Shown here in pieces: positions 1 through 64,000 of a DNA stretch of 64,000 bases. A program made the position numbers and the translations under genes. The stretch is from positions 99,027-163,026 of IMG/VR virus record IMGVR_UViG_3300046171_000225. One strand, 5' to 3'. The notes under the pieces are model-generated. The model had not been told where the DNA came from and did no database searches. It worked only from the letters and a program-made list of their open reading frames with translations. How positions within the stretch are numbered: the stretch's first letter is position 1; each line of letters opens with the position of its first letter. Source of the DNA: a virus.

Positions 1-186
1 AGACAAAGATAAAAAGAAAGCGCAGATTGAAGCTTTAGTCGAAGAACTTATCGAGACTCATGCTCTATTAAATTTAGTTACTTGACATTTATTGAGAGGC
101 GACTATGATGACAGGGTTCATAATTGGTATTTTTACCGGGTACTTGTTTGCTTACATTCAAGTAGCACTAGACAACGAGAAGGACA

Positions 187-387
187 ATGATTAGTATCTA
201 TGCACCGATGGTGACTTCAACACTGGCAGTGGTATGTGCTGTGTTCCTTATTGCAACCGGCGACTTCGCAGGGGCAGGAGCTTGGCTTATCTTTTCCACG
301 ATCATGATGTTGGTCGCTAGGTTTGAGGCTTTCTTGCAGCAAGCTGTTAAGATCCGCGCAGAGGTCCAGGGGCAAGAAGAAGGATAA
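187..387 (+). CDS. small membrane protein, hypothetical
   Basis: 66-aa ORF with two hydrophobic segments and an AGGA RBS. Confidence 0.6.
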   Translation: MISIYAPMVTSTLAVVCAVFLIATGDFAGAGAWLIFSTIMMLVARFEAFLQQAVKIRAEVQGQEEG

Positions 388-425
388 GCTAACTATTTAT
401 TAGTGTCTCAGAGGAGCACTAATAA

Positions 426-650
426 ATGATTAGATGGATTCCAATATTTCTTGTTTCGTGTAGTTCCCTCGCGGGTTACGTTGACGTCAAGCCTGAGATA
501 GAAAATTTTGATGAGCCACTTGACACTTTGAAAGAAGAAGTTATAGACTCTGATAGTATCTGGGACACAGGTTTTGATGGTGATACGAGTAAAGTAAAAA
601 AAGAATCAGACACGGGAGTTTTTATTCCTTACCCTGATGACACGTATTGA
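426..650 (+). CDS. hypothetical, possibly exported or lipoprotein-like
   Basis: GAGGAG RBS; hydrophobic N-terminus with Cys; ACTATTTAT motif upstream at 392. Confidence 0.5.
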   Translation: MIRWIPIFLVSCSSLAGYVDVKPEIENFDEPLDTLKEEVIDSDSIWDTGFDGDTSKVKKESDTGVFIPYPDDTY

Positions 651-788
651 GGAAGATATGAACGACGAAGAATCAAAAAAGAATGTACACTACCTTATGT
701 CAGCTTGGATGTTGGGTACAGTTGCGTTCTTTAGTCTCTTCAGTTATATGTTCCTACACTACTTTTCTAATTGATCCGTGGAGGGATT

Positions 789-1289
789 ATGAATGTGAAG
801 ACAATGGTCGAAAAGCTTACTGCTCTCGGTGTTACTGACGATACAGATATTAGTTTCACCTTTTCTGATTTTGCCGAAGTGATGCACTACACTGGCGATT
901 ACATAGAAAAGACGATTGATGAAACAGATTTTCTTTACACAATCTGTGATGTGATTAAATCTGATGCTTTTGAGGACAATCACATTATTGAAGAGATGGA
1001 TGATAACTGCCTTCTCCCAGAATGGGACGAAGACGAGTATGAGGATGAACAAGAATGGCAAGACCACCGTGAAGATACCATTCCTGATGTCCTTCAAGAG
1101 CAGTGGTTTGAATACGGTTGGGTTGATAGCAGCCTGACCCAGTACGACCATAAGCGAGGTCGTTGCGACGTTTCTTGTGAGTTCTCTATCCCATTCTCGA
1201 AGGTCCGAGAGCGTCAGGATGACTACTGGATGTCATGTGAAGTTTCAGTTGATATCCCAGACAGTGGACATATGACTTTCAACATTTGA
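789..1289 (+). CDS. acidic hypothetical phage protein
   Basis: GGAGGG RBS precedes the MNVKT start; long acidic ORF. Confidence 0.65.
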   Translation: MNVKTMVEKLTALGVTDDTDISFTFSDFAEVMHYTGDYIEKTIDETDFLYTICDVIKSDAFEDNHIIEEMDDNCLLPEWDEDEYEDEQEWQDHREDTIPDVLQEQWFEYGWVDSSLTQYDHKRGRCDVSCEFSIPFSKVRERQDDYWMSCEVSVDIPDSGHMTFNI

Positions 1290-1356
1290 TCTAGGAGAAT
1301 CTTTCAGGCCCTAAGGGAGCTAAGCTCCACTGCCAACAAATAACCACACGCATTAT

Positions 1357-1433
1357 AGGGCGGTAGCCAAGTGGTTAAGGCAGCGGTCTTATATACCGAA
1401 GATTCGTGGGTTCAAATCCCACCCGCCCTACCA
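1357..1433 (+). tRNA. tRNA-Ile (anticodon UAU)
   Basis: Acceptor stem AGGGCGG/CCGCCCT plus A-CCA; anticodon loop CT-TAT-AT at 1388-1394; T arm GTGGG-TTCAAAT-CCCAC. Confidence 0.88.
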
Positions 1434-1481
1434 CTTTCCGCTTACACACCGGATTATAGTGTGATAACAAAGGATAATAAA

Positions 1482-1670
1482 ATGAAGTTTCTAGAAAAGA
1501 ACAGCAAGATTTCAAATGGTTTTATTGTTGCGACCCTCCTGTCAATCGTGGGTTCAATCATAATTTGGAACACTGCGGGCTCTGACCCTGCACATATCGA
1601 GCGCCTTGCCCTGTTTGTTGGCCTCTGGGCTCCAACATTTATGGGCTTTGCTAACTATTACTCCGAGTGA
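1482..1670 (+). CDS. small two-TM membrane protein (ERLALFVGLWAPT type)
   Basis: AAGGA RBS before ATG 1482; the upstream part of the track ORF overlaps the tRNA. Confidence 0.65.
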   Translation: MKFLEKNSKISNGFIVATLLSIVGSIIIWNTAGSDPAHIERLALFVGLWAPTFMGFANYYSE

Positions 1671-1714
1671 TATGTTAGTCTCGCTGGCACACCGGCTATA
1701 GTGTGCCAACCTTT

Positions 1715-1787
1715 GGATCCTTAGCTCAATTGGCAGAGCTCCGGACTTTTAATCCGTAGGTTCTGGGTTCGAGTCCCAGAGGATCCA
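1715..1787 (+). tRNA. tRNA-Lys (UUU)
   Basis: Acceptor GGATCCT/AGGATCC; loop CT-TTT-AA; GGTTCGAGTCC T loop; CCA not encoded. Confidence 0.92.
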
Positions 1788-1810
1788 CTTTTATTTATTA
1801 GGATGTCGTC

Positions 1811-2035
1811 ATGAAACAGTATAGAAAAGGTGATCGTTTCGAGGTCTTGAAGAAAGGCGAAGATACGAGCGGCAGTAAGGTTTCTAAGGGATCTATCGTT
1901 GTCATGTACGACATGTCTCTTGGATGCAACCCTCCTCCCAGCAATAGTTTTTATCTGAAGATCAAAGGTGTGACAACCGAAGGTCAAATAATTGATTGGC
2001 ATCTAGACAGCAGATATGTTAAAAAGATTATGTAG
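1811..2035 (+). CDS. hypothetical protein
   Basis: 74-aa ORF with AGGA RBS. Confidence 0.55.
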   Translation: MKQYRKGDRFEVLKKGEDTSGSKVSKGSIVVMYDMSLGCNPPPSNSFYLKIKGVTTEGQIIDWHLDSRYVKKIM

Positions 2036-2276
2036 GAGATAGAAAATGTCGCTTCAGATATTTTTTTCTTTGGTCTTGTCTATTGGGTGGTTTACTGTTT
2101 GTGTTATTGCAGTTATCGCTCTTGCTAGTATACTTTGGGAATAATAAGGAGGTAGAAAATGTTTGACTGGGCAGATTTTTCTGTTTTGATGATCATGATT
2201 GCACATTTTGTTGCTTTGGTTCCTTCCTTCTAATTACAGAGGGAGGGAATATTATTTGGTAGCTAAGAGAGAAGAA

Positions 2277-2771
2277 ATGTACATGTACCAAGCATTGAAG
2301 CTAGACGCTTCCTACAGGCCGATTGGCATTGTACCGTCGCTGGATGCCTTGGTTTCTTCTATCGTAGGAAAATCAACAGTTCTTGAGACCCACGATAAAT
2401 ATATTTCTTCAGCTCGTGCTACATTTGCTTTACCATCAGTGATCGTAATCGACAGGGTTGCGAAGAAAGGAAAAACATTTCCTTGCAACAGAAACAATGT
2501 CTTTATTAGAGACTGTGGAATTTGTCAGTATTGCAGCAAGAAACTGACTAAAGCAACATGCACTCTTGATCACGTTATTCCGAGAAGTAAAGGCGGAAAC
2601 CTATCTTGGGATAATATTGTTTTGTGCTGTATGCCATGCAACCAGAAGAAAGGGTCAAAAACTCTTTCACAAACTGGGATGAAACTTTTACGTCAACCCA
2701 AGCCTCTGTCCTATAGAGAGTATCTTTTGAACAATCCTCTTGACAGTGAGTCTTGGAAGGACTACATATAG
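2277..2771 (+). CDS. HNH endonuclease
   Basis: RDCGICQYC...TLDHVIPRSKGG...WDNIVLCCMPCNQKKG motifs; start chosen at the internal ATG. Confidence 0.9.
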   Translation: MYMYQALKLDASYRPIGIVPSLDALVSSIVGKSTVLETHDKYISSARATFALPSVIVIDRVAKKGKTFPCNRNNVFIRDCGICQYCSKKLTKATCTLDHVIPRSKGGNLSWDNIVLCCMPCNQKKGSKTLSQTGMKLLRQPKPLSYREYLLNNPLDSESWKDYI

Positions 2772-2779
2772 TTTTATAA

Positions 2780-2856
<77 letters not shown>

Positions 2857-3040
2857 CTTTACAACATGGAGTAGTCATGACACGCGAAGAAATGATTGAT
2901 GCTATCGTAAATGATGTAGACAATTGGGATCTAGACAATATTTTTGAATGGATTCAGAACGAGATGCGTGTTAAACTCAATGGCCTATCAATTGATGATA
3001 TTGCCGAAGAGTATTCCATGGTAGCAAGTAACGAACATTA

Positions 3041-3122
<82 letters not shown>

Positions 3123-3130
3123 TTTTTTTC

Positions 3131-3158
3131 TTGACAGACTATTTTGGTTTGTTATTTT
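3131..3158 (+). promoter_or_regulatory. sigma70-like early promoter
   Basis: TTGACA-N16-TATTTT upstream of ORF 3186. Confidence 0.45.
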
Positions 3159-3185
3159 GAAAGAGCCGAAAGGCAAGGAGTAATC

Positions 3186-3386
3186 ATGAAGTTCAACAAG
3201 AGCAAGACCACAAGTAACTCGGTCTTCAACATTAGCCGCAACACTACCGCCAAGAAGGCTGGTATCAACAACCTCTCCATCACCACAAAGTCTGAGGACT
3301 GGCGTGTCACCGACACAACTGTTCGCATGACTCTCCGTGATGCTCGTGCTCTCAAGCAGTTCTTGAACGAGAACCTTACCGACTGA
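3186..3386 (+). CDS. small basic hypothetical protein
   Basis: AAGGAG RBS then MKFNKSK. Confidence 0.7.
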   Translation: MKFNKSKTTSNSVFNISRNTTAKKAGINNLSITTKSEDWRVTDTTVRMTLRDARALKQFLNENLTD

Positions 3387-3395
3387 GGACGAAAG

Positions 3396-3899
3396 ATGCC
3401 TAACGGTCAGAGGAGCCTTGATCCACTCGCGGACATATCGCTCGTGAAAAGAAAGACTATGTCTTTTGGAAATGAAATTCCACATGGACTTCGAGTAGAA
3501 GTTTATTGGAACCATCGCAAGAAAATGTTTTCTGTTCGCACACTAGAAAACTTTTCTCTGCACTTTACAAAAGGCAAAGTTATCAGGCACCTCTACACCG
3601 TTAGGTTATCTGACGTTTCCTTTGTTGTTCAGCAGGCCGGAAGGCAAAAAGAGTTAGAGGAAGGAAGAAGAATTGTTCATGCTCTCTGTCGAGGCAAGAT
3701 CGAATATCCTATTCTCGAAAACAAAAATAAGAATATCCCTATTATTGGGGAAGAAGTAATTTACGACCCCAGCGTTCATTACTCTTTTGTCACACAAAAA
3801 ACTAAAGAACCAATCTATGAAGCAAAAGGTATTTTCCTTGACACAATGATTGGTGGTGGCGTTGGTGCTTATCCAAGAATCACACTATATAAATTGTAA
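3396..3899 (+). CDS. conserved phage hypothetical protein
   Basis: VEVYWNHRKKMFSVR...VHA...YDP...SFV pattern, recognised as a recurring phage family. Confidence 0.6.
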   Translation: MPNGQRSLDPLADISLVKRKTMSFGNEIPHGLRVEVYWNHRKKMFSVRTLENFSLHFTKGKVIRHLYTVRLSDVSFVVQQAGRQKELEEGRRIVHALCRGKIEYPILENKNKNIPIIGEEVIYDPSVHYSFVTQKTKEPIYEAKGIFLDTMIGGGVGAYPRITLYKL

Positions 3900-3941
3900 T
3901 ACAATCACACCCTAGGGTATTATATATTGTGAGGACAACAA

Positions 3942-4076
3942 ATGAAAAAGAAGAAAGCACCAAAGAAAAGAAATGTTGTTGTCCTAAACATGATCTCACG
4001 ACGGCAGAAAGCTGGCCCTCATCCTAACAAGAAGAGGAAAGAGAATAAAAAGGCTTGCCGTGGCAAGGTTACTTGA
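3942..4076 (+). CDS. small basic peptide (44 aa, not in ORF track)
   Basis: GAGGA RBS; MKKKKAPKKRNVVVLNMISRRQKAGPHPNKKRKENKKACRGKVT. Confidence 0.6.
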   Translation: MKKKKAPKKRNVVVLNMISRRQKAGPHPNKKRKENKKACRGKVT

Positions 4077-4109
4077 CTACACTCCGAACGAAACCAATGT
4101 GAGGTAGAT

Positions 4110-4838
4110 ATGCTCAAGGCGACTGGCGGAAACTCCAAGCTACGGAAGACCAGCAAGAAGGTGAAGGCATATCTTGAAGAGCATGGCTCTCTGGATGGTT
4201 TCGTTCCACGCAAGGGAGCCTACAGGGTCTTTTCCTTCAACATTCCCGCAGGCGGTTATGAATTGGATGGCAAGAAATATATTACTTGCCCCGGCGCTGG
4301 ACCGTGTCTCGATGTATGCTACGCGAGACAAGGCACTTATCTTTTCAAGGGCTCCAAGAAACTCCGTATTGAGAACCATCAGACTCTCTTGCGTCTGCGT
4401 CGCACCGGAGGCCACGAAGCTGTTGTAGAGGCCCTACAGGGCGTAGTAGATAGCCTTCCAAGGACAACTGCAGTCTTGCGCCTGCATGACAGCGGTGATT
4501 ACTTCAAGGTTTGGTATCTCTCTGCTTGGATTGAAGTAGCAAAGAATAACCCGGACATTCTTTTCTATTGCTACACAAAGAGTATTCCTTTCTTTACTGG
4601 CTTGGACGAGAATACTCCTTCTAACTTCCGAACAACAAAATCTTATGGTGGCAAGTTTGATCATCTGATCGAAGGATCTAACTCTAAAATCTTTGAGACA
4701 GAGGAAGATAGGATCGACGCAGGGTACATTGATGGTAACGATTCTGATATGCCAGCGATTGTTGGCGAAGAACAGATTGGGCTTGTCTATCATGGAGTCA
4801 AGAAGCCTACAGCAGAAAACTTTGCTGCCCTAGCTTGA
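4110..4838 (+). CDS. GP88-family protein (Cys-cluster, radical-SAM-like)
   Basis: GNSKL...FNIPAG...TCPGAGPCLDVCYA...RLHDSGDYF...FYCYTKS motifs. Confidence 0.8.
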   Translation: MLKATGGNSKLRKTSKKVKAYLEEHGSLDGFVPRKGAYRVFSFNIPAGGYELDGKKYITCPGAGPCLDVCYARQGTYLFKGSKKLRIENHQTLLRLRRTGGHEAVVEALQGVVDSLPRTTAVLRLHDSGDYFKVWYLSAWIEVAKNNPDILFYCYTKSIPFFTGLDENTPSNFRTTKSYGGKFDHLIEGSNSKIFETEEDRIDAGYIDGNDSDMPAIVGEEQIGLVYHGVKKPTAENFAALA

Positions 4839-4895
4839 CAGGTTCTGGGAACCCTACACCCATTTTATTTGACAACCAGACACAACGAGAAAAAG

Positions 4896-5117
4896 ATGCA
4901 GAGTAAAGTTATTGCTTCGCTGTCCGCAGAAACCCCAAAAGGACAGATTTATGTAACAGTCAGGCTTTCTCCTGAAGACAAGACGCCGATTGTTACCATA
5001 GATACTCCTGACTGGGACGAGCTCTATGATGAGGACGGACCTGGGTTGCGCCTTTGGTTGAATGATTTTCTTCTTCACGAAGGAGTAGAGCTTCCTTCCC
5101 GACGTGTCTGCGGCTAA
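4896..5117 (+). CDS. hypothetical protein
   Basis: ORF (GPGLRLWLND) downstream of a TTGACA box. Confidence 0.5.
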   Translation: MQSKVIASLSAETPKGQIYVTVRLSPEDKTPIVTIDTPDWDELYDEDGPGLRLWLNDFLLHEGVELPSRRVCG

Positions 5118-5143
5118 TATCTAAAAACTGTAGGAGTGTTCAA

Positions 5144-5452
5144 ATGAATTTTAGCACACACAATGATGGCCGTGTCAACATAAATGGAACGTCGCTTCAA
5201 GGGTATCTTGAAGCCGACTACCAGACGCTGAAGGCTGCGTTTGGAGAGCCGATGCAGTGTGGTGGTCCCAAGGTCAAGTGGGAATGGTGTCTCCAGTTTG
5301 AAGACGAGGAAATTGCTACGGTCTATGACTGGAAGAACTATCACCTATCGGAGCCAGAGCAGGTTGTGACTTGGCATATTGGTGGATTCAACAGGAATAT
5401 CTTTGAAAGAGTAAAGAAGATTATTGCTGACGTTCAAAAGCAGACAGTTTGA
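5144..5452 (+). CDS. conserved phage hypothetical protein
   Basis: GTSLQGY...FGEP...KVKWEW...ATVYDWK...WHIGG pattern; AGGAG RBS. Confidence 0.75.
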   Translation: MNFSTHNDGRVNINGTSLQGYLEADYQTLKAAFGEPMQCGGPKVKWEWCLQFEDEEIATVYDWKNYHLSEPEQVVTWHIGGFNRNIFERVKKIIADVQKQTV

Positions 5453-5586
5453 TCTTTGGAGAGAAAATGCTTGAGTACGAAGAAGGAATTATTTATGCTA
5501 CGATCATAGTAAATAGCATGATCTATGCTGGTGCTCTGATTACTTTCTTTCTCGCACCAGAGTTATTAGCACACTAGGACAGTAGA

Positions 5587-5820
5587 ATGTTTCATTATCT
5601 CCGGCCTTCGGAAATAGAAGTGTGGCAGAAGGTTCAACACTTCAGGGCAAATGAAGTAAGTTGGGATAGAGAGAAGAAATACTTTCTTGTTTGGGCGGAT
5701 ACTGACTCGCCCGAAAGCCTAACGGAAAATGCCAGTTGGAGAGACGAACATTACCGTGGCTGGATCGACAGAGACTTCCAGTATGTGTTGGACACTATGA
5801 ATTTGCTTGACGGACGATAG
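5587..5820 (+). CDS. hypothetical protein
   Basis: 77-aa ORF with AGGA RBS. Confidence 0.55.
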   Translation: MFHYLRPSEIEVWQKVQHFRANEVSWDREKKYFLVWADTDSPESLTENASWRDEHYRGWIDRDFQYVLDTMNLLDGR

Positions 5821-5860
5821 CCTAGTGATTAGGTTATCGTCCTAACTCGTTGGAGGGCCT

Positions 5861-6073
5861 ATGCTGATTGATAAGCTGCTGTTACTCATCCTTGTCTTCT
5901 TTGGGGGTCTTATCTCCTGTGCTTCCTCTGACTCTGACGAGCAGGAAAGATTTGTAAAGGTCTACGAACAGGCTGCATGGGTGGTTTGGAAGGATACAGT
6001 GTCGGGTCAATGTCATGCCCAGTACGATAGGGATCGCGCTGCTGCTGTTGTTCAAAACGTGCCATGCCAGTGA
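5861..6073 (+). CDS. small putative lipoprotein
   Basis: Hydrophobic signal ending LISC; GGAGG RBS; TTGACG-N17-TAGGTT upstream. Confidence 0.55.
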   Translation: MLIDKLLLLILVFFGGLISCASSDSDEQERFVKVYEQAAWVVWKDTVSGQCHAQYDRDRAAAVVQNVPCQ

Positions 6074-6541
6074 TGAAGAATAATGGTTGTGGTTGAGAAA
6101 AGAACGATCATTTGTGAGGGAAGAAATGTTTGAGACTTTCATTGGCATTTTCTTTATGTTGGTTCTGATTGCGGGATTCTTTTCTCTTATGGGATTTATT
6201 TTCCGTAACCTAGTCGGAATCATCTTTGCCACCGTGGTCATCGGCGTCTTCTTCCTGTCCATGGGTGGTTCGACTCTATGAAAAAACCTCCTTGACACAA
6301 AACGACAAATTGTTAGTAGTGTCAGGGAGGTTTATTATGGAACACAACATTGAATTGATCGAGGAAGAAAGAGAGTCTATTTTATCTTTTGCAGGTTATT
6401 TTTTAGACAACGAGGCTCTTTGTATAGGTGATAGCACAGATGATGGAACACCAATACCTGATTGGGCGTTTTCAGATTTTGAGTTGACGCCAGCTTGATA
6501 TATGATTAGGCGATCCGTGAAACCACAGCAGGAGTGTTCAA

Positions 6542-6952
6542 ATGAACTACGACGAGATGAAGAAGAAGAACACCGAGATTTTGTTGGCGAAGCTAAAAGA
6601 CTTGGGTGTTACTCGCGCAGAAGTGTTGTATTCTGGTGGTGGCGACTCGGGTGATTTTACGGATCCCTGTTTGTTTACTTCGGAAGGTCCGTGTGATGAT
6701 CCTATTTTCAAGCAGATTGTTGTTCAATACAGCAGGTATTTCAATGAAAGTTGGGAGATTGGAGAAAAAGATGTGGGCCTCGAAGAAGCCTTCATGGACT
6801 ATGCAGAGTCAATCCTAGAGCGGCATCACCCCGGCTGGGAAATCAATGAAGGAAGTAATGGAACCATGAATTTTTCTTTTGAAGAAATGAAAGTTACCAT
6901 TGACCACACCTACCATGAACCAGTTTCAGACTGGGATACTTACGCCCTATGA
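6542..6952 (+). CDS. DUF6878-like phage protein
   Basis: YSGGGDSG and GWEINEGSNG motifs. Confidence 0.65.
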   Translation: MNYDEMKKKNTEILLAKLKDLGVTRAEVLYSGGGDSGDFTDPCLFTSEGPCDDPIFKQIVVQYSRYFNESWEIGEKDVGLEEAFMDYAESILERHHPGWEINEGSNGTMNFSFEEMKVTIDHTYHEPVSDWDTYAL

Positions 6953-7386
6953 GCGAAGCAAAGTTTCTTTTCGAGGTGGAGCAGGAAGTATCTGATCTCC
7001 CAGAAGGATACTTTCGTTATGCTAGTGAAGCATGGGCTTCTTTCGTGCTTCCAAAGAAACTTCTTCCTCTCATTCAAAAGATGTGTGAGGGGATTGAAGA
7101 ACCAAGGATTACTTATGAGGTCCGGAAAATAAAAGCTGGACAACACTTTAGCCATGGCCGTTGGCACACTGATGGGAAAAAAGAAGGAGACGAGACACAC
7201 CGTCTTCTTACCATCGGAGGAAAACCAACGGAGGGGCATGGTGGAAAGATTCTTCATGCCGGAATGGTATGGGAATACGATGGAGCCTACCGTCATCGGG
7301 CAGTCCCAACAGACAAGGACTGCAAAAGATTCCTACTACGTGTGAGCAGAACGTCTATGCCTTATCGGAACCGTTGGGTCCGGTAG
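6949..7386 (+). CDS. hypothetical protein, possible 2OG-Fe/cupin-like fold
   Basis: WHTDG...HRA...RFLLRV resembles an HxD...H...R arrangement; ATGA overlap with the upstream gene. Confidence 0.45.
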   Translation: MSEAKFLFEVEQEVSDLPEGYFRYASEAWASFVLPKKLLPLIQKMCEGIEEPRITYEVRKIKAGQHFSHGRWHTDGKKEGDETHRLLTIGGKPTEGHGGKILHAGMVWEYDGAYRHRAVPTDKDCKRFLLRVSRTSMPYRNRWVR

Positions 7387-7458
7387 GGTATTCTTTCTTT
7401 GTAGAAAGGTTGACACCTTCTCCCGATGTGACTACGACATTTGTAGCCGGGAGGAATC

Positions 7459-7689
7459 ATGGGCTGGTTCGGTTCTGTTAGTGCAATTTTGAACTACCTG
7501 CGGGTTGTCAACGCAGACCGCGACGAGGAAGGAAACTTTCTTATCGCTGGAGAAAACATTTCTACTGGCTTCGGAGGACAAGATGCTGTTGTCTCCGAGA
7601 AGACAGTTTATTTTGTCGATGGCCAAGAAAAGAATCTTGCTCATGGTCTGAACGGCATGAGTCAGGGCCTTGCAGCAAAAGTATTCTGA
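7459..7689 (+). CDS. hypothetical protein
   Basis: GGAGG RBS; TTGACA box at 7410. Confidence 0.6.
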   Translation: MGWFGSVSAILNYLRVVNADRDEEGNFLIAGENISTGFGGQDAVVSEKTVYFVDGQEKNLAHGLNGMSQGLAAKVF

Positions 7690-7702
7690 AAGGGGAAAGA
7701 AA

Positions 7703-7960
7703 ATGTTTATTGACCACGAGATTTTTGATGATGGTACAGAGATCGAGCAGCATCGTACAGACGAGCGAGGAGCGATTCTTTGGTCCTTTGCCAACGGAGA
7801 CTATAAGCTCCAGCTTCTAGTCAATGATGAAATGGGGTATAGACTTACCACCAAGGGCTACTGCCGTCGCACCAAAGACCTAGAGCTCTTGAAGGGCGAG
7901 CGCGAGCGTTGGATGGAGTTGGGCAGCACCATCGACCGGTGGGCGGAGAAAACTATTTGA
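7703..7960 (+). CDS. hypothetical protein
   Basis: Start at MFIDHE after the preceding stop. Confidence 0.55.
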   Translation: MFIDHEIFDDGTEIEQHRTDERGAILWSFANGDYKLQLLVNDEMGYRLTTKGYCRRTKDLELLKGERERWMELGSTIDRWAEKTI

Positions 7961-8000
7961 AGGCCCGACATTCAGCGCCAATTTTTTCACAGGAGGGAAC

Positions 8001-8183
8001 ATGGAAAAGGTTTGGGACTACGAATGTTTTGATGAAACGATTAGCTTCGCAGAAAGTTTGGGTTGGGTTGACCCTCTAGGCGATGATGCTACCCCCAACC
8101 TCATCGACGAAACAGAGGGCGATGCTCTCAATTTTATCCAAGCAAAAGGATATGCTATCCGTGTTGACGGAGAAATCCTATGA
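8001..8183 (+). CDS. hypothetical protein
   Basis: AGGAGG RBS. Confidence 0.6.
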   Translation: MEKVWDYECFDETISFAESLGWVDPLGDDATPNLIDETEGDALNFIQAKGYAIRVDGEIL

Positions 8184-8394
8184 CGTACAAAGAATTATTT
8201 GAAAGGTTGAAGAATCTTACTCCAACCCAGTTTGAACAAAACGTAACGATCTACGTGGCGGACCTAGACGAGTACCACCCTGCTTGGCAGGTTGGCGTTG
8301 CAGACGAGGAACAATCTGTTCTTGACGAAGACCATATCTTTTTGACAGTCTAAACTGACTACGATACATTACGAACACAACAGAGGAGAGGACA

Positions 8395-8754
8395 ATGGGT
8401 ATCCGTTCAGAAGTAGCTTTCGCAGCCAAGCCAAACGTAGTAAATAACCTTACGACAGAGTCTCGTGCGACCCTTCTTCGTTACTTTGGAGAGCCTACGG
8501 AAACTACGGACGAAGGAACGCTATGGTTCGTTGAAGGTATTAAGTGGTATAGTACGGCCTATGACGACCTTATTGCGCTCTATAAAGACCTTGGTGAAAA
8601 CCATGCCTTTGATCAAGTTGATTATTTTCTTATTGAAGCCTGCTACGATTATCCCGAACATGGAAGTGAGGCGGATATTGGGGAATGGTACGATAATCCT
8701 TGGGGAGTAACAAAGAATATCAGCGTTAGTGTGGATTTTGAATTGACAGTCTAG
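8395..8754 (+). CDS. conserved phage hypothetical protein (MGxRSEV type)
   Basis: MGIRSEVAF...IKWY pattern; strong RBS; TTGACA-N17-TACATT at 8342. Confidence 0.7.
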   Translation: MGIRSEVAFAAKPNVVNNLTTESRATLLRYFGEPTETTDEGTLWFVEGIKWYSTAYDDLIALYKDLGENHAFDQVDYFLIEACYDYPEHGSEADIGEWYDNPWGVTKNISVSVDFELTV

Positions 8755-8770
8755 CTAAAGGAAAAAAATC

Positions 8771-8977
8771 ATGTTCCCAGAAAATTTCTTTGACAAGGTC
8801 AAGTATTTTGAAGACAACCCCAATAGGTGGAACGGTGGGTCGTCTAGTGAGGTTTACCTCATGCTAGAGGGGTATTGCCAAGACCTATGGGAGATGCACT
8901 ACAAGGGATGGACAAGGGAACACCTCAAGCAGATGATTGTTATCCTTGACGGCGAGATTGATGAAGGCTACGAGTGA
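8771..8977 (+). CDS. hypothetical protein
   Basis: 68-aa ORF with AAGGA RBS. Confidence 0.55.
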   Translation: MFPENFFDKVKYFEDNPNRWNGGSSSEVYLMLEGYCQDLWEMHYKGWTREHLKQMIVILDGEIDEGYE

Positions 8978-9004
8978 TAGAGAAATAATTTGTAGGAGCC
9001 AGCC

Positions 9005-9412
9005 ATGGATGAACCAGTAAACCTTGTGACCTTTCCCGAGCCCACAGAGCACCAGACCATGTTGTGGTCCACGGGGGAGAAGAGATACCAACTAAAAGCT
9101 CGTGCCAGCTACCATAGGGGAGCGGCTGTCACGGTAGGCGACCTAAAGGTTCATCCAAACTTCCGAGAAACAGAAAAAGTTTTCACCGAAGGAGTAAAGA
9201 TTCCGGTGACGTGGGAACATATTTCTCGGGCGGTTGAAGAAAAAGAAAAGTGGGAAAGGTTTGAAGAGTATTGTTTGGTCGACAATATTTTTTATATCGG
9301 AGAGGATGGAAAAAAGATAATTGGTACCGTCCAAAGAAATCATCGAAAGACCTACTACCAGCCAGACCGTATGGGCTATCCAGTGGCAGTTCTTACGGAT
9401 GAGGATGAATAA
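9005..9412 (+). CDS. hypothetical protein
   Basis: AGGAG RBS; followed by a terminator. Confidence 0.6.
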   Translation: MDEPVNLVTFPEPTEHQTMLWSTGEKRYQLKARASYHRGAAVTVGDLKVHPNFRETEKVFTEGVKIPVTWEHISRAVEEKEKWERFEEYCLVDNIFYIGEDGKKIIGTVQRNHRKTYYQPDRMGYPVAVLTDEDE

Positions 9413-9438
9413 ATCTTTCTCTACAACCAAAAGAAAAT

Positions 9439-9474
9439 AACCCTCTAACCCAGTACGGGAAGGAGGGTTTTTTT
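9439..9474 (+). terminator. Rho-independent terminator
   Basis: AACCCTC...GAGGGTT stem followed by a T run. Confidence 0.65.
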
Positions 9475-9533
9475 GTGGACACTCTAAAGACAACGGAATA
9501 GGCCCTTGGTGAACCTCAAATTGGAGTGGCACC

Positions 9534-9761
9534 ATGCAAAGATTGATAGATGCTATTCGGAATGATGAATTGGTTGGCCGTGGTACGTGTAGCTCCATTG
9601 ACGAGTGCTACGACGACATAGACTTGGTTGATTCTCTCAACGAGGAAGACATCACCACACCCGAAGGTGCGGTGAAATGGGCAAGGGAACGAGAAGGTCT
9701 TTGGCAGGAGAAAGGAAGCAACGCTCGTTGGGGCGAAGACAACGATCTTTTCTACTTCTAG
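9534..9761 (+). CDS. hypothetical protein
   Basis: GGAG RBS; VGRGTCSSIDEC. Confidence 0.6.
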   Translation: MQRLIDAIRNDELVGRGTCSSIDECYDDIDLVDSLNEEDITTPEGAVKWAREREGLWQEKGSNARWGEDNDLFYF

Positions 9762-9783
9762 GAAAATCTTTTTTGGAGGCACC

Positions 9784-10152
9784 ATGGAAAGGAAATCATG
9801 CGAGCAGTGTGGTCAAGTTTACTTCTCCGCCTACGCCAGAAGTACAAGGTGCTACCCTTGCTTCTCCGGCAGGGACTCTCATGCAGTGCAGGCTACCCGC
9901 GCTCTACAAGGATGGGCAACCAACCTTGAGAGAAAGGTCGTCCATCTTGAGTTTCAGATGCGAGCTATGGAACACACGATACACTCTTTGCGTTCGGATG
10001 CCCGCACCAAGACAGGGAAGATGCCAGGAGGAGACCACAAGAAGATTCTTCGCCAGGTCCATCCAGACAGAACGGCGGCTCTCTTGAAGGACGAAGAAAA
10101 ACTACGGTCTGTCTTGACCATGGCTTTCACCCACATCAACGGAAATAGTTGA
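9784..10152 (+). CDS. Zn-finger plus truncated J-domain-like protein
   Basis: CEQC...CYPC at the N-terminus; KKILRQVHPDR (HPD motif) near the C-terminus. Confidence 0.55.
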   Translation: MERKSCEQCGQVYFSAYARSTRCYPCFSGRDSHAVQATRALQGWATNLERKVVHLEFQMRAMEHTIHSLRSDARTKTGKMPGGDHKKILRQVHPDRTAALLKDEEKLRSVLTMAFTHINGNS

Positions 10153-10167
10153 GGAGGAAAAAGAAAA

Positions 10168-10443
10168 ATGATTCCAAAGACGAAAGACGAAATCTATTGG
10201 GCTATCAAAGCAAAATTGGATTCAGCTATGCGCCAGTGGAAGAAGCCAGAGAGCTCCAGCATGGCAGACGTCTTCCTCCACATCCATGCAGCACAGAAGG
10301 CCCTAGCCGAGCATGAGCCCGAGGAACAAGAAAAGGAAAACCCACTAGGGGCATACCCTAGCTACGCTCGGTACACCCACGCTGAATGGTACAGACGCCA
10401 CCAGCACAAGACGGTTGTTGAGGAGGTGAAGGATGAAGCATAA
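10168..10443 (+). CDS. hypothetical protein
   Basis: GAGGAGG RBS. Confidence 0.6.
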   Translation: MIPKTKDEIYWAIKAKLDSAMRQWKKPESSSMADVFLHIHAAQKALAEHEPEEQEKENPLGAYPSYARYTHAEWYRRHQHKTVVEEVKDEA

Positions 10444-10633
10444 GGACCACCACTATTGGGAAGGAGACGGTAAGCCCCAGAGAGAGCGTACCGTCAGTGC
10501 AACCAACATGCCTGACGAGTTCTAGACGCCTACTTGGCTGGTCGTTTCTCGTTCGAGGAAGCCTACGCTCTTTACCCCGGACCAGATATTTATTCCTACG
10601 AAGTGAAAGAAGAAATCGGTGAGGAGGTGAAGA

Positions 10634-10954
10634 ATGAAAAATAAAGAGTGGTGGGAAGAAGAAGACTACAACTGGGAAGAAGACTACAACTGGGGAGGTA
10701 CAGAAGACAACCCGTGGGAGAGAGACCTCGCAAAAAGCCTTCTTGACCGAGCATGGAATTCCAAGGGAATGATAGCAAGTATTATTACCCACCATGGGGT
10801 AGAAGAAAGAACCGTAGTAGGAAGGAATGGATTCTACTCTTGGGGAGAAGAAATTATTCTTACACTGGACAGACCTCTGATGGGAAGGACCAGTAATACC
10901 TACACGGTAGACAGAACCAACGTAGGTAGCGTGAGCTTCCACAAGCCCAAGTGA
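10634..10954 (+). CDS. hypothetical protein with EEDYNW tandem repeat
   Basis: GGAGGT RBS; 18-bp exact duplication at 10658-10693. Confidence 0.6.
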   Translation: MKNKEWWEEEDYNWEEDYNWGGTEDNPWERDLAKSLLDRAWNSKGMIASIITHHGVEERTVVGRNGFYSWGEEIILTLDRPLMGRTSNTYTVDRTNVGSVSFHKPK

Positions 10955-11022
10955 GGGGTGTGGGATGGAGTGGTGGAGAGTGGGTGAATGTGGGGTGAAG
11001 TGGGAAGAAGGGGTAGGTGGGT
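10951..11022 (+). repeat. C-free G-rich tract with ~10-nt GTGG(G) periodicity
   Basis: tgggatggag/tggtggagag/tgggtgaatg/tggggtgaag/tgggaagaag. Confidence 0.7.
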
Positions 11023-11157
11023 CTAGTCCAAGAAAAAGAAAAGACGAGGGAGCATAGAAATTAGCTCAACCTCGCCAGAAAGGGAAATGTGTCAGGTACG
11101 GAGTAAATAGTTCTCCGTTGGAGAAAAAGAATATCTTTTCGAGGAGTGGAGGAATAA

Positions 11158-11388
11158 ATGCTGGTAGAACGAAAAGGAAAGGAATTCGGAGAGAAAATGT
11201 TTCTGGATTGGTTCTTTGAAGGACAAAAAGAAGCTGCTCTAGTAGAAGTTTTCCTCCAGGCACAAAAAGAAACTTCTTCTCTACAGCAGAAAGAAAAGAA
11301 ACCCTTCATTGATGCGTTCGAGAAGGGTTGGGAAGGAGCACGAGCACAGGTCTTCTGCATCTTTCCAGAACCAGCAGGAGAGGCATAG
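11158..11388 (+). CDS. hypothetical protein
   Basis: GGAGGA RBS. Confidence 0.5.
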   Translation: MLVERKGKEFGEKMFLDWFFEGQKEAALVEVFLQAQKETSSLQQKEKKPFIDAFEKGWEGARAQVFCIFPEPAGEA

Positions 11389-11460
11389 ATAATTCTTTGC
11401 TCCCTCTACAGGAATCCGATAGCCATCATGGGCACACACTCTCTCTACACGAGGTGAAAC

Positions 11461-11727
11461 ATGGAAGACGAGAAGAACCTGCTACTGGTCCCCAACTACA
11501 TCATGGAAGGCTACAGAACCTATTTTGATTTGGACGGGAAGCAGAAAATGTTGTCTCACGAGGATGCAATTATCTTTTTCTTGAAGTCCGAAGCCTTTTG
11601 GCTTGGTGTCAACACTCCCGAGCTTCACTCATGGGGGATGCAGCGCAGCGACGGAAAGAGTTTCTTTGCCCTCGTCGTCAAGAACGGCACCATCCCAACC
11701 TACGCAGCCAAGAAGGAGGTAGCATGA
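11461..11727 (+). CDS. hypothetical protein
   Basis: GAGGT RBS. Confidence 0.6.
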   Translation: MEDEKNLLLVPNYIMEGYRTYFDLDGKQKMLSHEDAIIFFLKSEAFWLGVNTPELHSWGMQRSDGKSFFALVVKNGTIPTYAAKKEVA

Positions 11728-12245
11728 GCAGCACTATCCACGCCTTGGAAGACGCGAAGGCCATTGTCCGACAGGCCATCGAAGACCGCAAGAAGGGTGT
11801 GCGCTATGACGAGGCGAAGGTGCGTCGTCTAGAAGCCGCTGCGGAGTGGGTACAAGGAGACAGGTACATTCCCATCGGGTCTAGCCTCATGTTTGAGGGG
11901 GTTGACCTTTGGGAACTGTACTACTGGTACGACGCTGGGCTCTGTTCCGACCTGGCATTACCCGAGGACTACTACGCTGCTCGCGTCCCTTCTGTTGAGG
12001 GGCTTGCGTTCGCTGCTGCAACCATTGTGTTCGCTGACCACGGTGACCTCACTGGGGCTCCTGCTGGGTACAGAGCTAGGTGGACGGGCGGTAGCGATAG
12101 CTGGGACAACCTTGAGTGGACTGGAGTCTTTGTAGATTTGAGCACCGACCGAACCTTCGGAACGTGGACAGTCCGGCAGGTTCAAACTAGCACTGGTCGC
12201 AAGTTTCGTGTCTGGGCGTTTGGGAAGGAAGTACGACGAGGGTGA
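11724..12245 (+). CDS. hypothetical protein (GC-rich)
   Basis: AGGAGG RBS and ATGA overlap at MSSTIH. Confidence 0.6.
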   Translation: MSSTIHALEDAKAIVRQAIEDRKKGVRYDEAKVRRLEAAAEWVQGDRYIPIGSSLMFEGVDLWELYYWYDAGLCSDLALPEDYYAARVPSVEGLAFAAATIVFADHGDLTGAPAGYRARWTGGSDSWDNLEWTGVFVDLSTDRTFGTWTVRQVQTSTGRKFRVWAFGKEVRRG

Positions 12246-12344
12246 ACAAAAGAATTATTCTTGACCTCGCAGATAAAGTGAATACTAGGAGGGGGCGGGA
12301 AGCTCCCGACAACCAATAGAGCCCGAAGGGGCACGGAGGCCAAC

Positions 12345-13182
12345 ATGGCACGCATGGCACGAGGCATCATGGGATTGCAGGACGGAGAGCGCGTATCGTT
12401 GGAAGGCTGGTCGTCAGCTTTCGATGATGCGAGAGAGGCAGGGCACATCGGGTATAGCTCTGGTGGCTACTCAGATGGTTCACCCCAAGACGGTAGACCA
12501 CTTGGTTCGCCAGACCTTCGAGGACGCGACGCGCTACAAAGTCACCAGCGCGGACTACGGTGTCACAGGCCTCAAGGGCAAGTACACCAACGCCTCATGG
12601 TACGGGCAGTGGACCTTGGACCCGAAGGACGACTCGGGCATGGGCATCTCCATCATCGCTCGTATGGGCAAGATGCCGTTGAGCGTTGGCGCAGGGAGCA
12701 GAGTTTTTCTTTGCACCAACGGCATGTTCAATGCCTCCGACGCCCACATGAAGTTTGGGCAGACTAACTCGCTCCAACGATACCTTGCCCCCATCCTCAC
12801 CGAGATGAGCCTGCAGGTTGGACCCATGCACGCTCGACGTGTCGCCATGCGTGAAGCCATGCGTGGTGTGCGAGTGACCGAGGCAGGGGCACAGCGTTGG
12901 TTGGGTGAGCTTGCATGGCAGCGACACATTGACGCCGATGGTCCTGTCATCCTCGATGCCCTTCCAGAGAACAGCATCAAGCGCATCGCGGAGGACGTTG
13001 TTCAGCCCCAGCACGACGCCTTCTTGCTGGAGGACGGCACCCGCAGCTTGGACACCTTGTACCAAGCCTCGAACTACTGGTGCCGCTTCACGCCCCATGG
13101 TCAGCGCATGGAAGCCCTACAGGCCATCGACGCGCACTTCCAACGGCTGGTCGAGGCTCCACCGGAGTACCTGTCAGCCTAG
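12345..13182 (+). CDS. DUF932-like protein with an apparent +1 frameshift near 12471
   Basis: GGAGG RBS at 12345; removing one base gives GGY-QMVHP, continuing to GAGSRVFLCTNGM, typical of DUF932/DUF945. Confidence 0.6.
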
Positions 13183-13214
13183 TCACCCTCCTGGCGAATC
13201 GTCCTGGCAAAATG

Positions 13215-13250
13215 AGCCCTCACCGTTTCGGCGGTGGGGGTTTTCTTTTT
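13215..13250 (+). terminator. Rho-independent terminator, copy 1
   Basis: AGCCCTCACCG-TTTCGG-CGGTGGGGG followed by TTTTCTTTTT. Confidence 0.85.
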
Positions 13251-13306
13251 GTTGCACCCCCAAGAAGAACTGACTAGCAGAGCGAAGGAAAAATCCTTTG
13301 GAGGTC

Positions 13307-13522
13307 ATCATGGAGAAGTTCTTGAAGTTCCTTACCACCTGCATGGCCCTCGGCATGTTGCCTTGGGTCGTGGCCAGCCTGCTCAACGTGCTCGTGTTCC
13401 CCCAGTCCAACTGGGCCTGCATGTTCAGCCCCGGAGCCACGACGGCCATCGTCGCCGTTCACTGCATGTGGTGTTGGTGGCTGTTCGGTGTGGTCCACCC
13501 GTACCTCACGACCGAGGACTAG
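13307..13522 (+). CDS. small two-TM membrane protein (GC-rich)
   Basis: GGAGG RBS; hydrophobic ORF flanked by twin terminators; start approximate. Confidence 0.55.
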   Translation: MMEKFLKFLTTCMALGMLPWVVASLLNVLVFPQSNWACMFSPGATTAIVAVHCMWCWWLFGVVHPYLTTED

Positions 13523-13560
13523 CCCCCGCTGCACGCTGGCCGTTGAGCTCAACTGGCCCA

Positions 13561-13595
13561 AGCCCTCACCAAGCCGTTGGTGGGGGTTTTCTTTT
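13561..13595 (+). terminator. Rho-independent terminator, copy 2
   Basis: AGCCCTCACCAA-GCCG-TTGGTGGGGG followed by TTTTCTTTT; near-identical to copy 1. Confidence 0.85.
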
Positions 13596-13856
13596 GCCTT
13601 CATCTCGCGGCCTGAAATGGGTCTAGGAGCTCGGGGTACCCCTCCCCCCCCTCTACCCCCTAGAGATAAGTCCCTAGGGCCTCGCCGCGCCCCACACCAC
13701 CTGATACATCCGCGACACCCACAGAAATTTTCCAGATTTAAGCCCTTTAAAAAAACCTACATAAAAGTTGACTTCCCAAATCGGGCATGCTAAAAATACC
13801 CCCAAATAAAATTTCCAGATTTAGGAATATCCCCCTCACTGTCTAAGGAGCTACAA

Positions 13857-14414
13857 ATGCCTAGTTGCGCAAGCTGTGGAACAGAGTTTGAACTAACCAA
13901 GCCTAACAAACGCTTTTGTTCAAAGAGATGTAAGGATAGGGAAAGAAAGAAAAGATATAGACAAACGGCTAGAGGGCGAGAAAAGCACAATCAGTATCGC
14001 GACAGGTATAGAAAATCAGAAAAGGGTCAAGAGAGGGAAAAAGAATACCGCAAGGGGTACGAGAAAAGGCCCCGAGTGAGATTAAGAAAAAATATAAGCA
14101 AAAGCATACGTGATGCACTTAAGGCAGCTAACAACGTCAAAAAATCAAGCATGTTTGAGAAGCTTCCCTACACGCCATTACAATTAAACGAACACCTAGA
14201 GAAGCAGTTTGATGAAAGAATGAGTTGGGACAACTATGGCACCTATTGGCATATAGATCATATAATACCACAAGCTGCGCTTCCTTATGATAGTATGGAA
14301 CACCCTAACTTCGCTAAGTGTTGGGCGCTTGATAATCTCCAGCCCTTGAGTGCTGTTGAGAATATTAAAAAGGGTAGCCTTCATGAGGGCCAGAGGCATT
14401 ATTTCAGTACCTAG
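13857..14414 (+). CDS. HNH-type endonuclease with N-terminal Zn finger
   Basis: CASC...FCSKRC; MSWDNYGTYWHIDHIIP...CWALDNLQPLSAVENIKKG. Confidence 0.8.
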   Translation: MPSCASCGTEFELTKPNKRFCSKRCKDRERKKRYRQTARGREKHNQYRDRYRKSEKGQEREKEYRKGYEKRPRVRLRKNISKSIRDALKAANNVKKSSMFEKLPYTPLQLNEHLEKQFDERMSWDNYGTYWHIDHIIPQAALPYDSMEHPNFAKCWALDNLQPLSAVENIKKGSLHEGQRHYFST

Positions 14415-14473
14415 GCCTTAATTAAATCTTCTGTGGAACTTGACACCTAACCCCCTATAGGTTAAGCTACCCC

Positions 14474-15100
14474 ATGGAAGACCCCAAAGGAGAAAAAGTT
14501 TGCCCTAGCTGTGGTACTCTTAAGCCCCTAACGGAATATGGGGTACGCAAAAGTAAGAAAAGCGGTAGGAGAAGCTGGTGCAAGGCATGTATGGTTACCC
14601 ATACCCGTATCAGAAGAGAAAAACTAAAAGAAGAGTTCGCTCTAAACCCACCTCAGTACACAGGGGCAATGATTACTTGCCGTAGGTGTGGGGAAGAGAA
14701 GGTTGATTCAGATTACCACTTTGACTACTCTAAGAAATCGGGTATCGGAACCATATGTAAGCCCTGTCATACAGGCGCTAGGGCTACCTCTGTTAAGCGA
14801 CAGCCTAGTGGCATATATACTATAAAAAATAAAAAGAATGGACGCATCTATATTGGACAAGCCATACACTTGGCCCGTAGGTGGGCAGACCACAGGCGTG
14901 GCCTACAAAAAGGCAATCATAATAATAAGGTCCTACAAGCCGACTATGACCTTCATGGTCTAGAGGGCTTTCACTACGAAGTTATAGAAAACATGGGACG
15001 GGGACAAAAGCGCTCTGCTCTACTTCTAAGAGAAATGGAAAAAATTCTGGAACACCATAGTCAAGGAGCAGAACTTTATAACCTTCTTGTTCTCGATTAG
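14474..15100 (+). CDS. GIY-YIG homing endonuclease with Zn-finger repeats
   Basis: SGIYTIKNKKNGRIYIGQA...RWADH...YN; two CxxC pairs N-terminally; TTGACA-N17-TAAGCT upstream. Confidence 0.88.
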   Translation: MEDPKGEKVCPSCGTLKPLTEYGVRKSKKSGRRSWCKACMVTHTRIRREKLKEEFALNPPQYTGAMITCRRCGEEKVDSDYHFDYSKKSGIGTICKPCHTGARATSVKRQPSGIYTIKNKKNGRIYIGQAIHLARRWADHRRGLQKGNHNNKVLQADYDLHGLEGFHYEVIENMGRGQKRSALLLREMEKILEHHSQGAELYNLLVLD

Positions 15101-15109
15101 ACTACTTAT
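15101..15109 (+). promoter_or_regulatory. candidate late promoter ACTA(T/C/A)TTA (representative copy)
   Basis: Intergenic copies at 392, 15101, 17949, 19364, 22887, 28651, 30375, 33479, 35063, 36061 and 60454, each shortly upstream of a start codon. Confidence 0.65.
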
Positions 15110-15129
15110 GGTATAACGGAGTGCTTTAA

Positions 15130-15837
15130 GTGAAAAAATTATTTGAGTCATGGAGAGGCTACTTAACCGAGATGCCAAGAGAGTTTGGCCCTATATTTGA
15201 TCAGCCATATGGTGGAGCTGGTGGAGATGAGGTTGAGGAGTTTAAGAACTTAAGCCGAGAAGAGATTGAAAGAGAGAAAAAATTTGGCAACCTCTACTGC
15301 CAAGAAGATGTTTGTTGGATAGGCAAAAAGGGAAGAATGATCAAGGTTGATCTTGACTATGTCTATCCAATACAGGGAAATATCTTTTATCAAGACAAGC
15401 TTGATTATTTTAAAAATCTGTTTAGGACACAAGATGAAGTTTATCTGCATGCTCCTTACGGGATTTTATCTATTGTTGACCTAGATAGTATTAAGGAAAG
15501 CATAGAATACGAAATGTATAGCGGTGATCATAAAGCCCTAACCACTGGTGATGAAGAGCTTGATGTGTATATTCTCGATAAAGAAAAATATGTAGAGGAT
15601 AATGACCTTGAAGAAGAAGAGGTTCAACAACTCGAGCAAGATCTTCAATACGCTATAGCAAACAACGAGGGAGATTTAGGCGACACAATCTTTCAATCAA
15701 GGGACGGAAACCATAGAATATTTGGGGCTAGAGCTGCGGGTAAAAAATATATTTGGGCGATAATGTATCAAAATCAATACGATGATGTAATGGGTGAAAA
15801 GCCTTGGATGGCTGGATACAAGAAGTATCTAAAATGA
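15130..15837 (+). CDS. leader-bearing protein with a ParB/Srx-like domain
   Basis: N-terminal KKLFESWRGYLTE leader; RDGNHRIFGARAAG resembles the ParB DGxHR motif. Confidence 0.65.
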   Translation: MKKLFESWRGYLTEMPREFGPIFDQPYGGAGGDEVEEFKNLSREEIEREKKFGNLYCQEDVCWIGKKGRMIKVDLDYVYPIQGNIFYQDKLDYFKNLFRTQDEVYLHAPYGILSIVDLDSIKESIEYEMYSGDHKALTTGDEELDVYILDKEKYVEDNDLEEEEVQQLEQDLQYAIANNEGDLGDTIFQSRDGNHRIFGARAAGKKYIWAIMYQNQYDDVMGEKPWMAGYKKYLK

Positions 15838-15862
15838 TTTCTTTACGGGAGACGGAAAGCAA

Positions 15863-16714
15863 ATGAAAAAATTATTTGAGTCATGGAGGAGGTATGTTGG
15901 AGAAGGTATTCTCCAAGAGGTTCCTCTAGAGGGCTTTGGTAAGTATGGCGATGAGGGAGACGAAAAGTTTAAGTCTATTGCATATGATCAAGTTGATGAT
16001 CCCGACTATGTTAAGCGCTCTGTTGCTCTATTTGAAAAAGTTCCCGATCCCTTTTATATTATTGTTGTTGACAATGTGGGACAAGCTGGTCGTGGCCTAC
16101 CCCCTAAGCTTCCCGAAATAAAAAATTGGGTCGAACAAAAAATGTGCCCGGAGTCCGGCGAGGGGCCGGATGATTGCTGGAGACGGGATGCTAAGTTTCT
16201 TGTTGTTGGGCACCATTCCCTGAGTGATGACTATGAAGGCCCTGAATGGCAACTTGTCCATGATGTTATTGGTCACTCAGCTCAAGACAGCGTTTACCGT
16301 AACTTAGAGAAAGTTCCAGTTACCTCTGGTGGATATGATAACTGGTGGGCTACTAAGTTTCTCTCAAAGTACTATAAAGAAAAAGATGTTGCTCATCGCG
16401 AACTCCAAGGAATTATGATGGAAGAGTTCCCTAAAGCTATTCATCAGGCCCTCCCTGAGCATCTAAGGCTGGGAGAGACAGAAGACGACCTTCTGCCAGA
16501 TATTCTTGGTGCCATCTTCGTTGGAGATTTTGGACCGGAAGACGCAGACAAGGTAGATCTAGAATACCTCAGGGATCTTAATCCTGATATCAGTCCTCTG
16601 GGCCTCCGAGAGCAGGTTAAGACTGCTATTACCTTATATAAAAAATACCTTCTCACATGGTGGGAAGATCAATTAAACCCTAAGGGCGAAATAAGCGTCC
16701 TTATTCCCTTTTAG
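15863..16714 (+). CDS. leader-bearing protein, possible zincin-like domain
   Basis: MKKLFESWRRY leader; LVHDVIGH motif. Confidence 0.6.
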   Translation: MKKLFESWRRYVGEGILQEVPLEGFGKYGDEGDEKFKSIAYDQVDDPDYVKRSVALFEKVPDPFYIIVVDNVGQAGRGLPPKLPEIKNWVEQKMCPESGEGPDDCWRRDAKFLVVGHHSLSDDYEGPEWQLVHDVIGHSAQDSVYRNLEKVPVTSGGYDNWWATKFLSKYYKEKDVAHRELQGIMMEEFPKAIHQALPEHLRLGETEDDLLPDILGAIFVGDFGPEDADKVDLEYLRDLNPDISPLGLREQVKTAITLYKKYLLTWWEDQLNPKGEISVLIPF

Positions 16715-16723
16715 GAGATTGTC

Positions 16724-17062
16724 ATGAGAATCAGGATTATAAAAGCCAAAAGACTTCTAGAAGGAGACGAAGATCCTAGAAGAGGTATGAAAGAAAGAAT
16801 GGAAAAAGCTGAAGAAGCTATTGAGATGTTCTTCGACCAGATCTTTGCACAAGCTCAAAGCGTAGAGGAGCATGATGCTCTTGTAGGACTTTTCTTTGAT
16901 CGCATGGCTATCTACTCTAGTCCACCAGAAGACGGTCTGTCTGATGAAGAGTTCGTAGATTTACTTTTCAAGAACACCAGAAAGATGAAAGAGCCTGCAG
17001 AAATGGATGAGCCGGAGCCTATGAGACCCCAGGGTGCTCAGGACAGAAGGGAAGAGGACTAA
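16724..17062 (+). CDS. hypothetical protein with MRIRII...LLE leader
   Basis: AGGAG RBS; second leader class. Confidence 0.6.
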   Translation: MRIRIIKAKRLLEGDEDPRRGMKERMEKAEEAIEMFFDQIFAQAQSVEEHDALVGLFFDRMAIYSSPPEDGLSDEEFVDLLFKNTRKMKEPAEMDEPEPMRPQGAQDRREED

Positions 17063-17748
17063 TGCAAAAATTATTTGAAGCCTGGAATAAGTTCCTTACA
17101 GAAGACGAAAAGGCTTACTTCCCTTGGCTCGCTGCTCTCCAAAATCTAGAAGATCCAGATCGTGAAGCTGTGGAAGAGGCTTTCCCTGAGTGGGAGCACT
17201 TGGGTGCTGGCTCTTACCGAGCTGTTATGTCTCCAAAGGGCGAAGAGGATTATATTATTAAGGTTATCCACGATAAGAAAGATGCTTACCAAAATGAGAT
17301 GGAGTACGAAGTATCAAAGGATTTTCCTACTCTTTTCCCTAAAGCATTCGCTCATCATCCTAAGTTTAACTGGATCGTCCTTGAGAAAGTCAAGGTTATT
17401 GAGAGTTTGAACATGGAGTTCCGTAGAGCGTTTGAAGCCGCTTTCCCAAAAGTGACAAAATACGCGTCGGACGCTGGGGTAAAGAACTTCTTCCTTGCTT
17501 TCAAGTCCGTACTCTATGCTGCAGCTCTTGGTGCTGACCCGGATGCAGAAGATGATATCTCACCAGCACAGATGGAAAACATTAAAAAGATAAGAGATTT
17601 CGGACTTGAGCAATCTGAGCCTTTCCGTGAACTTGTCAAGGCAATTGCAACATACAAGATCGATGTCTCTGATATTTCAGTTGGAAACATTGGAATCAAT
17701 GATGAAGGTAAATTTATTATTATCGACTCTTCAATTTGGGAGGCGTGA
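17062..17748 (+). CDS. leader-bearing protein kinase-like protein
   Basis: MQKLFEAWNKFLTE leader; LGAGSYRAV glycine loop, YIIK lysine, NEME, DISVGNIG catalytic loop, IIID. Confidence 0.75.
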   Translation: MQKLFEAWNKFLTEDEKAYFPWLAALQNLEDPDREAVEEAFPEWEHLGAGSYRAVMSPKGEEDYIIKVIHDKKDAYQNEMEYEVSKDFPTLFPKAFAHHPKFNWIVLEKVKVIESLNMEFRRAFEAAFPKVTKYASDAGVKNFFLAFKSVLYAAALGADPDAEDDISPAQMENIKKIRDFGLEQSEPFRELVKAIATYKIDVSDISVGNIGINDEGKFIIIDSSIWEA

Positions 17749-17942
17749 TGCAACTCTCTAAGAGGTTTAAGAAAGTTATTGCTTGGAGATTTCTTTCTTT
17801 TTTTGTTACCATACTCATCAATTACCTTGTTTTTGGGTCTTGGAATAAATCTTTTTGGTTTACGGTCGTGCTCATGACCATTTTTACAATTTTACATTAT
17901 TATTTTGAGATGATGTGGGAAAAAATCGAAGATAGGATCTAG
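17748..17942 (+). CDS. DUF2061-like small membrane protein
   Basis: KVIAWRFLS...HYYFEMMWEKI pattern. Confidence 0.55.
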   Translation: MQLSKRFKKVIAWRFLSFFVTILINYLVFGSWNKSFWFTVVLMTIFTILHYYFEMMWEKIEDRI

Positions 17943-17961
17943 TTTTGTACTATTTATACAT

Positions 17962-18300
17962 ATGAATCTGTACCTGTACAAAGCAAAATTAGATCGTGTG
18001 ATTGATGGAGACACTGTCGATGCTATGATCGACCTTGGATTCAACACTTGGGTACATAAAAGAATACGCTTGCTTGGCATAGATGCTCCCGAGACGCGCA
18101 CCAGGGACCTTGAAGAGAAGGCAGCAGGGCTACAGACCAAGGAACGCCTCACGAGCCTTCTAGAGGCCTCAGGAGGCGAGTTTGTCGTTGAATCTCATGG
18201 TGTTGGCAAGTACGGTCGCTGCCTTGGTACTCTATGGATTGGAGATCAAAATATAAATAATCTTCTTCTTTCGGAAGGGCTCGCGGAGGTCTATGAATGA
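17962..18300 (+). CDS. thermonuclease (SNase-like)
   Basis: RVIDGDTVD...RIRLLGIDAPETRT...GKYGRCLG. Confidence 0.9.
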   Translation: MNLYLYKAKLDRVIDGDTVDAMIDLGFNTWVHKRIRLLGIDAPETRTRDLEEKAAGLQTKERLTSLLEASGGEFVVESHGVGKYGRCLGTLWIGDQNINNLLLSEGLAEVYE

Positions 18301-19340
18301 AAGGTTGGCTTAGAAGCTTATTAATGGTGCTAGTCATTACAGGCTGTGTTGAATGGGACATAGGCGATCCCGCAGATACTACCCCACCTGTTCCGAATGC
18401 TCCGGATATTATAGCCGACCCTGTAGAAGATGTTATCCAGCAACCCGAAAGGAACAAGGTTGATGTTTTATGGGTCATAGACAACTCTGGTTCCATGGAG
18501 CAAGAGCAACAAGCCCTTATTCTAAGCTTTGAATCGTTTATACAATACTTTATTGATTCGGACTTGGATTGGCACATTGGTGTGACCTCAACCGACATGT
18601 CGCCCGGACCCGACCCCGGAATCGGCGGAAAACTTCGGCGATCTGGTGGTCGCGTTTATATAGATGGGGATACACCCAACCCTATCGGTGTATTTTCCGA
18701 CATGGCCGCGATGGGTACAACCGGGTCTGGTACGGAAGAAGGTATTGCGGCCACTTGGTCCGCACTAACCAAACACCGCTCCTGCGAGCACAACTTCGGA
18801 TTTTATCGCGAAGACGCGAAACTGGTCGTGATTGTTATTTCCGATGAAAACGACCATAGCGAGAGTCCCAAATGGTCTGAATGGGTACCCGGAATGTTGT
18901 CCCTAAAGTCAAAGCCCGATGAGATTGCCTTTCATGCCATTGTTTGTACCTCTCCCGGCCCCATAAACGGTATAGGATGCGGTCCTCCTTATTTCGGTGA
19001 TGAATCTGTTGGCTATTTATATATGGACTCTGCTGCGGCCCTAAACGGCTCTGTCTGGGACATCCGACAAAAAAATTGGGATCCCTTTATGTCGGAGTTG
19101 GGTTTGTTGTCGATAGCCCGTCGTCAAGAGTTTTTCCTAAGTTCTGTTCCGGTTGTCGAATCCATTGTTGTGTGGGTCGAAGATGGAGACTGGGAATACA
19201 CCTTTGAGTTGGATGTGGACTTTGGTTATGATGAAATCCGTAACTCTATTTACTTTTATAGTATCCTGCCCCCGGAAGGATCACAGGTTCATATTCAATA
19301 CGTTCCACGGTCGGAAGGACTTGCAGAGAAATATGAGTGA
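18297..19340 (+). CDS. vWA-domain lipoprotein
   Basis: Lipobox ITG-C; MIDAS DVLWVIDNSGSM; VIVISDEND. Confidence 0.8.
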   Translation: MKGWLRSLLMVLVITGCVEWDIGDPADTTPPVPNAPDIIADPVEDVIQQPERNKVDVLWVIDNSGSMEQEQQALILSFESFIQYFIDSDLDWHIGVTSTDMSPGPDPGIGGKLRRSGGRVYIDGDTPNPIGVFSDMAAMGTTGSGTEEGIAATWSALTKHRSCEHNFGFYREDAKLVVIVISDENDHSESPKWSEWVPGMLSLKSKPDEIAFHAIVCTSPGPINGIGCGPPYFGDESVGYLYMDSAAALNGSVWDIRQKNWDPFMSELGLLSIARRQEFFLSSVPVVESIVVWVEDGDWEYTFELDVDFGYDEIRNSIYFYSILPPEGSQVHIQYVPRSEGLAEKYE

Positions 19341-19392
19341 AACTCCTTTCGACTCATGAAACAACTACTTATACTATATCGAGGTTTATAAA

Positions 19393-20991
19393 ATGAAAGA
19401 CATACTGCAGAACTGGAATTCCTACACAGGAAAGGCCAAACTTACAGAATCGCAGAAAAACAAACTTCATGTCAAACACCAAGCACTAAGCAACAACGGC
19501 TCATTAGACTTGATATTTGAGTCTGGTTTTGACAATATGTTCGAATCAGTAGCTAAATGGCAACAATTTTATGAAGATGGCTGCCAAATTCTTGGTAAGA
19601 AGGCAGTATCAGAGGTTTTAAACTACAGGATATGTTTAGAGTCTTTAAAAGAAGCAAGAAAAAAAGACAAAAAACATACACCAATGAACAAGCCGTCTCA
19701 ACAAATTGCACGAATGTATGGCTTGCCGGACATACAGCAGAGCCAAACAGAACCAGGAGCACTAGAGTCTACAGTCGAGTATTTCGAGCGTGTCTTAAAG
19801 ATGGATCTCTCCCCTGAAGAAAGGGAAGGCCTTGAAGACCTTATGCTTGCGATAGATAATGAAGAAGAGGAAAAGAGTCAAGAGGAAGAAAGTGAAGAGG
19901 AAGACTCTTTCGATCCCTTTTCTAACTTAAAAGCTAGAGCTATCGATAAACAAGAAGTCCCTGGCTTCTATGACAGTCCAACAGAGGTTTGTTATTTACA
20001 ACTCTCTGATGAAAATTCAAAGCTTGAGAGTTTGGATATTGTTTCCATGTCTTTACCTGTTGGATATACATGTAAGTATGCTGGGTCTTGTAAAACTTTT
20101 GTAGAGCCATTAGGTAGAGATGAGAAAGGGGACTTCACAACAAAGCTGAGAACAACACCTAAAACGATAACTCACTGTTTCATGGGCGCGATAGAACAGC
20201 GCTCACCAGAATATAGAGCTAAAGTTTGGTATAATGCTTACTTATTAAAGGTGCCATCTGCCGTAAGGTATATGAACAAGGGACTTTTAGACGCTGTCGC
20301 GGCAGATCCAGCTGACATTTCCATGGAAGAGTTGATTATAAGAAGTATAAAAAATTATATGGAACAAAAAGCTAAAAAGATAAAACTGTTCAGAATACAT
20401 GCTGGTGGAGATTTCTTTTCCCAAGAGTATTTTGACGCTTGGTTAGGTGCTGTAAGACATTTTAAAAACATTATTTTCTATGCTTACACGACTTCTCTCC
20501 CTTACTGGTCCGCCCGTGTAAATGATATTCCGCCTAACCTTAGACTGGTCGCATCTGCCGAAACGGCATCTAAGCGAGCTTATAGAGAATCGATCAAAAG
20601 TGCTATTGATTCATTTAGAAAAGTTTACATTAAAGACACTCCTCGGTCAGCTGCTGAAGCCCGATTGCAAATTGACGTCAATGACTTTGAAGCTGTACTA
20701 GGGGAGGGAGATTTTGCATTGTTGCTTCACGGTGCTAGACAAGAAGCAGGAAAAACAGTTGAAATATCCTCTTCCTTTAAAAATCCGGATGGCACAAGGG
20801 ACAGTATGAAAGTTAATGCGTCTACTTTAGCAAAATTTAATTCCAAGTTAATTAAACTTAAGGCTAAACAGTTCCAGACTGACCCAGAAATAGCAGAACA
20901 ACAAATGAGAGATATCCTGATTGCAACAGCCAAATGGCACGAAGAAAGAATGGCTCCTCCAGCCCCTAAGGATGAAGAAGATGACAAATAA
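19393..20991 (+). CDS. leader-bearing protein with a C-terminal GP88-family domain
   Basis: MKDILQNWNSY leader; SMSLPVGYTCKYAGSC...C...FRIHAGGDFFSQEYFDAW...FYAYTTS...NLRLVAS parallels ORF 4110. Confidence 0.75.
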   Translation: MKDILQNWNSYTGKAKLTESQKNKLHVKHQALSNNGSLDLIFESGFDNMFESVAKWQQFYEDGCQILGKKAVSEVLNYRICLESLKEARKKDKKHTPMNKPSQQIARMYGLPDIQQSQTEPGALESTVEYFERVLKMDLSPEEREGLEDLMLAIDNEEEEKSQEEESEEEDSFDPFSNLKARAIDKQEVPGFYDSPTEVCYLQLSDENSKLESLDIVSMSLPVGYTCKYAGSCKTFVEPLGRDEKGDFTTKLRTTPKTITHCFMGAIEQRSPEYRAKVWYNAYLLKVPSAVRYMNKGLLDAVAADPADISMEELIIRSIKNYMEQKAKKIKLFRIHAGGDFFSQEYFDAWLGAVRHFKNIIFYAYTTSLPYWSARVNDIPPNLRLVASAETASKRAYRESIKSAIDSFRKVYIKDTPRSAAEARLQIDVNDFEAVLGEGDFALLLHGARQEAGKTVEISSSFKNPDGTRDSMKVNASTLAKFNSKLIKLKAKQFQTDPEIAEQQMRDILIATAKWHEERMAPPAPKDEEDDK

Positions 20992-22846
20992 GTTCCACAA
21001 TGCATGGCGGGGCTTTTTGAATGAACAGGAGGACAAGCCACCAGAAGAACTGCCTGACGGCGAGCTCACCAAAGATGAACTTGCCATATGGCAGAATGTT
21101 CTTGCTGATGTGTCGAAGTCTTTCTCTCTAAAAGAATCTTTTCTAGCAGAATACCTCATAGAACAGAGTCCTCCACAAAGGATCCTGGATCCTCCATTCC
21201 CAGAAGAAGAAGATTACGATCCACGTAACCCCCCTTTTGATCCACGGAGAACTCCCCCTCCGACAGGCATGCCGTATGACCCTCTGAGTGACCCTGAAGA
21301 GATTCACAAAAGTATGCAGACTACCAGAGCTCAGCAGAAAAAGGGCGAAGAAAAAGGCTTTCCAAAGGCTGTAGATAAAGACGATCCACAGGAAATGATC
21401 CCAGGTATTGGGTCTGTGATGCCGATTAAATTAAGCTCAAAATACTCAAAAGACAGTAGTTTTTGCCAAGTATTTCCTGGTATTAACAAATGGAGCCAGG
21501 AGAGTGCTGACAATTTCGGTGAGACCGTCCTATTTGTTTACGCCACAATGCAGACAACTTGGCCGAGAGTGGCAGTGTTCTTCCGTTTTTTGGTAGACTT
21601 TGTCAAGGAAAATCAGGCTAGTCCATCAAACTTTGAGCAGTTTGTCTATCGTCCCCCTAGAAACAATACTCAAACGGACTATAATGAATTTAAATATTAC
21701 CTTGGCAAGGATCTTTATGCAAAGTATTCTAGAAGGCTGAGACAGGCTGTCAAAGCAAGAGATGATGCTTCAAGCAGAGAATACCTAATTAATAAAGTGA
21801 AAGAACTACGTTCTCTCAAAGGCAGAGATGGAAGATCTCGTTATGAGACAAATAAAAGAATCAGAGCCAGAGTAGATCGTATGGAGCGTGTACTACGTGA
21901 TTCTCAAAGAATCCCTGAAATAGAATACGAAATCGAAGAGAAAGTCAATGAGCAGAGAAACCAGTTCAGAGACCAAGGTCTTCCAGACTACGAGACAGCC
22001 AGAGATAACTATGAAAACGCTTTAAGTAACCACAACGGCTACAGAGGAACCGAGCTAACTGCCCTGTTTAAAAAAATTCATGGAGTTTCCGAACTAACTC
22101 CTGAGCAGGAAGAATATGTTAGCACAGCCCGAGGGGTGATTGCTTACATGGCTGCTACTCCCGGAGCTAGATACTATGTACCTACTTGGAACAGTAGAGC
22201 AAGTATTTTTTCTAGTGTCTCCGAGCATTTGAAAAAGTACAATAAAGACAAAAACCCCAATGACCTATTAGATCTATTGGTTGATGTCGTAAAGATCCCA
22301 GGGATCGGCGTTGTGAAGGGTGGCTTATTAGTCCAGCTTCTAACTGGACAACTGGGGTGTATTGATAATGTCTGGCAAAAAATTCTTTATGCTCAGGACG
22401 AAGTCATTGCAGAAAGAGTAAAAAGAATAGTCCGCTCTAAGAAACCAGATGCAGAGAAGGCACTCAGAGATTATGCAAGTGCTTATATCACTCTTCTAGA
22501 AACACTGGAGAAAAGTTACTCTGTAGACTCTAAGGGCATATTTGAAGTATGGTCACAAATTACCACCCTTGCCAATAAAGGTGGTCCCAATAAGGGATAC
22601 AATATGAATCTAGAGTTTCTAAAAAAATCTACGGGTAAGCGAAGTAAAAAACTTAGCCCTGTTCAGATTGCTGTTAGAGGCGAATCAAATAGTGACACGT
22701 TCAAATTCTACACCATGGGTGGTGGGCCTAATGAACCACGCACTGCCAAAGAGCAAGACCCTAGAACCCTAGATTACCCACAGGCCGTAAAAGAAAGCAA
22801 AGTTCTAGAGACTTTCAAGAAGTGGAAGAAGTCTCAGTGGGACTAA
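20981..22846 (+). CDS. leader-bearing protein with a helix-hairpin-helix (DNA glycosylase-fold) domain
   Basis: Start MTNKFHNAWRGFLNE; LFVYATMQ and KIPGIGVVKGGLLVQLLTGQLGCID motifs. Confidence 0.6.
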   Translation: MTNKFHNAWRGFLNEQEDKPPEELPDGELTKDELAIWQNVLADVSKSFSLKESFLAEYLIEQSPPQRILDPPFPEEEDYDPRNPPFDPRRTPPPTGMPYDPLSDPEEIHKSMQTTRAQQKKGEEKGFPKAVDKDDPQEMIPGIGSVMPIKLSSKYSKDSSFCQVFPGINKWSQESADNFGETVLFVYATMQTTWPRVAVFFRFLVDFVKENQASPSNFEQFVYRPPRNNTQTDYNEFKYYLGKDLYAKYSRRLRQAVKARDDASSREYLINKVKELRSLKGRDGRSRYETNKRIRARVDRMERVLRDSQRIPEIEYEIEEKVNEQRNQFRDQGLPDYETARDNYENALSNHNGYRGTELTALFKKIHGVSELTPEQEEYVSTARGVIAYMAATPGARYYVPTWNSRASIFSSVSEHLKKYNKDKNPNDLLDLLVDVVKIPGIGVVKGGLLVQLLTGQLGCIDNVWQKILYAQDEVIAERVKRIVRSKKPDAEKALRDYASAYITLLETLEKSYSVDSKGIFEVWSQITTLANKGGPNKGYNMNLEFLKKSTGKRSKKLSPVQIAVRGESNSDTFKFYTMGGGPNEPRTAKEQDPRTLDYPQAVKESKVLETFKKWKKSQWD

Positions 22847-22921
22847 ATAAAATTTAAGTAGATTTGTTCCTCTAATCTCAAAAGAAACTAATTAGTTTAG
22901 TTTGTGTGGAGGTGTATCTAA

Positions 22922-23212
22922 ATGTCAGGAAGTACAATCAGCATTAGCAATGAGAGAATGTGGAAAATGTTTACTCTGGTTACTGGTGTACTTATCGTGC
23001 CTTTAGTTGGCTGGGTTTGGAATACAAACGTAGCTGTAGCGCAGATACAAAATGATCTTCAAGATGCTGAAGGGACTATTGTTGTTCTTGGGCAAAAAGT
23101 TGAAGAATCTGATGTTAATGCAAAAGCTATCATCTCCATGAAGAAAGATATAGAATACATGAAAGAGACTCTTGACAGAGTAGAAAGAATTGTTGTCGAT
23201 AAGCAGAGGTAG
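22922..23212 (+). CDS. single-TM coiled-coil protein
   Basis: One TM helix followed by a coiled coil; GGAGG RBS; late motif upstream. Confidence 0.55.
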   Translation: MSGSTISISNERMWKMFTLVTGVLIVPLVGWVWNTNVAVAQIQNDLQDAEGTIVVLGQKVEESDVNAKAIISMKKDIEYMKETLDRVERIVVDKQR

Positions 23213-23243
23213 AGAGTCATCTAGCGAAGGAGCACAAAATACC

Positions 23244-24266
23244 ATGAAAATCAAGATAATTCCAGCTGGAGCCCTCGAAGAAAAGAAGAAAAAGAAGGCT
23301 AAAAAGAAAGACGACCGCTGCACTCGTATAGCCAAAAGAAAATATAAGGTGTGGCCCTCTGCTTACGCCTCAGGAGCCGTGGTACAGTGTAGGCGAGGTA
23401 AGATATGGAAAGGACTCAAAGAGGGCCAGGAAGAGCCTCTAGAGGCAGCTGAGGAGGCTATCCTAGACACGTTGAAGGCAGAAGGTGGTGCCGCTGGTCT
23501 AGAACCCCTAGAGAAGGCTGTGGCAGACTTGAAATTGCCTGAGGATTTTAACATTGTAGAGTTTTTGAAGGATCTCGACACTGTTGGGCAGCATGAAGAT
23601 GGGGACTACTACTCTAAGCAGGGTCTAGAAGAGGGAGAGATCATTGATTTCCCAGCTAAGGAGCGCTCCGACGAGAACGTCCAGCTAGTAAACCAGTTAT
23701 TTAAAGATTTCAACCAGCTACAAGACGTAGATAATAAAGATGAAATCGGCATTGTTCTTACACTAAATTTGAGACAGCTTGAATCTGATCAGATGAGAGA
23801 AGTTGACCCTGACCTCAACCAAGTAGCTTTTGAGAAGATGTATGGCAGAGTGGTCGATGTTGTTGAGAAAGCGATACAAGATAACGTCGTAGAACTAAGA
23901 GAAGCCAAAAAAAAAAGAAAGAAGCGAAAAAAAGCAGGCACTGAGTCCTCAAAAGAGAAATCCCTAAGAGACTGGTTTGGTCGTAAGGGAGCAAAGGGCA
24001 AGAAAGGCGGCTGGGTTGATTGTAACGCTCCAGACGGCAAAGGTGGCTACAAAGCTTGTGGTCGTGAGAAAGGCGAGAAGCGTAAAAAGTATCCTGCCTG
24101 CAGACCAACCCCTGCTGCTTGCAAAGAGCGCGGAAAAGGCAAGACTTGGGGCAAAAAAGCTAAGAAAAAGAAGAAAATGAAGGAATCTGCTGAAGAATAT
24201 GTCTACGGAGTTAAAAATCCGGGTCGTATGGGCAACATTTATAAAATAAAGGTGGTTAAGTCATGA
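23244..24266 (+). CDS. modular basic/acidic putative internal virion protein
   Basis: MKIKII...LEE leader; KYKVWPSAYASG and LRDWFG...GGWVDC...KYPACRP modules separated by L-x-E sites. Confidence 0.65.
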   Translation: MKIKIIPAGALEEKKKKKAKKKDDRCTRIAKRKYKVWPSAYASGAVVQCRRGKIWKGLKEGQEEPLEAAEEAILDTLKAEGGAAGLEPLEKAVADLKLPEDFNIVEFLKDLDTVGQHEDGDYYSKQGLEEGEIIDFPAKERSDENVQLVNQLFKDFNQLQDVDNKDEIGIVLTLNLRQLESDQMREVDPDLNQVAFEKMYGRVVDVVEKAIQDNVVELREAKKKRKKRKKAGTESSKEKSLRDWFGRKGAKGKKGGWVDCNAPDGKGGYKACGREKGEKRKKYPACRPTPAACKERGKGKTWGKKAKKKKKMKESAEEYVYGVKNPGRMGNIYKIKVVKS

Positions 24267-24670
24267 TTATCCGTATTGTAAAAAAGGTTTTGGAGATGGC
24301 ATGCCCCCGTGCTACCCAAGATGTGGACCTAAACACAAAAAACAGAAACAGTACCAGAGAAAACCACATGTATGGGCCTCTAAATGTGAAAGAGCCCGGT
24401 GATTATTGGGAAAAACTGGCCAAAAAGTGGGATACAACTGAAAAAGCTGCAAAAAAGAGCACTTGTGGTGTCTGTGTAGCCTTCGACATCTCTCCACGTA
24501 TGGATGATTGTATGCCCGGTTCTGTTTCTGACGACAGTGGGCGTCTTGGTTACTGCTGGATGCATCATTTTAAGTGTCACTCTGCTCGATCCTGCGACAC
24601 ATGGGCTACTGGTGGCCCTATAACTAAAGATAAGGTATCTTATGAATGGCAGAGAAAAGGCGAAAAATGA
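24263..24670 (+). CDS. Cys-rich conserved phage protein
   Basis: MIIRIVKKVLE leader; CPRATQD...CGVCVAFD...GYCWMHHFKCHSARSCDTW. Confidence 0.65.
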   Translation: MIIRIVKKVLEMACPRATQDVDLNTKNRNSTRENHMYGPLNVKEPGDYWEKLAKKWDTTEKAAKKSTCGVCVAFDISPRMDDCMPGSVSDDSGRLGYCWMHHFKCHSARSCDTWATGGPITKDKVSYEWQRKGEK

Positions 24671-26385
24671 AAAAGATACTTGAGTCGTGGAGACTATACG
24701 AGAATCAAGCCCTAAAAGACGGGATTGAAAGAGAGTTTAGAATTATCCTCATTAACTGGGTTAGCAAGTATAGTCCGGGCTCATCTGAAGGTAAAAAACT
24801 TGAGGCATGGTTTAATACTAATAAAAAGTCGCAGTTTAATAAATATTCTTATGACCAATTATATGGAGCCATGGTCCAGTATATGGATCAAATTGCAGTT
24901 GTTCCTCTAATGGTGGGGGAAGAGCTTTTTCCTAGGCGTGTGGCGTATAGTAAAAACAGTCAGCAATTAGCTGCTTATGGTCCCCCACCGCTAAACCCTC
25001 CATACGATAAACAAAAAACTGGTATGTTTATAGTTAATGCCCAAAAATGGTCACAAAGTGATGAAGGGAGAAAGAAAGATATTATTAACCATGAAGCTGG
25101 CCATTGGCTAGATTGGTTTAAAGGGTTTATTGGTAGCAATACAGATACAAAATTTGCTTCCCAAAGTGGCACTGACCTGTCCTTACTTAAAACCATATTT
25201 TTGGACTCTCCCGTGGATGGGCACGGGTTAAATCAAGAACAGCTACAATATTTTGGTAGCAAAAAGGAACAACGTGCTTACTTGAAACAATATGTCGGCT
25301 CTAGTTTATCCAAAGGCGATATATTTAATATTTGTACTGCTCAGCGAGAAATAGTTGCCTCCGGTGGCTTTAAAAGCCTCACACCAGAGAAATATAAGGA
25401 TATATCATCCCGAGTCAATTTCAGACCCGAACTGATTCTTTATTTTAATTGTGGCAGAGCCAGTCAAGATCAAATTATTGATGCTGTTAAGCAGCTGGTC
25501 AAAGTAGATCAAGGGCAACGCACCATGGTTGCAGAGCGAGAAGCGTCAGTTGACCCTAAAATGAAGAAATATCTTGAGGACCATCCTTACATGGAGCCTG
25601 ACGGCATGCAGGAAGGTGAAACTCAAGATATCCCAGAGACGCAGCGTAAGATTTTATTAAGAATCAAAAAACAATTACAAAAATCTGCTGAAAAACATGC
25701 TCGACAAGCGAGACAGGCTACAGATATTGCAAAAGCATCACAAAAATCATCTGATTTGCATCGCGATCAAGTTGATCAGCTTGATGCAATGACCGAAGAC
25801 AACTTAGAAGAAAAAAGAGGAGCAACTCCTGCCTACTGTAGGTCCACTGCATGTAAAGATATGGGGTTCACACAGAAAGCCAGTTGTAAATCCCAAGGTA
25901 TTAAGGATTGTTACAGAGGCAAAAAGAAAAATGAGCAAGTTGAGCTTCAGGAGCGTTGCCAAAAGGGATATAAGACACACCCAACAAGAAAAACAAAGAT
26001 TATGTTTGGTAAACGGTATAGAAATTGTGTAAAAGCAGAGGAAGGCCGCATGTTAGAGGCCGACCCTAAGAAAGGAACGGGCAAAAAGCCTAAAGGTTCT
26101 GGTAGAAGACTATATACTGATGAAAATCCTAAAGATACAGTTTCTGTTGAGTTCTCTTCAGTAGCTGCTATCAAGCGTACACTTGCAAAAGCATCTTTCA
26201 AGGCCAAGTCTCACAAAAGACAGTCTCAGATTATTAACCTTATACACCAGAGAGTCAGGGCTGCATATAAAAATGCAAAGGATCCAAAAGTAAAAGCAAG
26301 GCTTAAAAGAGCTTATGAATATGCAGAAGAAAGAAAAGAAGCTTCAAAGAAAAAGACAGCAAGACTGAGGAAGGCTAAAAAATGA
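24667..26385 (+). CDS. leader-bearing modular protein: zincin domain plus basic modules
   Basis: MKKILESWRLY leader; NHEAGHWLD (HExxH) with a downstream EQRAY; LEE, LQE and MLE junctions; DPKKGTGKKPKGSGRRLYTDENP module. Confidence 0.65.
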   Translation: MKKILESWRLYENQALKDGIEREFRIILINWVSKYSPGSSEGKKLEAWFNTNKKSQFNKYSYDQLYGAMVQYMDQIAVVPLMVGEELFPRRVAYSKNSQQLAAYGPPPLNPPYDKQKTGMFIVNAQKWSQSDEGRKKDIINHEAGHWLDWFKGFIGSNTDTKFASQSGTDLSLLKTIFLDSPVDGHGLNQEQLQYFGSKKEQRAYLKQYVGSSLSKGDIFNICTAQREIVASGGFKSLTPEKYKDISSRVNFRPELILYFNCGRASQDQIIDAVKQLVKVDQGQRTMVAEREASVDPKMKKYLEDHPYMEPDGMQEGETQDIPETQRKILLRIKKQLQKSAEKHARQARQATDIAKASQKSSDLHRDQVDQLDAMTEDNLEEKRGATPAYCRSTACKDMGFTQKASCKSQGIKDCYRGKKKNEQVELQERCQKGYKTHPTRKTKIMFGKRYRNCVKAEEGRMLEADPKKGTGKKPKGSGRRLYTDENPKDTVSVEFSSVAAIKRTLAKASFKAKSHKRQSQIINLIHQRVRAAYKNAKDPKVKARLKRAYEYAEERKEASKKKTARLRKAKK

Positions 26386-26978
26386 TTCTAACAGAAGAAA
26401 AACTAAAATCAATTATTCTTGATGAGCTACGAAAGACGGTTTTTAAAGAGGGCTTACGTCATCACTACGTCAATCGTGTCCCTGTTCATGAATCTATCTA
26501 TCGTATTGGTTCTCCTTGTTACTTCAATGTAATCAGTCAGGCAAGAGACTTTTATAAGAAGGGCCTCTATGAAGCTGTTAATGAAGAGGAGAGGGACATT
26601 CTAGAGAACACTAACCTTGGTGAATGGGCGATGTTTGAAGGAGAAGAAATCCCTTTGGATTTCCCGATGTATGCGGAGACTCTCGAAGAAGCCAAGAAGA
26701 AAAAGAAGAAAGATCCCCCGATTGGCAAGCCTTCCAGAAACACAGGCTCTGGCAAGAAGTATAAAGTCTTTGTTCGCAACCCTAAGACTGGTAAGATCAA
26801 GAAGATTACTTACGGTGATTCCAAAGGTGGCCTCAAGGGTGGCTGGAACAGCCCTGAGGCTCGTAAGTCATTCGCTGCACGTCATAAGTGTGCCGAGAAG
26901 AAAGATCGCACTAAGGCCGGTTACTGGGCCTGCAGAGCACATAAAGATTTTGGACCAGGAATCGGAAGGTTCTGGTGA
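26382..26978 (+). CDS. conserved basic viral protein
   Basis: LKSIILDEL leader; LEEAKKK junction; KKYKVFV...ARKSFAARHKC...AGYWAC module. Confidence 0.65.
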   Translation: MILTEEKLKSIILDELRKTVFKEGLRHHYVNRVPVHESIYRIGSPCYFNVISQARDFYKKGLYEAVNEEERDILENTNLGEWAMFEGEEIPLDFPMYAETLEEAKKKKKKDPPIGKPSRNTGSGKKYKVFVRNPKTGKIKKITYGDSKGGLKGGWNSPEARKSFAARHKCAEKKDRTKAGYWACRAHKDFGPGIGRFW

Positions 26979-27250
26979 TGGATTTTCCCTTCTCTGAAAA
27001 GAAGGTCGGAAATAAACTATTCCTCCGAGAGTTTAGAGAAGATGTAGACTCTGAGGAATTGATTTGGCATCAAGACAAAGAAGACAGAAAGGTCAAGATT
27101 ATTGAAGCTAACGGATGGAAGTTACAAATGGATAATGAACTTCCTGTCTTGTTAGAAAACGGCTCTACTTACTATATACCTGCCTACCATTTTCATCGAG
27201 TAATAAAGGGTAACGGCAGACTACTTATAGAAGTGGAGAAAAGCCCATGA
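26975..27250 (+). CDS. small cupin-like phage protein
   Basis: ELIWHQDKEDR...WKLQMDNELP...FHRVIKG. Confidence 0.6.
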   Translation: MMDFPFSEKKVGNKLFLREFREDVDSEELIWHQDKEDRKVKIIEANGWKLQMDNELPVLLENGSTYYIPAYHFHRVIKGNGRLLIEVEKSP

Positions 27251-27822
27251 AATCACTTCTAGAAAATTGGAACAACTTCCTTACTGAACAAAAATCTTTT
27301 ACAGATAAGGAAAAGATAGCACTTGTTATATTTGGAGAAGCTCGTGGAGAGTCGAACGCTGGAAAGCGAGCTGTTTTGCATGTTGCTATGAATAGGGCTA
27401 AACACGAGGGCAAGTCTGTACTAGAGGTTATGCAAGAGCCGGGTCAATTTTCAATTTTAAATGATAATACTTTTGCTGATATATACAAAGAAGCACAATC
27501 GGGCGATATACCAAAAAAGAAATATGCAGAGAGTCTTGAAATTGTAAGTAATCCTGGAAAAGATATTACAGGAGGATCGACTCATTACCTAACCACAGAA
27601 CTCTACTATGGCAAAAGAAAATGGTGGGCTGACTATGACAAGAATATATGCTGGGTACCCATGATAGAAATAGGAAAGCATGTATTTGGAATTGAGACGG
27701 GCACATACCCGCCACCAGATGGACTTAAATGTGTATATAGCATCGAAAAAGGCAAAAGAAAGTACAATATGTCCACGGTCCCAGCAAGGCACGATTTCGG
27801 TCAGCATCCCAAGCTACCCTAA
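27247..27822 (+). CDS. leader-bearing SleB/Hydrolase_2 cell wall hydrolase
   Basis: MKSLLENWNNFLTE leader; IALVIFGEARGES...AV..V.MNR...QFS...GSTHY...IGKHVF. Confidence 0.85.
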   Translation: MKSLLENWNNFLTEQKSFTDKEKIALVIFGEARGESNAGKRAVLHVAMNRAKHEGKSVLEVMQEPGQFSILNDNTFADIYKEAQSGDIPKKKYAESLEIVSNPGKDITGGSTHYLTTELYYGKRKWWADYDKNICWVPMIEIGKHVFGIETGTYPPPDGLKCVYSIEKGKRKYNMSTVPARHDFGQHPKLP

Positions 27823-27900
27823 CCGTACCGGTGCAACAATAAATAAATGCTTTTTATGAATTATGGGTCTATGTATAGTCCAATGTGGAGGGTCTATACA

Positions 27901-28068
27901 ATGACTTTTATATCAGGGCAAAAAGGTAATGTTGCAGTAGAGTACGGACTTATCGTTTGTTTGCTACTTGCTATTGTTGCTTCTTTATACATAGATGTTG
28001 GCGCAAAAATGAACACCTCTTTGTATACTTTAACAGATGCTATGGGAATTACTAATACTCAAGGCTAA
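27901..28068 (+). CDS. Flp/Tad (type IVb) pilin-like protein
   Basis: GGAGG RBS; QKG|NVAVEYGLIV prepilin cleavage site with E+5/Y+6, followed by a hydrophobic helix. Confidence 0.65.
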   Translation: MTFISGQKGNVAVEYGLIVCLLLAIVASLYIDVGAKMNTSLYTLTDAMGITNTQG

Positions 28069-28095
28069 TTACTACATATTTTAGGAGTTATTAGC

Positions 28096-28602
28096 ATGAG
28101 TGGTTTTAGTTCATTTAAGAATAGTAAACTTTTGTTTGAAAACTGGAGAAGTCATGTCACAGAAATCTCTGACCCAGTAGCAGACAAGTTAGCGTCTATG
28201 AGTGACGCAGAAAAAGAAGAAATGGAAGGCATACTAGATTCTGACGACGACAACGAGGGTTCAATGACCCTTCAGGAAGACGGACACACTGATGTTGCCT
28301 CTGCGATGCGCAAACTTAAGGTTGCCTGTGAGAACGCTCAGGACCTTCTAGAGGTGCTTTCTAGAATGCCACACGAAGGAGATCTTCCCTCTTGGTGGAT
28401 GAGTAAAGCTACGCTCGCTTCAAACTACCTTAGCAAGATGAGAGATTATCTTGTTTACCCTTCAGAAAAGCAGCTTAAACTACCTCTAGAAGAGAAAGAC
28501 GATCCTGTCTCTAAAGAAATCAGTAAGCTGGTCGATAAGGGAACTCCTCACAAGCAAGCTGTTGCAATCGCTCTTGATATGGAAGAGAAAGGTAAGATTT
28601 AA
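28096..28602 (+). CDS. leader-bearing modular head protein
   Basis: KLLFENWRSHVTE leader; LQE-DGHTDV, LPSWWMSK and LEE...KQAVAIAL modules. Confidence 0.65.
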   Translation: MSGFSSFKNSKLLFENWRSHVTEISDPVADKLASMSDAEKEEMEGILDSDDDNEGSMTLQEDGHTDVASAMRKLKVACENAQDLLEVLSRMPHEGDLPSWWMSKATLASNYLSKMRDYLVYPSEKQLKLPLEEKDDPVSKEISKLVDKGTPHKQAVAIALDMEEKGKI

Positions 28603-28683
28603 GCAACAGCTTCCTTAAACAAACTAATCTGCATAAATGCAAATTCTAGTACTAATTAGTATGTATCTTTGTAGGGTGGTAAC

Positions 28684-28833
28684 ATGGTTAAGTTTTCTAA
28701 AGATTTGGTAAAAAAGTATATTTTTCAGGCTTTAAAGGAAAGAGATCCAAATATTAAAGCTAAGATAACAAAGAAAGATATCTCCAATATTGTTAGAGAA
28801 GAAGTCTCCTCCTACTACGAGGGGAAAAAATGA
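28684..28833 (+). CDS. 49-aa peptide (not in ORF track)
   Basis: MVKFSKDLVKKYIFQALKERDPNIKAKITKKDISNIVREEVSSYYEGKK; late motif at 28651; ATGA overlap with the next gene. Confidence 0.6.
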   Translation: MVKFSKDLVKKYIFQALKERDPNIKAKITKKDISNIVREEVSSYYEGKK

Positions 28834-29771
28834 ATATAAAACAATTTGAAGATTACTTACGCAAACAAGTCCTTACAGAAAGGAAAGGATATCTGGAAAG
28901 CAGAGAGTCCTTCTCGGAGACAAAAGATCTTAATATTCTGGACGAAGGCGTAATGGATGCAATTGCTTCTTTAATTGGTCGTAGCGAGACAGTTCAGAGG
29001 TTCTTTGCAGGCAGATACCTAAGCTATATGGGAGTTCCAACTAGTAGTAAACTTTACGCCCCATTTATGGCATATATCGCAGATATTGACAAAGTAGAGC
29101 TACAAAAACTATTCAACGGTGAGGCAAAAGCAAGAAAAGATTTTGCCGAGTATTCGACGTTGCTCACACTACAAATTCTACAAAATGATTTTACAGATAT
29201 TTTTGGCTTAAATGAAAAGACTCATATTGGAGGCGCTTTATTAGACGCTATTCAATCTGCTATTGACAGTGACTCATTTAAGGAAGCGGTTAGAGGTTCT
29301 ATTTATGATTCTCTTATGAATGTTAGCAAGGACAATTTCAGTGCCGCTGAGAAAGAATTAGATGGAGATGAAGATGGGATCGATAATGCGGTAGAAAAGA
29401 TCCTCGGGTCAGATTCCAACAAGCCAGATGATATAGAGGCTATAAAAACCAAACTACGAACTGCAAGTGATGAACCACCTCCAGACATTTTTGTACCTGC
29501 AGATCCCAAAGAAGTAGAGCCTGTAAAAACGAAAGTGGCTAAGAAAAAGAAAAAAGCAGAACCTGAAGGTCAACTAGGTCTCTTCGGACAAGAACCAGTG
29601 AAAAAGGAAAAAGAGGTTACTGACGAGTTGGAGGATAAGGAAGAAGATACTGATGATAATCAGGCTGAGGAAGGGCCACAAAGGGGCAATGAAGAAGCTC
29701 AGCAGACAAGCCTGTTTGAAGAATCTTCTCCAATCTCCTCAGAATTGTTACAGAGGATACTAGATCAATGA
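28830..29771 (+). CDS. hypothetical protein with a leader-like N-terminus
   Basis: MNIKQFEDYL...VLTE; LDEG junction; acidic tail. Confidence 0.6.
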   Translation: MNIKQFEDYLRKQVLTERKGYLESRESFSETKDLNILDEGVMDAIASLIGRSETVQRFFAGRYLSYMGVPTSSKLYAPFMAYIADIDKVELQKLFNGEAKARKDFAEYSTLLTLQILQNDFTDIFGLNEKTHIGGALLDAIQSAIDSDSFKEAVRGSIYDSLMNVSKDNFSAAEKELDGDEDGIDNAVEKILGSDSNKPDDIEAIKTKLRTASDEPPPDIFVPADPKEVEPVKTKVAKKKKKAEPEGQLGLFGQEPVKKEKEVTDELEDKEEDTDDNQAEEGPQRGNEEAQQTSLFEESSPISSELLQRILDQ

Positions 29772-30136
29772 ACGATTCAAAGATTAAGACAATCGTGGAA
29801 GAGGTTATCAAAGAGTATTTTGCTCTAGTAGGACCATCCCTTCCCACTGCCGGTAGCGTATCACACCAGACAGTCGGTCCATTTGCTCAGCACATTCGCT
29901 CTGTTTCGGGTGGGCTTGATATTATCCTACAAAGTGTAAATGATGACGTAGCGGAGATTGAGGATGTGGATGCACAAGAACTTTTATTTGTATCTATTCC
30001 CGCTTTGCTTAACAAGATTGACACACTTAAGTCTGCAATTGAGAGAAGAGCCGGACTCAATGACCCCGAATCCCAGAAAAGAGAACCTATAGTCTCTGTT
30101 GAGAAAAGAAAGAAATACTACCTGAAGAGAAAATGA
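29768..30136 (+). CDS. hypothetical protein
   Basis: IKTIVEEVIKE leader class; ATGA overlaps. Confidence 0.6.
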   Translation: MNDSKIKTIVEEVIKEYFALVGPSLPTAGSVSHQTVGPFAQHIRSVSGGLDIILQSVNDDVAEIEDVDAQELLFVSIPALLNKIDTLKSAIERRAGLNDPESQKREPIVSVEKRKKYYLKRK

Positions 30137-30369
30137 GCCTCAATCCCAGCAACTCTTTTGGAGATGGATTCTCCGGTAGATTTGAGTGCGGTGACATCGT
30201 GTCTTGGAAGAATCTTGGAAAAGATGTCAACGTTGGGATGGTGTATGAAATCTATACAATTAAAATGGGCGGTCGTCAAATAAAAAAAGCAAAAATAGCT
30301 TCTTTCAAAGACATGCTGCATTACGAAATACTTGTATTAGAGCTAAAATTAGTTTCAAAAGCTAAGTAG
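30133..30369 (+). CDS. small SH3/KOW-like hypothetical protein
   Basis: GDIVSW...GMVYEI beta-strand pattern. Confidence 0.5.
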   Translation: MSLNPSNSFGDGFSGRFECGDIVSWKNLGKDVNVGMVYEIYTIKMGGRQIKKAKIASFKDMLHYEILVLELKLVSKAK

Positions 30370-30403
30370 TACATACTATTTATAGTGTTGAGGTACCCGC
30401 AAC

Positions 30404-32347
30404 ATGAAATTTAAAGTAATCAAGAAGTGCCAAGAAGATCTTACTTCTTTACATGAACTATTAAAGAGTTTTCTGCCTTTTGCAAAAAATAGAATGGGAT
30501 TTGATAAACCGCCCACAATCTATTTTCAATCAGACGATGCAAATGCAAAAAGGCTTTTAGGAAAAACTGCTCATTATGATCCAACGGCGATGACTGTTAC
30601 CATATACGTCACAGGAAGGCATCCCAAAGACGTTCTAAGGTCCCTCTCGCACGAGTTAGTCCATCATGCACAAAACTGTAGGGGTGAGTTTGCAAAGCTC
30701 CCACAGACGTCTGTAGGCTATGCTCAGAACGATAGTCACTTGAGGGCTATGGAGGAGGAGGCATACAAAGAAGGCAACCTATGTATGCGTGATTGGGAAG
30801 ATGGTGTAAAAGGTGGAAGTATTAGAGTTGACCTTAAGCTAAATGAATCAAAAAATAATATTGTTTCTATGCTGGAGGCTGTATCTATATCTCGTGGTAT
30901 GGGTTCTTACTCTACAAGGAATAGAGATGTAGCAATCGTCCAATCTTTGTTAGTTCAAAGTGATTCTTCCGCACTACCAAGATTTGGAATTGATGGAATC
31001 TTTAGAGGCGAAACTCAAGCAGCTGTCAAGAAATTTCAGAAGAAAAACCAGCTAGACGCAACTGGTACCGTTGATCAGCAGACATACGACCTACTTGTTC
31101 AAAAGGGAGATCTAAAGAAAGCTGAAGAAGAAGCTGAATCTCTCTTTGGTGGATCAGCTTCACCCGGCATGGGATACACAGGAGATGTAGTTGAAAGAAA
31201 AGAGAGAGTTGATCCAAAAACTCTCTTCAACAATCTAGTATCAAGCTTACAAGCAAAGGGGCTCAGTCCTAAAACTTCTCAAGAGGTTTCTAAGGCTCTA
31301 GTTGCAAATGCCAAAGGGGAATCAAACTTTGTTATTGGTATTGCCGGTGACCATGGAGACTATGCAAGTGTCAAGCACGCTGACAAGAACATACCAATCG
31401 CTGGTGATGGCCCTGCTTGTTCTCTTGGCTTGTGGCAGTTTAATGTCTGTGGTGGTCTAGGTCTAGATTTCATGAGAGCCAAAGGCTTGAGTCATGCAAA
31501 TAGCACCGATCAGCAAATATATGATACAATCACAGATTACGATAATCAAATTGATTACATGACAAATTATCTTGCCTCTAGGGGTCTTCCAAAAGATAAA
31601 AATGTTTATTTTTATATTAGTTGGCTAGTAAAGAATGTAATCAGGCCCGCTGAGCAGGCGCGAGCTATAAAATTAAGAAAAGGACATTACGAAAGCCTCA
31701 GAGCTTCGGGTGCTTTTGGCCTAGATCCAACTCTTAAGAGAGTAAGAGTCAAGCCTTCAAGAAAAATGTCAAAAGGCGGTATAATATACCTAGGCGACAG
31801 CCAAATGCAAGGAAATTTTGGAAAAGCTCTTGTTGCTAGGCATGGAAGTGGTGCCCTAATAGCTAAGCAAGGAACAACTGCTTCTAATTGGGTACGCAGC
31901 AGAAGATTGTTAGATGCATTAAAATTAAAACCATCAAGAATAATAATTTCTCTTGGAGGAAATGGTGTCGGAGATGCTGAGGGCTTGTTGAGAATGATTA
32001 AAGATCAGGCCCCTAACGCCAGCGTCATTTGGTCTGGTGCCCCTCCTCCAGTAAAAGATCGATTCTATACGAAGGGCGATAGGTACGAATCACTTTTCAG
32101 AAGCAGAAAAGCAAACAACTCTAGAATAAAACAAATTGTAGAGGACGCAGGTTTTAAATTTATCGATCCTTACGATTATTTTACAAGTTACACATCAAAG
32201 GGAGATGGAATTCATTTACCACGAGATGTTGCATATGCGTATGTTGATAAGACTTTTAATGAAATGAGTTCTCCGCTCAATGAGTGGAAGAATAAAGAAC
32301 TTAATAGACTACTTTTAGAAAAATTTAACTTAGGAGTTACAAAATGA
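30404..32347 (+). CDS. multidomain protein: zincin + PG-binding + lysozyme-like + SGNH hydrolase
   Basis: SHELVHHAQ...EEEA; IDGIFRGETQAAVKKFQ; ANAKGESNF...SLGLWQFN; YLGDSQ...SLGGNG...DGIHL. Confidence 0.75.
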   Translation: MKFKVIKKCQEDLTSLHELLKSFLPFAKNRMGFDKPPTIYFQSDDANAKRLLGKTAHYDPTAMTVTIYVTGRHPKDVLRSLSHELVHHAQNCRGEFAKLPQTSVGYAQNDSHLRAMEEEAYKEGNLCMRDWEDGVKGGSIRVDLKLNESKNNIVSMLEAVSISRGMGSYSTRNRDVAIVQSLLVQSDSSALPRFGIDGIFRGETQAAVKKFQKKNQLDATGTVDQQTYDLLVQKGDLKKAEEEAESLFGGSASPGMGYTGDVVERKERVDPKTLFNNLVSSLQAKGLSPKTSQEVSKALVANAKGESNFVIGIAGDHGDYASVKHADKNIPIAGDGPACSLGLWQFNVCGGLGLDFMRAKGLSHANSTDQQIYDTITDYDNQIDYMTNYLASRGLPKDKNVYFYISWLVKNVIRPAEQARAIKLRKGHYESLRASGAFGLDPTLKRVRVKPSRKMSKGGIIYLGDSQMQGNFGKALVARHGSGALIAKQGTTASNWVRSRRLLDALKLKPSRIIISLGGNGVGDAEGLLRMIKDQAPNASVIWSGAPPPVKDRFYTKGDRYESLFRSRKANNSRIKQIVEDAGFKFIDPYDYFTSYTSKGDGIHLPRDVAYAYVDKTFNEMSSPLNEWKNKELNRLLLEKFNLGVTK

Positions 32348-32688
32348 ATACAAAGAACTGGAAAGACAAAGAGCTTAATAGGCTCCTTATGGAAAGATTC
32401 GGCTACTCAATGTCAGAAGGTGTCTGTGAAGAGGTACATCCCGGCATGTCTCACCAGCAGTACCTAGAAGAAAATGAGTTGGAAGAAATGCACTGCGGTT
32501 CTGGTAAAAGAGATGAAGATTTAGAAGAAATGCACTGTGGCTCTGGCAACAGGGATCAAGAACTAGAAGAAAATGCTTTTGTCCTGGCAGCGGACGCCGC
32601 TAGAGATGCTGGAGAAAAGGAATTTGAATTTCCTAAAGGTTCCGGCAAGATGCATCCAGTGACAATCAAAAAAGACATCCCAGAGTAA
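32344..32688 (+). CDS. small acidic protein with LEE-delimited tandem repeats
   Basis: LEEMHCGSGKRDED-LEEMHCGSGNRDQE-LEENAF; N-terminus WKDKELNRLLMERF. Confidence 0.65.
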   Translation: MNTKNWKDKELNRLLMERFGYSMSEGVCEEVHPGMSHQQYLEENELEEMHCGSGKRDEDLEEMHCGSGNRDQELEENAFVLAADAARDAGEKEFEFPKGSGKMHPVTIKKDIPE

Positions 32689-32702
32689 GCAAGGAAACAT
32701 AG

Positions 32703-33479
32703 ATGCCAGATATCTACGCACATACAGGTGATGCAAACCTGAGAATGAACAACGAATCTTCGTGGTCTGATGCTAGAGATGCCTCTACTGCTGAGGCTAT
32801 TGATACGACTGCCACTTCTTATGCCACTGGCATAAGGGTGCAGAACAACTCAGGAGCTTACACAGTTCGTCGTTATTTTTTAGCGGTAGATACAAGCGGT
32901 ATTTCTTTTAAACCTGCTTCCGCAACTTTAAAAATATATGGCCTCACCAATGCAGGTTCAAATATTATTGCCGTAAAAGTTAATCAAGCAGCTACGGGAG
33001 ACGCTAGTACAAACTTTGCTGCTGCTGACTTTGATCAGATTGATTTTACAACACCATTCTCAAGTGAGTATTCAGCAACTTGGAACACTAGTGGTTACAA
33101 TGAAATTGCTTTAAATGACGCTGCTTTAACAGAAATGTTAAACTTTGATAGCATCAAAATCGCAGTTATTGGCCATGATCATGATTTTCTCAATGTAGAA
33201 CCGTCAGTCGGCTTTTCCAGAACAACAGGATTTTACCCTGCGACAGCAACAAGCGTAGCTAATAGGCCATTAATATCTTACAGCCTAGAACATGGGGAAG
33301 CATCTTACGATGTATCAGATGATTATACTATTTCTACGTTTGGATCTAATAATTTAGACAAACAATTTATCAGAAATGTTGAGCAAGTTCCTTTTTCACT
33401 TGGAGTCAAAGGCCCAAGACACTTAAGAGGAAGAACAACGTCTTATTCTGTGACTTTGGGCAGTAAAGATAAAAAGTAA
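32703..33479 (+). CDS. putative virion structural beta-rich protein
   Basis: Ser/Thr/Ala-rich; RRYFLAVDTSGI...SATLKIYG...RPLISY pattern. Confidence 0.5.
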   Translation: MPDIYAHTGDANLRMNNESSWSDARDASTAEAIDTTATSYATGIRVQNNSGAYTVRRYFLAVDTSGISFKPASATLKIYGLTNAGSNIIAVKVNQAATGDASTNFAAADFDQIDFTTPFSSEYSATWNTSGYNEIALNDAALTEMLNFDSIKIAVIGHDHDFLNVEPSVGFSRTTGFYPATATSVANRPLISYSLEHGEASYDVSDDYTISTFGSNNLDKQFIRNVEQVPFSLGVKGPRHLRGRTTSYSVTLGSKDKK

Positions 33480-33502
33480 CTAATTAGTTAGAGGTTCTAA
33501 GA

Positions 33503-33823
33503 ATGAAAGTTGACTTAAACTCATTAACTAGAAATTTTATACTTCAAGAAGGAAAGAAAGGGTCTGCTGACCCTAATGCCCTCTTGCAAGCAATAAAAGA
33601 AGTGCTGGAGAATGTTCGCCCTAGAAGCAGGACAGATAAGAATAGAATTTTGGTTGCTCAGGCTCATTTGAGAGAAGTTATTAGCTCCTTTCGAAAATTA
33701 CAAGAGCGTGTAAACTTGCTCGAAGAAAAACTTCAAGTCTTAGAAGAAATATCAACTATGGCAGGTGGCAGTGTTGAAGGTGCTGCGGCTCCACTCGGTA
33801 TAAAGGATGAAAAAGATGACTAA
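33503..33823 (+). CDS. coiled-coil hypothetical protein
   Basis: ILQE and LEEISTMAGGSVEG junctions; late motif upstream. Confidence 0.6.
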   Translation: MKVDLNSLTRNFILQEGKKGSADPNALLQAIKEVLENVRPRSRTDKNRILVAQAHLREVISSFRKLQERVNLLEEKLQVLEEISTMAGGSVEGAAAPLGIKDEKDD

Positions 33824-34685
33824 CATTCGTGGACTTAAAAAAATTATAGAAGTTCTATTAAATGAAAGCGAAGCAGAAAGATCTTCTTTATTAAAGGAAG
33901 ACCAGAATGTTTTTAAGTCTTTTATCAGACATTGCATTAATGAAGTATACCAAGAAGTTGAATCTGTCAATGACAAAATTTCTATTCTGAGAGAGACTGT
34001 CCAAGGGATGCTGAAAGAAGCAGAGGCAACCGGGGGATCCCCAGACGCCCCTTCAGATATCACAGCTATTAACTTTTTAAAGAACCTGTTGAAGAATATC
34101 ATTCCTTCTGTTGAGGAGAGCTACAAAGAACTGACATCGTCCAAGAAACAAAGAGCCTCTTTTAGAAAGCACATCCTAAATGCTACTGAGAACCTACTTA
34201 ACAGCCTGGACGCCAATCCTGAATCTCTAGAAGGTGAGTTAGATGAGCTTAAGGTTAAAGTGGCTGATGAGGAGGGTGACGATACTCCTGAAGGTTTTAT
34301 AGATATCTACGACGGAGAAAAAGATTCCAAAGAAGACAAGAGCAAAGATCCAGAAGAAGAGTTTGCGTCTGGTCTAGAAACCATGGATCTAGATAAGACA
34401 GGCAGAAACTCTGCCTTCGAAACATTTAAGAGAATTCAAAACCAGATTGAGAACGAATATTCTAAACTAGACCCTGATGCTAATGTAGAAGGAAGGAGTG
34501 AAACTGAGAGAGAGATATTTAGAGACTACCTACTCTTAAATATGAAACTTTACTTCGATACCTTTGAAGAAGATCTAAGTGTCGCCCCAGAGGAACCAGA
34601 GACTCCAGCAGAAGACGAGTACATCAGTAAGATGGCAGGTGATGATGATAAAGAATTAATACCTCCTGAAGAAGCTGGGCTGTAA
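33807..34685 (+). CDS. acidic hypothetical protein
   Basis: Repeated LNE/LKE/INE/LRE sites in the N-terminal 70 aa. Confidence 0.6.
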   Translation: MKKMTNIRGLKKIIEVLLNESEAERSSLLKEDQNVFKSFIRHCINEVYQEVESVNDKISILRETVQGMLKEAEATGGSPDAPSDITAINFLKNLLKNIIPSVEESYKELTSSKKQRASFRKHILNATENLLNSLDANPESLEGELDELKVKVADEEGDDTPEGFIDIYDGEKDSKEDKSKDPEEEFASGLETMDLDKTGRNSAFETFKRIQNQIENEYSKLDPDANVEGRSETEREIFRDYLLLNMKLYFDTFEEDLSVAPEEPETPAEDEYISKMAGDDDKELIPPEEAGL

Positions 34686-35038
34686 TGGCATGGAAAAAAG
34701 GTGTCAATAGAAAAGGTAAAAATACATACTATAGTATAATAAATAAATTAAAAAAAGAAAAGAAGATAAATAGAGAGTTTGAGATAACAGTCTCTAATTT
34801 ATCACTAGAAGAACTAATAGCACTTAAACTTGAATTGTCAACACAAGCAGTCTCAGGTAAACTTTACGGATTCCAAATATGGGAGAGTTTACCAAAGATA
34901 ATTCAAGAAGCTGCTTTAAAATATGCTGTATCGGCAACTAGAACAGGCACAGAAGCCATGTCTTTTCTCGGTTTAAAGAAAGACCGGTACCACATTTTGA
35001 TGAAGCAGTATGACGTAAACTCCTATTTTGAAGAATAA
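34685..35038 (+). CDS. hypothetical protein with possible Fis-like HTH
   Basis: C-terminal ALKYA...TEAMSFLGL...HILMKQY resembles an HTH_8 pattern. Confidence 0.45.
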   Translation: MAWKKGVNRKGKNTYYSIINKLKKEKKINREFEITVSNLSLEELIALKLELSTQAVSGKLYGFQIWESLPKIIQEAALKYAVSATRTGTEAMSFLGLKKDRYHILMKQYDVNSYFEE

Positions 35039-35080
35039 GAGTCACACTCTGAGTAGGAATAGACTAATTATTATAGGGAG

Positions 35081-35431
35081 GTGATTTACTTGACAGGTAA
35101 AAAAGATAAAGGTAAGCCTTTGAAAAAGGGGTCTTACTCAATGTCAAAAAGAGTTGAAAGAAGGGAAAACATAAAGAGAAAGATGATGGAATTCTATGTT
35201 CAGAACCCCTGTGTTGACTGCGGGGAAACAGATCCTAGAGTTCTTGATTTTGACCATATCAGTAATAAAAAACACAATGTAAGTACTTTACTGAGAAAAG
35301 AATACTCTTGGGACTCAATTCTTGAAGAAGCCAATAAATGTGAAGTAAGATGTGCCAACTGTCATAGAAAGAAAACAGCTATAGAACAAAATCATTATAC
35401 AAATAGATTAATAAATGAATTTTATAATTAG
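35081..35431 (+). CDS. HNH endonuclease
   Basis: PCVDCGETDPRVLDFDH...KCEVRCANCHRKKT. Confidence 0.85.
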   Translation: MIYLTGKKDKGKPLKKGSYSMSKRVERRENIKRKMMEFYVQNPCVDCGETDPRVLDFDHISNKKHNVSTLLRKEYSWDSILEEANKCEVRCANCHRKKTAIEQNHYTNRLINEFYN

Positions 35432-35599
35432 GGGGGGCCGATGTTGTGAAAAGATTCTTAAAATTTCAATTTGGGCTATTGACTGGAACCATTATTGGTA
35501 CTACCGTTGGTACGTTGATTAGTGCTCTTTTATATGGTGCGCTTGGTCTGGATGTACGTAACATTGATGTAATTGAAAAGTGTGTAAGAGAGGGATTAA

Positions 35600-36028
35600 A
35601 TGAAAAAGAGCTTGGTAAGTGAGACAGTGATGGTGTCGGGTGGGTTCGATCCCATCCACAAAGGCCATATTCGTCTTATCCAAGAGGCAGCAAAGCATGG
35701 AGAGGTCATTGCTGTAGCAAACTCTGATGATTGGCTGATGCGTAAGAAAGGATATGTGTTCATGGACTTTGAGCATCGCGCCGAGGTTCTTATGGCCATC
35801 AAAGGTGTTGTCAAGGTTACAGCGGTAGACGATAGCGACGGCACAGTCTGTGCTGCAATCAGGGAACATCGTCCCACATACTTTGCCAATGGCGGAGATC
35901 GTGGCAAAGAAAATACTCCCGAACAAGACGTCTGCGAGGAGCTTGGCGTGCAGATGCTCTGGGGAGTAGGTGGCGAAGACAAGGCAGCTGCTTCTTCTGA
36001 GTTAGTCAAAAGAATAAAAACAAATTGA
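35600..36028 (+). CDS. cytidylyltransferase-like protein (TagD/RfaE-II family)
   Basis: VSGGFDPIHKGH (HIGH-type motif); FANGGDR. Confidence 0.88.
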   Translation: MKKSLVSETVMVSGGFDPIHKGHIRLIQEAAKHGEVIAVANSDDWLMRKKGYVFMDFEHRAEVLMAIKGVVKVTAVDDSDGTVCAAIREHRPTYFANGGDRGKENTPEQDVCEELGVQMLWGVGGEDKAAASSELVKRIKTN

Positions 36029-36087
36029 GGTCGAAACCTAGCTGATATCATTTGCTGTGAACTATTTAAATCAGAAGGGGTTTTTAT

Positions 36088-37443
36088 ATGGCTAAAAAAA
36101 CTTATGTACTGGATACCAGTGTATGTCTGTCTGATGCAAATAGCATTTATAACTATTCTAACAATGATATCATCATTCCTCTGAAAGTCTTAGAGGAGAT
36201 TGATAAGCACAAAAAGAGGCAAGATGGCGTTGGCGTAAACGCTAGAAACATTATCCGGTACTTTGATGAGCTTAGGAGCAAAGGAAGTCTCCAAAAAGGC
36301 GTTCGCTTAGGTAAAGGCAAGGGAATATTAAAAGTTCTTCCTGACAGTCTCTCAGATCTGCCCGCTGACCTAGACCCCGGTGTCCCAGACCATAAGATAT
36401 TGTCATCGGCCATTTCTGCAGACAAAGATAATGGAAACAGAAAGACCATTCTTGTTTCTCGCGATATTAATCTCCGTGTTATCTCTGACGCCGTTGGGAT
36501 CCTCAGCGAAGACTACACTGAAAATCAAATTATTAAAGAAGAGGGTGATCTATATAAAGGATTCCGAAGTGTTTCCGTTGACGAAAAACTGATCGATCAT
36601 TTCTACTCTGGTGAGGAAGTGTACCTAGAAGAAGAGCTTACAAAGACATTTTATCCAAATGAATTCGTTATGATGGTTTCGAACCAAAACGAGAAGAAGT
36701 CTGCTATAGGTAAATTTGTAAACCCATTCACTCCTTTGCATCGCCTTAACGAGTATAAGACTGGCCTCTGGGGTGTTCATTCTAGAAACAAAGAACAAAC
36801 ATTTGCTCTCGATCTTTTAATGGACCCATCAGTTCAGATTGTTTCCCTTGTAGGGAAGGCTGGGTCTGGTAAGACTTTGATCTCTGTTGCTGCAGGCCTA
36901 CAACAAGTGGTATCAAATCCAAATATCGCAGACCTAGCAAAAGGGTTCCGACAGAAAGATGGCTTGTATAAAAAGCTTGTTATCTCACGCCCTGTAATGC
37001 CTATGGGCAAAGATATTGGATTTTTACCGGGTACCATGGAAGAAAAGATGGCTCCGTGGCTCGCACCAGTCCAAGACAACTTGAAGTTTCTAACAGGCAA
37101 CGATCAAACAACACTCCAACAGTATATGGACAAAGGAGTTATCGAGATGGAGGCCCTTACCTACATTCGTGGTCGTTCGATTGCTAATGCTTTTATTGTT
37201 ATCGATGAGGCACAGAACCTTACCCATCACGAAATTAAGACCATTCTGACTCGTGTAGGAGAGGGGACTAAGATTGTTTTGACCGGCGACATCGAACAAA
37301 TCGACAATATTTATGTCAATGAGCGTTCTTCTGGTTTGACTCATGCTGTCGAAAGGTTTAAGGAATATGCAATCGCTGGTCATGTGACTCTCCGCAAGGG
37401 AGAGAGATCTGATGTAGCGTCGTTAGCGGCTAAAGTACTTTAG
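36088..37443 (+). CDS. phoH: PhoH-family ATPase with N-terminal PIN domain
   Basis: YVLDTSV PIN start; GKAGSGKT Walker A; GFLPG; YIRGRS; IDEAQN; TGDIEQID. Confidence 0.93.
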   Translation: MAKKTYVLDTSVCLSDANSIYNYSNNDIIIPLKVLEEIDKHKKRQDGVGVNARNIIRYFDELRSKGSLQKGVRLGKGKGILKVLPDSLSDLPADLDPGVPDHKILSSAISADKDNGNRKTILVSRDINLRVISDAVGILSEDYTENQIIKEEGDLYKGFRSVSVDEKLIDHFYSGEEVYLEEELTKTFYPNEFVMMVSNQNEKKSAIGKFVNPFTPLHRLNEYKTGLWGVHSRNKEQTFALDLLMDPSVQIVSLVGKAGSGKTLISVAAGLQQVVSNPNIADLAKGFRQKDGLYKKLVISRPVMPMGKDIGFLPGTMEEKMAPWLAPVQDNLKFLTGNDQTTLQQYMDKGVIEMEALTYIRGRSIANAFIVIDEAQNLTHHEIKTILTRVGEGTKIVLTGDIEQIDNIYVNERSSGLTHAVERFKEYAIAGHVTLRKGERSDVASLAAKVL

Positions 37444-37447
37444 TCTG

Positions 37448-37475
37448 TTGACAAAAAATATATTTAACTTATAAT
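37448..37475 (+). promoter_or_regulatory. sigma70 consensus promoter
   Basis: TTGACA-N16-TATAAT. Confidence 0.75.
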
Positions 37476-37492
37476 ATCTTTAGGGAGTTACG

Positions 37493-37750
37493 ATGAGTTT
37501 AGAAGTACAATGGAATAAAGATGATGATATTAAGAAAATTCCAAACGATGTAGAGAGCCCGCTTAAGAATATGATTGTTGAATACGTGGGGACTCAGAAT
37601 GATCCAGAGAATGGTCAAGTGACCATTGATATGATACTGGATTCTCTAATTAAGGAATTTCCTGAGTTGGTTTATGTACTTGCTGAAGAGAACTGGATTA
37701 GAGGTTACGAGCAAGGCCTCCAGGATATGGACAACTTCGGAGAAGAATGA
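37493..37750 (+). CDS. hypothetical protein
   Basis: EFPE...AEENWIRGYEQGLQD; GGAG RBS. Confidence 0.65.
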   Translation: MSLEVQWNKDDDIKKIPNDVESPLKNMIVEYVGTQNDPENGQVTIDMILDSLIKEFPELVYVLAEENWIRGYEQGLQDMDNFGEE

Positions 37751-38424
37751 TGTCTGACGGAATCCGAGCCTTCATCAAGGAAGCTAAAAATAATCTTAAA
37801 CTCTTTGGCTACAAAGATGTCATTGTTAAAGATGCTCTACCCGAACACGTAGATATTCAAGAAGTGCTTTCGAGAGTTGAAGCTAAGGTTCCTTTCCATG
37901 TTATTGAGGAGATTGATTGCTTTTATATTGGTCATTTTAAAGAGTTTGATCTAAAAGATATTAATGCCATGTACAAAGATGGTACTATCTACATCACCAA
38001 TGATCAAGATGATATAGACGACATGGTTGATGACATGATTCATGAAATTGCCCACGCAGCGGAAGATAGGTATGCTCAAGAGATATACTCGGACAGCCTA
38101 GTTCAGAGAGAGTTTTTGGGCAAGCGTGCAAGGCTAAGAGACACCATGAGAGAGTATGGCTTTGTAAGCGACGCAGATTATCCTAAGTTCTCAGAGCTTG
38201 AATACTCTAAAGAGTTCGATGATTATCTTTACAATGATGTCGGGGAAGAAAGACTCCACACATTTTGCAGTGGACTGTTTATTAGGCCTTATGCCTCCAC
38301 AGGAGTAAGAGAGTATTTTGCTACTGCGTTTGAAGAGTTTCTGCTTGGCGATCAAGCTTACCTAAAGCAGCTAAGCCCAGCTGCGTATGATAAAGTTGCT
38401 CTTATTTGCTTAGAAGAGGTGTGA
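37747..38424 (+). CDS. zincin-like metalloprotein
   Basis: IHEIAHAAE plus YAS...REYFA. Confidence 0.65.
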   Translation: MMSDGIRAFIKEAKNNLKLFGYKDVIVKDALPEHVDIQEVLSRVEAKVPFHVIEEIDCFYIGHFKEFDLKDINAMYKDGTIYITNDQDDIDDMVDDMIHEIAHAAEDRYAQEIYSDSLVQREFLGKRARLRDTMREYGFVSDADYPKFSELEYSKEFDDYLYNDVGEERLHTFCSGLFIRPYASTGVREYFATAFEEFLLGDQAYLKQLSPAAYDKVALICLEEV

Positions 38425-38425
38425 T

Positions 38426-39187
38426 TTGCCACATATATCTTACTCTGAACTAAGAAACTGGTCAGAATGTCCTTGGAGACACAAGCTTCTTTATGTAGAC
38501 CGTGTTGAAGCCACACAAGGAAGCGAGCATACATCATTTGGTACAGCTGTTCATGAGACAGTAGAAAATATGCTGTTAGGTAAGTTGTCCGAGCCCTACC
38601 CATACTTCCATCAGAAATTTACTGAGGAGCTAAAATTAATTGGCATCGAAGAAGATACGGAGCTTGCAGGACAAATGAGAAAGCAGGTTGAGGGTTTGTT
38701 CGAGCTAGTGAGGCCCGGATTAGACGAATACTTCTCTGATAAAGGTGGCTGGTCTGTTGTTGCCACTGAAGAGTCCTTGATGGAGTCGATTCGGGAAGAT
38801 TACAACTTTAAGGGATATATCGATCTTATCATTCTTGATGGAAATGGACACTACCACATTATTGACTGGAAAACATGTTCATGGGGATGGAACGCAAGAA
38901 AGAAAAATGATATCCTCTATACTAGACAGCTAGTCCTCTACAAACATTACTATGCTCAAAAACTTAATATAAACCCAAGAGCTATCTCTACTCACTTTGG
39001 TCTTTTGAAGCGAACCACAAAGAAGAACCGTGTAGAAATATTTAGGGTCACCAGTGGCGAAAGAAAAACAAAAAATTCTCTTGACTTTTTAGACAAAGCA
39101 CTTTATAATATTCAAAATAAAAGATATATCAAAAATAGATTATCTTGCAAATATTGCCCTTTTCATGAGACTGAGCATTGTTCTTGA
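38426..39187 (+). CDS. PD-(D/E)XK nuclease (Cas4/RecB-like)
   Basis: HISYS...C...FGTAVHE...E...GYIDL...IIDWKT...QLVLY...CKYCPF...C. Confidence 0.85.
   Translation: MPHISYSELRNWSECPWRHKLLYVDRVEATQGSEHTSFGTAVHETVENMLLGKLSEPYPYFHQKFTEELKLIGIEEDTELAGQMRKQVEGLFELVRPGLDEYFSDKGGWSVVATEESLMESIREDYNFKGYIDLIILDGNGHYHIIDWKTCSWGWNARKKNDILYTRQLVLYKHYYAQKLNINPRAISTHFGLLKRTTKKNRVEIFRVTSGERKTKNSLDFLDKALYNIQNKRYIKNRLSCKYCPFHETEHCS
39081..39109 (+). promoter_or_regulatory. sigma70-like promoter for the glycosylation island
   Basis: TTGACT-N17-TATAAT within the end of the nuclease gene. Confidence 0.6.
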
Positions 39188-39194
39188 GGATTAG

Positions 39195-40454
39195 ATGGAT
39201 AAAAAGATTAAGATTCTGACATTGTCAGATCACCCGATGTCACCTTCTGGCGTTGGCACTCAAACAAAATATTTCATAGAAGCCCTACTGAAGACAGGAA
39301 AATTCCAATTCGTCTGTCTCGGTGGGGCCATTAAGCATGACGATTACAGAATCCAAAAGATAGCACCATACGAAGATGACTGGATGGTGATACCGGTAGA
39401 CGGATATGGTGATCAACAAAAGATTCGCTCGATCATACGAAATGAAAAACCAGACATTTTGTGGTTTATGACTGACCCTCGTTTCTATGAATGGCTGTGG
39501 TTTATGGAGAATGAGGTTAGACCGAATGTACCTATGGTTTATTACCATGTTTGGGACAACCACCCAGCTCCGCTTTACAATAGACCATTCTACCTTTCAA
39601 CTGACGTGATTGTATCTATCTCAAAGGTAACTCATGAGATTGTGTCTGAGTCAGCACCAGAGGTAAAAAATATTTACCATCCTCATGCCGTAGATTCTAA
39701 AGTGTTTGTGCCCTACACACCAGAGCAGATTGAGAACATAAGGAAAGCTAGTTTTCCAAATGATGAAGAAGACCGTGTTGTGTTTTTCTGGAACAATAGA
39801 AATGCTAGAAGAAAGCAGAGCGGCTCTTTGGTGTTCTGGTTTGATGAATGGGCTACACGAGTCGGTAGGGATAAAGTACGTCTTGTAATGCATACAGATC
39901 CTAATGACCCTCACGGACAACCGTTGCAGCACATTATTGAACATCTTGGACCAGACGGTACGATAATGATTTCTTCTAATAAGGTCCCGCCAAAAACTTT
40001 AGCCGATATGTACAACATGGCTGATTGTACAATCAATATTTCTGATGCGGAAGGGTTTGGTCTTGCTACACTTGAATCACTCTCGTGCGGTACACCTATT
40101 ATAGTTAACATGACTGGTGGCCTGAAAGAGCAAGTCACAGACGGCAAGGAGTGGTTTGGCGTAGGCATAGAGCCAGCTTCTAAGGCTTTGATCGGCTCAC
40201 AGCAGGTGCCATATATCTACGAGGACAGGATCAGTAAGAGAGACTTCCACAAAGCCCTGGACCGTATTTATGAAATGACAAGAGCAGAGAGGAGACAGCT
40301 CGGCTTGAGAGGCAGAAAGCATGTGGAGAAAAACTATAGCTTTGAGAAATATTGCCAAGGCTGGGTAGACATAATGACTAACATTGTTGAGGAATATGGA
40401 TCTTGGGACTCTAGAAGTGATTATGTCCCATGGGAGTTAAAGGAACTAACATGA
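39195..40454 (+). CDS. GT-B (GT4-like) glycosyltransferase
   Basis: NRNARRK; SDAEGFGLATLESLSCGTPII...TGGL. Confidence 0.88.
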   Translation: MDKKIKILTLSDHPMSPSGVGTQTKYFIEALLKTGKFQFVCLGGAIKHDDYRIQKIAPYEDDWMVIPVDGYGDQQKIRSIIRNEKPDILWFMTDPRFYEWLWFMENEVRPNVPMVYYHVWDNHPAPLYNRPFYLSTDVIVSISKVTHEIVSESAPEVKNIYHPHAVDSKVFVPYTPEQIENIRKASFPNDEEDRVVFFWNNRNARRKQSGSLVFWFDEWATRVGRDKVRLVMHTDPNDPHGQPLQHIIEHLGPDGTIMISSNKVPPKTLADMYNMADCTINISDAEGFGLATLESLSCGTPIIVNMTGGLKEQVTDGKEWFGVGIEPASKALIGSQQVPYIYEDRISKRDFHKALDRIYEMTRAERRQLGLRGRKHVEKNYSFEKYCQGWVDIMTNIVEEYGSWDSRSDYVPWELKELT

Positions 40455-41710
40455 GAAAGAAAGTATTAGTAAGGGGACCGGCGCTCACACAATCTGGATA
40501 TGGAGAGCACACACGATTCTTGTTGCGCTCTCTTAGAGCCTACCCAGATAAGTTTGACATTTACTTGATTGCGTTAAACTGGGGACAAACAGGTTGGCTT
40601 TCCGAAGAAACCGAGGAAAGAGACTGGATTGATTCTTTGATTCTTAAAACACATAACCACGTAGAATCCGGTGGTCGTTTTGATATGTCCGTTCAAGTTT
40701 CTATTCCAAATGAGTGGGAGAAACTAGCTCCTTACAATGTTGGAGTGACAGCAGGAATAGAGACGACCAAGGTGGCACCAGTGTGGCTAGAGAAAGGCAA
40801 CCAGATGGATAAAATCATCACCATCTCTAGGCATGCTAAGACTGTTCACGAGTCTACAATGTATGAAGGAATTAACAAGAATACTCAACAGCCTATGAAA
40901 CTCCAGAACGAGGTACCAGTTGAGATTGTACATTATCCCGTAAAAGAGTTTGAGTCTGACCCGCTTCCTTTAGACTTAGAATATGATTTCAATTATTTAA
41001 TGGTCTCTCAGTGGGGGCCTAGAAAAAATATGGAAAACGCTATTAAGTGGTGGATCGAGGAAAATTATGATGAGAAAGTAGGCTTGGTTATCAAGACATC
41101 TACTAAAAATAATTCAATTATGGATCGTCATCACGTAACCAAAATGCTGAAGAATCTAATCACTTCTGTCTTACCAGAAGAACATAAGTGCAAAATTTAT
41201 CTTCTCCACGGAGATTTGTCCGAAGGGCAGATGCAGTCTCTGTACCAAAATAAGAAAATTAAAGCACTGGTAACCTTGACTCACGGAGAAGGTTTTGGGT
41301 TACCGCTATTTGATGCTGCTTGCCACGGCTTGCCTGTCATAGCTCCAGCTTGGTCTGGCCATTGTGACTTCCTGTATATCAGTTACGAGAACGGCAACAA
41401 AAAGGCTTTCTTTGCGGATGTAGACTATGACATAGCCCCAGTACAGCCTCAAGCTGTTTGGGATGGTGTCGTGCAAAAAGACAGCATGTGGTGTTATACT
41501 CATGAGGGGCACTACAAAATGCGTCTAAGACAAGTTCGTAAAAACTGGGACAAGTGGAAAAAGAAGGCGAAAACACTTCGTAAATGGGTTTTAGAAAACT
41601 TTTCCTCTGAGAAGCAACATAAGCTATTCGCAGATGCTGTCTACGGAGACGACATTGACGTTGACTCTTGGCTTCAAGAGCTGAACACAAGTGTAGTTGT
41701 AAATGAATGA
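40451..41710 (+). CDS. GT-B (GT4-like) glycosyltransferase
   Basis: SGYGEH; PRKN; THGEGFGLPLFDAACHGLPVIAPAWSGHCDFL. Confidence 0.88.
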   Translation: MRKKVLVRGPALTQSGYGEHTRFLLRSLRAYPDKFDIYLIALNWGQTGWLSEETEERDWIDSLILKTHNHVESGGRFDMSVQVSIPNEWEKLAPYNVGVTAGIETTKVAPVWLEKGNQMDKIITISRHAKTVHESTMYEGINKNTQQPMKLQNEVPVEIVHYPVKEFESDPLPLDLEYDFNYLMVSQWGPRKNMENAIKWWIEENYDEKVGLVIKTSTKNNSIMDRHHVTKMLKNLITSVLPEEHKCKIYLLHGDLSEGQMQSLYQNKKIKALVTLTHGEGFGLPLFDAACHGLPVIAPAWSGHCDFLYISYENGNKKAFFADVDYDIAPVQPQAVWDGVVQKDSMWCYTHEGHYKMRLRQVRKNWDKWKKKAKTLRKWVLENFSSEKQHKLFADAVYGDDIDVDSWLQELNTSVVVNE

Positions 41711-42539
41711 TATACTTTTTATAGCAGACTTTTTCCCTGACCAGGTCGCTGGAGGGGGAGAGCTAAACAATCAAGTTTTGATTGAAGACTTGATCCACGA
41801 TGGCTATAAAGTCTGCTGCAAAAAGAGTCACGAAGTTAAAGCTTGTGACATATTAAATTCAAGCAATGTGATAGTAGCTAATTTTATTAATTTTCATCCA
41901 CAACTTAGGACTCTCTTGCGAGCAAAACCGTATGTTATATATGAACACGACCACAAGTACCTTTCAAGCAGGAATCCTGCGTTCTATAGGAACTATAAAG
42001 CTCCAAAAGAAAAGATTATAAATCGAGAGTTTTATAGCGAAGCACGAGCAGTGCTGTGTCAGTCGCAGTTTCATGCCAACATAGCAATAAGTAATCTAGA
42101 ATTGCCGAATATAAAAAGTTTGGGTGGCAATTTGTGGTCCGATTCTCATCTTTCATTATTGGAAGAGGTTTGCTCTTCTTCTAAGAAGAAAATCCATGCT
42201 ATTATGGAATCTTCTAATTGGCACAAGGGAACTCAGGAAGCTTTAATGTATTGCCAGACTCTTGGTCTGGAACATGCTCTCATAAAGCCTCAGAGGCCGT
42301 CTGAGTTCTTGAGAGACCTTGGGCAGTATGACACATTAGTTTTCTTTCCGAAGACGCCAGAGACTCTCTCACGCATTGTGGTGGAGGCTCGTATGATGGG
42401 GATGTCTACTAAGACTACTAAAAACATTGGAGCTATCCATGAGCCTTGGTTTCGTAAAAAAGGACTTGACTTAATTGAGGCTATGCGCTATAAGCGTCAA
42501 GAAATAAAAAATATTATTTTGAGCGTGTTAGGTGGATAA
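41703..42539 (+). CDS. putative glycosyltransferase
   Basis: GGGEL N-terminus; PETLSRIVVEARMMG (EX7E-like). Confidence 0.7.
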   Translation: MNDILFIADFFPDQVAGGGELNNQVLIEDLIHDGYKVCCKKSHEVKACDILNSSNVIVANFINFHPQLRTLLRAKPYVIYEHDHKYLSSRNPAFYRNYKAPKEKIINREFYSEARAVLCQSQFHANIAISNLELPNIKSLGGNLWSDSHLSLLEEVCSSSKKKIHAIMESSNWHKGTQEALMYCQTLGLEHALIKPQRPSEFLRDLGQYDTLVFFPKTPETLSRIVVEARMMGMSTKTTKNIGAIHEPWFRKKGLDLIEAMRYKRQEIKNIILSVLGG

Positions 42540-43296
42540 GCCAAGAGTTTCGATTATTACATCCCTCTACGATGGCGATGAACATATTCAAGAGTTTATT
42601 GAAGATATTGTTAAGCAAACCTATTTTTCTAAGTGCGAATTGATAATAGTTGATGGCGCTTCTCCTGGGAATGAAAAAGAAATAATTGAAGAATATAGTC
42701 TTATCTACAATAACATTAAATACTTTAGACTAGACAAAGATCCTGGCATCTACGGATGCTGGAATTATGGAATCCAACATAGTCAAGGTGAATACATAAC
42801 AAATGCCAACTTAGATGATAAAAGGGCCTACAACCAGATAGAGAAATTCGTAGAACTCCTCGATACCAATCCAGGCGTAGATCTTGTTTACTCATACTCC
42901 TTTGTGACTAACCAAAGTCATGAAAATTTCTATCGTAATTCTTCTGGCTATCAAGTTTACCCTACTTATCCGTTTACAAAAGAAGCAATGATCAAGTGTT
43001 TGCCTGGTTGCCAGCCTGTATGGAGACGGTCTATTCATGGCAAGGCAGGACTATTTGATACTTCTTATAAGTATGCTGGTGATTGGGAAATGTGGCTGAG
43101 GGCTGTCCGTAATGGTTGTTCATTCCAAATGATAGAAGGAGTGTACGGGATTTACTATATGAATCCAGAAGGGCTCTCTACCTCAAAAGAACATCAAGTC
43201 GATAGATTTAAAGAAGAACAGAAAGTGTTTTGGGAGTACACGGACGTCTACGGGCCAAAAGTCACTGAGGCTTACAGCGAGTATTTTAGCAAATGA
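42532..43296 (+). CDS. GT2-family glycosyltransferase
   Basis: VSIITSLY...LIIVDG...NANLDD...GDWEMWLR. Confidence 0.88.
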
Positions 43297-43941
43297 AGAA
43301 AGTTATATCTTTTAGCCTTTGGGGAGATAACCCAAAATACTGCGTGGGAGCTGTTCGGAATGCAGAGATCGCTCCAGTTCATTATCCCGACTGGGTCTGC
43401 AGATTTCATGTGGGTAAGTCAGTTCCTACGCAGTATGTAGAAGCTCTTGCAGAAGATGGAAAACACTGAGGTTGTGATCCGAGAAACAGAAGGTGACTGG
43501 ACGGGTATGTTTTGGAGGTTTGAAGATGCATCGGATCCCTCTGTGGACGTTATGATATCCAGAGATACTGATTCCAGATTAAACGCTAGAGAAGCAGCCG
43601 CAGTATCAGAGTGGTTAGCCACTGATAAAGCTTTTCATATAATGAGAGATCACCCTTACCATGCTACTGAAATATTAGGAGGCATGTGGGGGGTCAAGAA
43701 TCCTTTTCTTTCTGAAATGGCCCAAATGATCCAAGCCTATAAAAAAGGCAACTTTTGGCAAGTTGATCAAAACTTTTTAAGAGAAAAGATATGGCCACTT
43801 GTAAACAGAAGCTACATTTCACATGATGATTTTTTTGAGAAGCATCCATGGCCCCTGGAAAGAGAGCCGAATCGTTTTGTTGGACAGGCTTTCGAAGCAG
43901 ACGATACAATGTCTGTACCTGAACATGCAAGGATGATATAG
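43293..43941 (+). CDS. putative glycosyltransferase-like protein, frameshifted near 43446
   Basis: [16 protein letters not shown] start joins GMFWRF...SRDTDSR...HIMRDHPYH...ILGGMWG...DQNFL. Confidence 0.65.
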
Positions 43942-44490
43942 ATGAAAACTTTTAGATTTGATGATATTAATATAAATGAAAATTTAGAAAAGACCATAGA
44001 AATTGCACGTATTGTAAGAAGCAAATTCCCATGTGCAAGAATTATATTTTGTATCTCTCCAATGGTTCATGATGTTTCTAATGAAGAAGGGAAAAACGCT
44101 GAAAGAATCTTTCCCAAAATTTTAAACGCCTATAGTGATCATAGAGTGTTTTATAAGGCGAATGCTTGTGGGGTTCCACCGGTCCCAGAGTGGGTTGAAA
44201 CAGCTGGACATGGATTGTTTCATGTAGATCACAGGCTTTTGAGTAAGGAAGTACAAGAGATGAGTATTATATCCAGCTGTAGCCTTGCTAAGTCTTCTAC
44301 ATTTGTGCCGCCATTTAATAAATGGAATACGGATACAGAACAAATCTGCGAAGAATTTAATTTAAGTTTGGTTAAATTTGAAGATGGGTGGCTTTGTTGT
44401 GAGTACAACGAATATGATACAAATCATGACTTGTGGTATCTACACGCAAGGGAATTTACTTTAGAAGGATTTAGAAAATGGATATCTTAA
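43942..44490 (+). CDS. polysaccharide deacetylase-like protein
   Basis: FRFDD...AGHGLFH.DH...FVPPFNKW (NodB-like motifs). Confidence 0.6.
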   Translation: MKTFRFDDININENLEKTIEIARIVRSKFPCARIIFCISPMVHDVSNEEGKNAERIFPKILNAYSDHRVFYKANACGVPPVPEWVETAGHGLFHVDHRLLSKEVQEMSIISSCSLAKSSTFVPPFNKWNTDTEQICEEFNLSLVKFEDGWLCCEYNEYDTNHDLWYLHAREFTLEGFRKWIS

Positions 44491-44696
44491 GTAATATTAA
44501 GTGGGGTGGCTCGGGGATAGAGAGAGAACTCTATCTGTTTGTAGTTGATTTACTGGAGGACGGAGATACTATAGTTGAATTGGGTAGTGGTAACGTTAGC
44601 ACTTTAGTATTCGGGAGGCCAAAGTATATTATTTTTTCACGATACCTACAGAAAGTTAGAACACAATCTAGCTTTAAGCGTAGCAAAAGAGAATGA
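44478..44696 (+). pseudogene. truncated SAM-dependent methyltransferase fragment
   Basis: TIVELGSG motif I, then loss of the reading frame. Confidence 0.45.
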
Positions 44697-44729
44697 CAGG
44701 GAAGCAATCTTTTTTACAGAGGGAGATTA

Positions 44730-45302
44730 TTGGTGTCTAGTAAAGTAGTTTCCATTCATCAGCCAAACTTTTTTCCTTGGTATCCCTTTTTCCACAAGAT
44801 GGAACAAGCAGATGTGTTTGTAATTTTAGAAAATTGTCAATTTGAAAAAAATAATTACCAAAATAGATTCAATTTAGGTGGCAAATGGTATACTATGAGT
44901 ACCAGCAAACATCTTTTACCAATAATAGAAAAAAAGTATTCCAATCATTTGGAAGACTGGGCAAAAATTAAAAGGCGACTTCCTGAATATAAGGAAATTC
45001 TAGACAGCTTTGATTGCTGCATAACTGAATCACTATCTGAAACTAATTTCAACATCATTTTGAAAATAAAAGATTTACTAAATATTTCAACTGAATTGGT
45101 AAAAGATTTTAGAACAGAACTTACATCTACTGATAGGTTGGTTGATATATGTAGATTTTATAACGCAAAAGAGTATATATCTGGCCCAAGTGGTAAAACT
45201 TATCTAAATTTAGATAAGTTTTATAATAATAATATAAAAGTTAGTTTTCAAGAGTGTAGTGGCGATAAGATAAGCATATTAGAATTTTTGCAAAGGATGT
45301 AA
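44730..45302 (+). CDS. WbqC-family protein
   Basis: IHQPNFFPW...ADVFVIL...QFEKNNYQNR...YISGPSGKTY. Confidence 0.85.
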   Translation: MVSSKVVSIHQPNFFPWYPFFHKMEQADVFVILENCQFEKNNYQNRFNLGGKWYTMSTSKHLLPIIEKKYSNHLEDWAKIKRRLPEYKEILDSFDCCITESLSETNFNIILKIKDLLNISTELVKDFRTELTSTDRLVDICRFYNAKEYISGPSGKTYLNLDKFYNNNIKVSFQECSGDKISILEFLQRM

Positions 45303-45303
45303 A

Positions 45304-46100
45304 ATGTTAGATAGGATAATTGTTAGTGCCGATGATGAATCATATTTTATTGAATATTTGCCTGTAGTGTCCAAGGCTTGGCAGAAGTATTTCCCAGAAG
45401 CACGGTTGACTTTAGCATTTGTCACAGATACAGAACATTCTTCCTTAGTGCAGAGAGCAAAAAGTTATGCAGATGTATACCTCTTTCCTAAAATTGCAGG
45501 TGTTCCTGTGCCAAATCAATCTAAATTGTCTAGGCACTTTTTAGCTTCGACCTTTGGTAGTGAAGTTTGCATGATTGAAGATTTAGATACTATTCCGCTG
45601 CAAAGAACATTTTTTGAAGATAAGTTGTGTTCAAGAAAAGAACAAACTCTTTTATGCGTTGGTCATGAGGTCTATCACAATACGCCTGATAGCGGCAAGT
45701 TTCCAATTAGTACTATGACAGCAGAGGGATTGATTTTTAAAGAATTTTTAAATCCAAAAAATCTAAGTTATAAGGAGTTGATGGGCCACTGGCAAGACAT
45801 GGACATACGGGACGTGAAAGCCAGAGTGACGTCAGACAAGTCGGTTTTTTCAGATGAATCACTAATCCGATATTTTATCGATAGATGGGATCTTCCTAAG
45901 ATCACTAAAGTTCCAAGAGGGGCCAACATTAGAGAACAGTGGATTGATAGATCCTGGTGGGCGATTAACATACAAAAAGCTTAGAAATGATGAGTACATA
46001 ACATGTAATTTTTTAAGACCCCCTAGCCAATACTATACTGAAATGTATGAAATATTTAAACACGTATATGGAAACCACCCAGCGAGGAACGAGGTACTAC
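45304..46100 (+). CDS. putative glycosyltransferase-like protein, frameshift in an A run near 45975
   Basis: IEDLDTIP (DxD) and SDE motifs; the frame continues in ORF 45944; end approximate. Confidence 0.5.
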
Positions 46101-46955
46101 TTGAAAAAAATAAAAAGATATTGATAATACAAGAAGAGGGCAGACATAGTGAAAATAAGAATTTTCGTGAATGCTGGTGTATGTAGCGCTCTTTAACTAA
46201 GTTGGGGCACACCGTAGATGTGTGGGGACTAGGTCCATGAAACATATGCGAATACGCCCAACTGGGATTCATATGATATAATAATTAATTTAGAAAATTA
46301 TGATTTACAAAATTGGGTTCCCGATCTCTCAGAGACTACTCGACCAAAAAAGTTTCTGTGGAGCATAGATGCACATTGCCGTGGCATGGAACCATTTCTA
46401 GACACTTATAATAATGGTAAATATGATTTAATTCTACAAGCCACTAAAGATTTTGTAGATGAAAATAGTATATGGTTTCCAAATTGTTACGATAGTAATT
46501 TGATTCGGCCTTGCGCAGCAAAAGCTACTTTTTTGGGCTTTTGTGGATCGATACTCAATAGGAAAAGCATATTGGACCTTCTGACGGAAAGGTATGATCT
46601 AAAACAGGATATATGGCTTTTAGGTGAGGAGATGGTACAGGCTGTTTCATCATACGCTATACATTTTAATATCAATTTAGCTAATGACATAAACTATAGA
46701 AGTTTTGAGACTATAGGGTGCGGGACTACTTTGCTGACAAACTCCAATCCCCAGTACGAAGAACTTGGTTTTATAAGCATGGAAAATTGCTTAATCTACG
46801 ATAGTATAGACGACATCCATAAAAAAATAGATATTGCTTTAGGTAACCCAAAGCTGATTTCATCTATCTCTAAGGCAGGGTTAGAGCTATCTAAAAAGCA
46901 CACCTATGACATTAGAGCTAAATATTTAATTGACATATACGAGAAAGAAATATGA
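46100..46955 (+). CDS. CgeB/Glyco_trans_1_2-like glycosyltransferase, interrupted
   Basis: DINYRSFETIGCGTTLLTN...HTYDIRA; in-frame TAG at 46184 and an indel near 46235; start approximate. Confidence 0.6.
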
Positions 46956-47881
46956 GCAAGCTTATGATAACAGGCGGTTCTGGTATGGTTGGCTCTGCGT
47001 TCAAACAGCTGTTACCAGATGCTGATTACCCGACTCGCCAAGAGTTAAGCTCTATATTAAAAAACATTTCTTACAAGCAACAGTTTGAAGGCAAAAATAT
47101 AATTCATCTTGCGGCAAAGGTTGGTGGAGTCAAGGCAAACACAGAACAAGTAGCAGATTTTTATAGCCAAAACTCTATACTAAATGAAAGGGTGTTATCC
47201 GCATCTCATCTCGGAAGAGCAAATAAGGTAATATCTCTTCTTTCAACCTGTGTTTATCCTGACGCCCCTTATATAGTCTATCCTCTTACCGAGGACCAAC
47301 TGCATCTCGGTCCACCACATCCATCTAACTTTGGTTATGCATACGCAAAAAGAATGGTAGACGTTATATCTCGTGCGTACCGCCAACAACATGGATGCAA
47401 CTTCATCACAGCTATTCCAAATAACCTTTATGGTGAAAATGATAATTTCGACTTAGAAGATGGTCACGTTATACCAGCGATTATAAGAAAAGTATGGGAA
47501 GCAAAAATAAATAACAACCCATTTATAGAATGTTGGGGGGATGGCTCGCCATTAAGAGAGTTCACATATTCTGAAGACATCGTTAAGATATTAATTTTTT
47601 TATTAGAAAACTATGACGAGCCAGAACCAATTAATATTGGAAACACCGAAGAATATTCTATTAAACAAGTTGTAGAAATGATTTGTTCTATTTTGGAGTA
47701 TAACGGTAAGGTAAAATGGAATACGCAAATGCCATCTGGCCAGAGCAGAAAGCCTAGCTCTAATCGAAAGCTATTAGATTTGGGCTGGGATAAAAAATGG
47801 TACACTTCTTTAGAAAAAGGATTGACAAAAACATGTTTATGGGTTAAACATAATTATCCTTTAATAAGGGGTGTTATGTGA
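46952..47881 (+). CDS. fcl: GDP-L-fucose synthase
   Basis: TGGSGMVG; HLAAKVGG; LSTCVYP; YAYAKR; PNNLYG; HVIPA; [10 protein letters not shown]. Confidence 0.92.
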
Positions 47882-48849
47882 AAACCGCATTAGTGACAGG
47901 CGTAACTGGTCAAGACGGCTCTTACTTATCTGAATTACTGCTGGATAAGGGCTATAAAGTAATTGGTCTTAAAAGAAGAACTTCTACCATTTGCACGGAG
48001 CGTTTAGACCACATCTTTGAGCACCCCAATTTTATCATGAGGTATTTTGAACTGAGTGATTCGGGGTGTATATGGAGATTGTTATCTGAGTATAAGCCAG
48101 ACGAGATCTACAACCTTGCCGCGCAGTCTCACGTTAGAGTATCTTTCGAGGTGCCGGAAAGCACAACAGATACTATAGTTATGGGAACATTAAGAATCTT
48201 AGAGGCAATGAGACACATTGTGCCTAACTCACGATTTTACCAAGCGTCATCTTCAGAGATGTATGGAGATAGCCCTGTTAGTCCTCAAAACGAGAATACG
48301 GCACTTCAGCCAGCTTCTCCGTATGCATGTGCTAAGGTTTATGCTCACCATCTCGTGAGAAACTATAGAGAGTCATACGGCTTACATGCATCATCTGGTA
48401 TTCTTTTTAATCATGAATCTCCGCGCAGGGGAGAGACATTTGTTACTCGTAAAATTACAATGGCAGCTGCAAAAATTAAGCTCGGATTGCAAGATAAGCT
48501 TTACTTGGGTAATTTAGATGCAAAACGCGATTGGGGCTATGCGGGTGACTATGTTAAGATGATGTGGCTGATGTTACAGCAGGATAAGCCGGATGACTAC
48601 GTTATAGCAACTGGTGAAACACACTCTGTCCAAGAGCTTTTGGAAGTTGTATTTAACCATGCTGGACTTGATATTAAGAAGCATGTTGAGCAGGATAGTC
48701 GTCTTTTCCGGCCTCATGAGGTGCCACTGCTTCTTGGCGATGCCTCTAAAGCAAAAAATATTTTATCTTGGGACCCGGAGATTAAATTTAAACAATTAGC
48801 TATTATGATGTATGAGTCAGATTTGGAGAAATTAAAAAATGACAAATAG
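47878..48849 (+). CDS. gmd: GDP-mannose 4,6-dehydratase
   Basis: [11 protein letters not shown]; NLAAQSHV; [10 protein letters not shown]; [17 protein letters not shown]. Confidence 0.96.
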
Positions 48850-49693
48850 CAAGGCACTAGTCACAGGTGGATGTGGTTTTATTGGTAGTAACTTAGTAGA
48901 TCATCTAAAGAGTTTAGACTATGATGTGATTGTTATTGATAACTTAACTTCTGGTAAGAGAGAGTATTGTCGTAACGATGTAGAATATTGGCATGCAGAT
49001 TTCCAAGATGTTCTCACTAACGGTGCTCTAGATAACACAGGGATTGAAGTAATTTTTCATCTTGCTGCAGAGGCTAGGATCCAGCCAAGTTTCGAAGATC
49101 CAGTTTATACTTGCAAAAACAATTCATTTGGAACAACTATAGTTTGTGAGTTTGCAAGAAAAAATAATTGTAGAGTTATTTATGCCGGGTCTAGTTCTTT
49201 CTACGGTGGCGTATATCTTAATCCATACTCATTCGCAAAGTGGCAAGGAGAAGAAGTGTGTAAAATGTATTCCAAGGTTTATGGAATCAGTACATCAATT
49301 ATGAGATTTTTTAATGTTTATGGTCCACGAAATCCCCTGATAGGACAGTACACCCCAGTTGTTGCTATTTTTGAACAACAAAAAAAATCTGGTCTGCCCT
49401 TAACTGTGGTCGGCGATGGTGAACAAAGAAGAGACTTTACACATGTGGCAGATATATGTAACGGTTTAGAATTGGCTGGCAGAGATACTTGGGACTCTGA
49501 AGTTTTTAACCTTGGGACAGGGACAAATTATTCTATTAATGAGTTGGCGGATATGTACGATCACGAAAAAACACACATACCAGCAAGACCTGGCGAGGCT
49601 AGAATCTCTTTAGCTGACAACACCAAAACAAAAGAACTATTAGGATGGTCCCCAAAGCAGAATTTGGAAGAGTACGTTAGGAGTGTAATATGA
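48839..49693 (+). CDS. NAD-dependent epimerase/dehydratase
   Basis: TGGCGFIGS; PYSFAK (YxxxK); RFFNVYGP; [12 protein letters not shown]. Confidence 0.9.
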
Positions 49694-50536
49694 AAGTAGG
49701 AATCATTGGGAATGGATTTGTCGGTTCCGCCCTTATACAAGCCTTCAGACTAAAATCAGAGATTTTAGTTTATGATATACAAGATAGCAAAAGCAACTCT
49801 ACTCTAGAGAAAGTTTCAAAAGAGTGTGATTTTGTGTTTGTTTGTTTACCGACTCCAATGAATGTTCATAACAACGGGATTATTGATACTAAAATTATTG
49901 AAGATGTGTTCGAAAAGATCAGTTCCATCAACAGCGAAGCGATTTATGTGATAAAGTCAACAGTGATTCCAGGGGACAACAAAAAAATTAGAGATGAAAT
50001 ATCCAAATTTAAAGATTGTTTTTAATCCTGAGTTTCTAACCGAGCGATCTGCACATCTAGACTTTATCAATGCTCCCAGGATAGTTGTTGGCGGTGAAGA
50101 ATCATTAGCAAAAAAACTAGAAGATTTTTACAGAATTAGATTTCCTTATAAAAATATTATTATAACCGATTCTATATCCGCAGAATTTTCAAAATACATG
50201 TGTAATTGTTTTTTTGCAACAAAAATTTCATTTATGAATGAAATGAAGCAAGCTTGCTTAGCGGTAGACGCCGATTGGTACCGTATCAATCAAGTATTTT
50301 CTACTGATGGTCGAATTGGTAACTCTCACTTAGAGGTGCCTGGGCATGATGGTAGCCATGGTTTTGGTGGAAAATGCTTCCCAAAAGATATAAACGCTTT
50401 TATAAATTACTTTTTACAAATTGGCATTAAGCCTACTATGCTACAAGCTGCATGGGAAAAAAACTTAGAAGTTAGAGAGGAACATGACTGGCACTCCATC
50501 GAAGGAGCTGTCACAAAGGAGAAAAATAATGAGTAA
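49690..50536 (+). CDS. ugd: UDP-glucose/GDP-mannose dehydrogenase, frameshift in a G/A run near 49975
   Basis: GIIGNGFVG; CLPTP; IKSTVIPG; FNPEFL; GFGGKCFPKD. Confidence 0.82.
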
Positions 50537-50729
50537 CGATAACGATATGCACCTTAGCAACCAAGCAGTTGGAGCGCTTATGATGGCATTACAGAGGTCT
50601 CTCCTAGAGCAATCTGATATTGTCCCAACGCTCAAAGGTTTTAAGTTCAGGCTAAGCGAAAGTGGATTAATGGTGATGAATCCTCCAACAGTTAAACTAA
50701 AAGAGGATTTTGAGGATGCCGAAGTATAA
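50529..50729 (+). CDS. hypothetical protein
   Basis: AAGGAG RBS before MSNDND. Confidence 0.6.
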   Translation: MSNDNDMHLSNQAVGALMMALQRSLLEQSDIVPTLKGFKFRLSESGLMVMNPPTVKLKEDFEDAEV

Positions 50730-50958
50730 TTATAAGTGTTTTGCATGCAACAAAGAGTTTGAAGTTCGTCACTCGATGACAGAAAGCATTGAAAGCTGTA
50801 CTTTCTGTCAAGAAAAGAATGTTAAGAAGATACCGTCCTTAAACTTTTCAGTAGGAAAAGCTTCCAGTGCCGGAAAATTAGTGAAGGAATACATTGAAGA
50901 TACAAAGAGACAAGTCTCTGATGAGAAAGATAAGTTAAAAAGGGAATACCATGATTGA
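50716..50958 (+). CDS. FmdB-like zinc-ribbon protein
   Basis: MPKYNYKCFAC...FEV...CTFC. Confidence 0.75.
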   Translation: MPKYNYKCFACNKEFEVRHSMTESIESCTFCQEKNVKKIPSLNFSVGKASSAGKLVKEYIEDTKRQVSDEKDKLKREYHD

Positions 50959-51244
50959 AATATCACTTTTGTTATCTGTTGTCTTAAATATTTTTCTTTT
51001 ATGGTATGCTCGAAATACTCTAATAAATCTCTTATACCTTTCCGATGGCTTAGCGGCTCTTTACGAAGATGTCCTAAGCTTTTCGGTTCATTTAAAGAAA
51101 GTTTATGAACTTGAAAGGTTCTATGGTGATCCAACTTTAACACACCTCTTGGAGCATGCAAATGCACTAAGAGAGGAACTTGAAAATTATGAAGATATTT
51201 TTCTCCTCTCTGAACCACCAGAAGAAGAGAGGAGGGCGAACTTG
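50951..51244 (+). CDS. N-terminal TM protein, in frame with the downstream sigma gene in this assembly
   Basis: Hydrophobic N-terminus; separate RBS and ATG at 51245 suggest two genes. Confidence 0.45.
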
Positions 51245-51940
51245 ATGACAGCGAGGAGACGTAAAAGAAGTAAAAGAGTATACTTCGGAGAAGATCACGA
51301 AAAAGCTATATTAAGATATAATGAGTCCACGGATCCAAGAGAAAAAGAGTTGCTCTATAGGACACTAATACAGCCAGCATTCTCTGAAATGGTTGATAAG
51401 ATCGTATACACCTATAAGTTCACTAATCTTCCAAACATAGAAGATCTCAAAGAAGACTGTAAAGTTCACCTTACAACGATCATACACAAGTACAGTCCCG
51501 AGAAGAAATCTAAAGCCTTCTCTTACTTTAGTGTCATCACCAAGAACTGGTTTATTCACAAGGTTAAAAAGAATAGTTCCAAGTCTAGGCGAGAAGTCGA
51601 TTTAGATGAGTTGACCACTGAACACCAGCTTAAGTATGCATGTGATAGAATTAAGTACGACGAAGAAAGACAGAGAGAAGAGTTCTGGGGCCTCCTATGG
51701 CAGGAAATAGAGGTCTGGGAAACCATGAAACTCAAAGCAAATGAAGAGAAAGTACTTAAAGCTATTAAGATTTTGATCAAAGATCGAGATAATCCGAATC
51801 TAATTTTTAACAAAAAAGCTATTTATTTATATATTCGAGAGCTTACTGGTTTAAACACCAAGCAAGTTGTGAATAATCTTAACAAGTTAAGAGAAAAATA
51901 TAGACATTTTAAGTTTAAATGGGATGAGGGCAGATTTTGA
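51245..51940 (+). CDS. phage-encoded late sigma factor (T4 gp55-like)
   Basis: VYF...AILRYN...EMVDKIVYTYKF...EDLKEDC...KYSPEK.SKAFSYFSVITKNW resembles the gp55/sigma region 2 pattern. Confidence 0.6.
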   Translation: MTARRRKRSKRVYFGEDHEKAILRYNESTDPREKELLYRTLIQPAFSEMVDKIVYTYKFTNLPNIEDLKEDCKVHLTTIIHKYSPEKKSKAFSYFSVITKNWFIHKVKKNSSKSRREVDLDELTTEHQLKYACDRIKYDEERQREEFWGLLWQEIEVWETMKLKANEEKVLKAIKILIKDRDNPNLIFNKKAIYLYIRELTGLNTKQVVNNLNKLREKYRHFKFKWDEGRF

Positions 51941-52221
51941 AAAAGTTAGACCATTACTTGCAAGAAGCAGTCGATAACATTGAGAACGACCGCAAGATTA
52001 CAAGAGAACTTCTCGATGACGTTGTTAGGTATCTTAGTAAAGATGAAGCGCGTCATCGAGAAGTTGGCTTGACTGCTTCTAAGTATGTGGAAACTCTACA
52101 ACGCTCAAATGAGCAGCTTGTAAAAATTGCTGCTCTAATACAAAAGAACCAAAGCAAGGACACAGGCCTCTCCGACGCAGATAAAGAAGACATCTTTAAT
52201 ATGATTCAGGAGAAAGACTGA
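51937..52221 (+). CDS. coiled-coil hypothetical protein
   Basis: KYVETLQRSNEQLVK; coupled to flanking genes. Confidence 0.55.
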   Translation: MKKLDHYLQEAVDNIENDRKITRELLDDVVRYLSKDEARHREVGLTASKYVETLQRSNEQLVKIAALIQKNQSKDTGLSDADKEDIFNMIQEKD

Positions 52222-52821
52222 TGGCCTATAAGACGATGAGAGAGGTGCTCGACAGCAATGTTGAGCTTAACCGAGGCTCTCTTGAGAGGTTTGGCCTAAG
52301 GTCTAGACGTAGAGAATCAGTTCAACTTCATGTTTCAGATTCAACAAGCAGTTGATAAAGTCTTTGAAATGTCTCTAGATGACCAAGAGGGTCCTCCGTA
52401 TTATGCTGTTTGCCTTGCGTCGTTTGAGAATCCTACGGGCAAAATATCTAACAAAGTAGATCTTAAGAGACCGATCACTCAGGTTATTGCACGAGTTCCT
52501 AAGATCCATGGATCTATCCCAAAGCCCTACGCAGTAGGCTCAGGGGGGCTTGCATTCCAACAATACGTTCGTATGGCGATTGGCATGCACCCTACGTTCT
52601 ATGCGGAGATATCAAATAATACTCCACTCCCTAAGCCAGGAAATATTATTAAAGTAGATATATCTTCTGGTGATTCAAAATATGGCGAGTACCTTGGAAT
52701 AATCGATTCATCTTCGATTGTTGATACTTGTGGAGAATTATTTGCGTCTAAGTCGGTTGAAAACCCAGAGGCACTAAGAGCCGTATTGGGCGATGTTGGA
52801 GGAAGCAATGACTCAGAATGA
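52221..52821 (+). CDS. putative baseplate-associated protein, frameshift near 52320
   Basis: TGATG-coupled start; ARVPKIH...LPKPGNIIKV (OB-fold-like); upstream of the spike-like gene. Confidence 0.45.
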
Positions 52822-53890
52822 ATCTGCTAGGGACTTCTCTGGCTTTCCAGATGCTTTGAAAAAGCAAGTCGAAGGCACAGATGAAGAAATAAGAAAGAAA
52901 ATAGCTTCTGGAGAGGCTTGCATTCTTCCCGGCCAGCTAAATACACCTCTCTTTGAGCCTCTTCCGACTTTTGATAAAACAGAGTGCGAAGAAGTTTATC
53001 CTTCTCAGAAAGACCTGTGGGGCAGGCATAGAATTGTGTTTGGTAGAGATAGAAGTGAGAGAAGTCATGGCAGTGGGTACGGTGGAATTGGTGCTACGAC
53101 TGCTGGGTCAATAGATATTGTTGTTGGCAGTGGCGGAAGTAAGCCTCTTCAAAAAGATATTGTAGGCCCCAACTTTATAACTGATGCTGCAAGGGTCCTT
53201 GTCTCGCAGAGGACAGACATAGATAAGAACTTTGCCCTTCCTTTTGGGCAGAGCACAGGATTAAAAGCATCCGTAAACCGCTCCGCAGTTGGTATTAAAG
53301 CTGATTCCATTAGAATAGTCGGAAGGGAAGACGTTAGAATTTATACAAAGAAAAGAACTCCAACCAATCCCAAGATTGTAAACAGCGACACTGTTGTGGA
53401 ATATAATTCTAGAGGACAAAAGATAGAGAGTGATGGTCCTGATCGTGGAATTCATCTTATCGCTCACGAAAAAACAGGGACAATCAAAGTTCTAAATCCG
53501 GTTATTCCTGGCAGAGAAGGTGCCCCTTCCCTATATACGCTCAACAGACTCCAGCCAATGGTGAAAGGAGACAATCTCGTCATTCTGTTGAAAGAAATAA
53601 TGGCCCAGATGGGCGAGATCATCACATGGGTACAGAATTTTACTAATTCACAAATGAAATTCAATAACTATTTATCAACTCATACTCATGAGGTTGTAGG
53701 AGCCGCTCCTGGAGTTGCTATTCCAAGCATACCTGTTGCTATCTCTTATGTGCAAGAGCTGATTGATCAAGTCAATAACCATGTAGCTCTTGGTGATAAA
53801 AAGAAATTTGACTTTTCTAATGTTAATCAAGTTTTTCTTTCTCCTACTGGACAAATCAATATACTTTCTAGATATAACAAGACAAACTGA
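52808..53890 (+). CDS. baseplate hub/spike-like protein (gp5/gpV-type C-terminus)
   Basis: IVFGRDR...IDIVVG...IKADSIRIVGR beta repeats; VKGDNL; THTH metal-binding tip motif. Confidence 0.55.
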   Translation: MTQNESARDFSGFPDALKKQVEGTDEEIRKKIASGEACILPGQLNTPLFEPLPTFDKTECEEVYPSQKDLWGRHRIVFGRDRSERSHGSGYGGIGATTAGSIDIVVGSGGSKPLQKDIVGPNFITDAARVLVSQRTDIDKNFALPFGQSTGLKASVNRSAVGIKADSIRIVGREDVRIYTKKRTPTNPKIVNSDTVVEYNSRGQKIESDGPDRGIHLIAHEKTGTIKVLNPVIPGREGAPSLYTLNRLQPMVKGDNLVILLKEIMAQMGEIITWVQNFTNSQMKFNNYLSTHTHEVVGAAPGVAIPSIPVAISYVQELIDQVNNHVALGDKKKFDFSNVNQVFLSPTGQINILSRYNKTN

Positions 53891-53903
53891 GGACATTTAG
53901 AAA

Positions 53904-56900
53904 ATGCCATCATTTAACCCAAACGCAGGACAATCAACCATAGGAGACTCAGATTCTCCTGGAGAGGATGACTCTTCAGTTGGACTAGATTTTGATGATT
54001 CGAACGGAAATGACTGTCCACCCGGACAAACTAGGAACATACTTACTGGAGAGTGTGAAGTAGATGTACGTACTCCTGGCCTACCTAGTATCCCTAGTGT
54101 GCCTGGTGGTCCTGAAAATCCTGGTGAGCCGCCAGACGATGGCGGGGATATCACTTTAGAATACGGCATTATAGGGTGTACGGATCCTTCTGCTTTAAAC
54201 TACGAGCCAGAGGCTACACGCCCCTGTGGCCAATGGGCTTATGTTACCGACGAGTTAGGAAACTTTAGTGAGTCACCGAATGAAGGTGAAGAAGGACTAT
54301 TCCTAATTGAGTTTATAAACGGAACACCCAATGAGTGTTGCGTTCTACCAGGTCAAGAAGGAGATCCAGGAGCTTCTGATGACAGCGGAATAATAGTAGA
54401 TTCTGAAGGAGTAACGGCTTCTAAATGCCAGCCAGAGGAGCAGCCCGGTCAAGCTTTGAATGGTTTTATTCAAACATGTGTTCCTAATCTAGATGCTTTT
54501 GTTCCGAATTGGCTGACGATGGATGATGGACAGACATTTTTTAATAAAAGAACGTGCGAATATTCTATTGTAATGCACGCTGATCCTCCGGAGTGTAGTC
54601 AAGAATACCTTAACTCTTTCATACCTGAAGCGGTAGAAAGATTGCTCCGGTTTTACAACAAGGAAGAAATAGCAGAGTTCAGTTCTGGCTTTAGGCCATC
54701 TACAGAGGCATTGACACAAGGTGGTCTTTCTAGAGAAGGTTTAACTTTTGCGGGCTCTGCTGAGGTAAAGACTTTCTATATTTCTCCTAGGCCACTAGAA
54801 AAGACAAGAGTTCTTATAGTAGTTGGCGCTGAAGAATTTAACAGAATTCCTGAAAAAGAAGAAAACTATTCTTCAGCTCCCATTACTGGGCTTAGTGTTG
54901 TTCCAAGTTATGTTGTATTCTACGGTTCCGAGATCCTTGATATTTTTGATAAAGTATCGAAATCACTTAGATCTTACGAGCCAAAGTACGCTGACTGGGT
55001 CCTTAAAACTGGCAAGATTATTAGAGGTCTAAATTTCTCTGCTGATGCGAACCGGATTGAATCTTTCTATAAGGACCTATCCTTGTTCATTGGAGAGTCT
55101 GACCTATCCTATTACAAGCTGGAGACATTAGAAATTGGCTTTGATGAGGCGTACCAGATACAATATGTAAAAGTAAAAGAGCCCTACAGACCTGTGGTTA
55201 CTTTGGAAAAGGGATTTGATGTCTTTGTTGCGAAGGCTAAAAATACGACTGCCTTAGCTTATGTCTCTAGGCTTCCAGACATGTACAGAGATATTCTTTC
55301 TAGAAGTTCGGCATCTTGGTACGACTTGGTAAGTTCTTACAGATTTCCTCAAATAGAAGAGGTTTATGTTAATGACTTGACATCTCCACTTGTTGAAGGG
55401 AATGAAGGCATAAAAGCTCTCGCGGATGCTAGTTGTCCTCTGGATGGAGGCGGGTACACTCAGAGGAAGAACGCTGGTGAGTGGGCATTAACACAAGTTA
55501 ACTCAATTGCGGAAGCGTTGCTCTCTCAGCTTCGAGTAGAGCCTTGTGTTTTAGTTGATGGCAAAATTCTAGAGCAAAGAAACAGAGAAAATCTTGCCAC
55601 GCAGGTTATCGATCTAACACTAAAAGAATATCTTGCAAGCGACAGGATTATTAGCGATCTTCCTGAGCTTATTGCAAACGGCAGATGGGACAGCATTGAA
55701 GAACTTTATACTGGTTTAATGGATAATTTAGGATATTGTGGCTTGATTGGCCTAATTCAATCTGCAGTAGACTGCTTGTTGAGTGCTCTAGGGTACGAAG
55801 ATTCGATCAAAATTATTATTTCTGCAACAGTAAAGGCAATGGACAAAGAGGCATTTGCGGATTTCATCAGTAAGATGCCACTGCCTTTACAAGAAATAAT
55901 CGTGTCTGCAGTGAATGAAACAGCACCGCAACTGTTGCCATTCTTACAAAGTCTTATCACGGTTAGAGTTGTTGATGAGAACGACTTAGAAGTCCAATCA
56001 GTAGTAGATACGACAACAGCTTATAGCTACACAAGTGCGGGCAGACTGCCTCGCCCAGAGGCTTTGGCGCGACCTAACCAGACACGCACATTCAGTGGGA
56101 GGATGGCTCAGCCGAGGTATGCCATTCCGTCAACTCAAGATATAAAAACCCTAAACGAAGTTGTTGTAGACCTTATAACGAATGATCTGCTGGGCATCGA
56201 CCAGCTACTTTCGGTCATCGAAACTTTACCAGGAGCTCCAATAGTTATTTCTGCCCTAGAGAAGTTAGACAAGTTCTGCGCTGCTCCTCCTCGTTTTTAT
56301 CCACCTCTTAGTGATATATTACAGCTTCCTGGGTTTAACGTAGACATTTGTGAACTTCAGGATGGTATCACGCTGGCTACTAAGCCAAGACTTCAAATGC
56401 CAAAACTAACCATCGCGGGTATCACGGATGTAGTAATAGAGAACGCGCTTGTTGCTCTCAAAGAAATTGCAAGAAGAGTTCTGATTTTGGTTCTTAGAAA
56501 GATTCTGGAAATTATCTTTGAAGAGCTTTGCAAACAAAGAGTTGGCTCAGACCCAACAAATTTGAGATCTCTGATGCAAGCAGGGTGCTCTGGAGGCATA
56601 GACGAAGATGTTGTAGGGCAAGCCCTAGAAGACATCGCCAACACACTTGGTTGCTTCGCGGATAAAGATTCAATAGTAAGGTTTGTCGATAACATTTCGT
56701 CTGTAGTGACAGAGTGTGAACTAGTTGACCTTATAAACGGAGAAGCCTCAGATTCAATCTACAACTTGGTGACGCAAATCATAGCAGCGGATCCTGTGAC
56801 TGAGCCTATGCTAGAATGCTTGAATGATCGAGATTCTATTAAAGATTTCTTTAAGGCTATTGGGCTCTTTATCGACACGAATACTTTGTGCAACATAGGC

Positions 56901-59900
56901 CCACTTGACCTGCCGTTCAGCCAAGAAGTGTGCGATGATCTTGGACTACTAGATCTATTCCGAGACACAAGGGCGAGAGCTCTTAGAGAGAAGGGTGTAG
57001 ATGGTGAGTGTATCGAGCAACAACTTTGTCTCCTGAGAGATAAGACTATTGATGACTTGAGAGAACTCACAGATATGCTCAATAGTGGAGTTTTTGACAA
57101 CATCTTGCCTGACTTCGTACAGGACATAGACAACCCATCTAGCGAAGCTTTGTTGCCTGCCATTAGCCCTGCTGAAACGCTCTCTTTACAGCTTGCGTTT
57201 GATTCGATGTATGAATCTCTCACGCTTAGTTACACGCAGGACTTGATAGGAAGTCGTGGGTTCTTAAATATGTGTTTAGCAGACTCTAGAGGACGCGGGT
57301 ACAATCAGCATAAATCCCTCGAAAGGTCTATCCTTGGGCCGTCTGTTTTCAATGTGTACGGGTCTAGGGGAACGAGATCTTATCCGCCATGGAATGAATG
57401 GGGTATCGGAGCAAACTCCCCTGCTCCACACAATGATTGGATCCAGGAGCCTATACAATATTCTGGTGGTAGATTCTTGACTTTCCCGTATTTGTTTAAC
57501 CCACTGGCTTCGATAGCAGATGAGCAAGGCAACTACCAGTTCGAGCTTAGCGATCAGGGTGATGATCAGGATAATCCGGACGTAGTAGTTACCGGTAGAC
57601 CTCCTGCTGTTGGAGGCTTGCCAGATAAAGTCGGTGGATACCTCCAAGATCAGCTGAGAACTTTGTCTCCTACATTTAACAAGAATAGCACTTACTCAAC
57701 TATTCTACAGTGGGAGGACTACGATGAATCAACTGGTAACAGAGAATTCAATATAGAGGTATCCTATGATTATAATTACTCTCAATCAAATTCAACTTAC
57801 GAAAGGGATTTATGTAGAATAAAAGTAGATACGACCATTAATCCACCTGGGGTGTTAACTCCACTAAGAGAGTCAGATATTGCTTTCACTACGGAAGACC
57901 CGATACCAGAAGATATTCTAGAATATATTGGACTAATTGCTGGTGATAGACAGGGTTTGCAGACTCCAGCAGATGTCTGGGGTGCTTTTATGGAGGCTAA
58001 AGTCAGACAATCACTCATAGACACTAGCTTGCTGGGTAACGAAGTGTACGAAACTTTCGCTAACAACAGTTACAATGCGGTTAGTGAGGGCCTACTCGCT
58101 AGACTCGCAGAAGACATAGCAAAGGTGGATGTGTTTGACTACGGGTATGATTTTAACTCGGTTCCTCAGATTATTTATTTCCATGAAGATCCAGGGGGAG
58201 AATACGAAGGCAACATAGCTGCTGCAATCGGTAGATACGGTGGCTCTGAGGCTAACCCTCCGTTTTACATCAGACAACCTGAAGAGTTCGGTTTTCTAAA
58301 GGTCGCAAATGCCATTGCTCCTGAGATAAAGAATTGTGAAGATGGAGTAGCCGCTACTAGGTTCCCTAATTTCCATGAACTTCGAGATGTAGCCTCGGGC
58401 TTGATTGGAAAAATTAAAGATGATGAGAGACTATCTTACGCAAAGGGTAATATACTTTCTATTGTAGAAGCTCCTTTTGATCGAGCTTTGCCTGCGTCTG
58501 CGGTTGCTTTAAACGAATCTCTTATTTATGCAACATGCAGGACCTACATATCTGAAGTGCTTTTAAAGGGACTCCCAGTGTTCTATTTCTTGGTTCCGAA
58601 GTACCCTGACCACTACAGCAACATTTTGTCGGAGTTTGTTGCCCAGTCTTTGGAGCTAGGGCTACAAGAAACAGGTCGTGGGCTGAGATATCTTGAAAAC
58701 GCAAAAGATTATTATTATCTCTTCATGGAGCAAGTGGTACAGACTTTCATGACGAAAATAGATAGAAATCTAGTCGAGGATGTGTCGGAAGAAGAGTTTG
58801 AGGCATTAGAAAATATATCTAATTATATAAGTGCTAATTGGCAGGGACATTTCTTCAAAAAACTAGATCCTGTCGAGACCAGAGAAGAGAAACAAAAACG
58901 TTGGAGAGATGTCTTTGAGGGCAGAGACGAATTTGTCTTAGAAAATGCTAGAGTTATTCTCAAGAGGTACATTGGTGAAGAGATCTCTAGGATGACATCT
59001 TGTTCTCAACTGTCTTGCCAAAGATGGGCGAGTATCCAATCGCTTCTATAGATGATATTATAATTAAGTCGCCTAATCGGGTTCCAACTCAGGTAATTCC
59101 CGGTATTCCTCAGTGGGACGACGTGCCCTACGCCGCAGGCGCTGTAAATAATGATAGCGACGGTGGCCCTGTTGATGTTCCAACTCTTCAGTACTACGCT
59201 GCAAACTCAGGCGGGTCTAACAATACGCTAGAACATCCACTTGACAGCATGAGCCCTGCCTTTGATGAACGTGGCTGGCCTTTCGTACTCGAAAGATATG
59301 TCACATATGCTGGAAATGAGATCACTCATCCATATGGAAGAATCATAAATATTTTCGATTGGCAAGATATTACTCCCGGAACCTACAATGTAGGTGACTT
59401 GAAGTTCGGTCTACGCTTGTCGTATGTTCCTTCTTCGTTCGAAAAGAGTTCAATGGACATTGATTCAATACGCCAGAATACTAACAACAATATTGCCTTC
59501 TCTGAGAAAGCTTACTCGGATGTGTTTAAGAACCTAATACCTCTTGTGGACGTTGAGGTACCGATAGATGCTACTGCATCTGTTTACGATCCGGCGATGT
59601 ACGGAGATTATATACAAGCACTCATCTGTAAACTGATAGAAACTCAAGAGTATAGAATGACATTTAAGTATAACTTCCCACTACATCGTTATATGTCTTT
59701 GATGGCTGTTTACGTTTCCACTACCTTTGTGCCGTCAATCGGCCAGTTGAAAGACGGCTGGGCAGCTACTGTCCTTGACAAGCGAGGCGGAGGGCAGTGG
59801 ATTGGGTTTGGTAAATTTGGTGGCATGAGAACGTGGAGAGGCAACGAGGGAACCAAAAAGTCATTTAGAAAAGCAAAAAGAAACCTTAGACAGATGTTAG

Positions 59901-60061
59901 AAGCTTCTTGTAATACTAATTACCTTTACAAGGATAGAGATTTATCAACGCCTTCTGAAGCTTATGTGGACACACAGAGGCCGAAAGACGACAAGGGCTT
60001 TGGCATCAAGTGGTGGCAATGGAGTTCATTGCGTCCACCACCTTGTAAAGAGGACGAATAA
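53904..60061 (+). CDS. very large putative virion protein (~2050 aa), frameshift near 59000
   Basis: ORFs 53904-59051 and 59000-60061 overlap in different frames; GCTDPSALNY repeat unit; located in the baseplate cluster. Confidence 0.6.
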
Positions 60062-60445
60062 ATGGCTGGCTTTTCACCTAAACTACCACTCACACTAGAC
60101 CCGGATGATGGGTATAGTTTGACAAAAAGCATTCAAGAAGTAGCAAAACAAAACTTCAAAATGCTTGTCCTCACAAATCCGGGAGAGAGAATCATGGATC
60201 CTGATTTTGGCGTGGGCATTCAGTCCTATCTTTTCGAAAACAATGGCCCAGCGGTCTATACGCAAATTGACGCAAGAGTGAGAGAGCAAGCCGCAAAGTA
60301 CCTCCCGTTCATCCAAGTGCAGGATGTCGACTTTAATACTCCCGATAATAATCCTGGCCTGAGCGAAAACTTTTTAGGAGTTTCTATAAAATACACTATA
60401 AAAAGATTAAACATCGGAGATGTTTTAGAAATTCCGTTAAATTAG
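60062..60445 (+). CDS. baseplate wedge protein, gp25/GPW family
   Basis: KQNFKMLVLTNPGERIMDPDFGVGIQSYLFE...YLPFI. Confidence 0.9.
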   Translation: MAGFSPKLPLTLDPDDGYSLTKSIQEVAKQNFKMLVLTNPGERIMDPDFGVGIQSYLFENNGPAVYTQIDARVREQAAKYLPFIQVQDVDFNTPDNNPGLSENFLGVSIKYTIKRLNIGDVLEIPLN

Positions 60446-60485
60446 AATAAATTACTATTTATTAGAAGAACTGGGAGAACCGTAA

Positions 60486-62280
60486 ATGCCTTCTCGTAAA
60501 ACCCCTATAAAGTATACAAGTAGAGAATTTGAGTCTATCAAGAGAGACCTTTTAGAGCACGCAAGAAGGTATTACCCAGACAGTTTTAAAGATTTTAATG
60601 AAGCATCTTTTGGTGCTCTAATGATTGATACCGTTGCTTATATCGGAGATATCATTTCTTTTTACCTAGATTACCAAGTAAACGAGTCTTTTCTAGATAC
60701 TGCCATAGAATACAATAACATTGTTAGGCTGTCAAGGCAGATGGGCTACAAATACAAAGCCAATCCGTCCTCGTATGGAACAGTTGCATTATACGCCATC
60801 ATTCCTGCCAGCACCTCTGGCTTAGGGCCTGACACTGTGTACCTCCCAATTTTAAAGAAAGGCAGCGAGCTAAGTTCGACGTCAGGCAATACTTTTATTT
60901 TAGATGAAGACGTAAGATTTGATGATCCTTCAAATGAGATAGTTGTTGCAAGAACTGACACCACAACAGGCTTGCCTTCTTCTTATGCAGTTAGAGCCTT
61001 CGGCAGAGTGGTCTCTGGTATCTTCGATACCGACACGGTAGCGATTGGATCTTTCGAGAGATTCAAGAGAATTGAACTAAAATCACAAAACATATCCGAG
61101 ATTATATCTGTCACTGACTCTGAAGGTAACGAATACTTTGAAGTAGAGAATCTATCACAAAACACGGTTTACAAAGAGGTTGTCAACAAAGGTGATAACA
61201 AAACCACCGCCCCTTCTCTCCTTAGACCTTTGATCGTTCCTAGAAGATTTGTTGTAGAAAGGACTAGAGATAATGTGTTCCTACAATTTGGATATGGAGG
61301 CCCGACAGAGATCAGAAATCCTTCAGTTGCAGATCCTAAGAATGTAGTATTGCAACTAAATGGCAGAGACTATATAAGTGATAATTCTTTTGATCCCTAT
61401 AAGCTGCTAAATACTGACAAGTTTGGAGTAGCACCAGCTAATACTACTTTGACCATTGTTTATAGAACAAATACAGCTGCTAATGTAAATGCAGCGGTTG
61501 GCTCAATTACAAGAGTAATCCGACCAATTGTAGAGTTCAACAACAGGACAGACCTTGATAACACCTGAGGTTGCTTCTATTGTAGGATCATTAGAAGCGT
61601 TTAACCAAGAGCCAATTGTTGGAGATACAACTCTACCATCTGCTGAAGAACTTAAGAGAAGAACAATAGATCACTTTGCAACTCAAAACAGAGCAGTAAC
61701 TCAAAGAGATTACGAAGCACTAGTATATGCAATGCCAGATAAGTTTGGGTCGGTGAAGCGATGCAGGGTTGTCAGAGATCCCGACTCCTTGAGAAGAAAC
61801 CTAAACTTGTATGTCATATCTGAAGATGCATCTGGAAAGCTTGTGACTACGAATACTACAATCAAAGAAAATATTAAAGTATGGCTTAACAGAAGTAAAA
61901 TGATTAGTGATACGATTGATATCCTAGACGCCAAGATAGTAAACGTGGGAATTGACTTTGAAGTTATTGCTGACGAAGAGGCGAACAGGTTCCAGATCCT
62001 ATCTGATTGCACAAACGCTATAAAAGAGCTTTTCGTAGTTTCACCATTTATTGGCGAACCACTTTACCTGACAGATATATTCAGTGCCCTGAATAAAGTG
62101 AAGGGAGTCGTTGACACAAAGAGGGTCAATATTTCTAGGAAAACGGGAGCAAATTATTCTAGTACTAGATTTGATTTAGACGAGGCACTTTCAGCAGATG
62201 GAAGATATTTATCAGTGCCACTGAACGTAGCGATAGAGCTCAAGTTTCCGGACACCGACATTAAGGGAGCAATTTCATAA
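60486..62280 (+). CDS. baseplate wedge protein, T4 gp6-like, frameshift near 61560
   Basis: YTSREFESIK...DFNEASFG...AYIGD..SFYLD...ESFLDTA; FATQNRAVTQRDY in the second frame. Confidence 0.85.
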
Positions 62281-63844
62281 TGGCCATCAAAAGATACTTT
62301 GCAACCAAAGACAATACTATCACTAATGCTTTTAAGTCTAATCTAGTGACTAGAGGCACAGGCTCTAACATGGGAGAGTCTGACATTCTTGAAGTATTCT
62401 CTATCCATGGGCAGGCGTCTTCTTCTTCTGGCCTTAGTTCTGAGCTTTCTAGAGTAATCTTGGAGTTTGACACAGCGGATGTAGCTTCAGACAGGTCTTC
62501 AGGCGCTTTGCCTGAGAGCGGGAGTGTTTCTTTTTTCTTAAAGATGTTTAATGCTAAGCATGGCCAAACTTTGCCAAAAAACTACACTTTAGAGATTAAA
62601 GCTATCACTGGTTCGAGCGGCACGGATTGACTTGGGAAGAAGGGTATGGCCTAGATATGGAAGGCTATACAGATGTAACAGCAGGTGGAACTGGCTCGAA
62701 CTGGGTCAATTATAAAGCCAATGCAGCGTGGTCAACCACTGGTGGAGATTACGCGAATCCAAACACAGACTTATCTTCTTCGTTTGAACAGTATTTCTCT
62801 ACCGGAACAGAAGACTTAGAAGTAGATGTCACCACGCTTGTAGAGCAGTGGCTCAACAGCGATGGTAACGTTTTGGGCCAAAAGAGCAATTATGGATTTG
62901 GAGTGATGCTATCGTCTAGCCACGAAACAGATCCAAGATCTTTCTACACTAAAAAGTTTTTTGCTCGTGGTTCAGAGTTCTTTTTCAAGCGTCCTGTTCT
63001 TGAGGCACGCTGGGATTCAAGGGATCTTGACAACAGGGGCAACTTCATTTATTCGAGTTCTCTTGCGACACCGGATGAGAACTTAAATAAGATATTTCTA
63101 TACAATTATTTCAGAGGACAGCTAAGAAATATCCCCAGTATTGGTACGGGAAATATCTATGTTAGTTTCTTTTCTGGCTCCGCAGATGATACTGCTCCTT
63201 CTGGGAGTGCTCTTGAGCTTGTGGTCGATGGCGTACATGTCACCGATGCAGCCCGTAACAAGGTTGTCACGGGCTCTTATTACTCTACGGGGATCTACAC
63301 TGCTAGTGTTGCTTTGACAGCCGCTACGACCCCTCTAGAGACTGTATATGACGTTTGGTTCCAAGGTGGAGACTCCATAGCAGACGCAACGCAGGCAACA
63401 ACTCAGTTCCACACAGGAACTATTGAGCCCGAAACTATCGATTCTTACAATATTGCACCTTCGGATCGTTATGTGACCAATATAACCAACCTAAAGCCAG
63501 AATACTCAAGAGAAGAAACAGCGAGATTTAGAGTTTATGTTCGCCAAAAGAACTGGTCTCCTACTATTTACAACGTAGCATCTTCTCAAATAGAGAACTA
63601 CCCCATCGAAAGCGGATCTTATAGAGTGTTTAGAGTAGTAGATGAACTAGATGTTATACCATACGGAACTGGCAGTAATTTACATACTGCGATGAGCTAC
63701 GACATGTCAGGAAACTACTTTGACCTTGATATGTCGATGCTAGAGACAGACTACATGTACGGTATCACATTTACTTACTACAACAACTCTATTGGAGGCT
63801 GGGTCGAGCAACCAGAGATATTTAAATTTAGGGTCCAAGAATGA
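62280..63844 (+). CDS. virion structural protein, frameshift near 62627
   Basis: KDNTI...SRVILEFD, then WEEGYG...DLEVDVT..VEQW...NYGF...RPVLEARWD...SYD.SGNYF. Confidence 0.65.
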
Positions 63845-64000
63845 GCAGTAAGAATCTTTTCGATAAGGGGAAGTCCTACAAGGTGCTTTCCTCTGTAGAT
63901 CCGGATACTCTAGGGAGAGATGCCGAATCTTACAGCAATATCCAAGAACAAGTTGAAGATAAAAGAAGATTTGTTCCAAATGTAGATTTTTCGGACGCTT
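63841..64000 (+). CDS. partial CDS running off the window end
   Basis: ATGA overlap; MSSKNLFDKGK... open to the window edge. Confidence 0.55.
   Translation, partial: MSSKNLFDKGKSYKVLSSVDPDTLGRDAESYSNIQEQVEDKRRFVPNVDFSDA

Follow-up and report, generated by a model that had tools for sequence, protein, structure and literature searches.

A Trp-containing N-terminal leader shared by unrelated proteins is a candidate capsid-targeting propeptide in a phage with a T4-type head module

In phage T4, a capsid-targeting sequence (CTS) is carried by IPI, IPII, IPIII and Alt and is removed by the prohead protease gp21 (Mullaney and Black 1996; PMC9026906, PMC3012670, PMC5694885), which cuts according to the rule L/I-x-E (PMC9026906). 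The CTS has been proposed as a general loading route for varied proteins in T4-like phages (PMC9026906, PMC3012670, PMC5694885). In the giant phages phiKZ, 201phi2-1 and SPN3US, long N-terminal propeptides are found on ejection and inner-body proteins; the prohead protease of these phages, a gp21 relative, cuts after Glu, and the propeptides are thought to target the prohead (PMC5694885, PMC9026906). The leader described here (the “W-leader” or W-tag) resembles the CTS in being a short N-terminal tag (10 aa in T4, 14 aa here) on otherwise unrelated proteins. Judged from its sequence, it is probably a CTS-like prohead-targeting propeptide that is removed by the head protease.

The window analyzed makes up the final 64 kb of a 163,026-bp IMG/VR virus record from an uncultured marine T4-like phage, and positions refer to the window unless given as genome positions. 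Eight leaders had been reported in the initial annotation, and all were found on the + strand where it had placed them. A ninth W-leader begins a 541-aa protein encoded upstream of the window (genome position 71914), and there is probably a tenth, degenerate one at genome position 91284. The consensus is M-K-[KL]-L-F-E-N-W-[RN]-x-[YF]-[LIV]-x-E (14 residues). Scanning the whole genome with a profile gave nine matches at 19.7–26.6 bits, the next best scoring 3.7 bits, and a broader profile built from 51 sequences again returned exactly nine W-leaders. All nine start no further in than residue 25 of their genes, in a zone that makes up 9.3% of coding residues (chance of 9/9, ∼5e-10). The N-terminal enrichment that the initial annotation had proposed to look for was found, the tag never being internal in this genome. 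Seven of the nine begin at the initiator codon itself; the others are offset by three residues in gene 20972 (MKKMTNKFHNAW) and by nine in gene 28096 (MSGFSSFKNSKLLFENW). When all N-termini of the genome were compared against each other without bias, the W-leader was the only sizeable family, and 0 of 10,440 internal control pairs reached the threshold in the same comparison.

The bodies behind the nine leaders are unrelated, as had been claimed for eight of them, with no mutual BLASTP match at 1e-5. In alignment A1, which spans contigs, W8 was invariant and M1, K2, L4, E6 and E14 were at least 90% conserved. Because different codons are used in 53% of same-residue codon pairs, conservation is at the level of the peptide and not of the DNA. 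Only the neighboring genes 15130 and 15863 depart from this, with 25 identical nucleotides in common.

All eight tagged genes of the window (L1 to L8) are on the + strand. L1 (15130..15837, 235 aa, GTG start) carries the leader (V)KKLFESWRGYLTE at 15130-15171, which the profile matches; its body is acidic, contains a DGNHR motif and had no Pfam match, and a ParB-N-like assignment (ParB_N clusters at 0.93) should be considered a lead only. L2 (15863..16714, 283 aa) has the leader MKKLFESWRRYVGE at 15863-15904, then GILQE/VPL, where the slash, here and below, marks the junction. The residues W129, H133, D134, G137, H138, D209 and D213 are invariant in the L2 body, for which a structure search found no PDB relative. 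In an AF2 model of L2 the leader is a helix (residues 2-15) detached from the body (from residue 22), and the low-confidence coil between them (16-21) holds the junction. L3 (17062..17748, 228 aa; leader MQKLFEAWNKFLTE, matched by the profile) gave a match to phrog_4301 at 3e-8 and to kinase PHROGs at E values of 0.006-0.01; its body is weakly supported as kinase-like. L4 (19393..20991, 532 aa) begins with a divergent W-leader, MKDILQNWNSYTGK, that the profile matches, followed by AKLTE; it contains a GP88 domain at residues 216-450 (PF17338, 5.9e-23).

In L5 (20972..22846, 624 aa) the leader TNKFHNAWRGFLNE, at 20984-21025, lies three residues past the start MKKM, and the body may be HhH/Ogg-like, a weak lead. 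L6 (24667..26385, 572 aa) has the leader MKKILESWRLYENQ, with L-Y-E at residues 10-12, and a HEAGH motif. Its C-terminal domain is very basic (pI 9.7), and in contig L025 this domain follows a W-leader by itself. L7 (27247..27822, 191 aa; leader MKSLLENWNNFLTE, matched by the profile) contains a SleB-type cell-wall hydrolase domain (Hydrolase_2) at residues 34-147 (PF07486, 9.4e-11). Orthologues of L7 retain the W-leader, and the distant homologue P0006 begins at the hydrolase domain. Note that this SleB-type hydrolase could simply be the phage's endolysin, which would speak against a CTS. L8 (28096..28602, 168 aa, acidic) has the leader SKLLFENWRSHVTE at 28123-28164, nine residues past the start. 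The body labels of the initial annotation therefore held for GP88 and the SleB hydrolase; “zincin-like” was not supported for 15863, and its kinase, ParB and HhH labels correspond to a weak PHROG match, a lead and a weak lead, respectively. The ninth tagged gene lies apart from the cluster and shares its operon with a histidine kinase gene, a location that does not favor a CTS. Values of pI between 4.6 and 5.5 were obtained for five of the nine tagged proteins, and the putative cargo is mostly large and acidic.

A late-type promoter-like motif, CTACTTAT, is located at 15102..15109 on the + strand, 28 nt upstream of L1, and the same motif class occurs at 17950, 19365 (before L4), 27221 (before L7) and 28065 (before L8). 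The motif also precedes the adaptor, sheath, tube and baseplate-wedge genes, and 39 of 45 copies of a narrower pattern, CTA[TA]TTA[TC], are on the + strand. From the genes standing behind it, we infer that the motif marks late genes. Among relatives it is rare, being directly upstream of only 2 of 53 tagged genes, and this weighs against the CTS reading.

The initial annotation had suggested locating prohead protease and scaffold genes, and a T4-type head module was found to be present. It comprises TerL, portal, an S77 protease (PF03420, 3.7e-34), a Gp23 capsid protein (PF07068, 2.5e-73) and an acidic scaffold-like protein. The protease aligns with T4 gp21 (5JBL, 3e-20), with GELDHP, SRGLGS and FDVV kept and the catalytic triad intact. 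The terminus of the W-tag, [LIV]-x-E, equals the gp21 rule; such a motif has low information, a point against the CTS reading. The clade's own protease has a conserved D[YFL]LTE or AVLTE at residues ∼22-26 (LTE-8, comparable with LIE-9 of T4), and its capsid propeptide has conserved sites of the L-x-E type, GLLEG and LLENQAKE[LI]L[RK]E/[VA]STMAAGD. In a complete 210-kb genome (G004), a tagged 116-aa gene lies immediately upstream of the protease within the head operon, and in a further record (G010) the ORF downstream of the protease starts with a degenerate MDTWKEFLTE. An S77 protease is encoded in both complete tag-bearing records and in a 73%-complete one.

The W-leader was also found on 62 unique proteins, representing 51 unrelated body families, in about 25 other marine viral contigs. 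In all DNA searched there were 87 W-tags, of which 86 were N-terminal. A strict tag pattern gave 26 matches in viral contigs, whereas 185,579 genomes of prokaryotes yielded zero; cellular genomes amounting to 596 Gb contained no match to the tag. The W-tag was also absent from the five cultured T4-like phages checked (immuto, HTVC008M, Mel-JY01, RM378 and P-HM2), which weighs against the CTS reading. In pairs of distant homologues the tag was conserved above the body (0.79 versus 0.28; 0.50 versus 0.35). By their sequence motifs, bodies in relatives also appear to include Nudix-like, P-loop NTPase-like and nucleotidyltransferase-like proteins. Tagged genes most often neighbor genes for terminase subunits, small membrane proteins and a 647-aa protein family, none of which does so in more than 8 of the 26 records.

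The strongest new evidence for the CTS-like reading comes from natural tag swapping. In the L2 body family the W-tag was present in 20 of 45 members (by profile), a class II tag (MKITKSQLKQIIKEEL type) in about 10 and a class III tag (MxIKLHNKxKLKE type) in four, others having a minimal N-terminus. The swap junction on this body is [LIV]-x-E/small residue-Pro: Glu occupies P1 in 28 of 33 sequences and L, I or V occupies P3 in 29 of 33, while P1' is a small residue that Pro follows. In five L2 homologues the junction residue is E14 of the W-tag. As read from these sequences, the natural swaps put the module boundary exactly after Glu. Note that the conserved Glu/small-Pro junction might instead belong to the start of the body fold, with no cleavage site, contrary to a CTS.

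Two further swaps were found beyond the L2 family. A 135-aa protein (24263..24670, + strand) has a class III-like N-terminus, MIIRIVKKVLE/MACP, and its body is 57% identical to that of a W-leader protein in contig L025, which makes it a natural tag swap. Class III-like starts are also carried by a 112-aa protein encoded between L2 and L3 (16724..17062, + strand; MRIRIIKAKRLLE/G) and, as the weakest assignment, by a Lys-rich protein of about 340 aa (23244..24266, + strand; MKIKIIPAGALEE). Most likely, at least two further tag classes share the job of the W-tag in relatives and are exchangeable on one body.

Under the CTS-like reading, the tagged genes would be expressed late, alongside the structural genes, and the amphipathic helix (hydrophobic face L4, F5, W8, Y/F11 and L12) would dock each protein on the prohead scaffolding core. 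The gp21-family S77 protease would cut after [LIV]12-x-E14, or after another L-x-E slightly further along, freeing the mature protein inside the head while the tag peptide escapes. The cargo would then remain with the DNA and enter the host upon infection. We infer this order of docking to the core, cleavage, head retention and ejection. The cargo would include the SleB-type wall hydrolase and the GP88-domain protein and, tentatively, ParB-N-like, kinase-like, HEAGH-motif and repeat proteins. The sequence-level predictions of the capsid-targeting proposal in the initial annotation that could be tested here were all borne out. Several of its enzyme labels were weak or unsupported.

An unlikely alternative is that the leader stays uncleaved and docks many exchangeable proteins onto a single shared partner that is not the head interior. 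This hub might be a site on the outside of the virion, the baseplate, the neck or a scaffold that is not part of the virion. The consensus of the amphipathic helix is nearly the same within (0.615) and between (0.586) genomes, which fits one conserved partner of any kind, and tagged genes of relatives are often near terminase and structural genes. However, the bodies are enzyme-like and not binding or fibre-like, a tagged gene adjoins the prohead protease within the head operon, and the three structurally different classes that swap on one body have the terminal [LIV]-x-E in common. Somewhat less probable still is a membrane-targeting amphipathic helix that gathers proteins at the inner membrane, for example where assembly or lysis takes place, and plays no part in packaging. 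Its hydrophobic moment (0.71) is in the top 0.5% of shuffles, the net charge is +2 and Trp and Phe lie on the apolar face; a strongly amphipathic, cationic helix of this kind could bind membrane, which goes against a CTS. Small membrane proteins among the commonest neighbors and a wall hydrolase among the tagged proteins would also fit. Such helices tolerate change, yet across contigs W8 never varies here and conservation reaches 90% or more at K2, L4, E6 and E14; class III tags, which lack helical amphipathicity (muH 0.29), nevertheless substitute for the W-tag on one body, and some tags of this phage, e.g. that of L7, have a net charge of −1.

We give the same low probability as for the membrane helix to a leader with no link to the capsid that is recognized in the infected cell by an enzyme modifying it, by a chaperone or by a regulated protease (RiPP-like or a degron). 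In its favor, L4 carries GP88, a domain of unknown function, but no enzyme family co-occurs with tagged genes in 26 records, and the prohead protease is the only protease tied to the tag by both motif and gene position. That the leader is functionless, a relic of recombination or duplication in which a cassette junction was copied from gene to gene, is very improbable: the shared nucleotides of L1 and L2 would fit, but the codon differences, the maintenance of the peptide consensus over about 25 contigs and 51 body families, and the conservation of the tag above the body in distant homologues do not.

The CTS-like reading can be compared directly with T4. Both tags have an M-K start, aromatic or hydrophobic targeting positions, Glu at position 6 and an L/I-x-E end, and the two phages are alike in their S77 gp21-family protease and Gp23-type capsid. 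The adjacent ipII and ipIII genes of T4 have DNA-identical CTS copies, which can be compared with adjacent L1 and L2. There is, however, no alignable similarity, and the W-tag is one helical turn longer, with its invariant Trp. To the T4 CTS MKTYQEFIAE it is similar only in M1-K2-x-hydrophobic-x-E6 and the terminal L/I-x-E, which weighs against the CTS reading. Tagged proteins number nine or ten per genome here, whereas T4 has four known CTS-type cargo proteins; the clade as a whole has at least 51 body families and at least three interchangeable tag classes. The cargo here would be mostly large, acidic and enzyme-like, and T4 internal proteins are small and basic, a contrast that counts against the CTS reading. 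With giant phages the system described here shares a gp21-family protease, predicted to cut after Glu here too, and putative prohead-targeting propeptides, paralogues with identical N-termini (SPN3US gp53/gp54), and possibly several cleavage sites per propeptide (compare the candidate YVGE, then LQE, in L2). Propeptides in that other phage lineage span 80-275 residues and obey an S/A/G-x-E or A-x-E rule, whereas the tags here are 14-19 residues and end in [LIV]-x-E as in T4. Overall, the W-tag is most likely a T4-like “load into head, then clip” label whose enzyme cargo would be much more diverse than that of T4.

The IMG/VR virus record of which the window forms the final 64 kb is 163,026 bp long, and the short N-terminal tag with an invariant tryptophan (the W-tag) was sought throughout it. 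All eight leaders named in the initial annotation were found on the + strand, between window positions 15130 and 28602, each where it had been placed. A 14-column profile built from these eight gave nine matches genome-wide at 19.7 to 26.6 bits, the next best scoring 3.7 bits, and a broader 51-sequence profile again returned nine matches and no more. The ninth W-tag lies upstream of the window at genome position 71914, on a soluble repeat protein of 541 aa whose gene was placed within a histidine-kinase operon. In all nine genes the tag starts no more than 25 residues from the gene start (at the initiator codon itself in seven, and displaced by 3 and 9 residues in the other two). Since this zone holds 9.3% of coding residues, the probability of nine out of nine by chance is ~5e-10, and the motif is N-terminal, as the initial annotation had it, rather than equally common at internal positions. 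An unbiased all-against-all comparison of N-termini returned the W-tag as the only sizeable N-terminal family in this genome, with 0 of 10,440 internal control pairs reaching threshold. The tagged bodies are mutually unrelated (nine BLASTP families for nine proteins), and [LV]-x-E occurs inside tag residues 10 to 19 in every case. A 316-aa protein at genome position 91284, with the N-terminus MFDDWAWKSYVNVMTE, is probably a degenerate tenth copy, because the homologous body in a relative bears the canonical tag.

The W-tag consensus is M-K-[KL]-L-F-E-N-W-[RN]-x-[YF]-[LIV]-x-E. Upon alignment W8 is invariant, M1, K2, L4, E6 and E14 are each at least 90% conserved, and position 12 is L, I, V or M. 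Selection acts on the peptide, since different codons are used in 53% of 161 same-residue codon pairs between the genome's own tags; the same data led us to reject an element acting at the DNA level, whether as a recombination linker, an RNA structure or a translation signal. DNA identity is confined to the adjacent tagged genes L1 and L2, which share 25 identical nucleotides. Note that the similarity of tags within versus between genomes, considered as a sign of co-adaptation, was marginal (0.615 versus 0.586, p ~0.04) in a sample chosen by the pattern itself.

The labels originally given to the tagged bodies held in part. Those of GP88 (gene L4) and SleB-type hydrolase (L7) are solid, and ParB-N, kinase and HhH/Ogg are to be taken as leads only. 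The label “zincin-like” for L2 (283 aa, at 15863) is unsupported, since its confident AF2 model (pLDDT 85, pTM 0.84) has no structural relative: Foldseek returned no PDB match (best E 0.27) and the full-library aligner a best Z of 4.7. The hydrolase may be no more than a standard endolysin. A second GP88-like protein (window 4110-4838) is untagged and shares 25% identity over 142 aa with L4. Also untagged is a staphylococcal-nuclease homologue (PF00565, 1.4e-13) at window 17962-18300, amid the tagged-gene cluster and preceded at 17950 by a late-type promoter-like motif of its own. Between L7 and L8 lies a hydrophobic ORF of 73 aa (window 27847-28068) that resembles Flp/Fap pilin only weakly (PF04964, E 7e-4), short of the curated cut-off. 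A GC-rich stretch (window 10001-14000; 0.50-0.57 versus ~0.41 elsewhere) is found just upstream of two ORFs, at 13857-15100, that resemble HNH and GIY-YIG homing endonucleases by sequence motifs only.

Beyond this genome, a strict back-translated pattern (47 bits) matched 26 stretches on 25 IMG/VR contigs and gave 0 matches in 185,579 prokaryote genomes. Approximately 0.008 matches are expected in the prokaryote set by chance, so the viral matches are real; no cellular genome or prophage of that set encodes the strict tag. In all DNA analyzed, 87 tags score 15 bits or more, with a gap below them that extends down to 7.7. These correspond to 62 unique proteins and 51 BLASTP body families, and all but one are N-terminal: 86 lie no further than residue 45 of the open frame, mostly at the initiator Met. 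The sole internal tag lies in a 730-aa ORF on the minus strand of the related genome G014 (stretch L035, 4410-6602), where two tagged units are fused with no intervening stop in the order W-tag, HEMGH-motif body, internal LKPIFENWRGFLEE and nucleotidyltransferase-like body. Tagged genes form runs: about ten are adjacent in G014, seven in stretch L027, and L019/L020 have six or seven. Of the tag-bearing records, the two complete ones (210 kb and 185 kb) and a 73%-complete one encode an S77 protease; those without it are 11-42% fragments. The W-tag profile found no match in five cultured T4-like phages (immuto, HTVC008M, Mel-JY01, RM378 and P-HM2), in a search whose positive control recovered all nine copies of the phage itself. 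Likewise, tblastn with a 22-aa leader and with whole L2 gave no match in 50,697 phage records, and a literature search on the motif string returned noise only. In relatives, several tagged genes have a conserved element of ~45 nt (...GTGCCTGGATTGATTGCGATACTAAGCATGAATGGATTAGCAAC) directly 5′ of the ATG. It is absent from the phage's own genome; copies are at L016:~195-241, L024:~8060-8106, L026:~10733-10779, L031:~572-618 and L037:~5390-5436, and in L009.

The strongest evidence for a modular tag whose boundary coincides with a predicted gp21-type cut is provided by natural tag swaps. Relatives carry further tag types (class II and class III) that are exchangeable with the W-tag on the same body. 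A full HMMER search with L2 yielded 45 cluster representatives, of which 20 begin with the W-tag, about ten with a second tag of the type MRITESxLRQIIRE..LNE and four with a third of the type MxIKLHNKxKLKE or MIIIKIKRKNTKRLLE; some family members have a minimal N-terminus only, such as MIREMLVNE. The junction between tag and body is the same regardless of the tag that precedes it: of 33 junctions, 28 have Glu at P1 and 29 have L, I or V at P3, with P1′ being A, V, T, G or S and then Pro. For five L2 homologues the junction residue is the W-tag's own E14 (...KYLNE/GPLDF, where the slash marks the junction). This constancy, whatever the tag, puts a module boundary exactly where a gp21-type protease would be expected to cut. 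In the AF2 model of L2 the tag is a separate helix (residues 2-15), followed by a low-confidence coil with LQE/VPL and a well-ordered body from residue 22. A second swap pairs a 135-aa protein of the same phage, MIIRIVKKVLE/MACP..., with W-tagged MKLLFENWREFINE/AKDLICP... (57% identity), and a third pairs MARRKNTKRIDPRYFLNE/TTYR with MKKLFENWNKYLNE/TAHR (65% identity). For the SleB-type hydrolase, orthologues retain the tag, and a distant homologue begins at the domain itself; in distant homologue pairs, conservation is higher in the tag than in the body. As a helix the W-tag is strongly amphipathic (muH 0.71), and class III is not helically amphipathic but, if anything, beta-like. What is common to the three tag classes is the predicted cut site, not physical chemistry.

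Class II tags (MKITKSQLKQIIKEEL; MKITK[ST]QLKQIIKEEL) number more than 35 in the related contigs, where they head small proteins of diverse kinds, almost always from the initiator Met, and their genes are interleaved with W-tag genes. Copies are found in stretches L022, L026, L030, L031, L035-L038 and others (for example L037:6347-6400 and L026:3738-3791), with 11 in G014 and seven in the relative G010, and none in the phage's own genome or in the relative G004. The cultured Flavobacterium phage vB_FspM_immuto_3-5A (MW353176.1) has three class II-like N-termini, MKKSQLRQIIKEALD, MKKSQLREIIRKELQ and MKKSELVKLIKEELN (stretches L047, L050 and L052; record positions 113141, 102839 and 102253), and is a possible experimental handle on the tag idea. 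Class III-like N-termini are present on three W-tag-free genes within the cluster (16724, 23244 and 24263), and a regular-expression scan for this class gave matches in this genome only. One of them, at genome position 87902, was set aside, since it probably forms the opening strand of a Nudix fold instead of a tag.

The head module is T4-type and runs from large terminase, portal and three unassigned ORFs to the prohead protease, then through a small ORF, further unassigned ORFs including a bS21 gene, and an acidic 434-aa scaffold-like protein to the Gp23-family capsid protein (2.5e-73). The protease, invoked in the initial annotation through T4 gp21, was located at genome 34387-35016 as a Peptidase_S77 match (PF03420, 3.7e-34) that aligned to gp21 (5JBL, 3e-20) and retains the catalytic His/Ser/Asp motifs GELDHP, SRGLGS and FDVV; an S77 protease is also encoded in G004, G010 and G014. 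The small ORFs between portal and protease have no family match, and neither does the scaffold-like protein, which is coiled and L-x-E-rich, has a gene next to that of the capsid protein and is shared with G004 and G014 as a conserved feature; in T4, the capsid targeting sequence binds a scaffolding core of gp22, gp67 and gp68. Judged by the capsid protein, even the closest cultured phages are distant, namely Flavobacterium phage immuto (46%), Rhodothermus phage RM378 (42%) and Microcystis phage Mel-JY01 (36%), and the phage belongs to a far-T4 lineage. Candidate cleavage sites of the same type as the tag end recur in the head proteins with varying flanks: in four genomes the protease N-terminus keeps LTE-8 together with D[YFL]LTE or AVLTE at residues ~22-26, and the capsid propeptide keeps GLLEG and LLENQAKE[LI]L[RK]E/[VA]STMAAGD. 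Directly upstream of the protease in G004, a complete genome, the head operon includes a gene of 116 aa with the N-terminus MKEILNSWKKYLNE, and in G010 the ORF after the protease carries a degenerate MDTWKEFLTE.

Two features of this module lie outside the window. Directly after the protease, at genome ~35014-35440 (+), an ORF of ~140 aa has the N-terminus MKKSELKKILKPLVKECIKESILEE; it was overlooked by a simple longest-ORF gene call owing to an antisense ORF. Its position is kept in G010 and G014, and the ORF there in G004 has a different start. The class II profile scored nothing significant on MKKSELKKILKPLVKECIKESILEE, so that it resembles class II only loosely. The bS21 gene (PF01165, 7e-14; genome 36921-37190, L003:921-1187) lies between the protease and the scaffold-like gene, as it also does in G004, G010 and G014.

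The motif CTA[TAC]TTA[TC] stands 11-62 nt upstream of many gene starts in this genome, among them those of head-tail adaptor, sheath, tube and baseplate wedge; 39 of 45 copies of the narrower CTA[TA]TTA[TC] are on the + strand. It also precedes L1, L4, L7 and L8, the remaining tagged genes coming later in the same runs. We infer that it may mark late genes. The motif was directly upstream of tagged genes in only 2 of 53 cases in relatives, and the argument for late expression therefore rests on the phage's own genome.

We consider capsid targeting to be the best explanation of the W-tag, and on the convergent sequence-level evidence a fairly probable one. As a Sec/Tat signal peptide or membrane anchor the tag fits poorly, with a mean hydrophobicity of -0.29 and without a hydrophobic h-region; 19-residue windows with a Kyte-Doolittle average of at least 1.6 are absent from eight of the nine tagged proteins (L5, at 20972, has three). 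A membrane-binding helix would suit the amphipathicity of the W-tag but would leave unexplained both its conservation residue by residue and its replacement by non-amphipathic tags, and we regard it as very unlikely. We think it just as improbable that the tag is recognized by a linked modifying enzyme, in the manner of a RiPP-like leader and, for example, a radical-SAM maturase: upon clustering of 893 neighboring ORFs from 26 records, no enzyme family tracks the tagged genes, whose commonest neighbors are terminase subunits, small membrane proteins and a 647-aa protein family. An uncleaved docking tag for some other hub is unlikely, if less so than these. The codon data and the clade-wide conservation contradict the idea that the W-tag is a functionless relic of recombination, which can scarcely be credited.

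A wider proposal, which we hold more tentatively, is possible: far-T4 phages that are abundant in the sea but uncultured may, as a whole clade, possess a library of enzymes that are packaged in the head, injected into the host and predictable from sequence. This library would number more than 50 body families, with kinase-like, ParB-like, Nudix-like, nucleotidyltransferase-like, wall-hydrolase and GP88 bodies, and would be loaded by at least three interchangeable propeptide classes, all ending at a head-protease site, with new cargo acquired by tag grafting. It would parallel, on the phage side, the effector repertoires of bacterial secretion systems and could be read straight from metagenomes. 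Phage proteins that are carried in the head and enter the host are known for few model phages and usually require virion proteomics. Were the tag to work as proposed, those of an uncultured marine clade could be listed from sequence, and such a list would from the outset include dozens of enzyme families with likely roles in host take-over or counter-defence. From the swaps emerges a minimal module of 14 residues plus L-x-E that is portable and could load foreign proteins into the heads of non-E. coli phages, as the T4 capsid targeting sequence (CTS) is used today. The three exchangeable classes raise the testable question of whether they serve different partners, layers or copy numbers in the prohead core.

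The principle is already established in T4 and anticipated for its relatives; what is new is the W-tag family, its scale, the enzyme-like nature of its cargo and the existence of interchangeable tag classes whose swap boundary is defined. In T4, the CTS consists of the first 10 residues of IPIII, with targeting by residues 4 and 7 and processing by 8 and 10; gp21 cuts after L/I-x-E and itself contains LIE-9, and the T-even internal proteins are diverse, the CTS alone being common to them (PMC9026906, PMC3012670, PMC5694885). The sequence MKTYQEFIAE, quoted for IPIII in the initial annotation, was verified at the starts of both ipII and ipIII, where the DNA is identical. The W-tag has in common with it only M1, K2, E6 and the terminal L/I-x-E pattern, is 4 residues longer and has an invariant Trp, and, unlike the small basic internal proteins of T4, the cargo of this phage is mostly large and acidic. 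By sequence the W-tag is not a member of the T4 CTS. Like the CTS, it is short, stands at the extreme N-terminus of a precursor, is common to proteins with unrelated bodies (62 proteins in 51 families clade-wide) and ends, as read from sequence alone, in a gp21-type L/I-x-E motif, in a phage that like T4 has a gp21-family (Peptidase_S77) protease with catalytic His/Ser/Asp; it probably works as the T4 CTS does.

What the first reader, a model, noticed from the sequence alone, without database searches (positions are those of the whole stretch)
19393..22846. Adjacent leader-tagged GP88-domain and HhH-fold proteins: a possible packaged DNA modification or repair pair
Seen: two overlapping genes (ATG 20981, upstream stop 20991), both with the W-leader. 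The first has a GP88 domain (TCKYAGSC...C, RIHAGGDFF, FYAYT). The second has FVYATMQ and an HhH-like IPGIGVVKGGLLVQLLTGQLGCID motif at about 22290-22370. Established: HhH-GPD-fold enzymes include DNA glycosylases and phage base-hypermodification enzymes. Inference: a Cys-cluster radical-SAM-like enzyme and an HhH enzyme may be delivered with the genome to install, remove or repair a base modification, or to attack host DNA.
Basis: partly seen in the sequence, partly recalled or inferred. Interest (0 to 1): 0.75.

Follow-up and report, generated by a model that had tools for sequence, protein, structure and literature searches.

The report
Leader-tagged phage glycosylase-like and GP88 proteins
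Two neighbouring genes of an uncultured T4-like marine phage carry a probable "pack-me-into-the-capsid" leader; one is a very divergent DNA-glycosylase-fold protein and the other a cysteine-bearing GP88 enzyme of unknown chemistry, but they are two separate cargo proteins, not a conserved working pair.

Summary
Genes 19393-20991 (532 aa) and 20981-22846 (621 aa) overlap by 11 nt, and both start with the W-leader found on nine ORFs of this 163-kb T4-like phage. The phage encodes a gp21-type prohead protease.

- **Gene A:** a true Pfam GP88 domain (82 bits). Its model is a (beta/alpha)6 partial barrel with three conserved Cys. Its best fold matches are radical-SAM cores, but only at Z 5-6.5, which is background level. 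CX3CX2C is absent, and there is no Pfam or profile signal. "Radical-SAM-like" stays a weak lead.
- **Gene B:** no Pfam, PHROG or NCBIfam hit, but a confident model (pLDDT 91). Its top 20 structural matches are all HhH-GPD glycosylases (Ogg Tm1821, Z 11.7). It has an HhH hairpin and an invariant Asp, and a roughly 185-aa helical insertion. A leaderless 200-aa relative sits in the replication module of a T7-like phage.
- **Pairing:** not supported. The two families are adjacent only in one near-identical relative. Three complete gene-B genomes lack GP88, and 80 viral GP88 loci lack gene B within 10 kb.

My reading: two independent capsid-targeted cargo enzymes. The same stretch was noted elsewhere in this scan, on this genome only, not on other DNA.

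The parts
19393..20991 (+). Gene A: leader-tagged GP88-domain protein, 532 aa
   Evidence: ORF. Pfam GP88 82.3 bits. Orthologues P0007-P0013 have the same leader and N-terminal region.
19393..19449 (+). Leader of gene A (MKDILQNWNSYTGKAKLTE). The conserved L-x-E lies at res 17-19, displaced relative to the other leaders.
   Evidence: Orthologues keep ...NW..[FY].GK..L[NS]E.
20038..20742 (+). GP88 domain (res 216-450), modelled as a (beta/alpha)6 partial barrel
   Evidence: Model m47c202a55750 has pLDDT 87.2. Fold matches.
20071..20178 (+). Conserved Cys triad C227-x5-C233-x28-C262, placed after beta-1, with a beta-hairpin inserted between Cys2 and Cys3
   Evidence: Nearly invariant C43/C49/C78 of alignment A3. 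Positions; secondary structure.
20981..20991 (+). 11-nt overlap of gene A's stop with gene B's start (ATGACAAATAA)
20981..22846 (+). Gene B: leader-tagged HhH-GPD-fold protein, 621 aa
20981..21025 (+). Leader of gene B (MTNKFHNAWRGFLNE), ending in an L-x-E motif
   Evidence: At least 13 of 40 N-terminally complete family representatives match the W-leader pattern.
21428..21625 (+). N-terminal part of the glycosylase-like core (SFCQVFPGIN...FVYATMQTTW). It aligns with the 'LLSAQ' helix of EndoIII.
21626..22180 (+). Lineage-specific, basic, helical insertion of about 185 aa (res about 216-400) that splits the core
   Evidence: Short relatives match two stretches, about 150-213 and about 400-540 of the query. 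Long helices at pLDDT >95. pI 9.35.
22181..22600 (+). C-terminal part of the core, including the HhH hairpin
22295..22366 (+). HhH-GPD signature IPGIGVVKGGLLVQLLTGQLGCID, with invariant K446, G448, Q452, G456, G459, C460 and D462
4110..4838 (+). Second, leaderless GP88 paralogue (242 aa) with a compact Cys triad Cx5Cx3C
   Evidence: HMM hit. Pfam GP88 122.6 bits. Sequence.

Best explanation
The two genes are neighbouring but independent members of a cluster of about 13 kb of 'cargo' genes in a T4-like phage.

Inferred delivery route: each product starts with a short amphipathic W-leader. By analogy with the capsid-targeting sequences of the T4 internal proteins, this leader docks the protein into the prohead core and is then cut off after an L/I-x-E site by the phage's gp21-type protease. 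The mature proteins would then travel in the head and enter the host with the DNA.

Gene B is a very divergent member of the HhH-GPD DNA-glycosylase superfamily and is closest to Ogg2/EndoIII-type enzymes. It has an HhH hairpin, an invariant Asp and no Fe-S loop, and it is split by a basic helical insertion. I infer that it binds DNA and excises a damaged or modified base at the very start of infection. The substrate is unknown; oxidised bases of the phage's own genome are my first guess.

Gene A is a GP88 enzyme: a (beta/alpha)6 partial barrel with a three-Cys metal or Fe-S site at the top of the barrel. Its chemistry is unknown.

Shown here: the gene structures, the leaders, GP88 membership, the HhH-GPD fold, the presence of the protease gene and the lack of co-occurrence. 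Inferred: packaging, cleavage, catalysis and substrate.
For: - Leader and protease: the leader sits on 9 ORFs and is conserved as a peptide, not as DNA. Peptidase_S77 scores 118 bits at genome 34489-34914. T4 CTS and L/I-X-E cleavage are described in PMC9026906 and PMC3012670.
- Other cargo: another leader-tagged protein is a Hydrolase_2 cell-wall hydrolase, a typical entry enzyme.
- Leader tracks lineage: in W-type loci the neighbouring ORFs carry W-leaders (mean 2.7) and never KKILKE-type leaders. In loci where GP88 has an MKNLIKKILKE-type N-terminus the neighbours share that type (mean 1.6). The 61 short leaderless GP88 loci have almost none of either.
- Gene B fold: model pLDDT 91 and pTM 0.88. 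The top 20 VIA matches are all HhH-GPD enzymes: 3n0u Z 11.7 with 198 of 209 residues aligned at rmsd 3.7, EndoIII-3 Z 9.2, hOGG1 Z 8.5.
- Gene B sequence signal: profile comparison with Nth/MutY gives P 0.0044 and with Ogg-HhH P 0.011, each collinear over about 190 columns with the HhH motifs aligned. Negative controls gave P 0.27-0.59. The nearest named ESM-Atlas clusters are viral, with 10-21% of members carrying PF22175 Ogg-HhH.
- Gene B residues and context: K446 and D462 are invariant. The leaderless 200-aa member ParKuw1 gp36 (HMM E 2e-29) lies between the DnaB-like helicase and the ligase and polymerase genes.
- Gene A: Pfam GP88; Cys triad and invariant R334/H336/D340.
- Independence of the two families.
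Against: - No virion proteomics exists, so packaging and cleavage are by analogy only.
- The leaders of A and B are the most divergent of the set. A lacks the E at the usual position.
- Gene B misses both Pfam HhH-GPD models even at E<=10, and Foldseek gives only E about 1.
- The invariant Lys lies one residue after the position of the catalytic Lys of EndoIII/Ogg, and hhalign does not place D462 exactly on D138. Catalysis is therefore unproven.
- The aligner's own note warns that Z below about 13 can be a common arrangement for helical proteins.
- An Fe-S enzyme stored in an oxic virion would be surprising.
Confidence: 0.6

Rival explanations
1. One reading: GP88 (a radical-SAM-like enzyme) and the HhH protein form a functional two-enzyme system, co-delivered to install, remove or repair one base modification.
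For: The genes overlap by 11 nt and both are tagged. The same adjacency is seen in L094. The best fold matches of GP88 include nucleic-acid radical-SAM enzymes: TYW1, spore photoproduct lyase, RlmN and QueE.
Against: L094 is a near-identical syntenic relative, so it is not independent evidence. In L098, L105/L106 and L120 the tagged GP88 has other neighbours. Eighty viral GP88 loci have no gene B within 10 kb. Three complete gene-B genomes have no GP88, with a working positive control. Five large GP88 genome fragments have no gene B. No neighbour family occurs in more than 15 of 160 GP88 loci.
Confidence: 0.1
2. The proteins are not packaged. The shared N-terminal peptide serves another purpose, such as common regulation, localisation or assembly in the infected cell, and both enzymes act in the cytoplasm during replication, as ordinary phage DNA-metabolism enzymes do.
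For: Leaderless members of both families exist in replication or early regions: ParKuw1 gp36 and the window 4110-4838 paralogue. There are no proteomic data. No T4-type late promoter TATAAATA was enriched: 5 matches against 3.2 expected.
Against: The leader sits exactly at the N-terminus of unrelated proteins and ends in L/I-x-E. The genome has the matching protease. The leader type changes with phage lineage while the cargo domain stays the same. That is the behaviour described for T4 CTS (PMC9026906).
Confidence: 0.2
3. Gene B is a non-catalytic internal DNA-binding protein. The HhH-GPD scaffold and the basic coiled-coil insertion only hold or organise DNA in the head or at ejection, like the basic T4 internal proteins.
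For: The insertion and the C-terminal parts are basic, pI 9.1-9.8. The Lys is not at the canonical catalytic position. The position three residues after the Asp is Asn in most short members but Trp in this lineage.
Against: D462, K446 and the Gly residues of the loop are invariant across very divergent members. The minimal 200-aa form, which has no basic insertion, sits among replication enzymes. This pattern fits an enzyme better than a packing protein.
Confidence: 0.12

Closest known systems
Ogg2/AGOG-type and EndoIII-type HhH-GPD DNA glycosylases (e.g. Thermotoga maritima Tm1821, PDB 3N0U; E. coli Nth)
   Same: The same two-domain all-helical fold (Z 11.7, 198 of 209 residues aligned). The same h-P-G-h-G hairpin, followed by a Gly-rich loop and a conserved Asp. 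The 'SxQ' helix is present near the N-terminus, and a Trp-bearing C-terminal helix resembles that of Ogg2.
   Different: It falls below every Pfam threshold. The K-to-D spacing is 16 rather than 18-19, and the Lys is shifted by one residue. It has no Fe-S loop (only 2 Cys). A helical insertion of about 185 aa splits the core, and there is an acidic Pro-rich N-terminal linker plus a leader. It is phage-encoded and probably virion-borne.
T4 internal proteins IPI/IPII/IPIII and Alt (CTS-targeted, gp21-processed capsid cargo)
   Same: Unrelated proteins share a short N-terminal peptide ending in L/I-x-E. The phage has a gp21-type protease. The cargo set differs between related phages.
   Different: The leader sequence (MKxLLExWxxFLxE) is unrelated to T4's MKTYQEFIAE. 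The cargoes are large enzymes of 170-620 aa, not small basic proteins. No experimental evidence of packaging exists.
Pfam GP88 (PF17338), named after the mycobacteriophage gene product 88
   Same: Gene A's residues 216-450 match the model well above its cut-off. The Cys triad and the RIHxxGDFF and FYAYT motifs are shared.
   Different: Most members are stand-alone proteins of 230-270 aa. This one has a 215-aa N-terminal extension made of the leader, a conserved region, an acidic linker and an FDPF motif.
Radical-SAM core enzymes (TYW1, spore photoproduct lyase, QueE, NifB, PFL-AE)
   Same: A (beta/alpha)6 partial barrel, with Cys residues placed after beta-1 and a G-G-D motif after beta-2, where radical-SAM enzymes have GGE. 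These enzymes fill the top 17-18 ranks of two fold searches.
   Different: There is no CX3CX2C motif; the triad is Cx5Cx28C here and Cx5Cx3C in the paralogue. Z is only 5-6.5 at rmsd 4.5-6.9 A. Pfam Radical_SAM gives no hit, and the profile comparison with QueE is null.

Membership tests
HhH-GPD DNA glycosylase superfamily | Two-domain all-alpha fold containing the helix-hairpin-helix | tested here: met
   Model pLDDT 91. The top 20 of 48,161 chains are all HhH-GPD enzymes; the best is 3n0u at Z 11.7, rmsd 3.7, 198 of 209 residues aligned.
HhH-GPD DNA glycosylase superfamily | Hairpin motif h-P-G-h-G followed by a Gly/Pro-rich loop and a conserved Asp | tested here: met
   IPGIGVVKGG...GQLGCID at res 439-462. 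G448, G456, G459 and D462 are invariant in A4. The spacing is 1-2 residues shorter than in Nth or Ogg.
HhH-GPD DNA glycosylase superfamily | Match to the curated sequence models (Pfam PF00730 HhH-GPD, PF22175 Ogg-HhH) | tested here: not met
   No hit at E<=1 in hmmscan and none at E<=10 in six-frame genome searches. One of 35 relatives reaches E 0.12 for PF22175. Profile-profile P is 0.004-0.011.
HhH-GPD DNA glycosylase superfamily | Catalytic Lys of bifunctional members at the start of the second HhH helix | tested here: inconclusive
   K446 is invariant but aligns one residue after Nth K120 and the Ogg2 Lys.
HhH-GPD DNA glycosylase superfamily | Base-excision activity on DNA | not testable with these tools
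   Needs biochemistry.
EndoIII/MutY subgroup | C-terminal four-Cys [4Fe-4S] cluster loop | tested here: not met
   Gene B has only two Cys, C162 and C460.
Pfam GP88 (PF17338) | Score above the curated cut-off | tested here: met
   82.3 bits against a cut-off of 24.4; 81.8 bits in the genome search.
Radical SAM superfamily | CX3CX2C (or a close variant) cluster motif after beta-1 | tested here: not met
   C227-x5-C233-x28-C262 in gene A and Cx5Cx3C in the paralogue.
Radical SAM superfamily | Partial (beta/alpha)6 TIM barrel resembling solved radical-SAM cores | tested here: inconclusive
   Six parallel strands. Radical-SAM enzymes fill ranks 1-17, but at Z 5.0-6.5, below the aligner's typical background of 7-8.
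Radical SAM superfamily | Sequence-profile relationship (Pfam PF04055; a QueE profile) | tested here: not met
   No hit on either GP88 gene at E<=10. hhalign against 21 QueE sequences gives P 0.41, equal to the negative controls.
T4-type CTS-targeted capsid cargo | Short N-terminal peptide shared by unrelated proteins and ending in an L/I-x-E site | tested here: met
   Nine ORFs. B has FLNE at res 12-15. A has KLTE at res 16-19, and this site is conserved in its orthologues.
T4-type CTS-targeted capsid cargo | gp21-type prohead protease encoded by the phage | tested here: met
   Peptidase_S77, 118 bits, E 3.1e-35, at genome 34489-34914.
T4-type CTS-targeted capsid cargo | Presence of the processed protein in virions | not testable with these tools
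   Uncultured phage; no proteome available.

The most novel reading that the evidence does not exclude
A T4-like marine phage pre-loads its capsid with a DNA base-excision enzyme, and possibly with a metal or Fe-S enzyme that acts on nucleic acid. Damaged or host-marked bases would then be processed on the incoming genome, or on host DNA, before any phage gene is expressed. This would be a phage counterpart of the repair enzymes packaged by giant eukaryotic viruses.
Probability: 0.3. Interest if true: 0.75.

Novelty: new variant of a known kind. Interest (0 to 1): 0.55.

Why it matters
Known capsid-delivered phage proteins are mostly small anti-restriction proteins, RNA polymerases, ADP-ribosyltransferases and wall hydrolases. 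I found no paper in the library describing a virion-borne HhH-GPD glycosylase in a phage. If confirmed, such an enzyme would add DNA repair or DNA editing at entry to the list of phage take-over tools, and it would be relevant to phage survival under sunlight. Gene B also defines a phage protein family of at least 69 clusters at 50% identity that is absent from Pfam, PHROGs and NCBIfam, and it can now be annotated as HhH-GPD-like. The result also corrects an attractive but unsupported "two-enzyme system" reading.

Tried and rejected
- **Phage database searches.** BLAST of the region (DNA) and of gene B (protein) against 50,697 phage records found no match.
- **PDB sequence searches.** Single proteins and the family profile gave nothing.
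- **Family libraries for gene B.** Pfam, PHROGs and NCBIfam gave nothing for gene B or its relatives.
- **Foldseek.** Against PDB, gene B gave only E about 1, although glycosylases were enriched. GP88 gave only generic TIM barrels at E about 0.01. BFVD gave nothing useful for gene B.
- **hhalign, single sequence.** The family profile against E. coli Nth alone failed. It needed a profile of 30 Nth/MutY sequences, which I collected from genomes.
- **GP88 against QueE.** The profile comparison was null.
- **Pfam models on the genome.** Radical_SAM, HhH-GPD and Ogg-HhH gave no hits on these genes.
- **The search for related loci.** The narrower alignment found only 4 viral loci.
- The contigs of most gene-B homologues could therefore not be inspected, and the co-occurrence test rests on fewer gene-B genomes than I wanted.
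- **Late promoter.** The T4 late-promoter motif TATAAATA is not enriched.
- **GP88 neighbour clustering.** No conserved partner emerged.
- **Literature.** A search for GP88/PF17338 returned only unrelated uses of the name.
Full report
**Setting.** The window is bases 99027-163026 of a 163,026-bp IMG/VR virus record estimated 90% complete. All long ORFs lie on the + strand. There are four tRNA genes, baseplate-like genes at the far end and a T4-type prohead protease gene (Peptidase_S77, 118 bits, genome 34489-34914). It is an uncultured T4-like myophage with about 41% G+C.

**Observation.** Gene A (19393-20991, 532 aa) and gene B (20981-22846, 621 aa) overlap by 11 nt. Gene A ends ...GATGACAAATAA, and gene B starts at the ATG inside that string, 8 nt after an AAGGA. 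Orthologues start at the same Met.

A loose pattern for the leader ([LIFVM]x[EQN..]xW[RNK]x[FY..]) matches the extreme N-terminus of nine long + strand ORFs. One is at genome 71923. Eight are in the window, at 15130, 15863, 17062, 19393, 20981, 24667, 27247 and 28096. Only six scattered matches occur elsewhere in six frames of 163 kb. Across the nine leaders, residues that are identical share a codon only 47% of the time, so it is the peptide that is conserved, not a DNA repeat. The leaders of A (KDILQNWNSYTGK...KLTE) and B (NKFHNAWRGFLNE) are the two most divergent.

**The leader as a capsid-targeting sequence (inference).** In T4, unrelated internal proteins share a roughly 10-residue N-terminal capsid-targeting sequence. 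It docks them into the scaffolding core and is removed by gp21, which cuts after Glu in L/I-X-E (PMC9026906; PMC3012670). Here the leaders end in [LV]-x-E: YLTE, YVGE, FLTE, FLNE, HVTE. In gene A and all of its tagged orthologues the site is displaced a few residues downstream (KLTE, PLNE, VLNE, LLSE). One tagged neighbour is a Hydrolase_2 cell-wall hydrolase, a plausible entry enzyme.

Further support comes from other phages. Among 160 GP88 loci, GP88 proteins with a W-leader have neighbours with W-leaders (mean 2.7) and none of another type. GP88 proteins that begin MKNLIKKILKE... have neighbours with that leader (mean 1.6). The 61 short, leaderless GP88 genes have almost none of either. So the cargo domain stays the same while the leader tracks the phage lineage, as expected of a targeting signal. 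Packaging itself is not shown.

**Gene B.** It has no match in Pfam, PHROGs, NCBIfam, PDB sequences or 50,697 phage records.
- The big protein libraries hold three close relatives (41-53% identity) and 69 cluster representatives at E<=1e-3.
- Most relatives are 300-400 aa and match the query in two blocks, about residues 150-213 and 400-540. The window's protein therefore carries a lineage-specific insertion of about 185 aa.
- At least 13 of 40 N-terminally complete relatives carry the W-leader, and my pattern missed several more. Many others begin with other amphipathic ...L-L-x-E peptides.
- AlphaFold2 on a 68-sequence alignment gave a confident all-helical model: pLDDT 91.0, pTM 0.88.
- Foldseek against PDB gave only E about 1, but with a run of MutY, EndoIII, Ogg and AlkA entries.
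- The Foldseek-independent search of 48,161 chains put HhH-GPD enzymes in all of the first 20 ranks: Tm1821 Ogg at Z 11.7 (198 of 209 residues, rmsd 3.7), EndoIII-3 at 9.2, hOGG1 at 8.5, then Mag1, MutY, AlkA, MagIII and the queuine-salvage hydrolase DUF2419. Unrelated helical fragments follow at Z 5.7 or less.

I then collected 30 Nth/MutY and 6 Ogg-HhH sequences from bacterial genomes. The profile of the gene-B family aligns with them collinearly over about 190 columns, at P 0.0044 and 0.011. The 'FVxATQQ' helix falls on the 'LLSAQ' helix, and hairpin falls on hairpin. Four negative-control comparisons gave P 0.27-0.59. The positive control, Nth/MutY against Ogg, gave 7.6e-7. The ESM Atlas independently places a short family member next to viral clusters in which 10-21% of members carry PF22175 Ogg-HhH.

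The signature IPGIGVVKGG-LLVQLLTGQLGCID (res 439-462) has invariant K446, G448, Q452, G456, G459, C460 and D462. Two caveats apply:
- The Lys lies one residue after the catalytic Lys of Nth or Ogg2.
- The K-D spacing is 16 rather than 18-19, and hhalign does not put D462 exactly on D138.

There are only two Cys, so there is no EndoIII-type cluster. A leaderless 200-aa member, gp36 of the T7-like Paracoccus phage ParKuw1 (family HMM E 2.2e-29), lies between the DnaB-like helicase and the nucleoside deoxyribosyltransferase, ligase and DNA polymerase genes. That context fits a DNA enzyme. I conclude that gene B has the HhH-GPD fold and probably works as a DNA glycosylase. It is too divergent to be filed under any curated family model.

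**Gene A.** Residues 216-450 are a true GP88 domain.
- The family is common in phages: 483 viral and at least 438 metagenomic confirmed matches, and 219 cultured phage records, mostly mycobacteriophages.
- Some members are fused to the Phage_L5_gp82 domain.
- Conserved features are the Cys triad (C227, C233, C262), R334-x-H336-x-x-G339-D340-F-F, FYAYT366, N382, S388 and H446-G-x-Q450.
- The model (pLDDT 87.2) has six parallel strands alternating with helices. The first two Cys lie in the loop after beta-1, and a beta-hairpin separates them from the third.
- The phage's second, leaderless GP88 (window 4110-4838; 122.6 bits) lacks the hairpin and has Cx5Cx3C.

In two fold searches, radical-SAM enzymes fill the first 17-18 ranks: TYW1, spore photoproduct lyase, RlmN, NifB, QueE, PFL-AE and viperin. 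They score only Z 5.0-6.5 at rmsd 4.5-6.9 A. Generic TIM barrels follow at 4.5 or less, and the tool's own background for unmatched models is 7-8. CX3CX2C is absent, Pfam Radical_SAM does not hit either GP88 gene at E<=10, and the profile comparison with QueE is null (P 0.41). "Radical-SAM-like" is therefore a lead and not a finding. A Cys3 metal site in a partial barrel is what can be said.

The 215-residue N-terminal extension (leader, conserved region, acidic linker, FDPF motif) is shared by the tagged orthologues.

**Are they a pair?**
- The only other contig with the two genes adjacent, L094, is a near-identical syntenic relative.
- In more distant relatives the tagged GP88 sits in the same kind of leader-gene cluster but next to other genes (L098, L105/L106, L120).
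- A tagged gene-B homologue sits in such a cluster without GP88 in the 3 kb of contig held upstream of it (L004).
- None of 80 viral GP88 loci has a gene-B relative within 10 kb.
- Three complete phage genomes with a gene-B relative have no GP88 (positive control).
- Five large GP88-bearing genome fragments have no gene B.
- No neighbour family recurs in more than 15 of 160 GP88 loci.

The adjacency reflects membership in a shuffled cargo cluster.

**Limits.** Packaging, cleavage, catalysis and substrate are all inferred.

**Earlier notes of this scan.** Notes on the same genome describe the leader system and the two GP88 genes. They agree with what I found. Nothing was found on other DNA.

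**Verdict.** Gene B is a new, uncatalogued, leader-tagged branch of the HhH-GPD superfamily. Gene A is a tagged GP88 of unknown chemistry. The two-enzyme base-modification model is unlikely. Interest is moderate. It rests on the prospect of a capsid-delivered DNA glycosylase, which proteomics and a simple enzyme assay could test.

Noticed in passing
window 4110-4838: A second, leaderless GP88 paralogue (242 aa) lies in the early or tRNA-proximal region. Its three Cys are compact (Cx5Cx3C), without the beta-hairpin found in most GP88 proteins.
   Followed up: partly
window 17962-18300: A staphylococcal-nuclease (SNase) homologue without a leader sits inside the leader-gene cluster (Pfam E 1.4e-13). 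A related ORF also recurs near GP88 in 9 of 160 other loci.
   Followed up: no
window 27247-27822: A leader-tagged Hydrolase_2 (SleB-type) cell-wall hydrolase, a plausible virion-borne entry enzyme.
   Followed up: no
window 23244-24266: This protein carries the motif KVWPSAYASGAxVxCR (phrog_727). Its family is the most frequent neighbour of GP88 in other phages, though in only 15 of 160 loci.
   Followed up: partly
window 24263-24670; L004:2581-3006; L105:9512-10000; L120:11166-11606: A small protein with the motif CPxATQDLxLNTKNRN recurs in the leader-gene clusters of several phages. In some of them it is itself tagged.
   Followed up: no
L027, L031, L020, L150, L158, L161, L165 (GP88 loci of other phages): A different shared N-terminal peptide (MKNLIKKILKE...) marks GP88 and its neighbouring genes in another phage lineage. 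This suggests lineage-specific capsid-targeting leaders.
   Followed up: partly
L175:5980-6582 (Paracoccus phage ParKuw1, ParaKuw1_00036): This gene is annotated as a hypothetical protein. It is a minimal 200-aa member of the gene-B HhH-GPD-like family and lies in the replication module.
   Followed up: yes
window 17062-17748: A leader-tagged protein with weak matches to phage protein-kinase PHROGs (phrog_4301 at E 3e-8; kinase families at E about 0.006-0.01).
   Followed up: no
window 24667-26385: A leader-tagged 572-aa protein containing an HEAGH (HExxH-type) motif. It has no Pfam or PHROG match and may be a metalloprotease.
   Followed up: no
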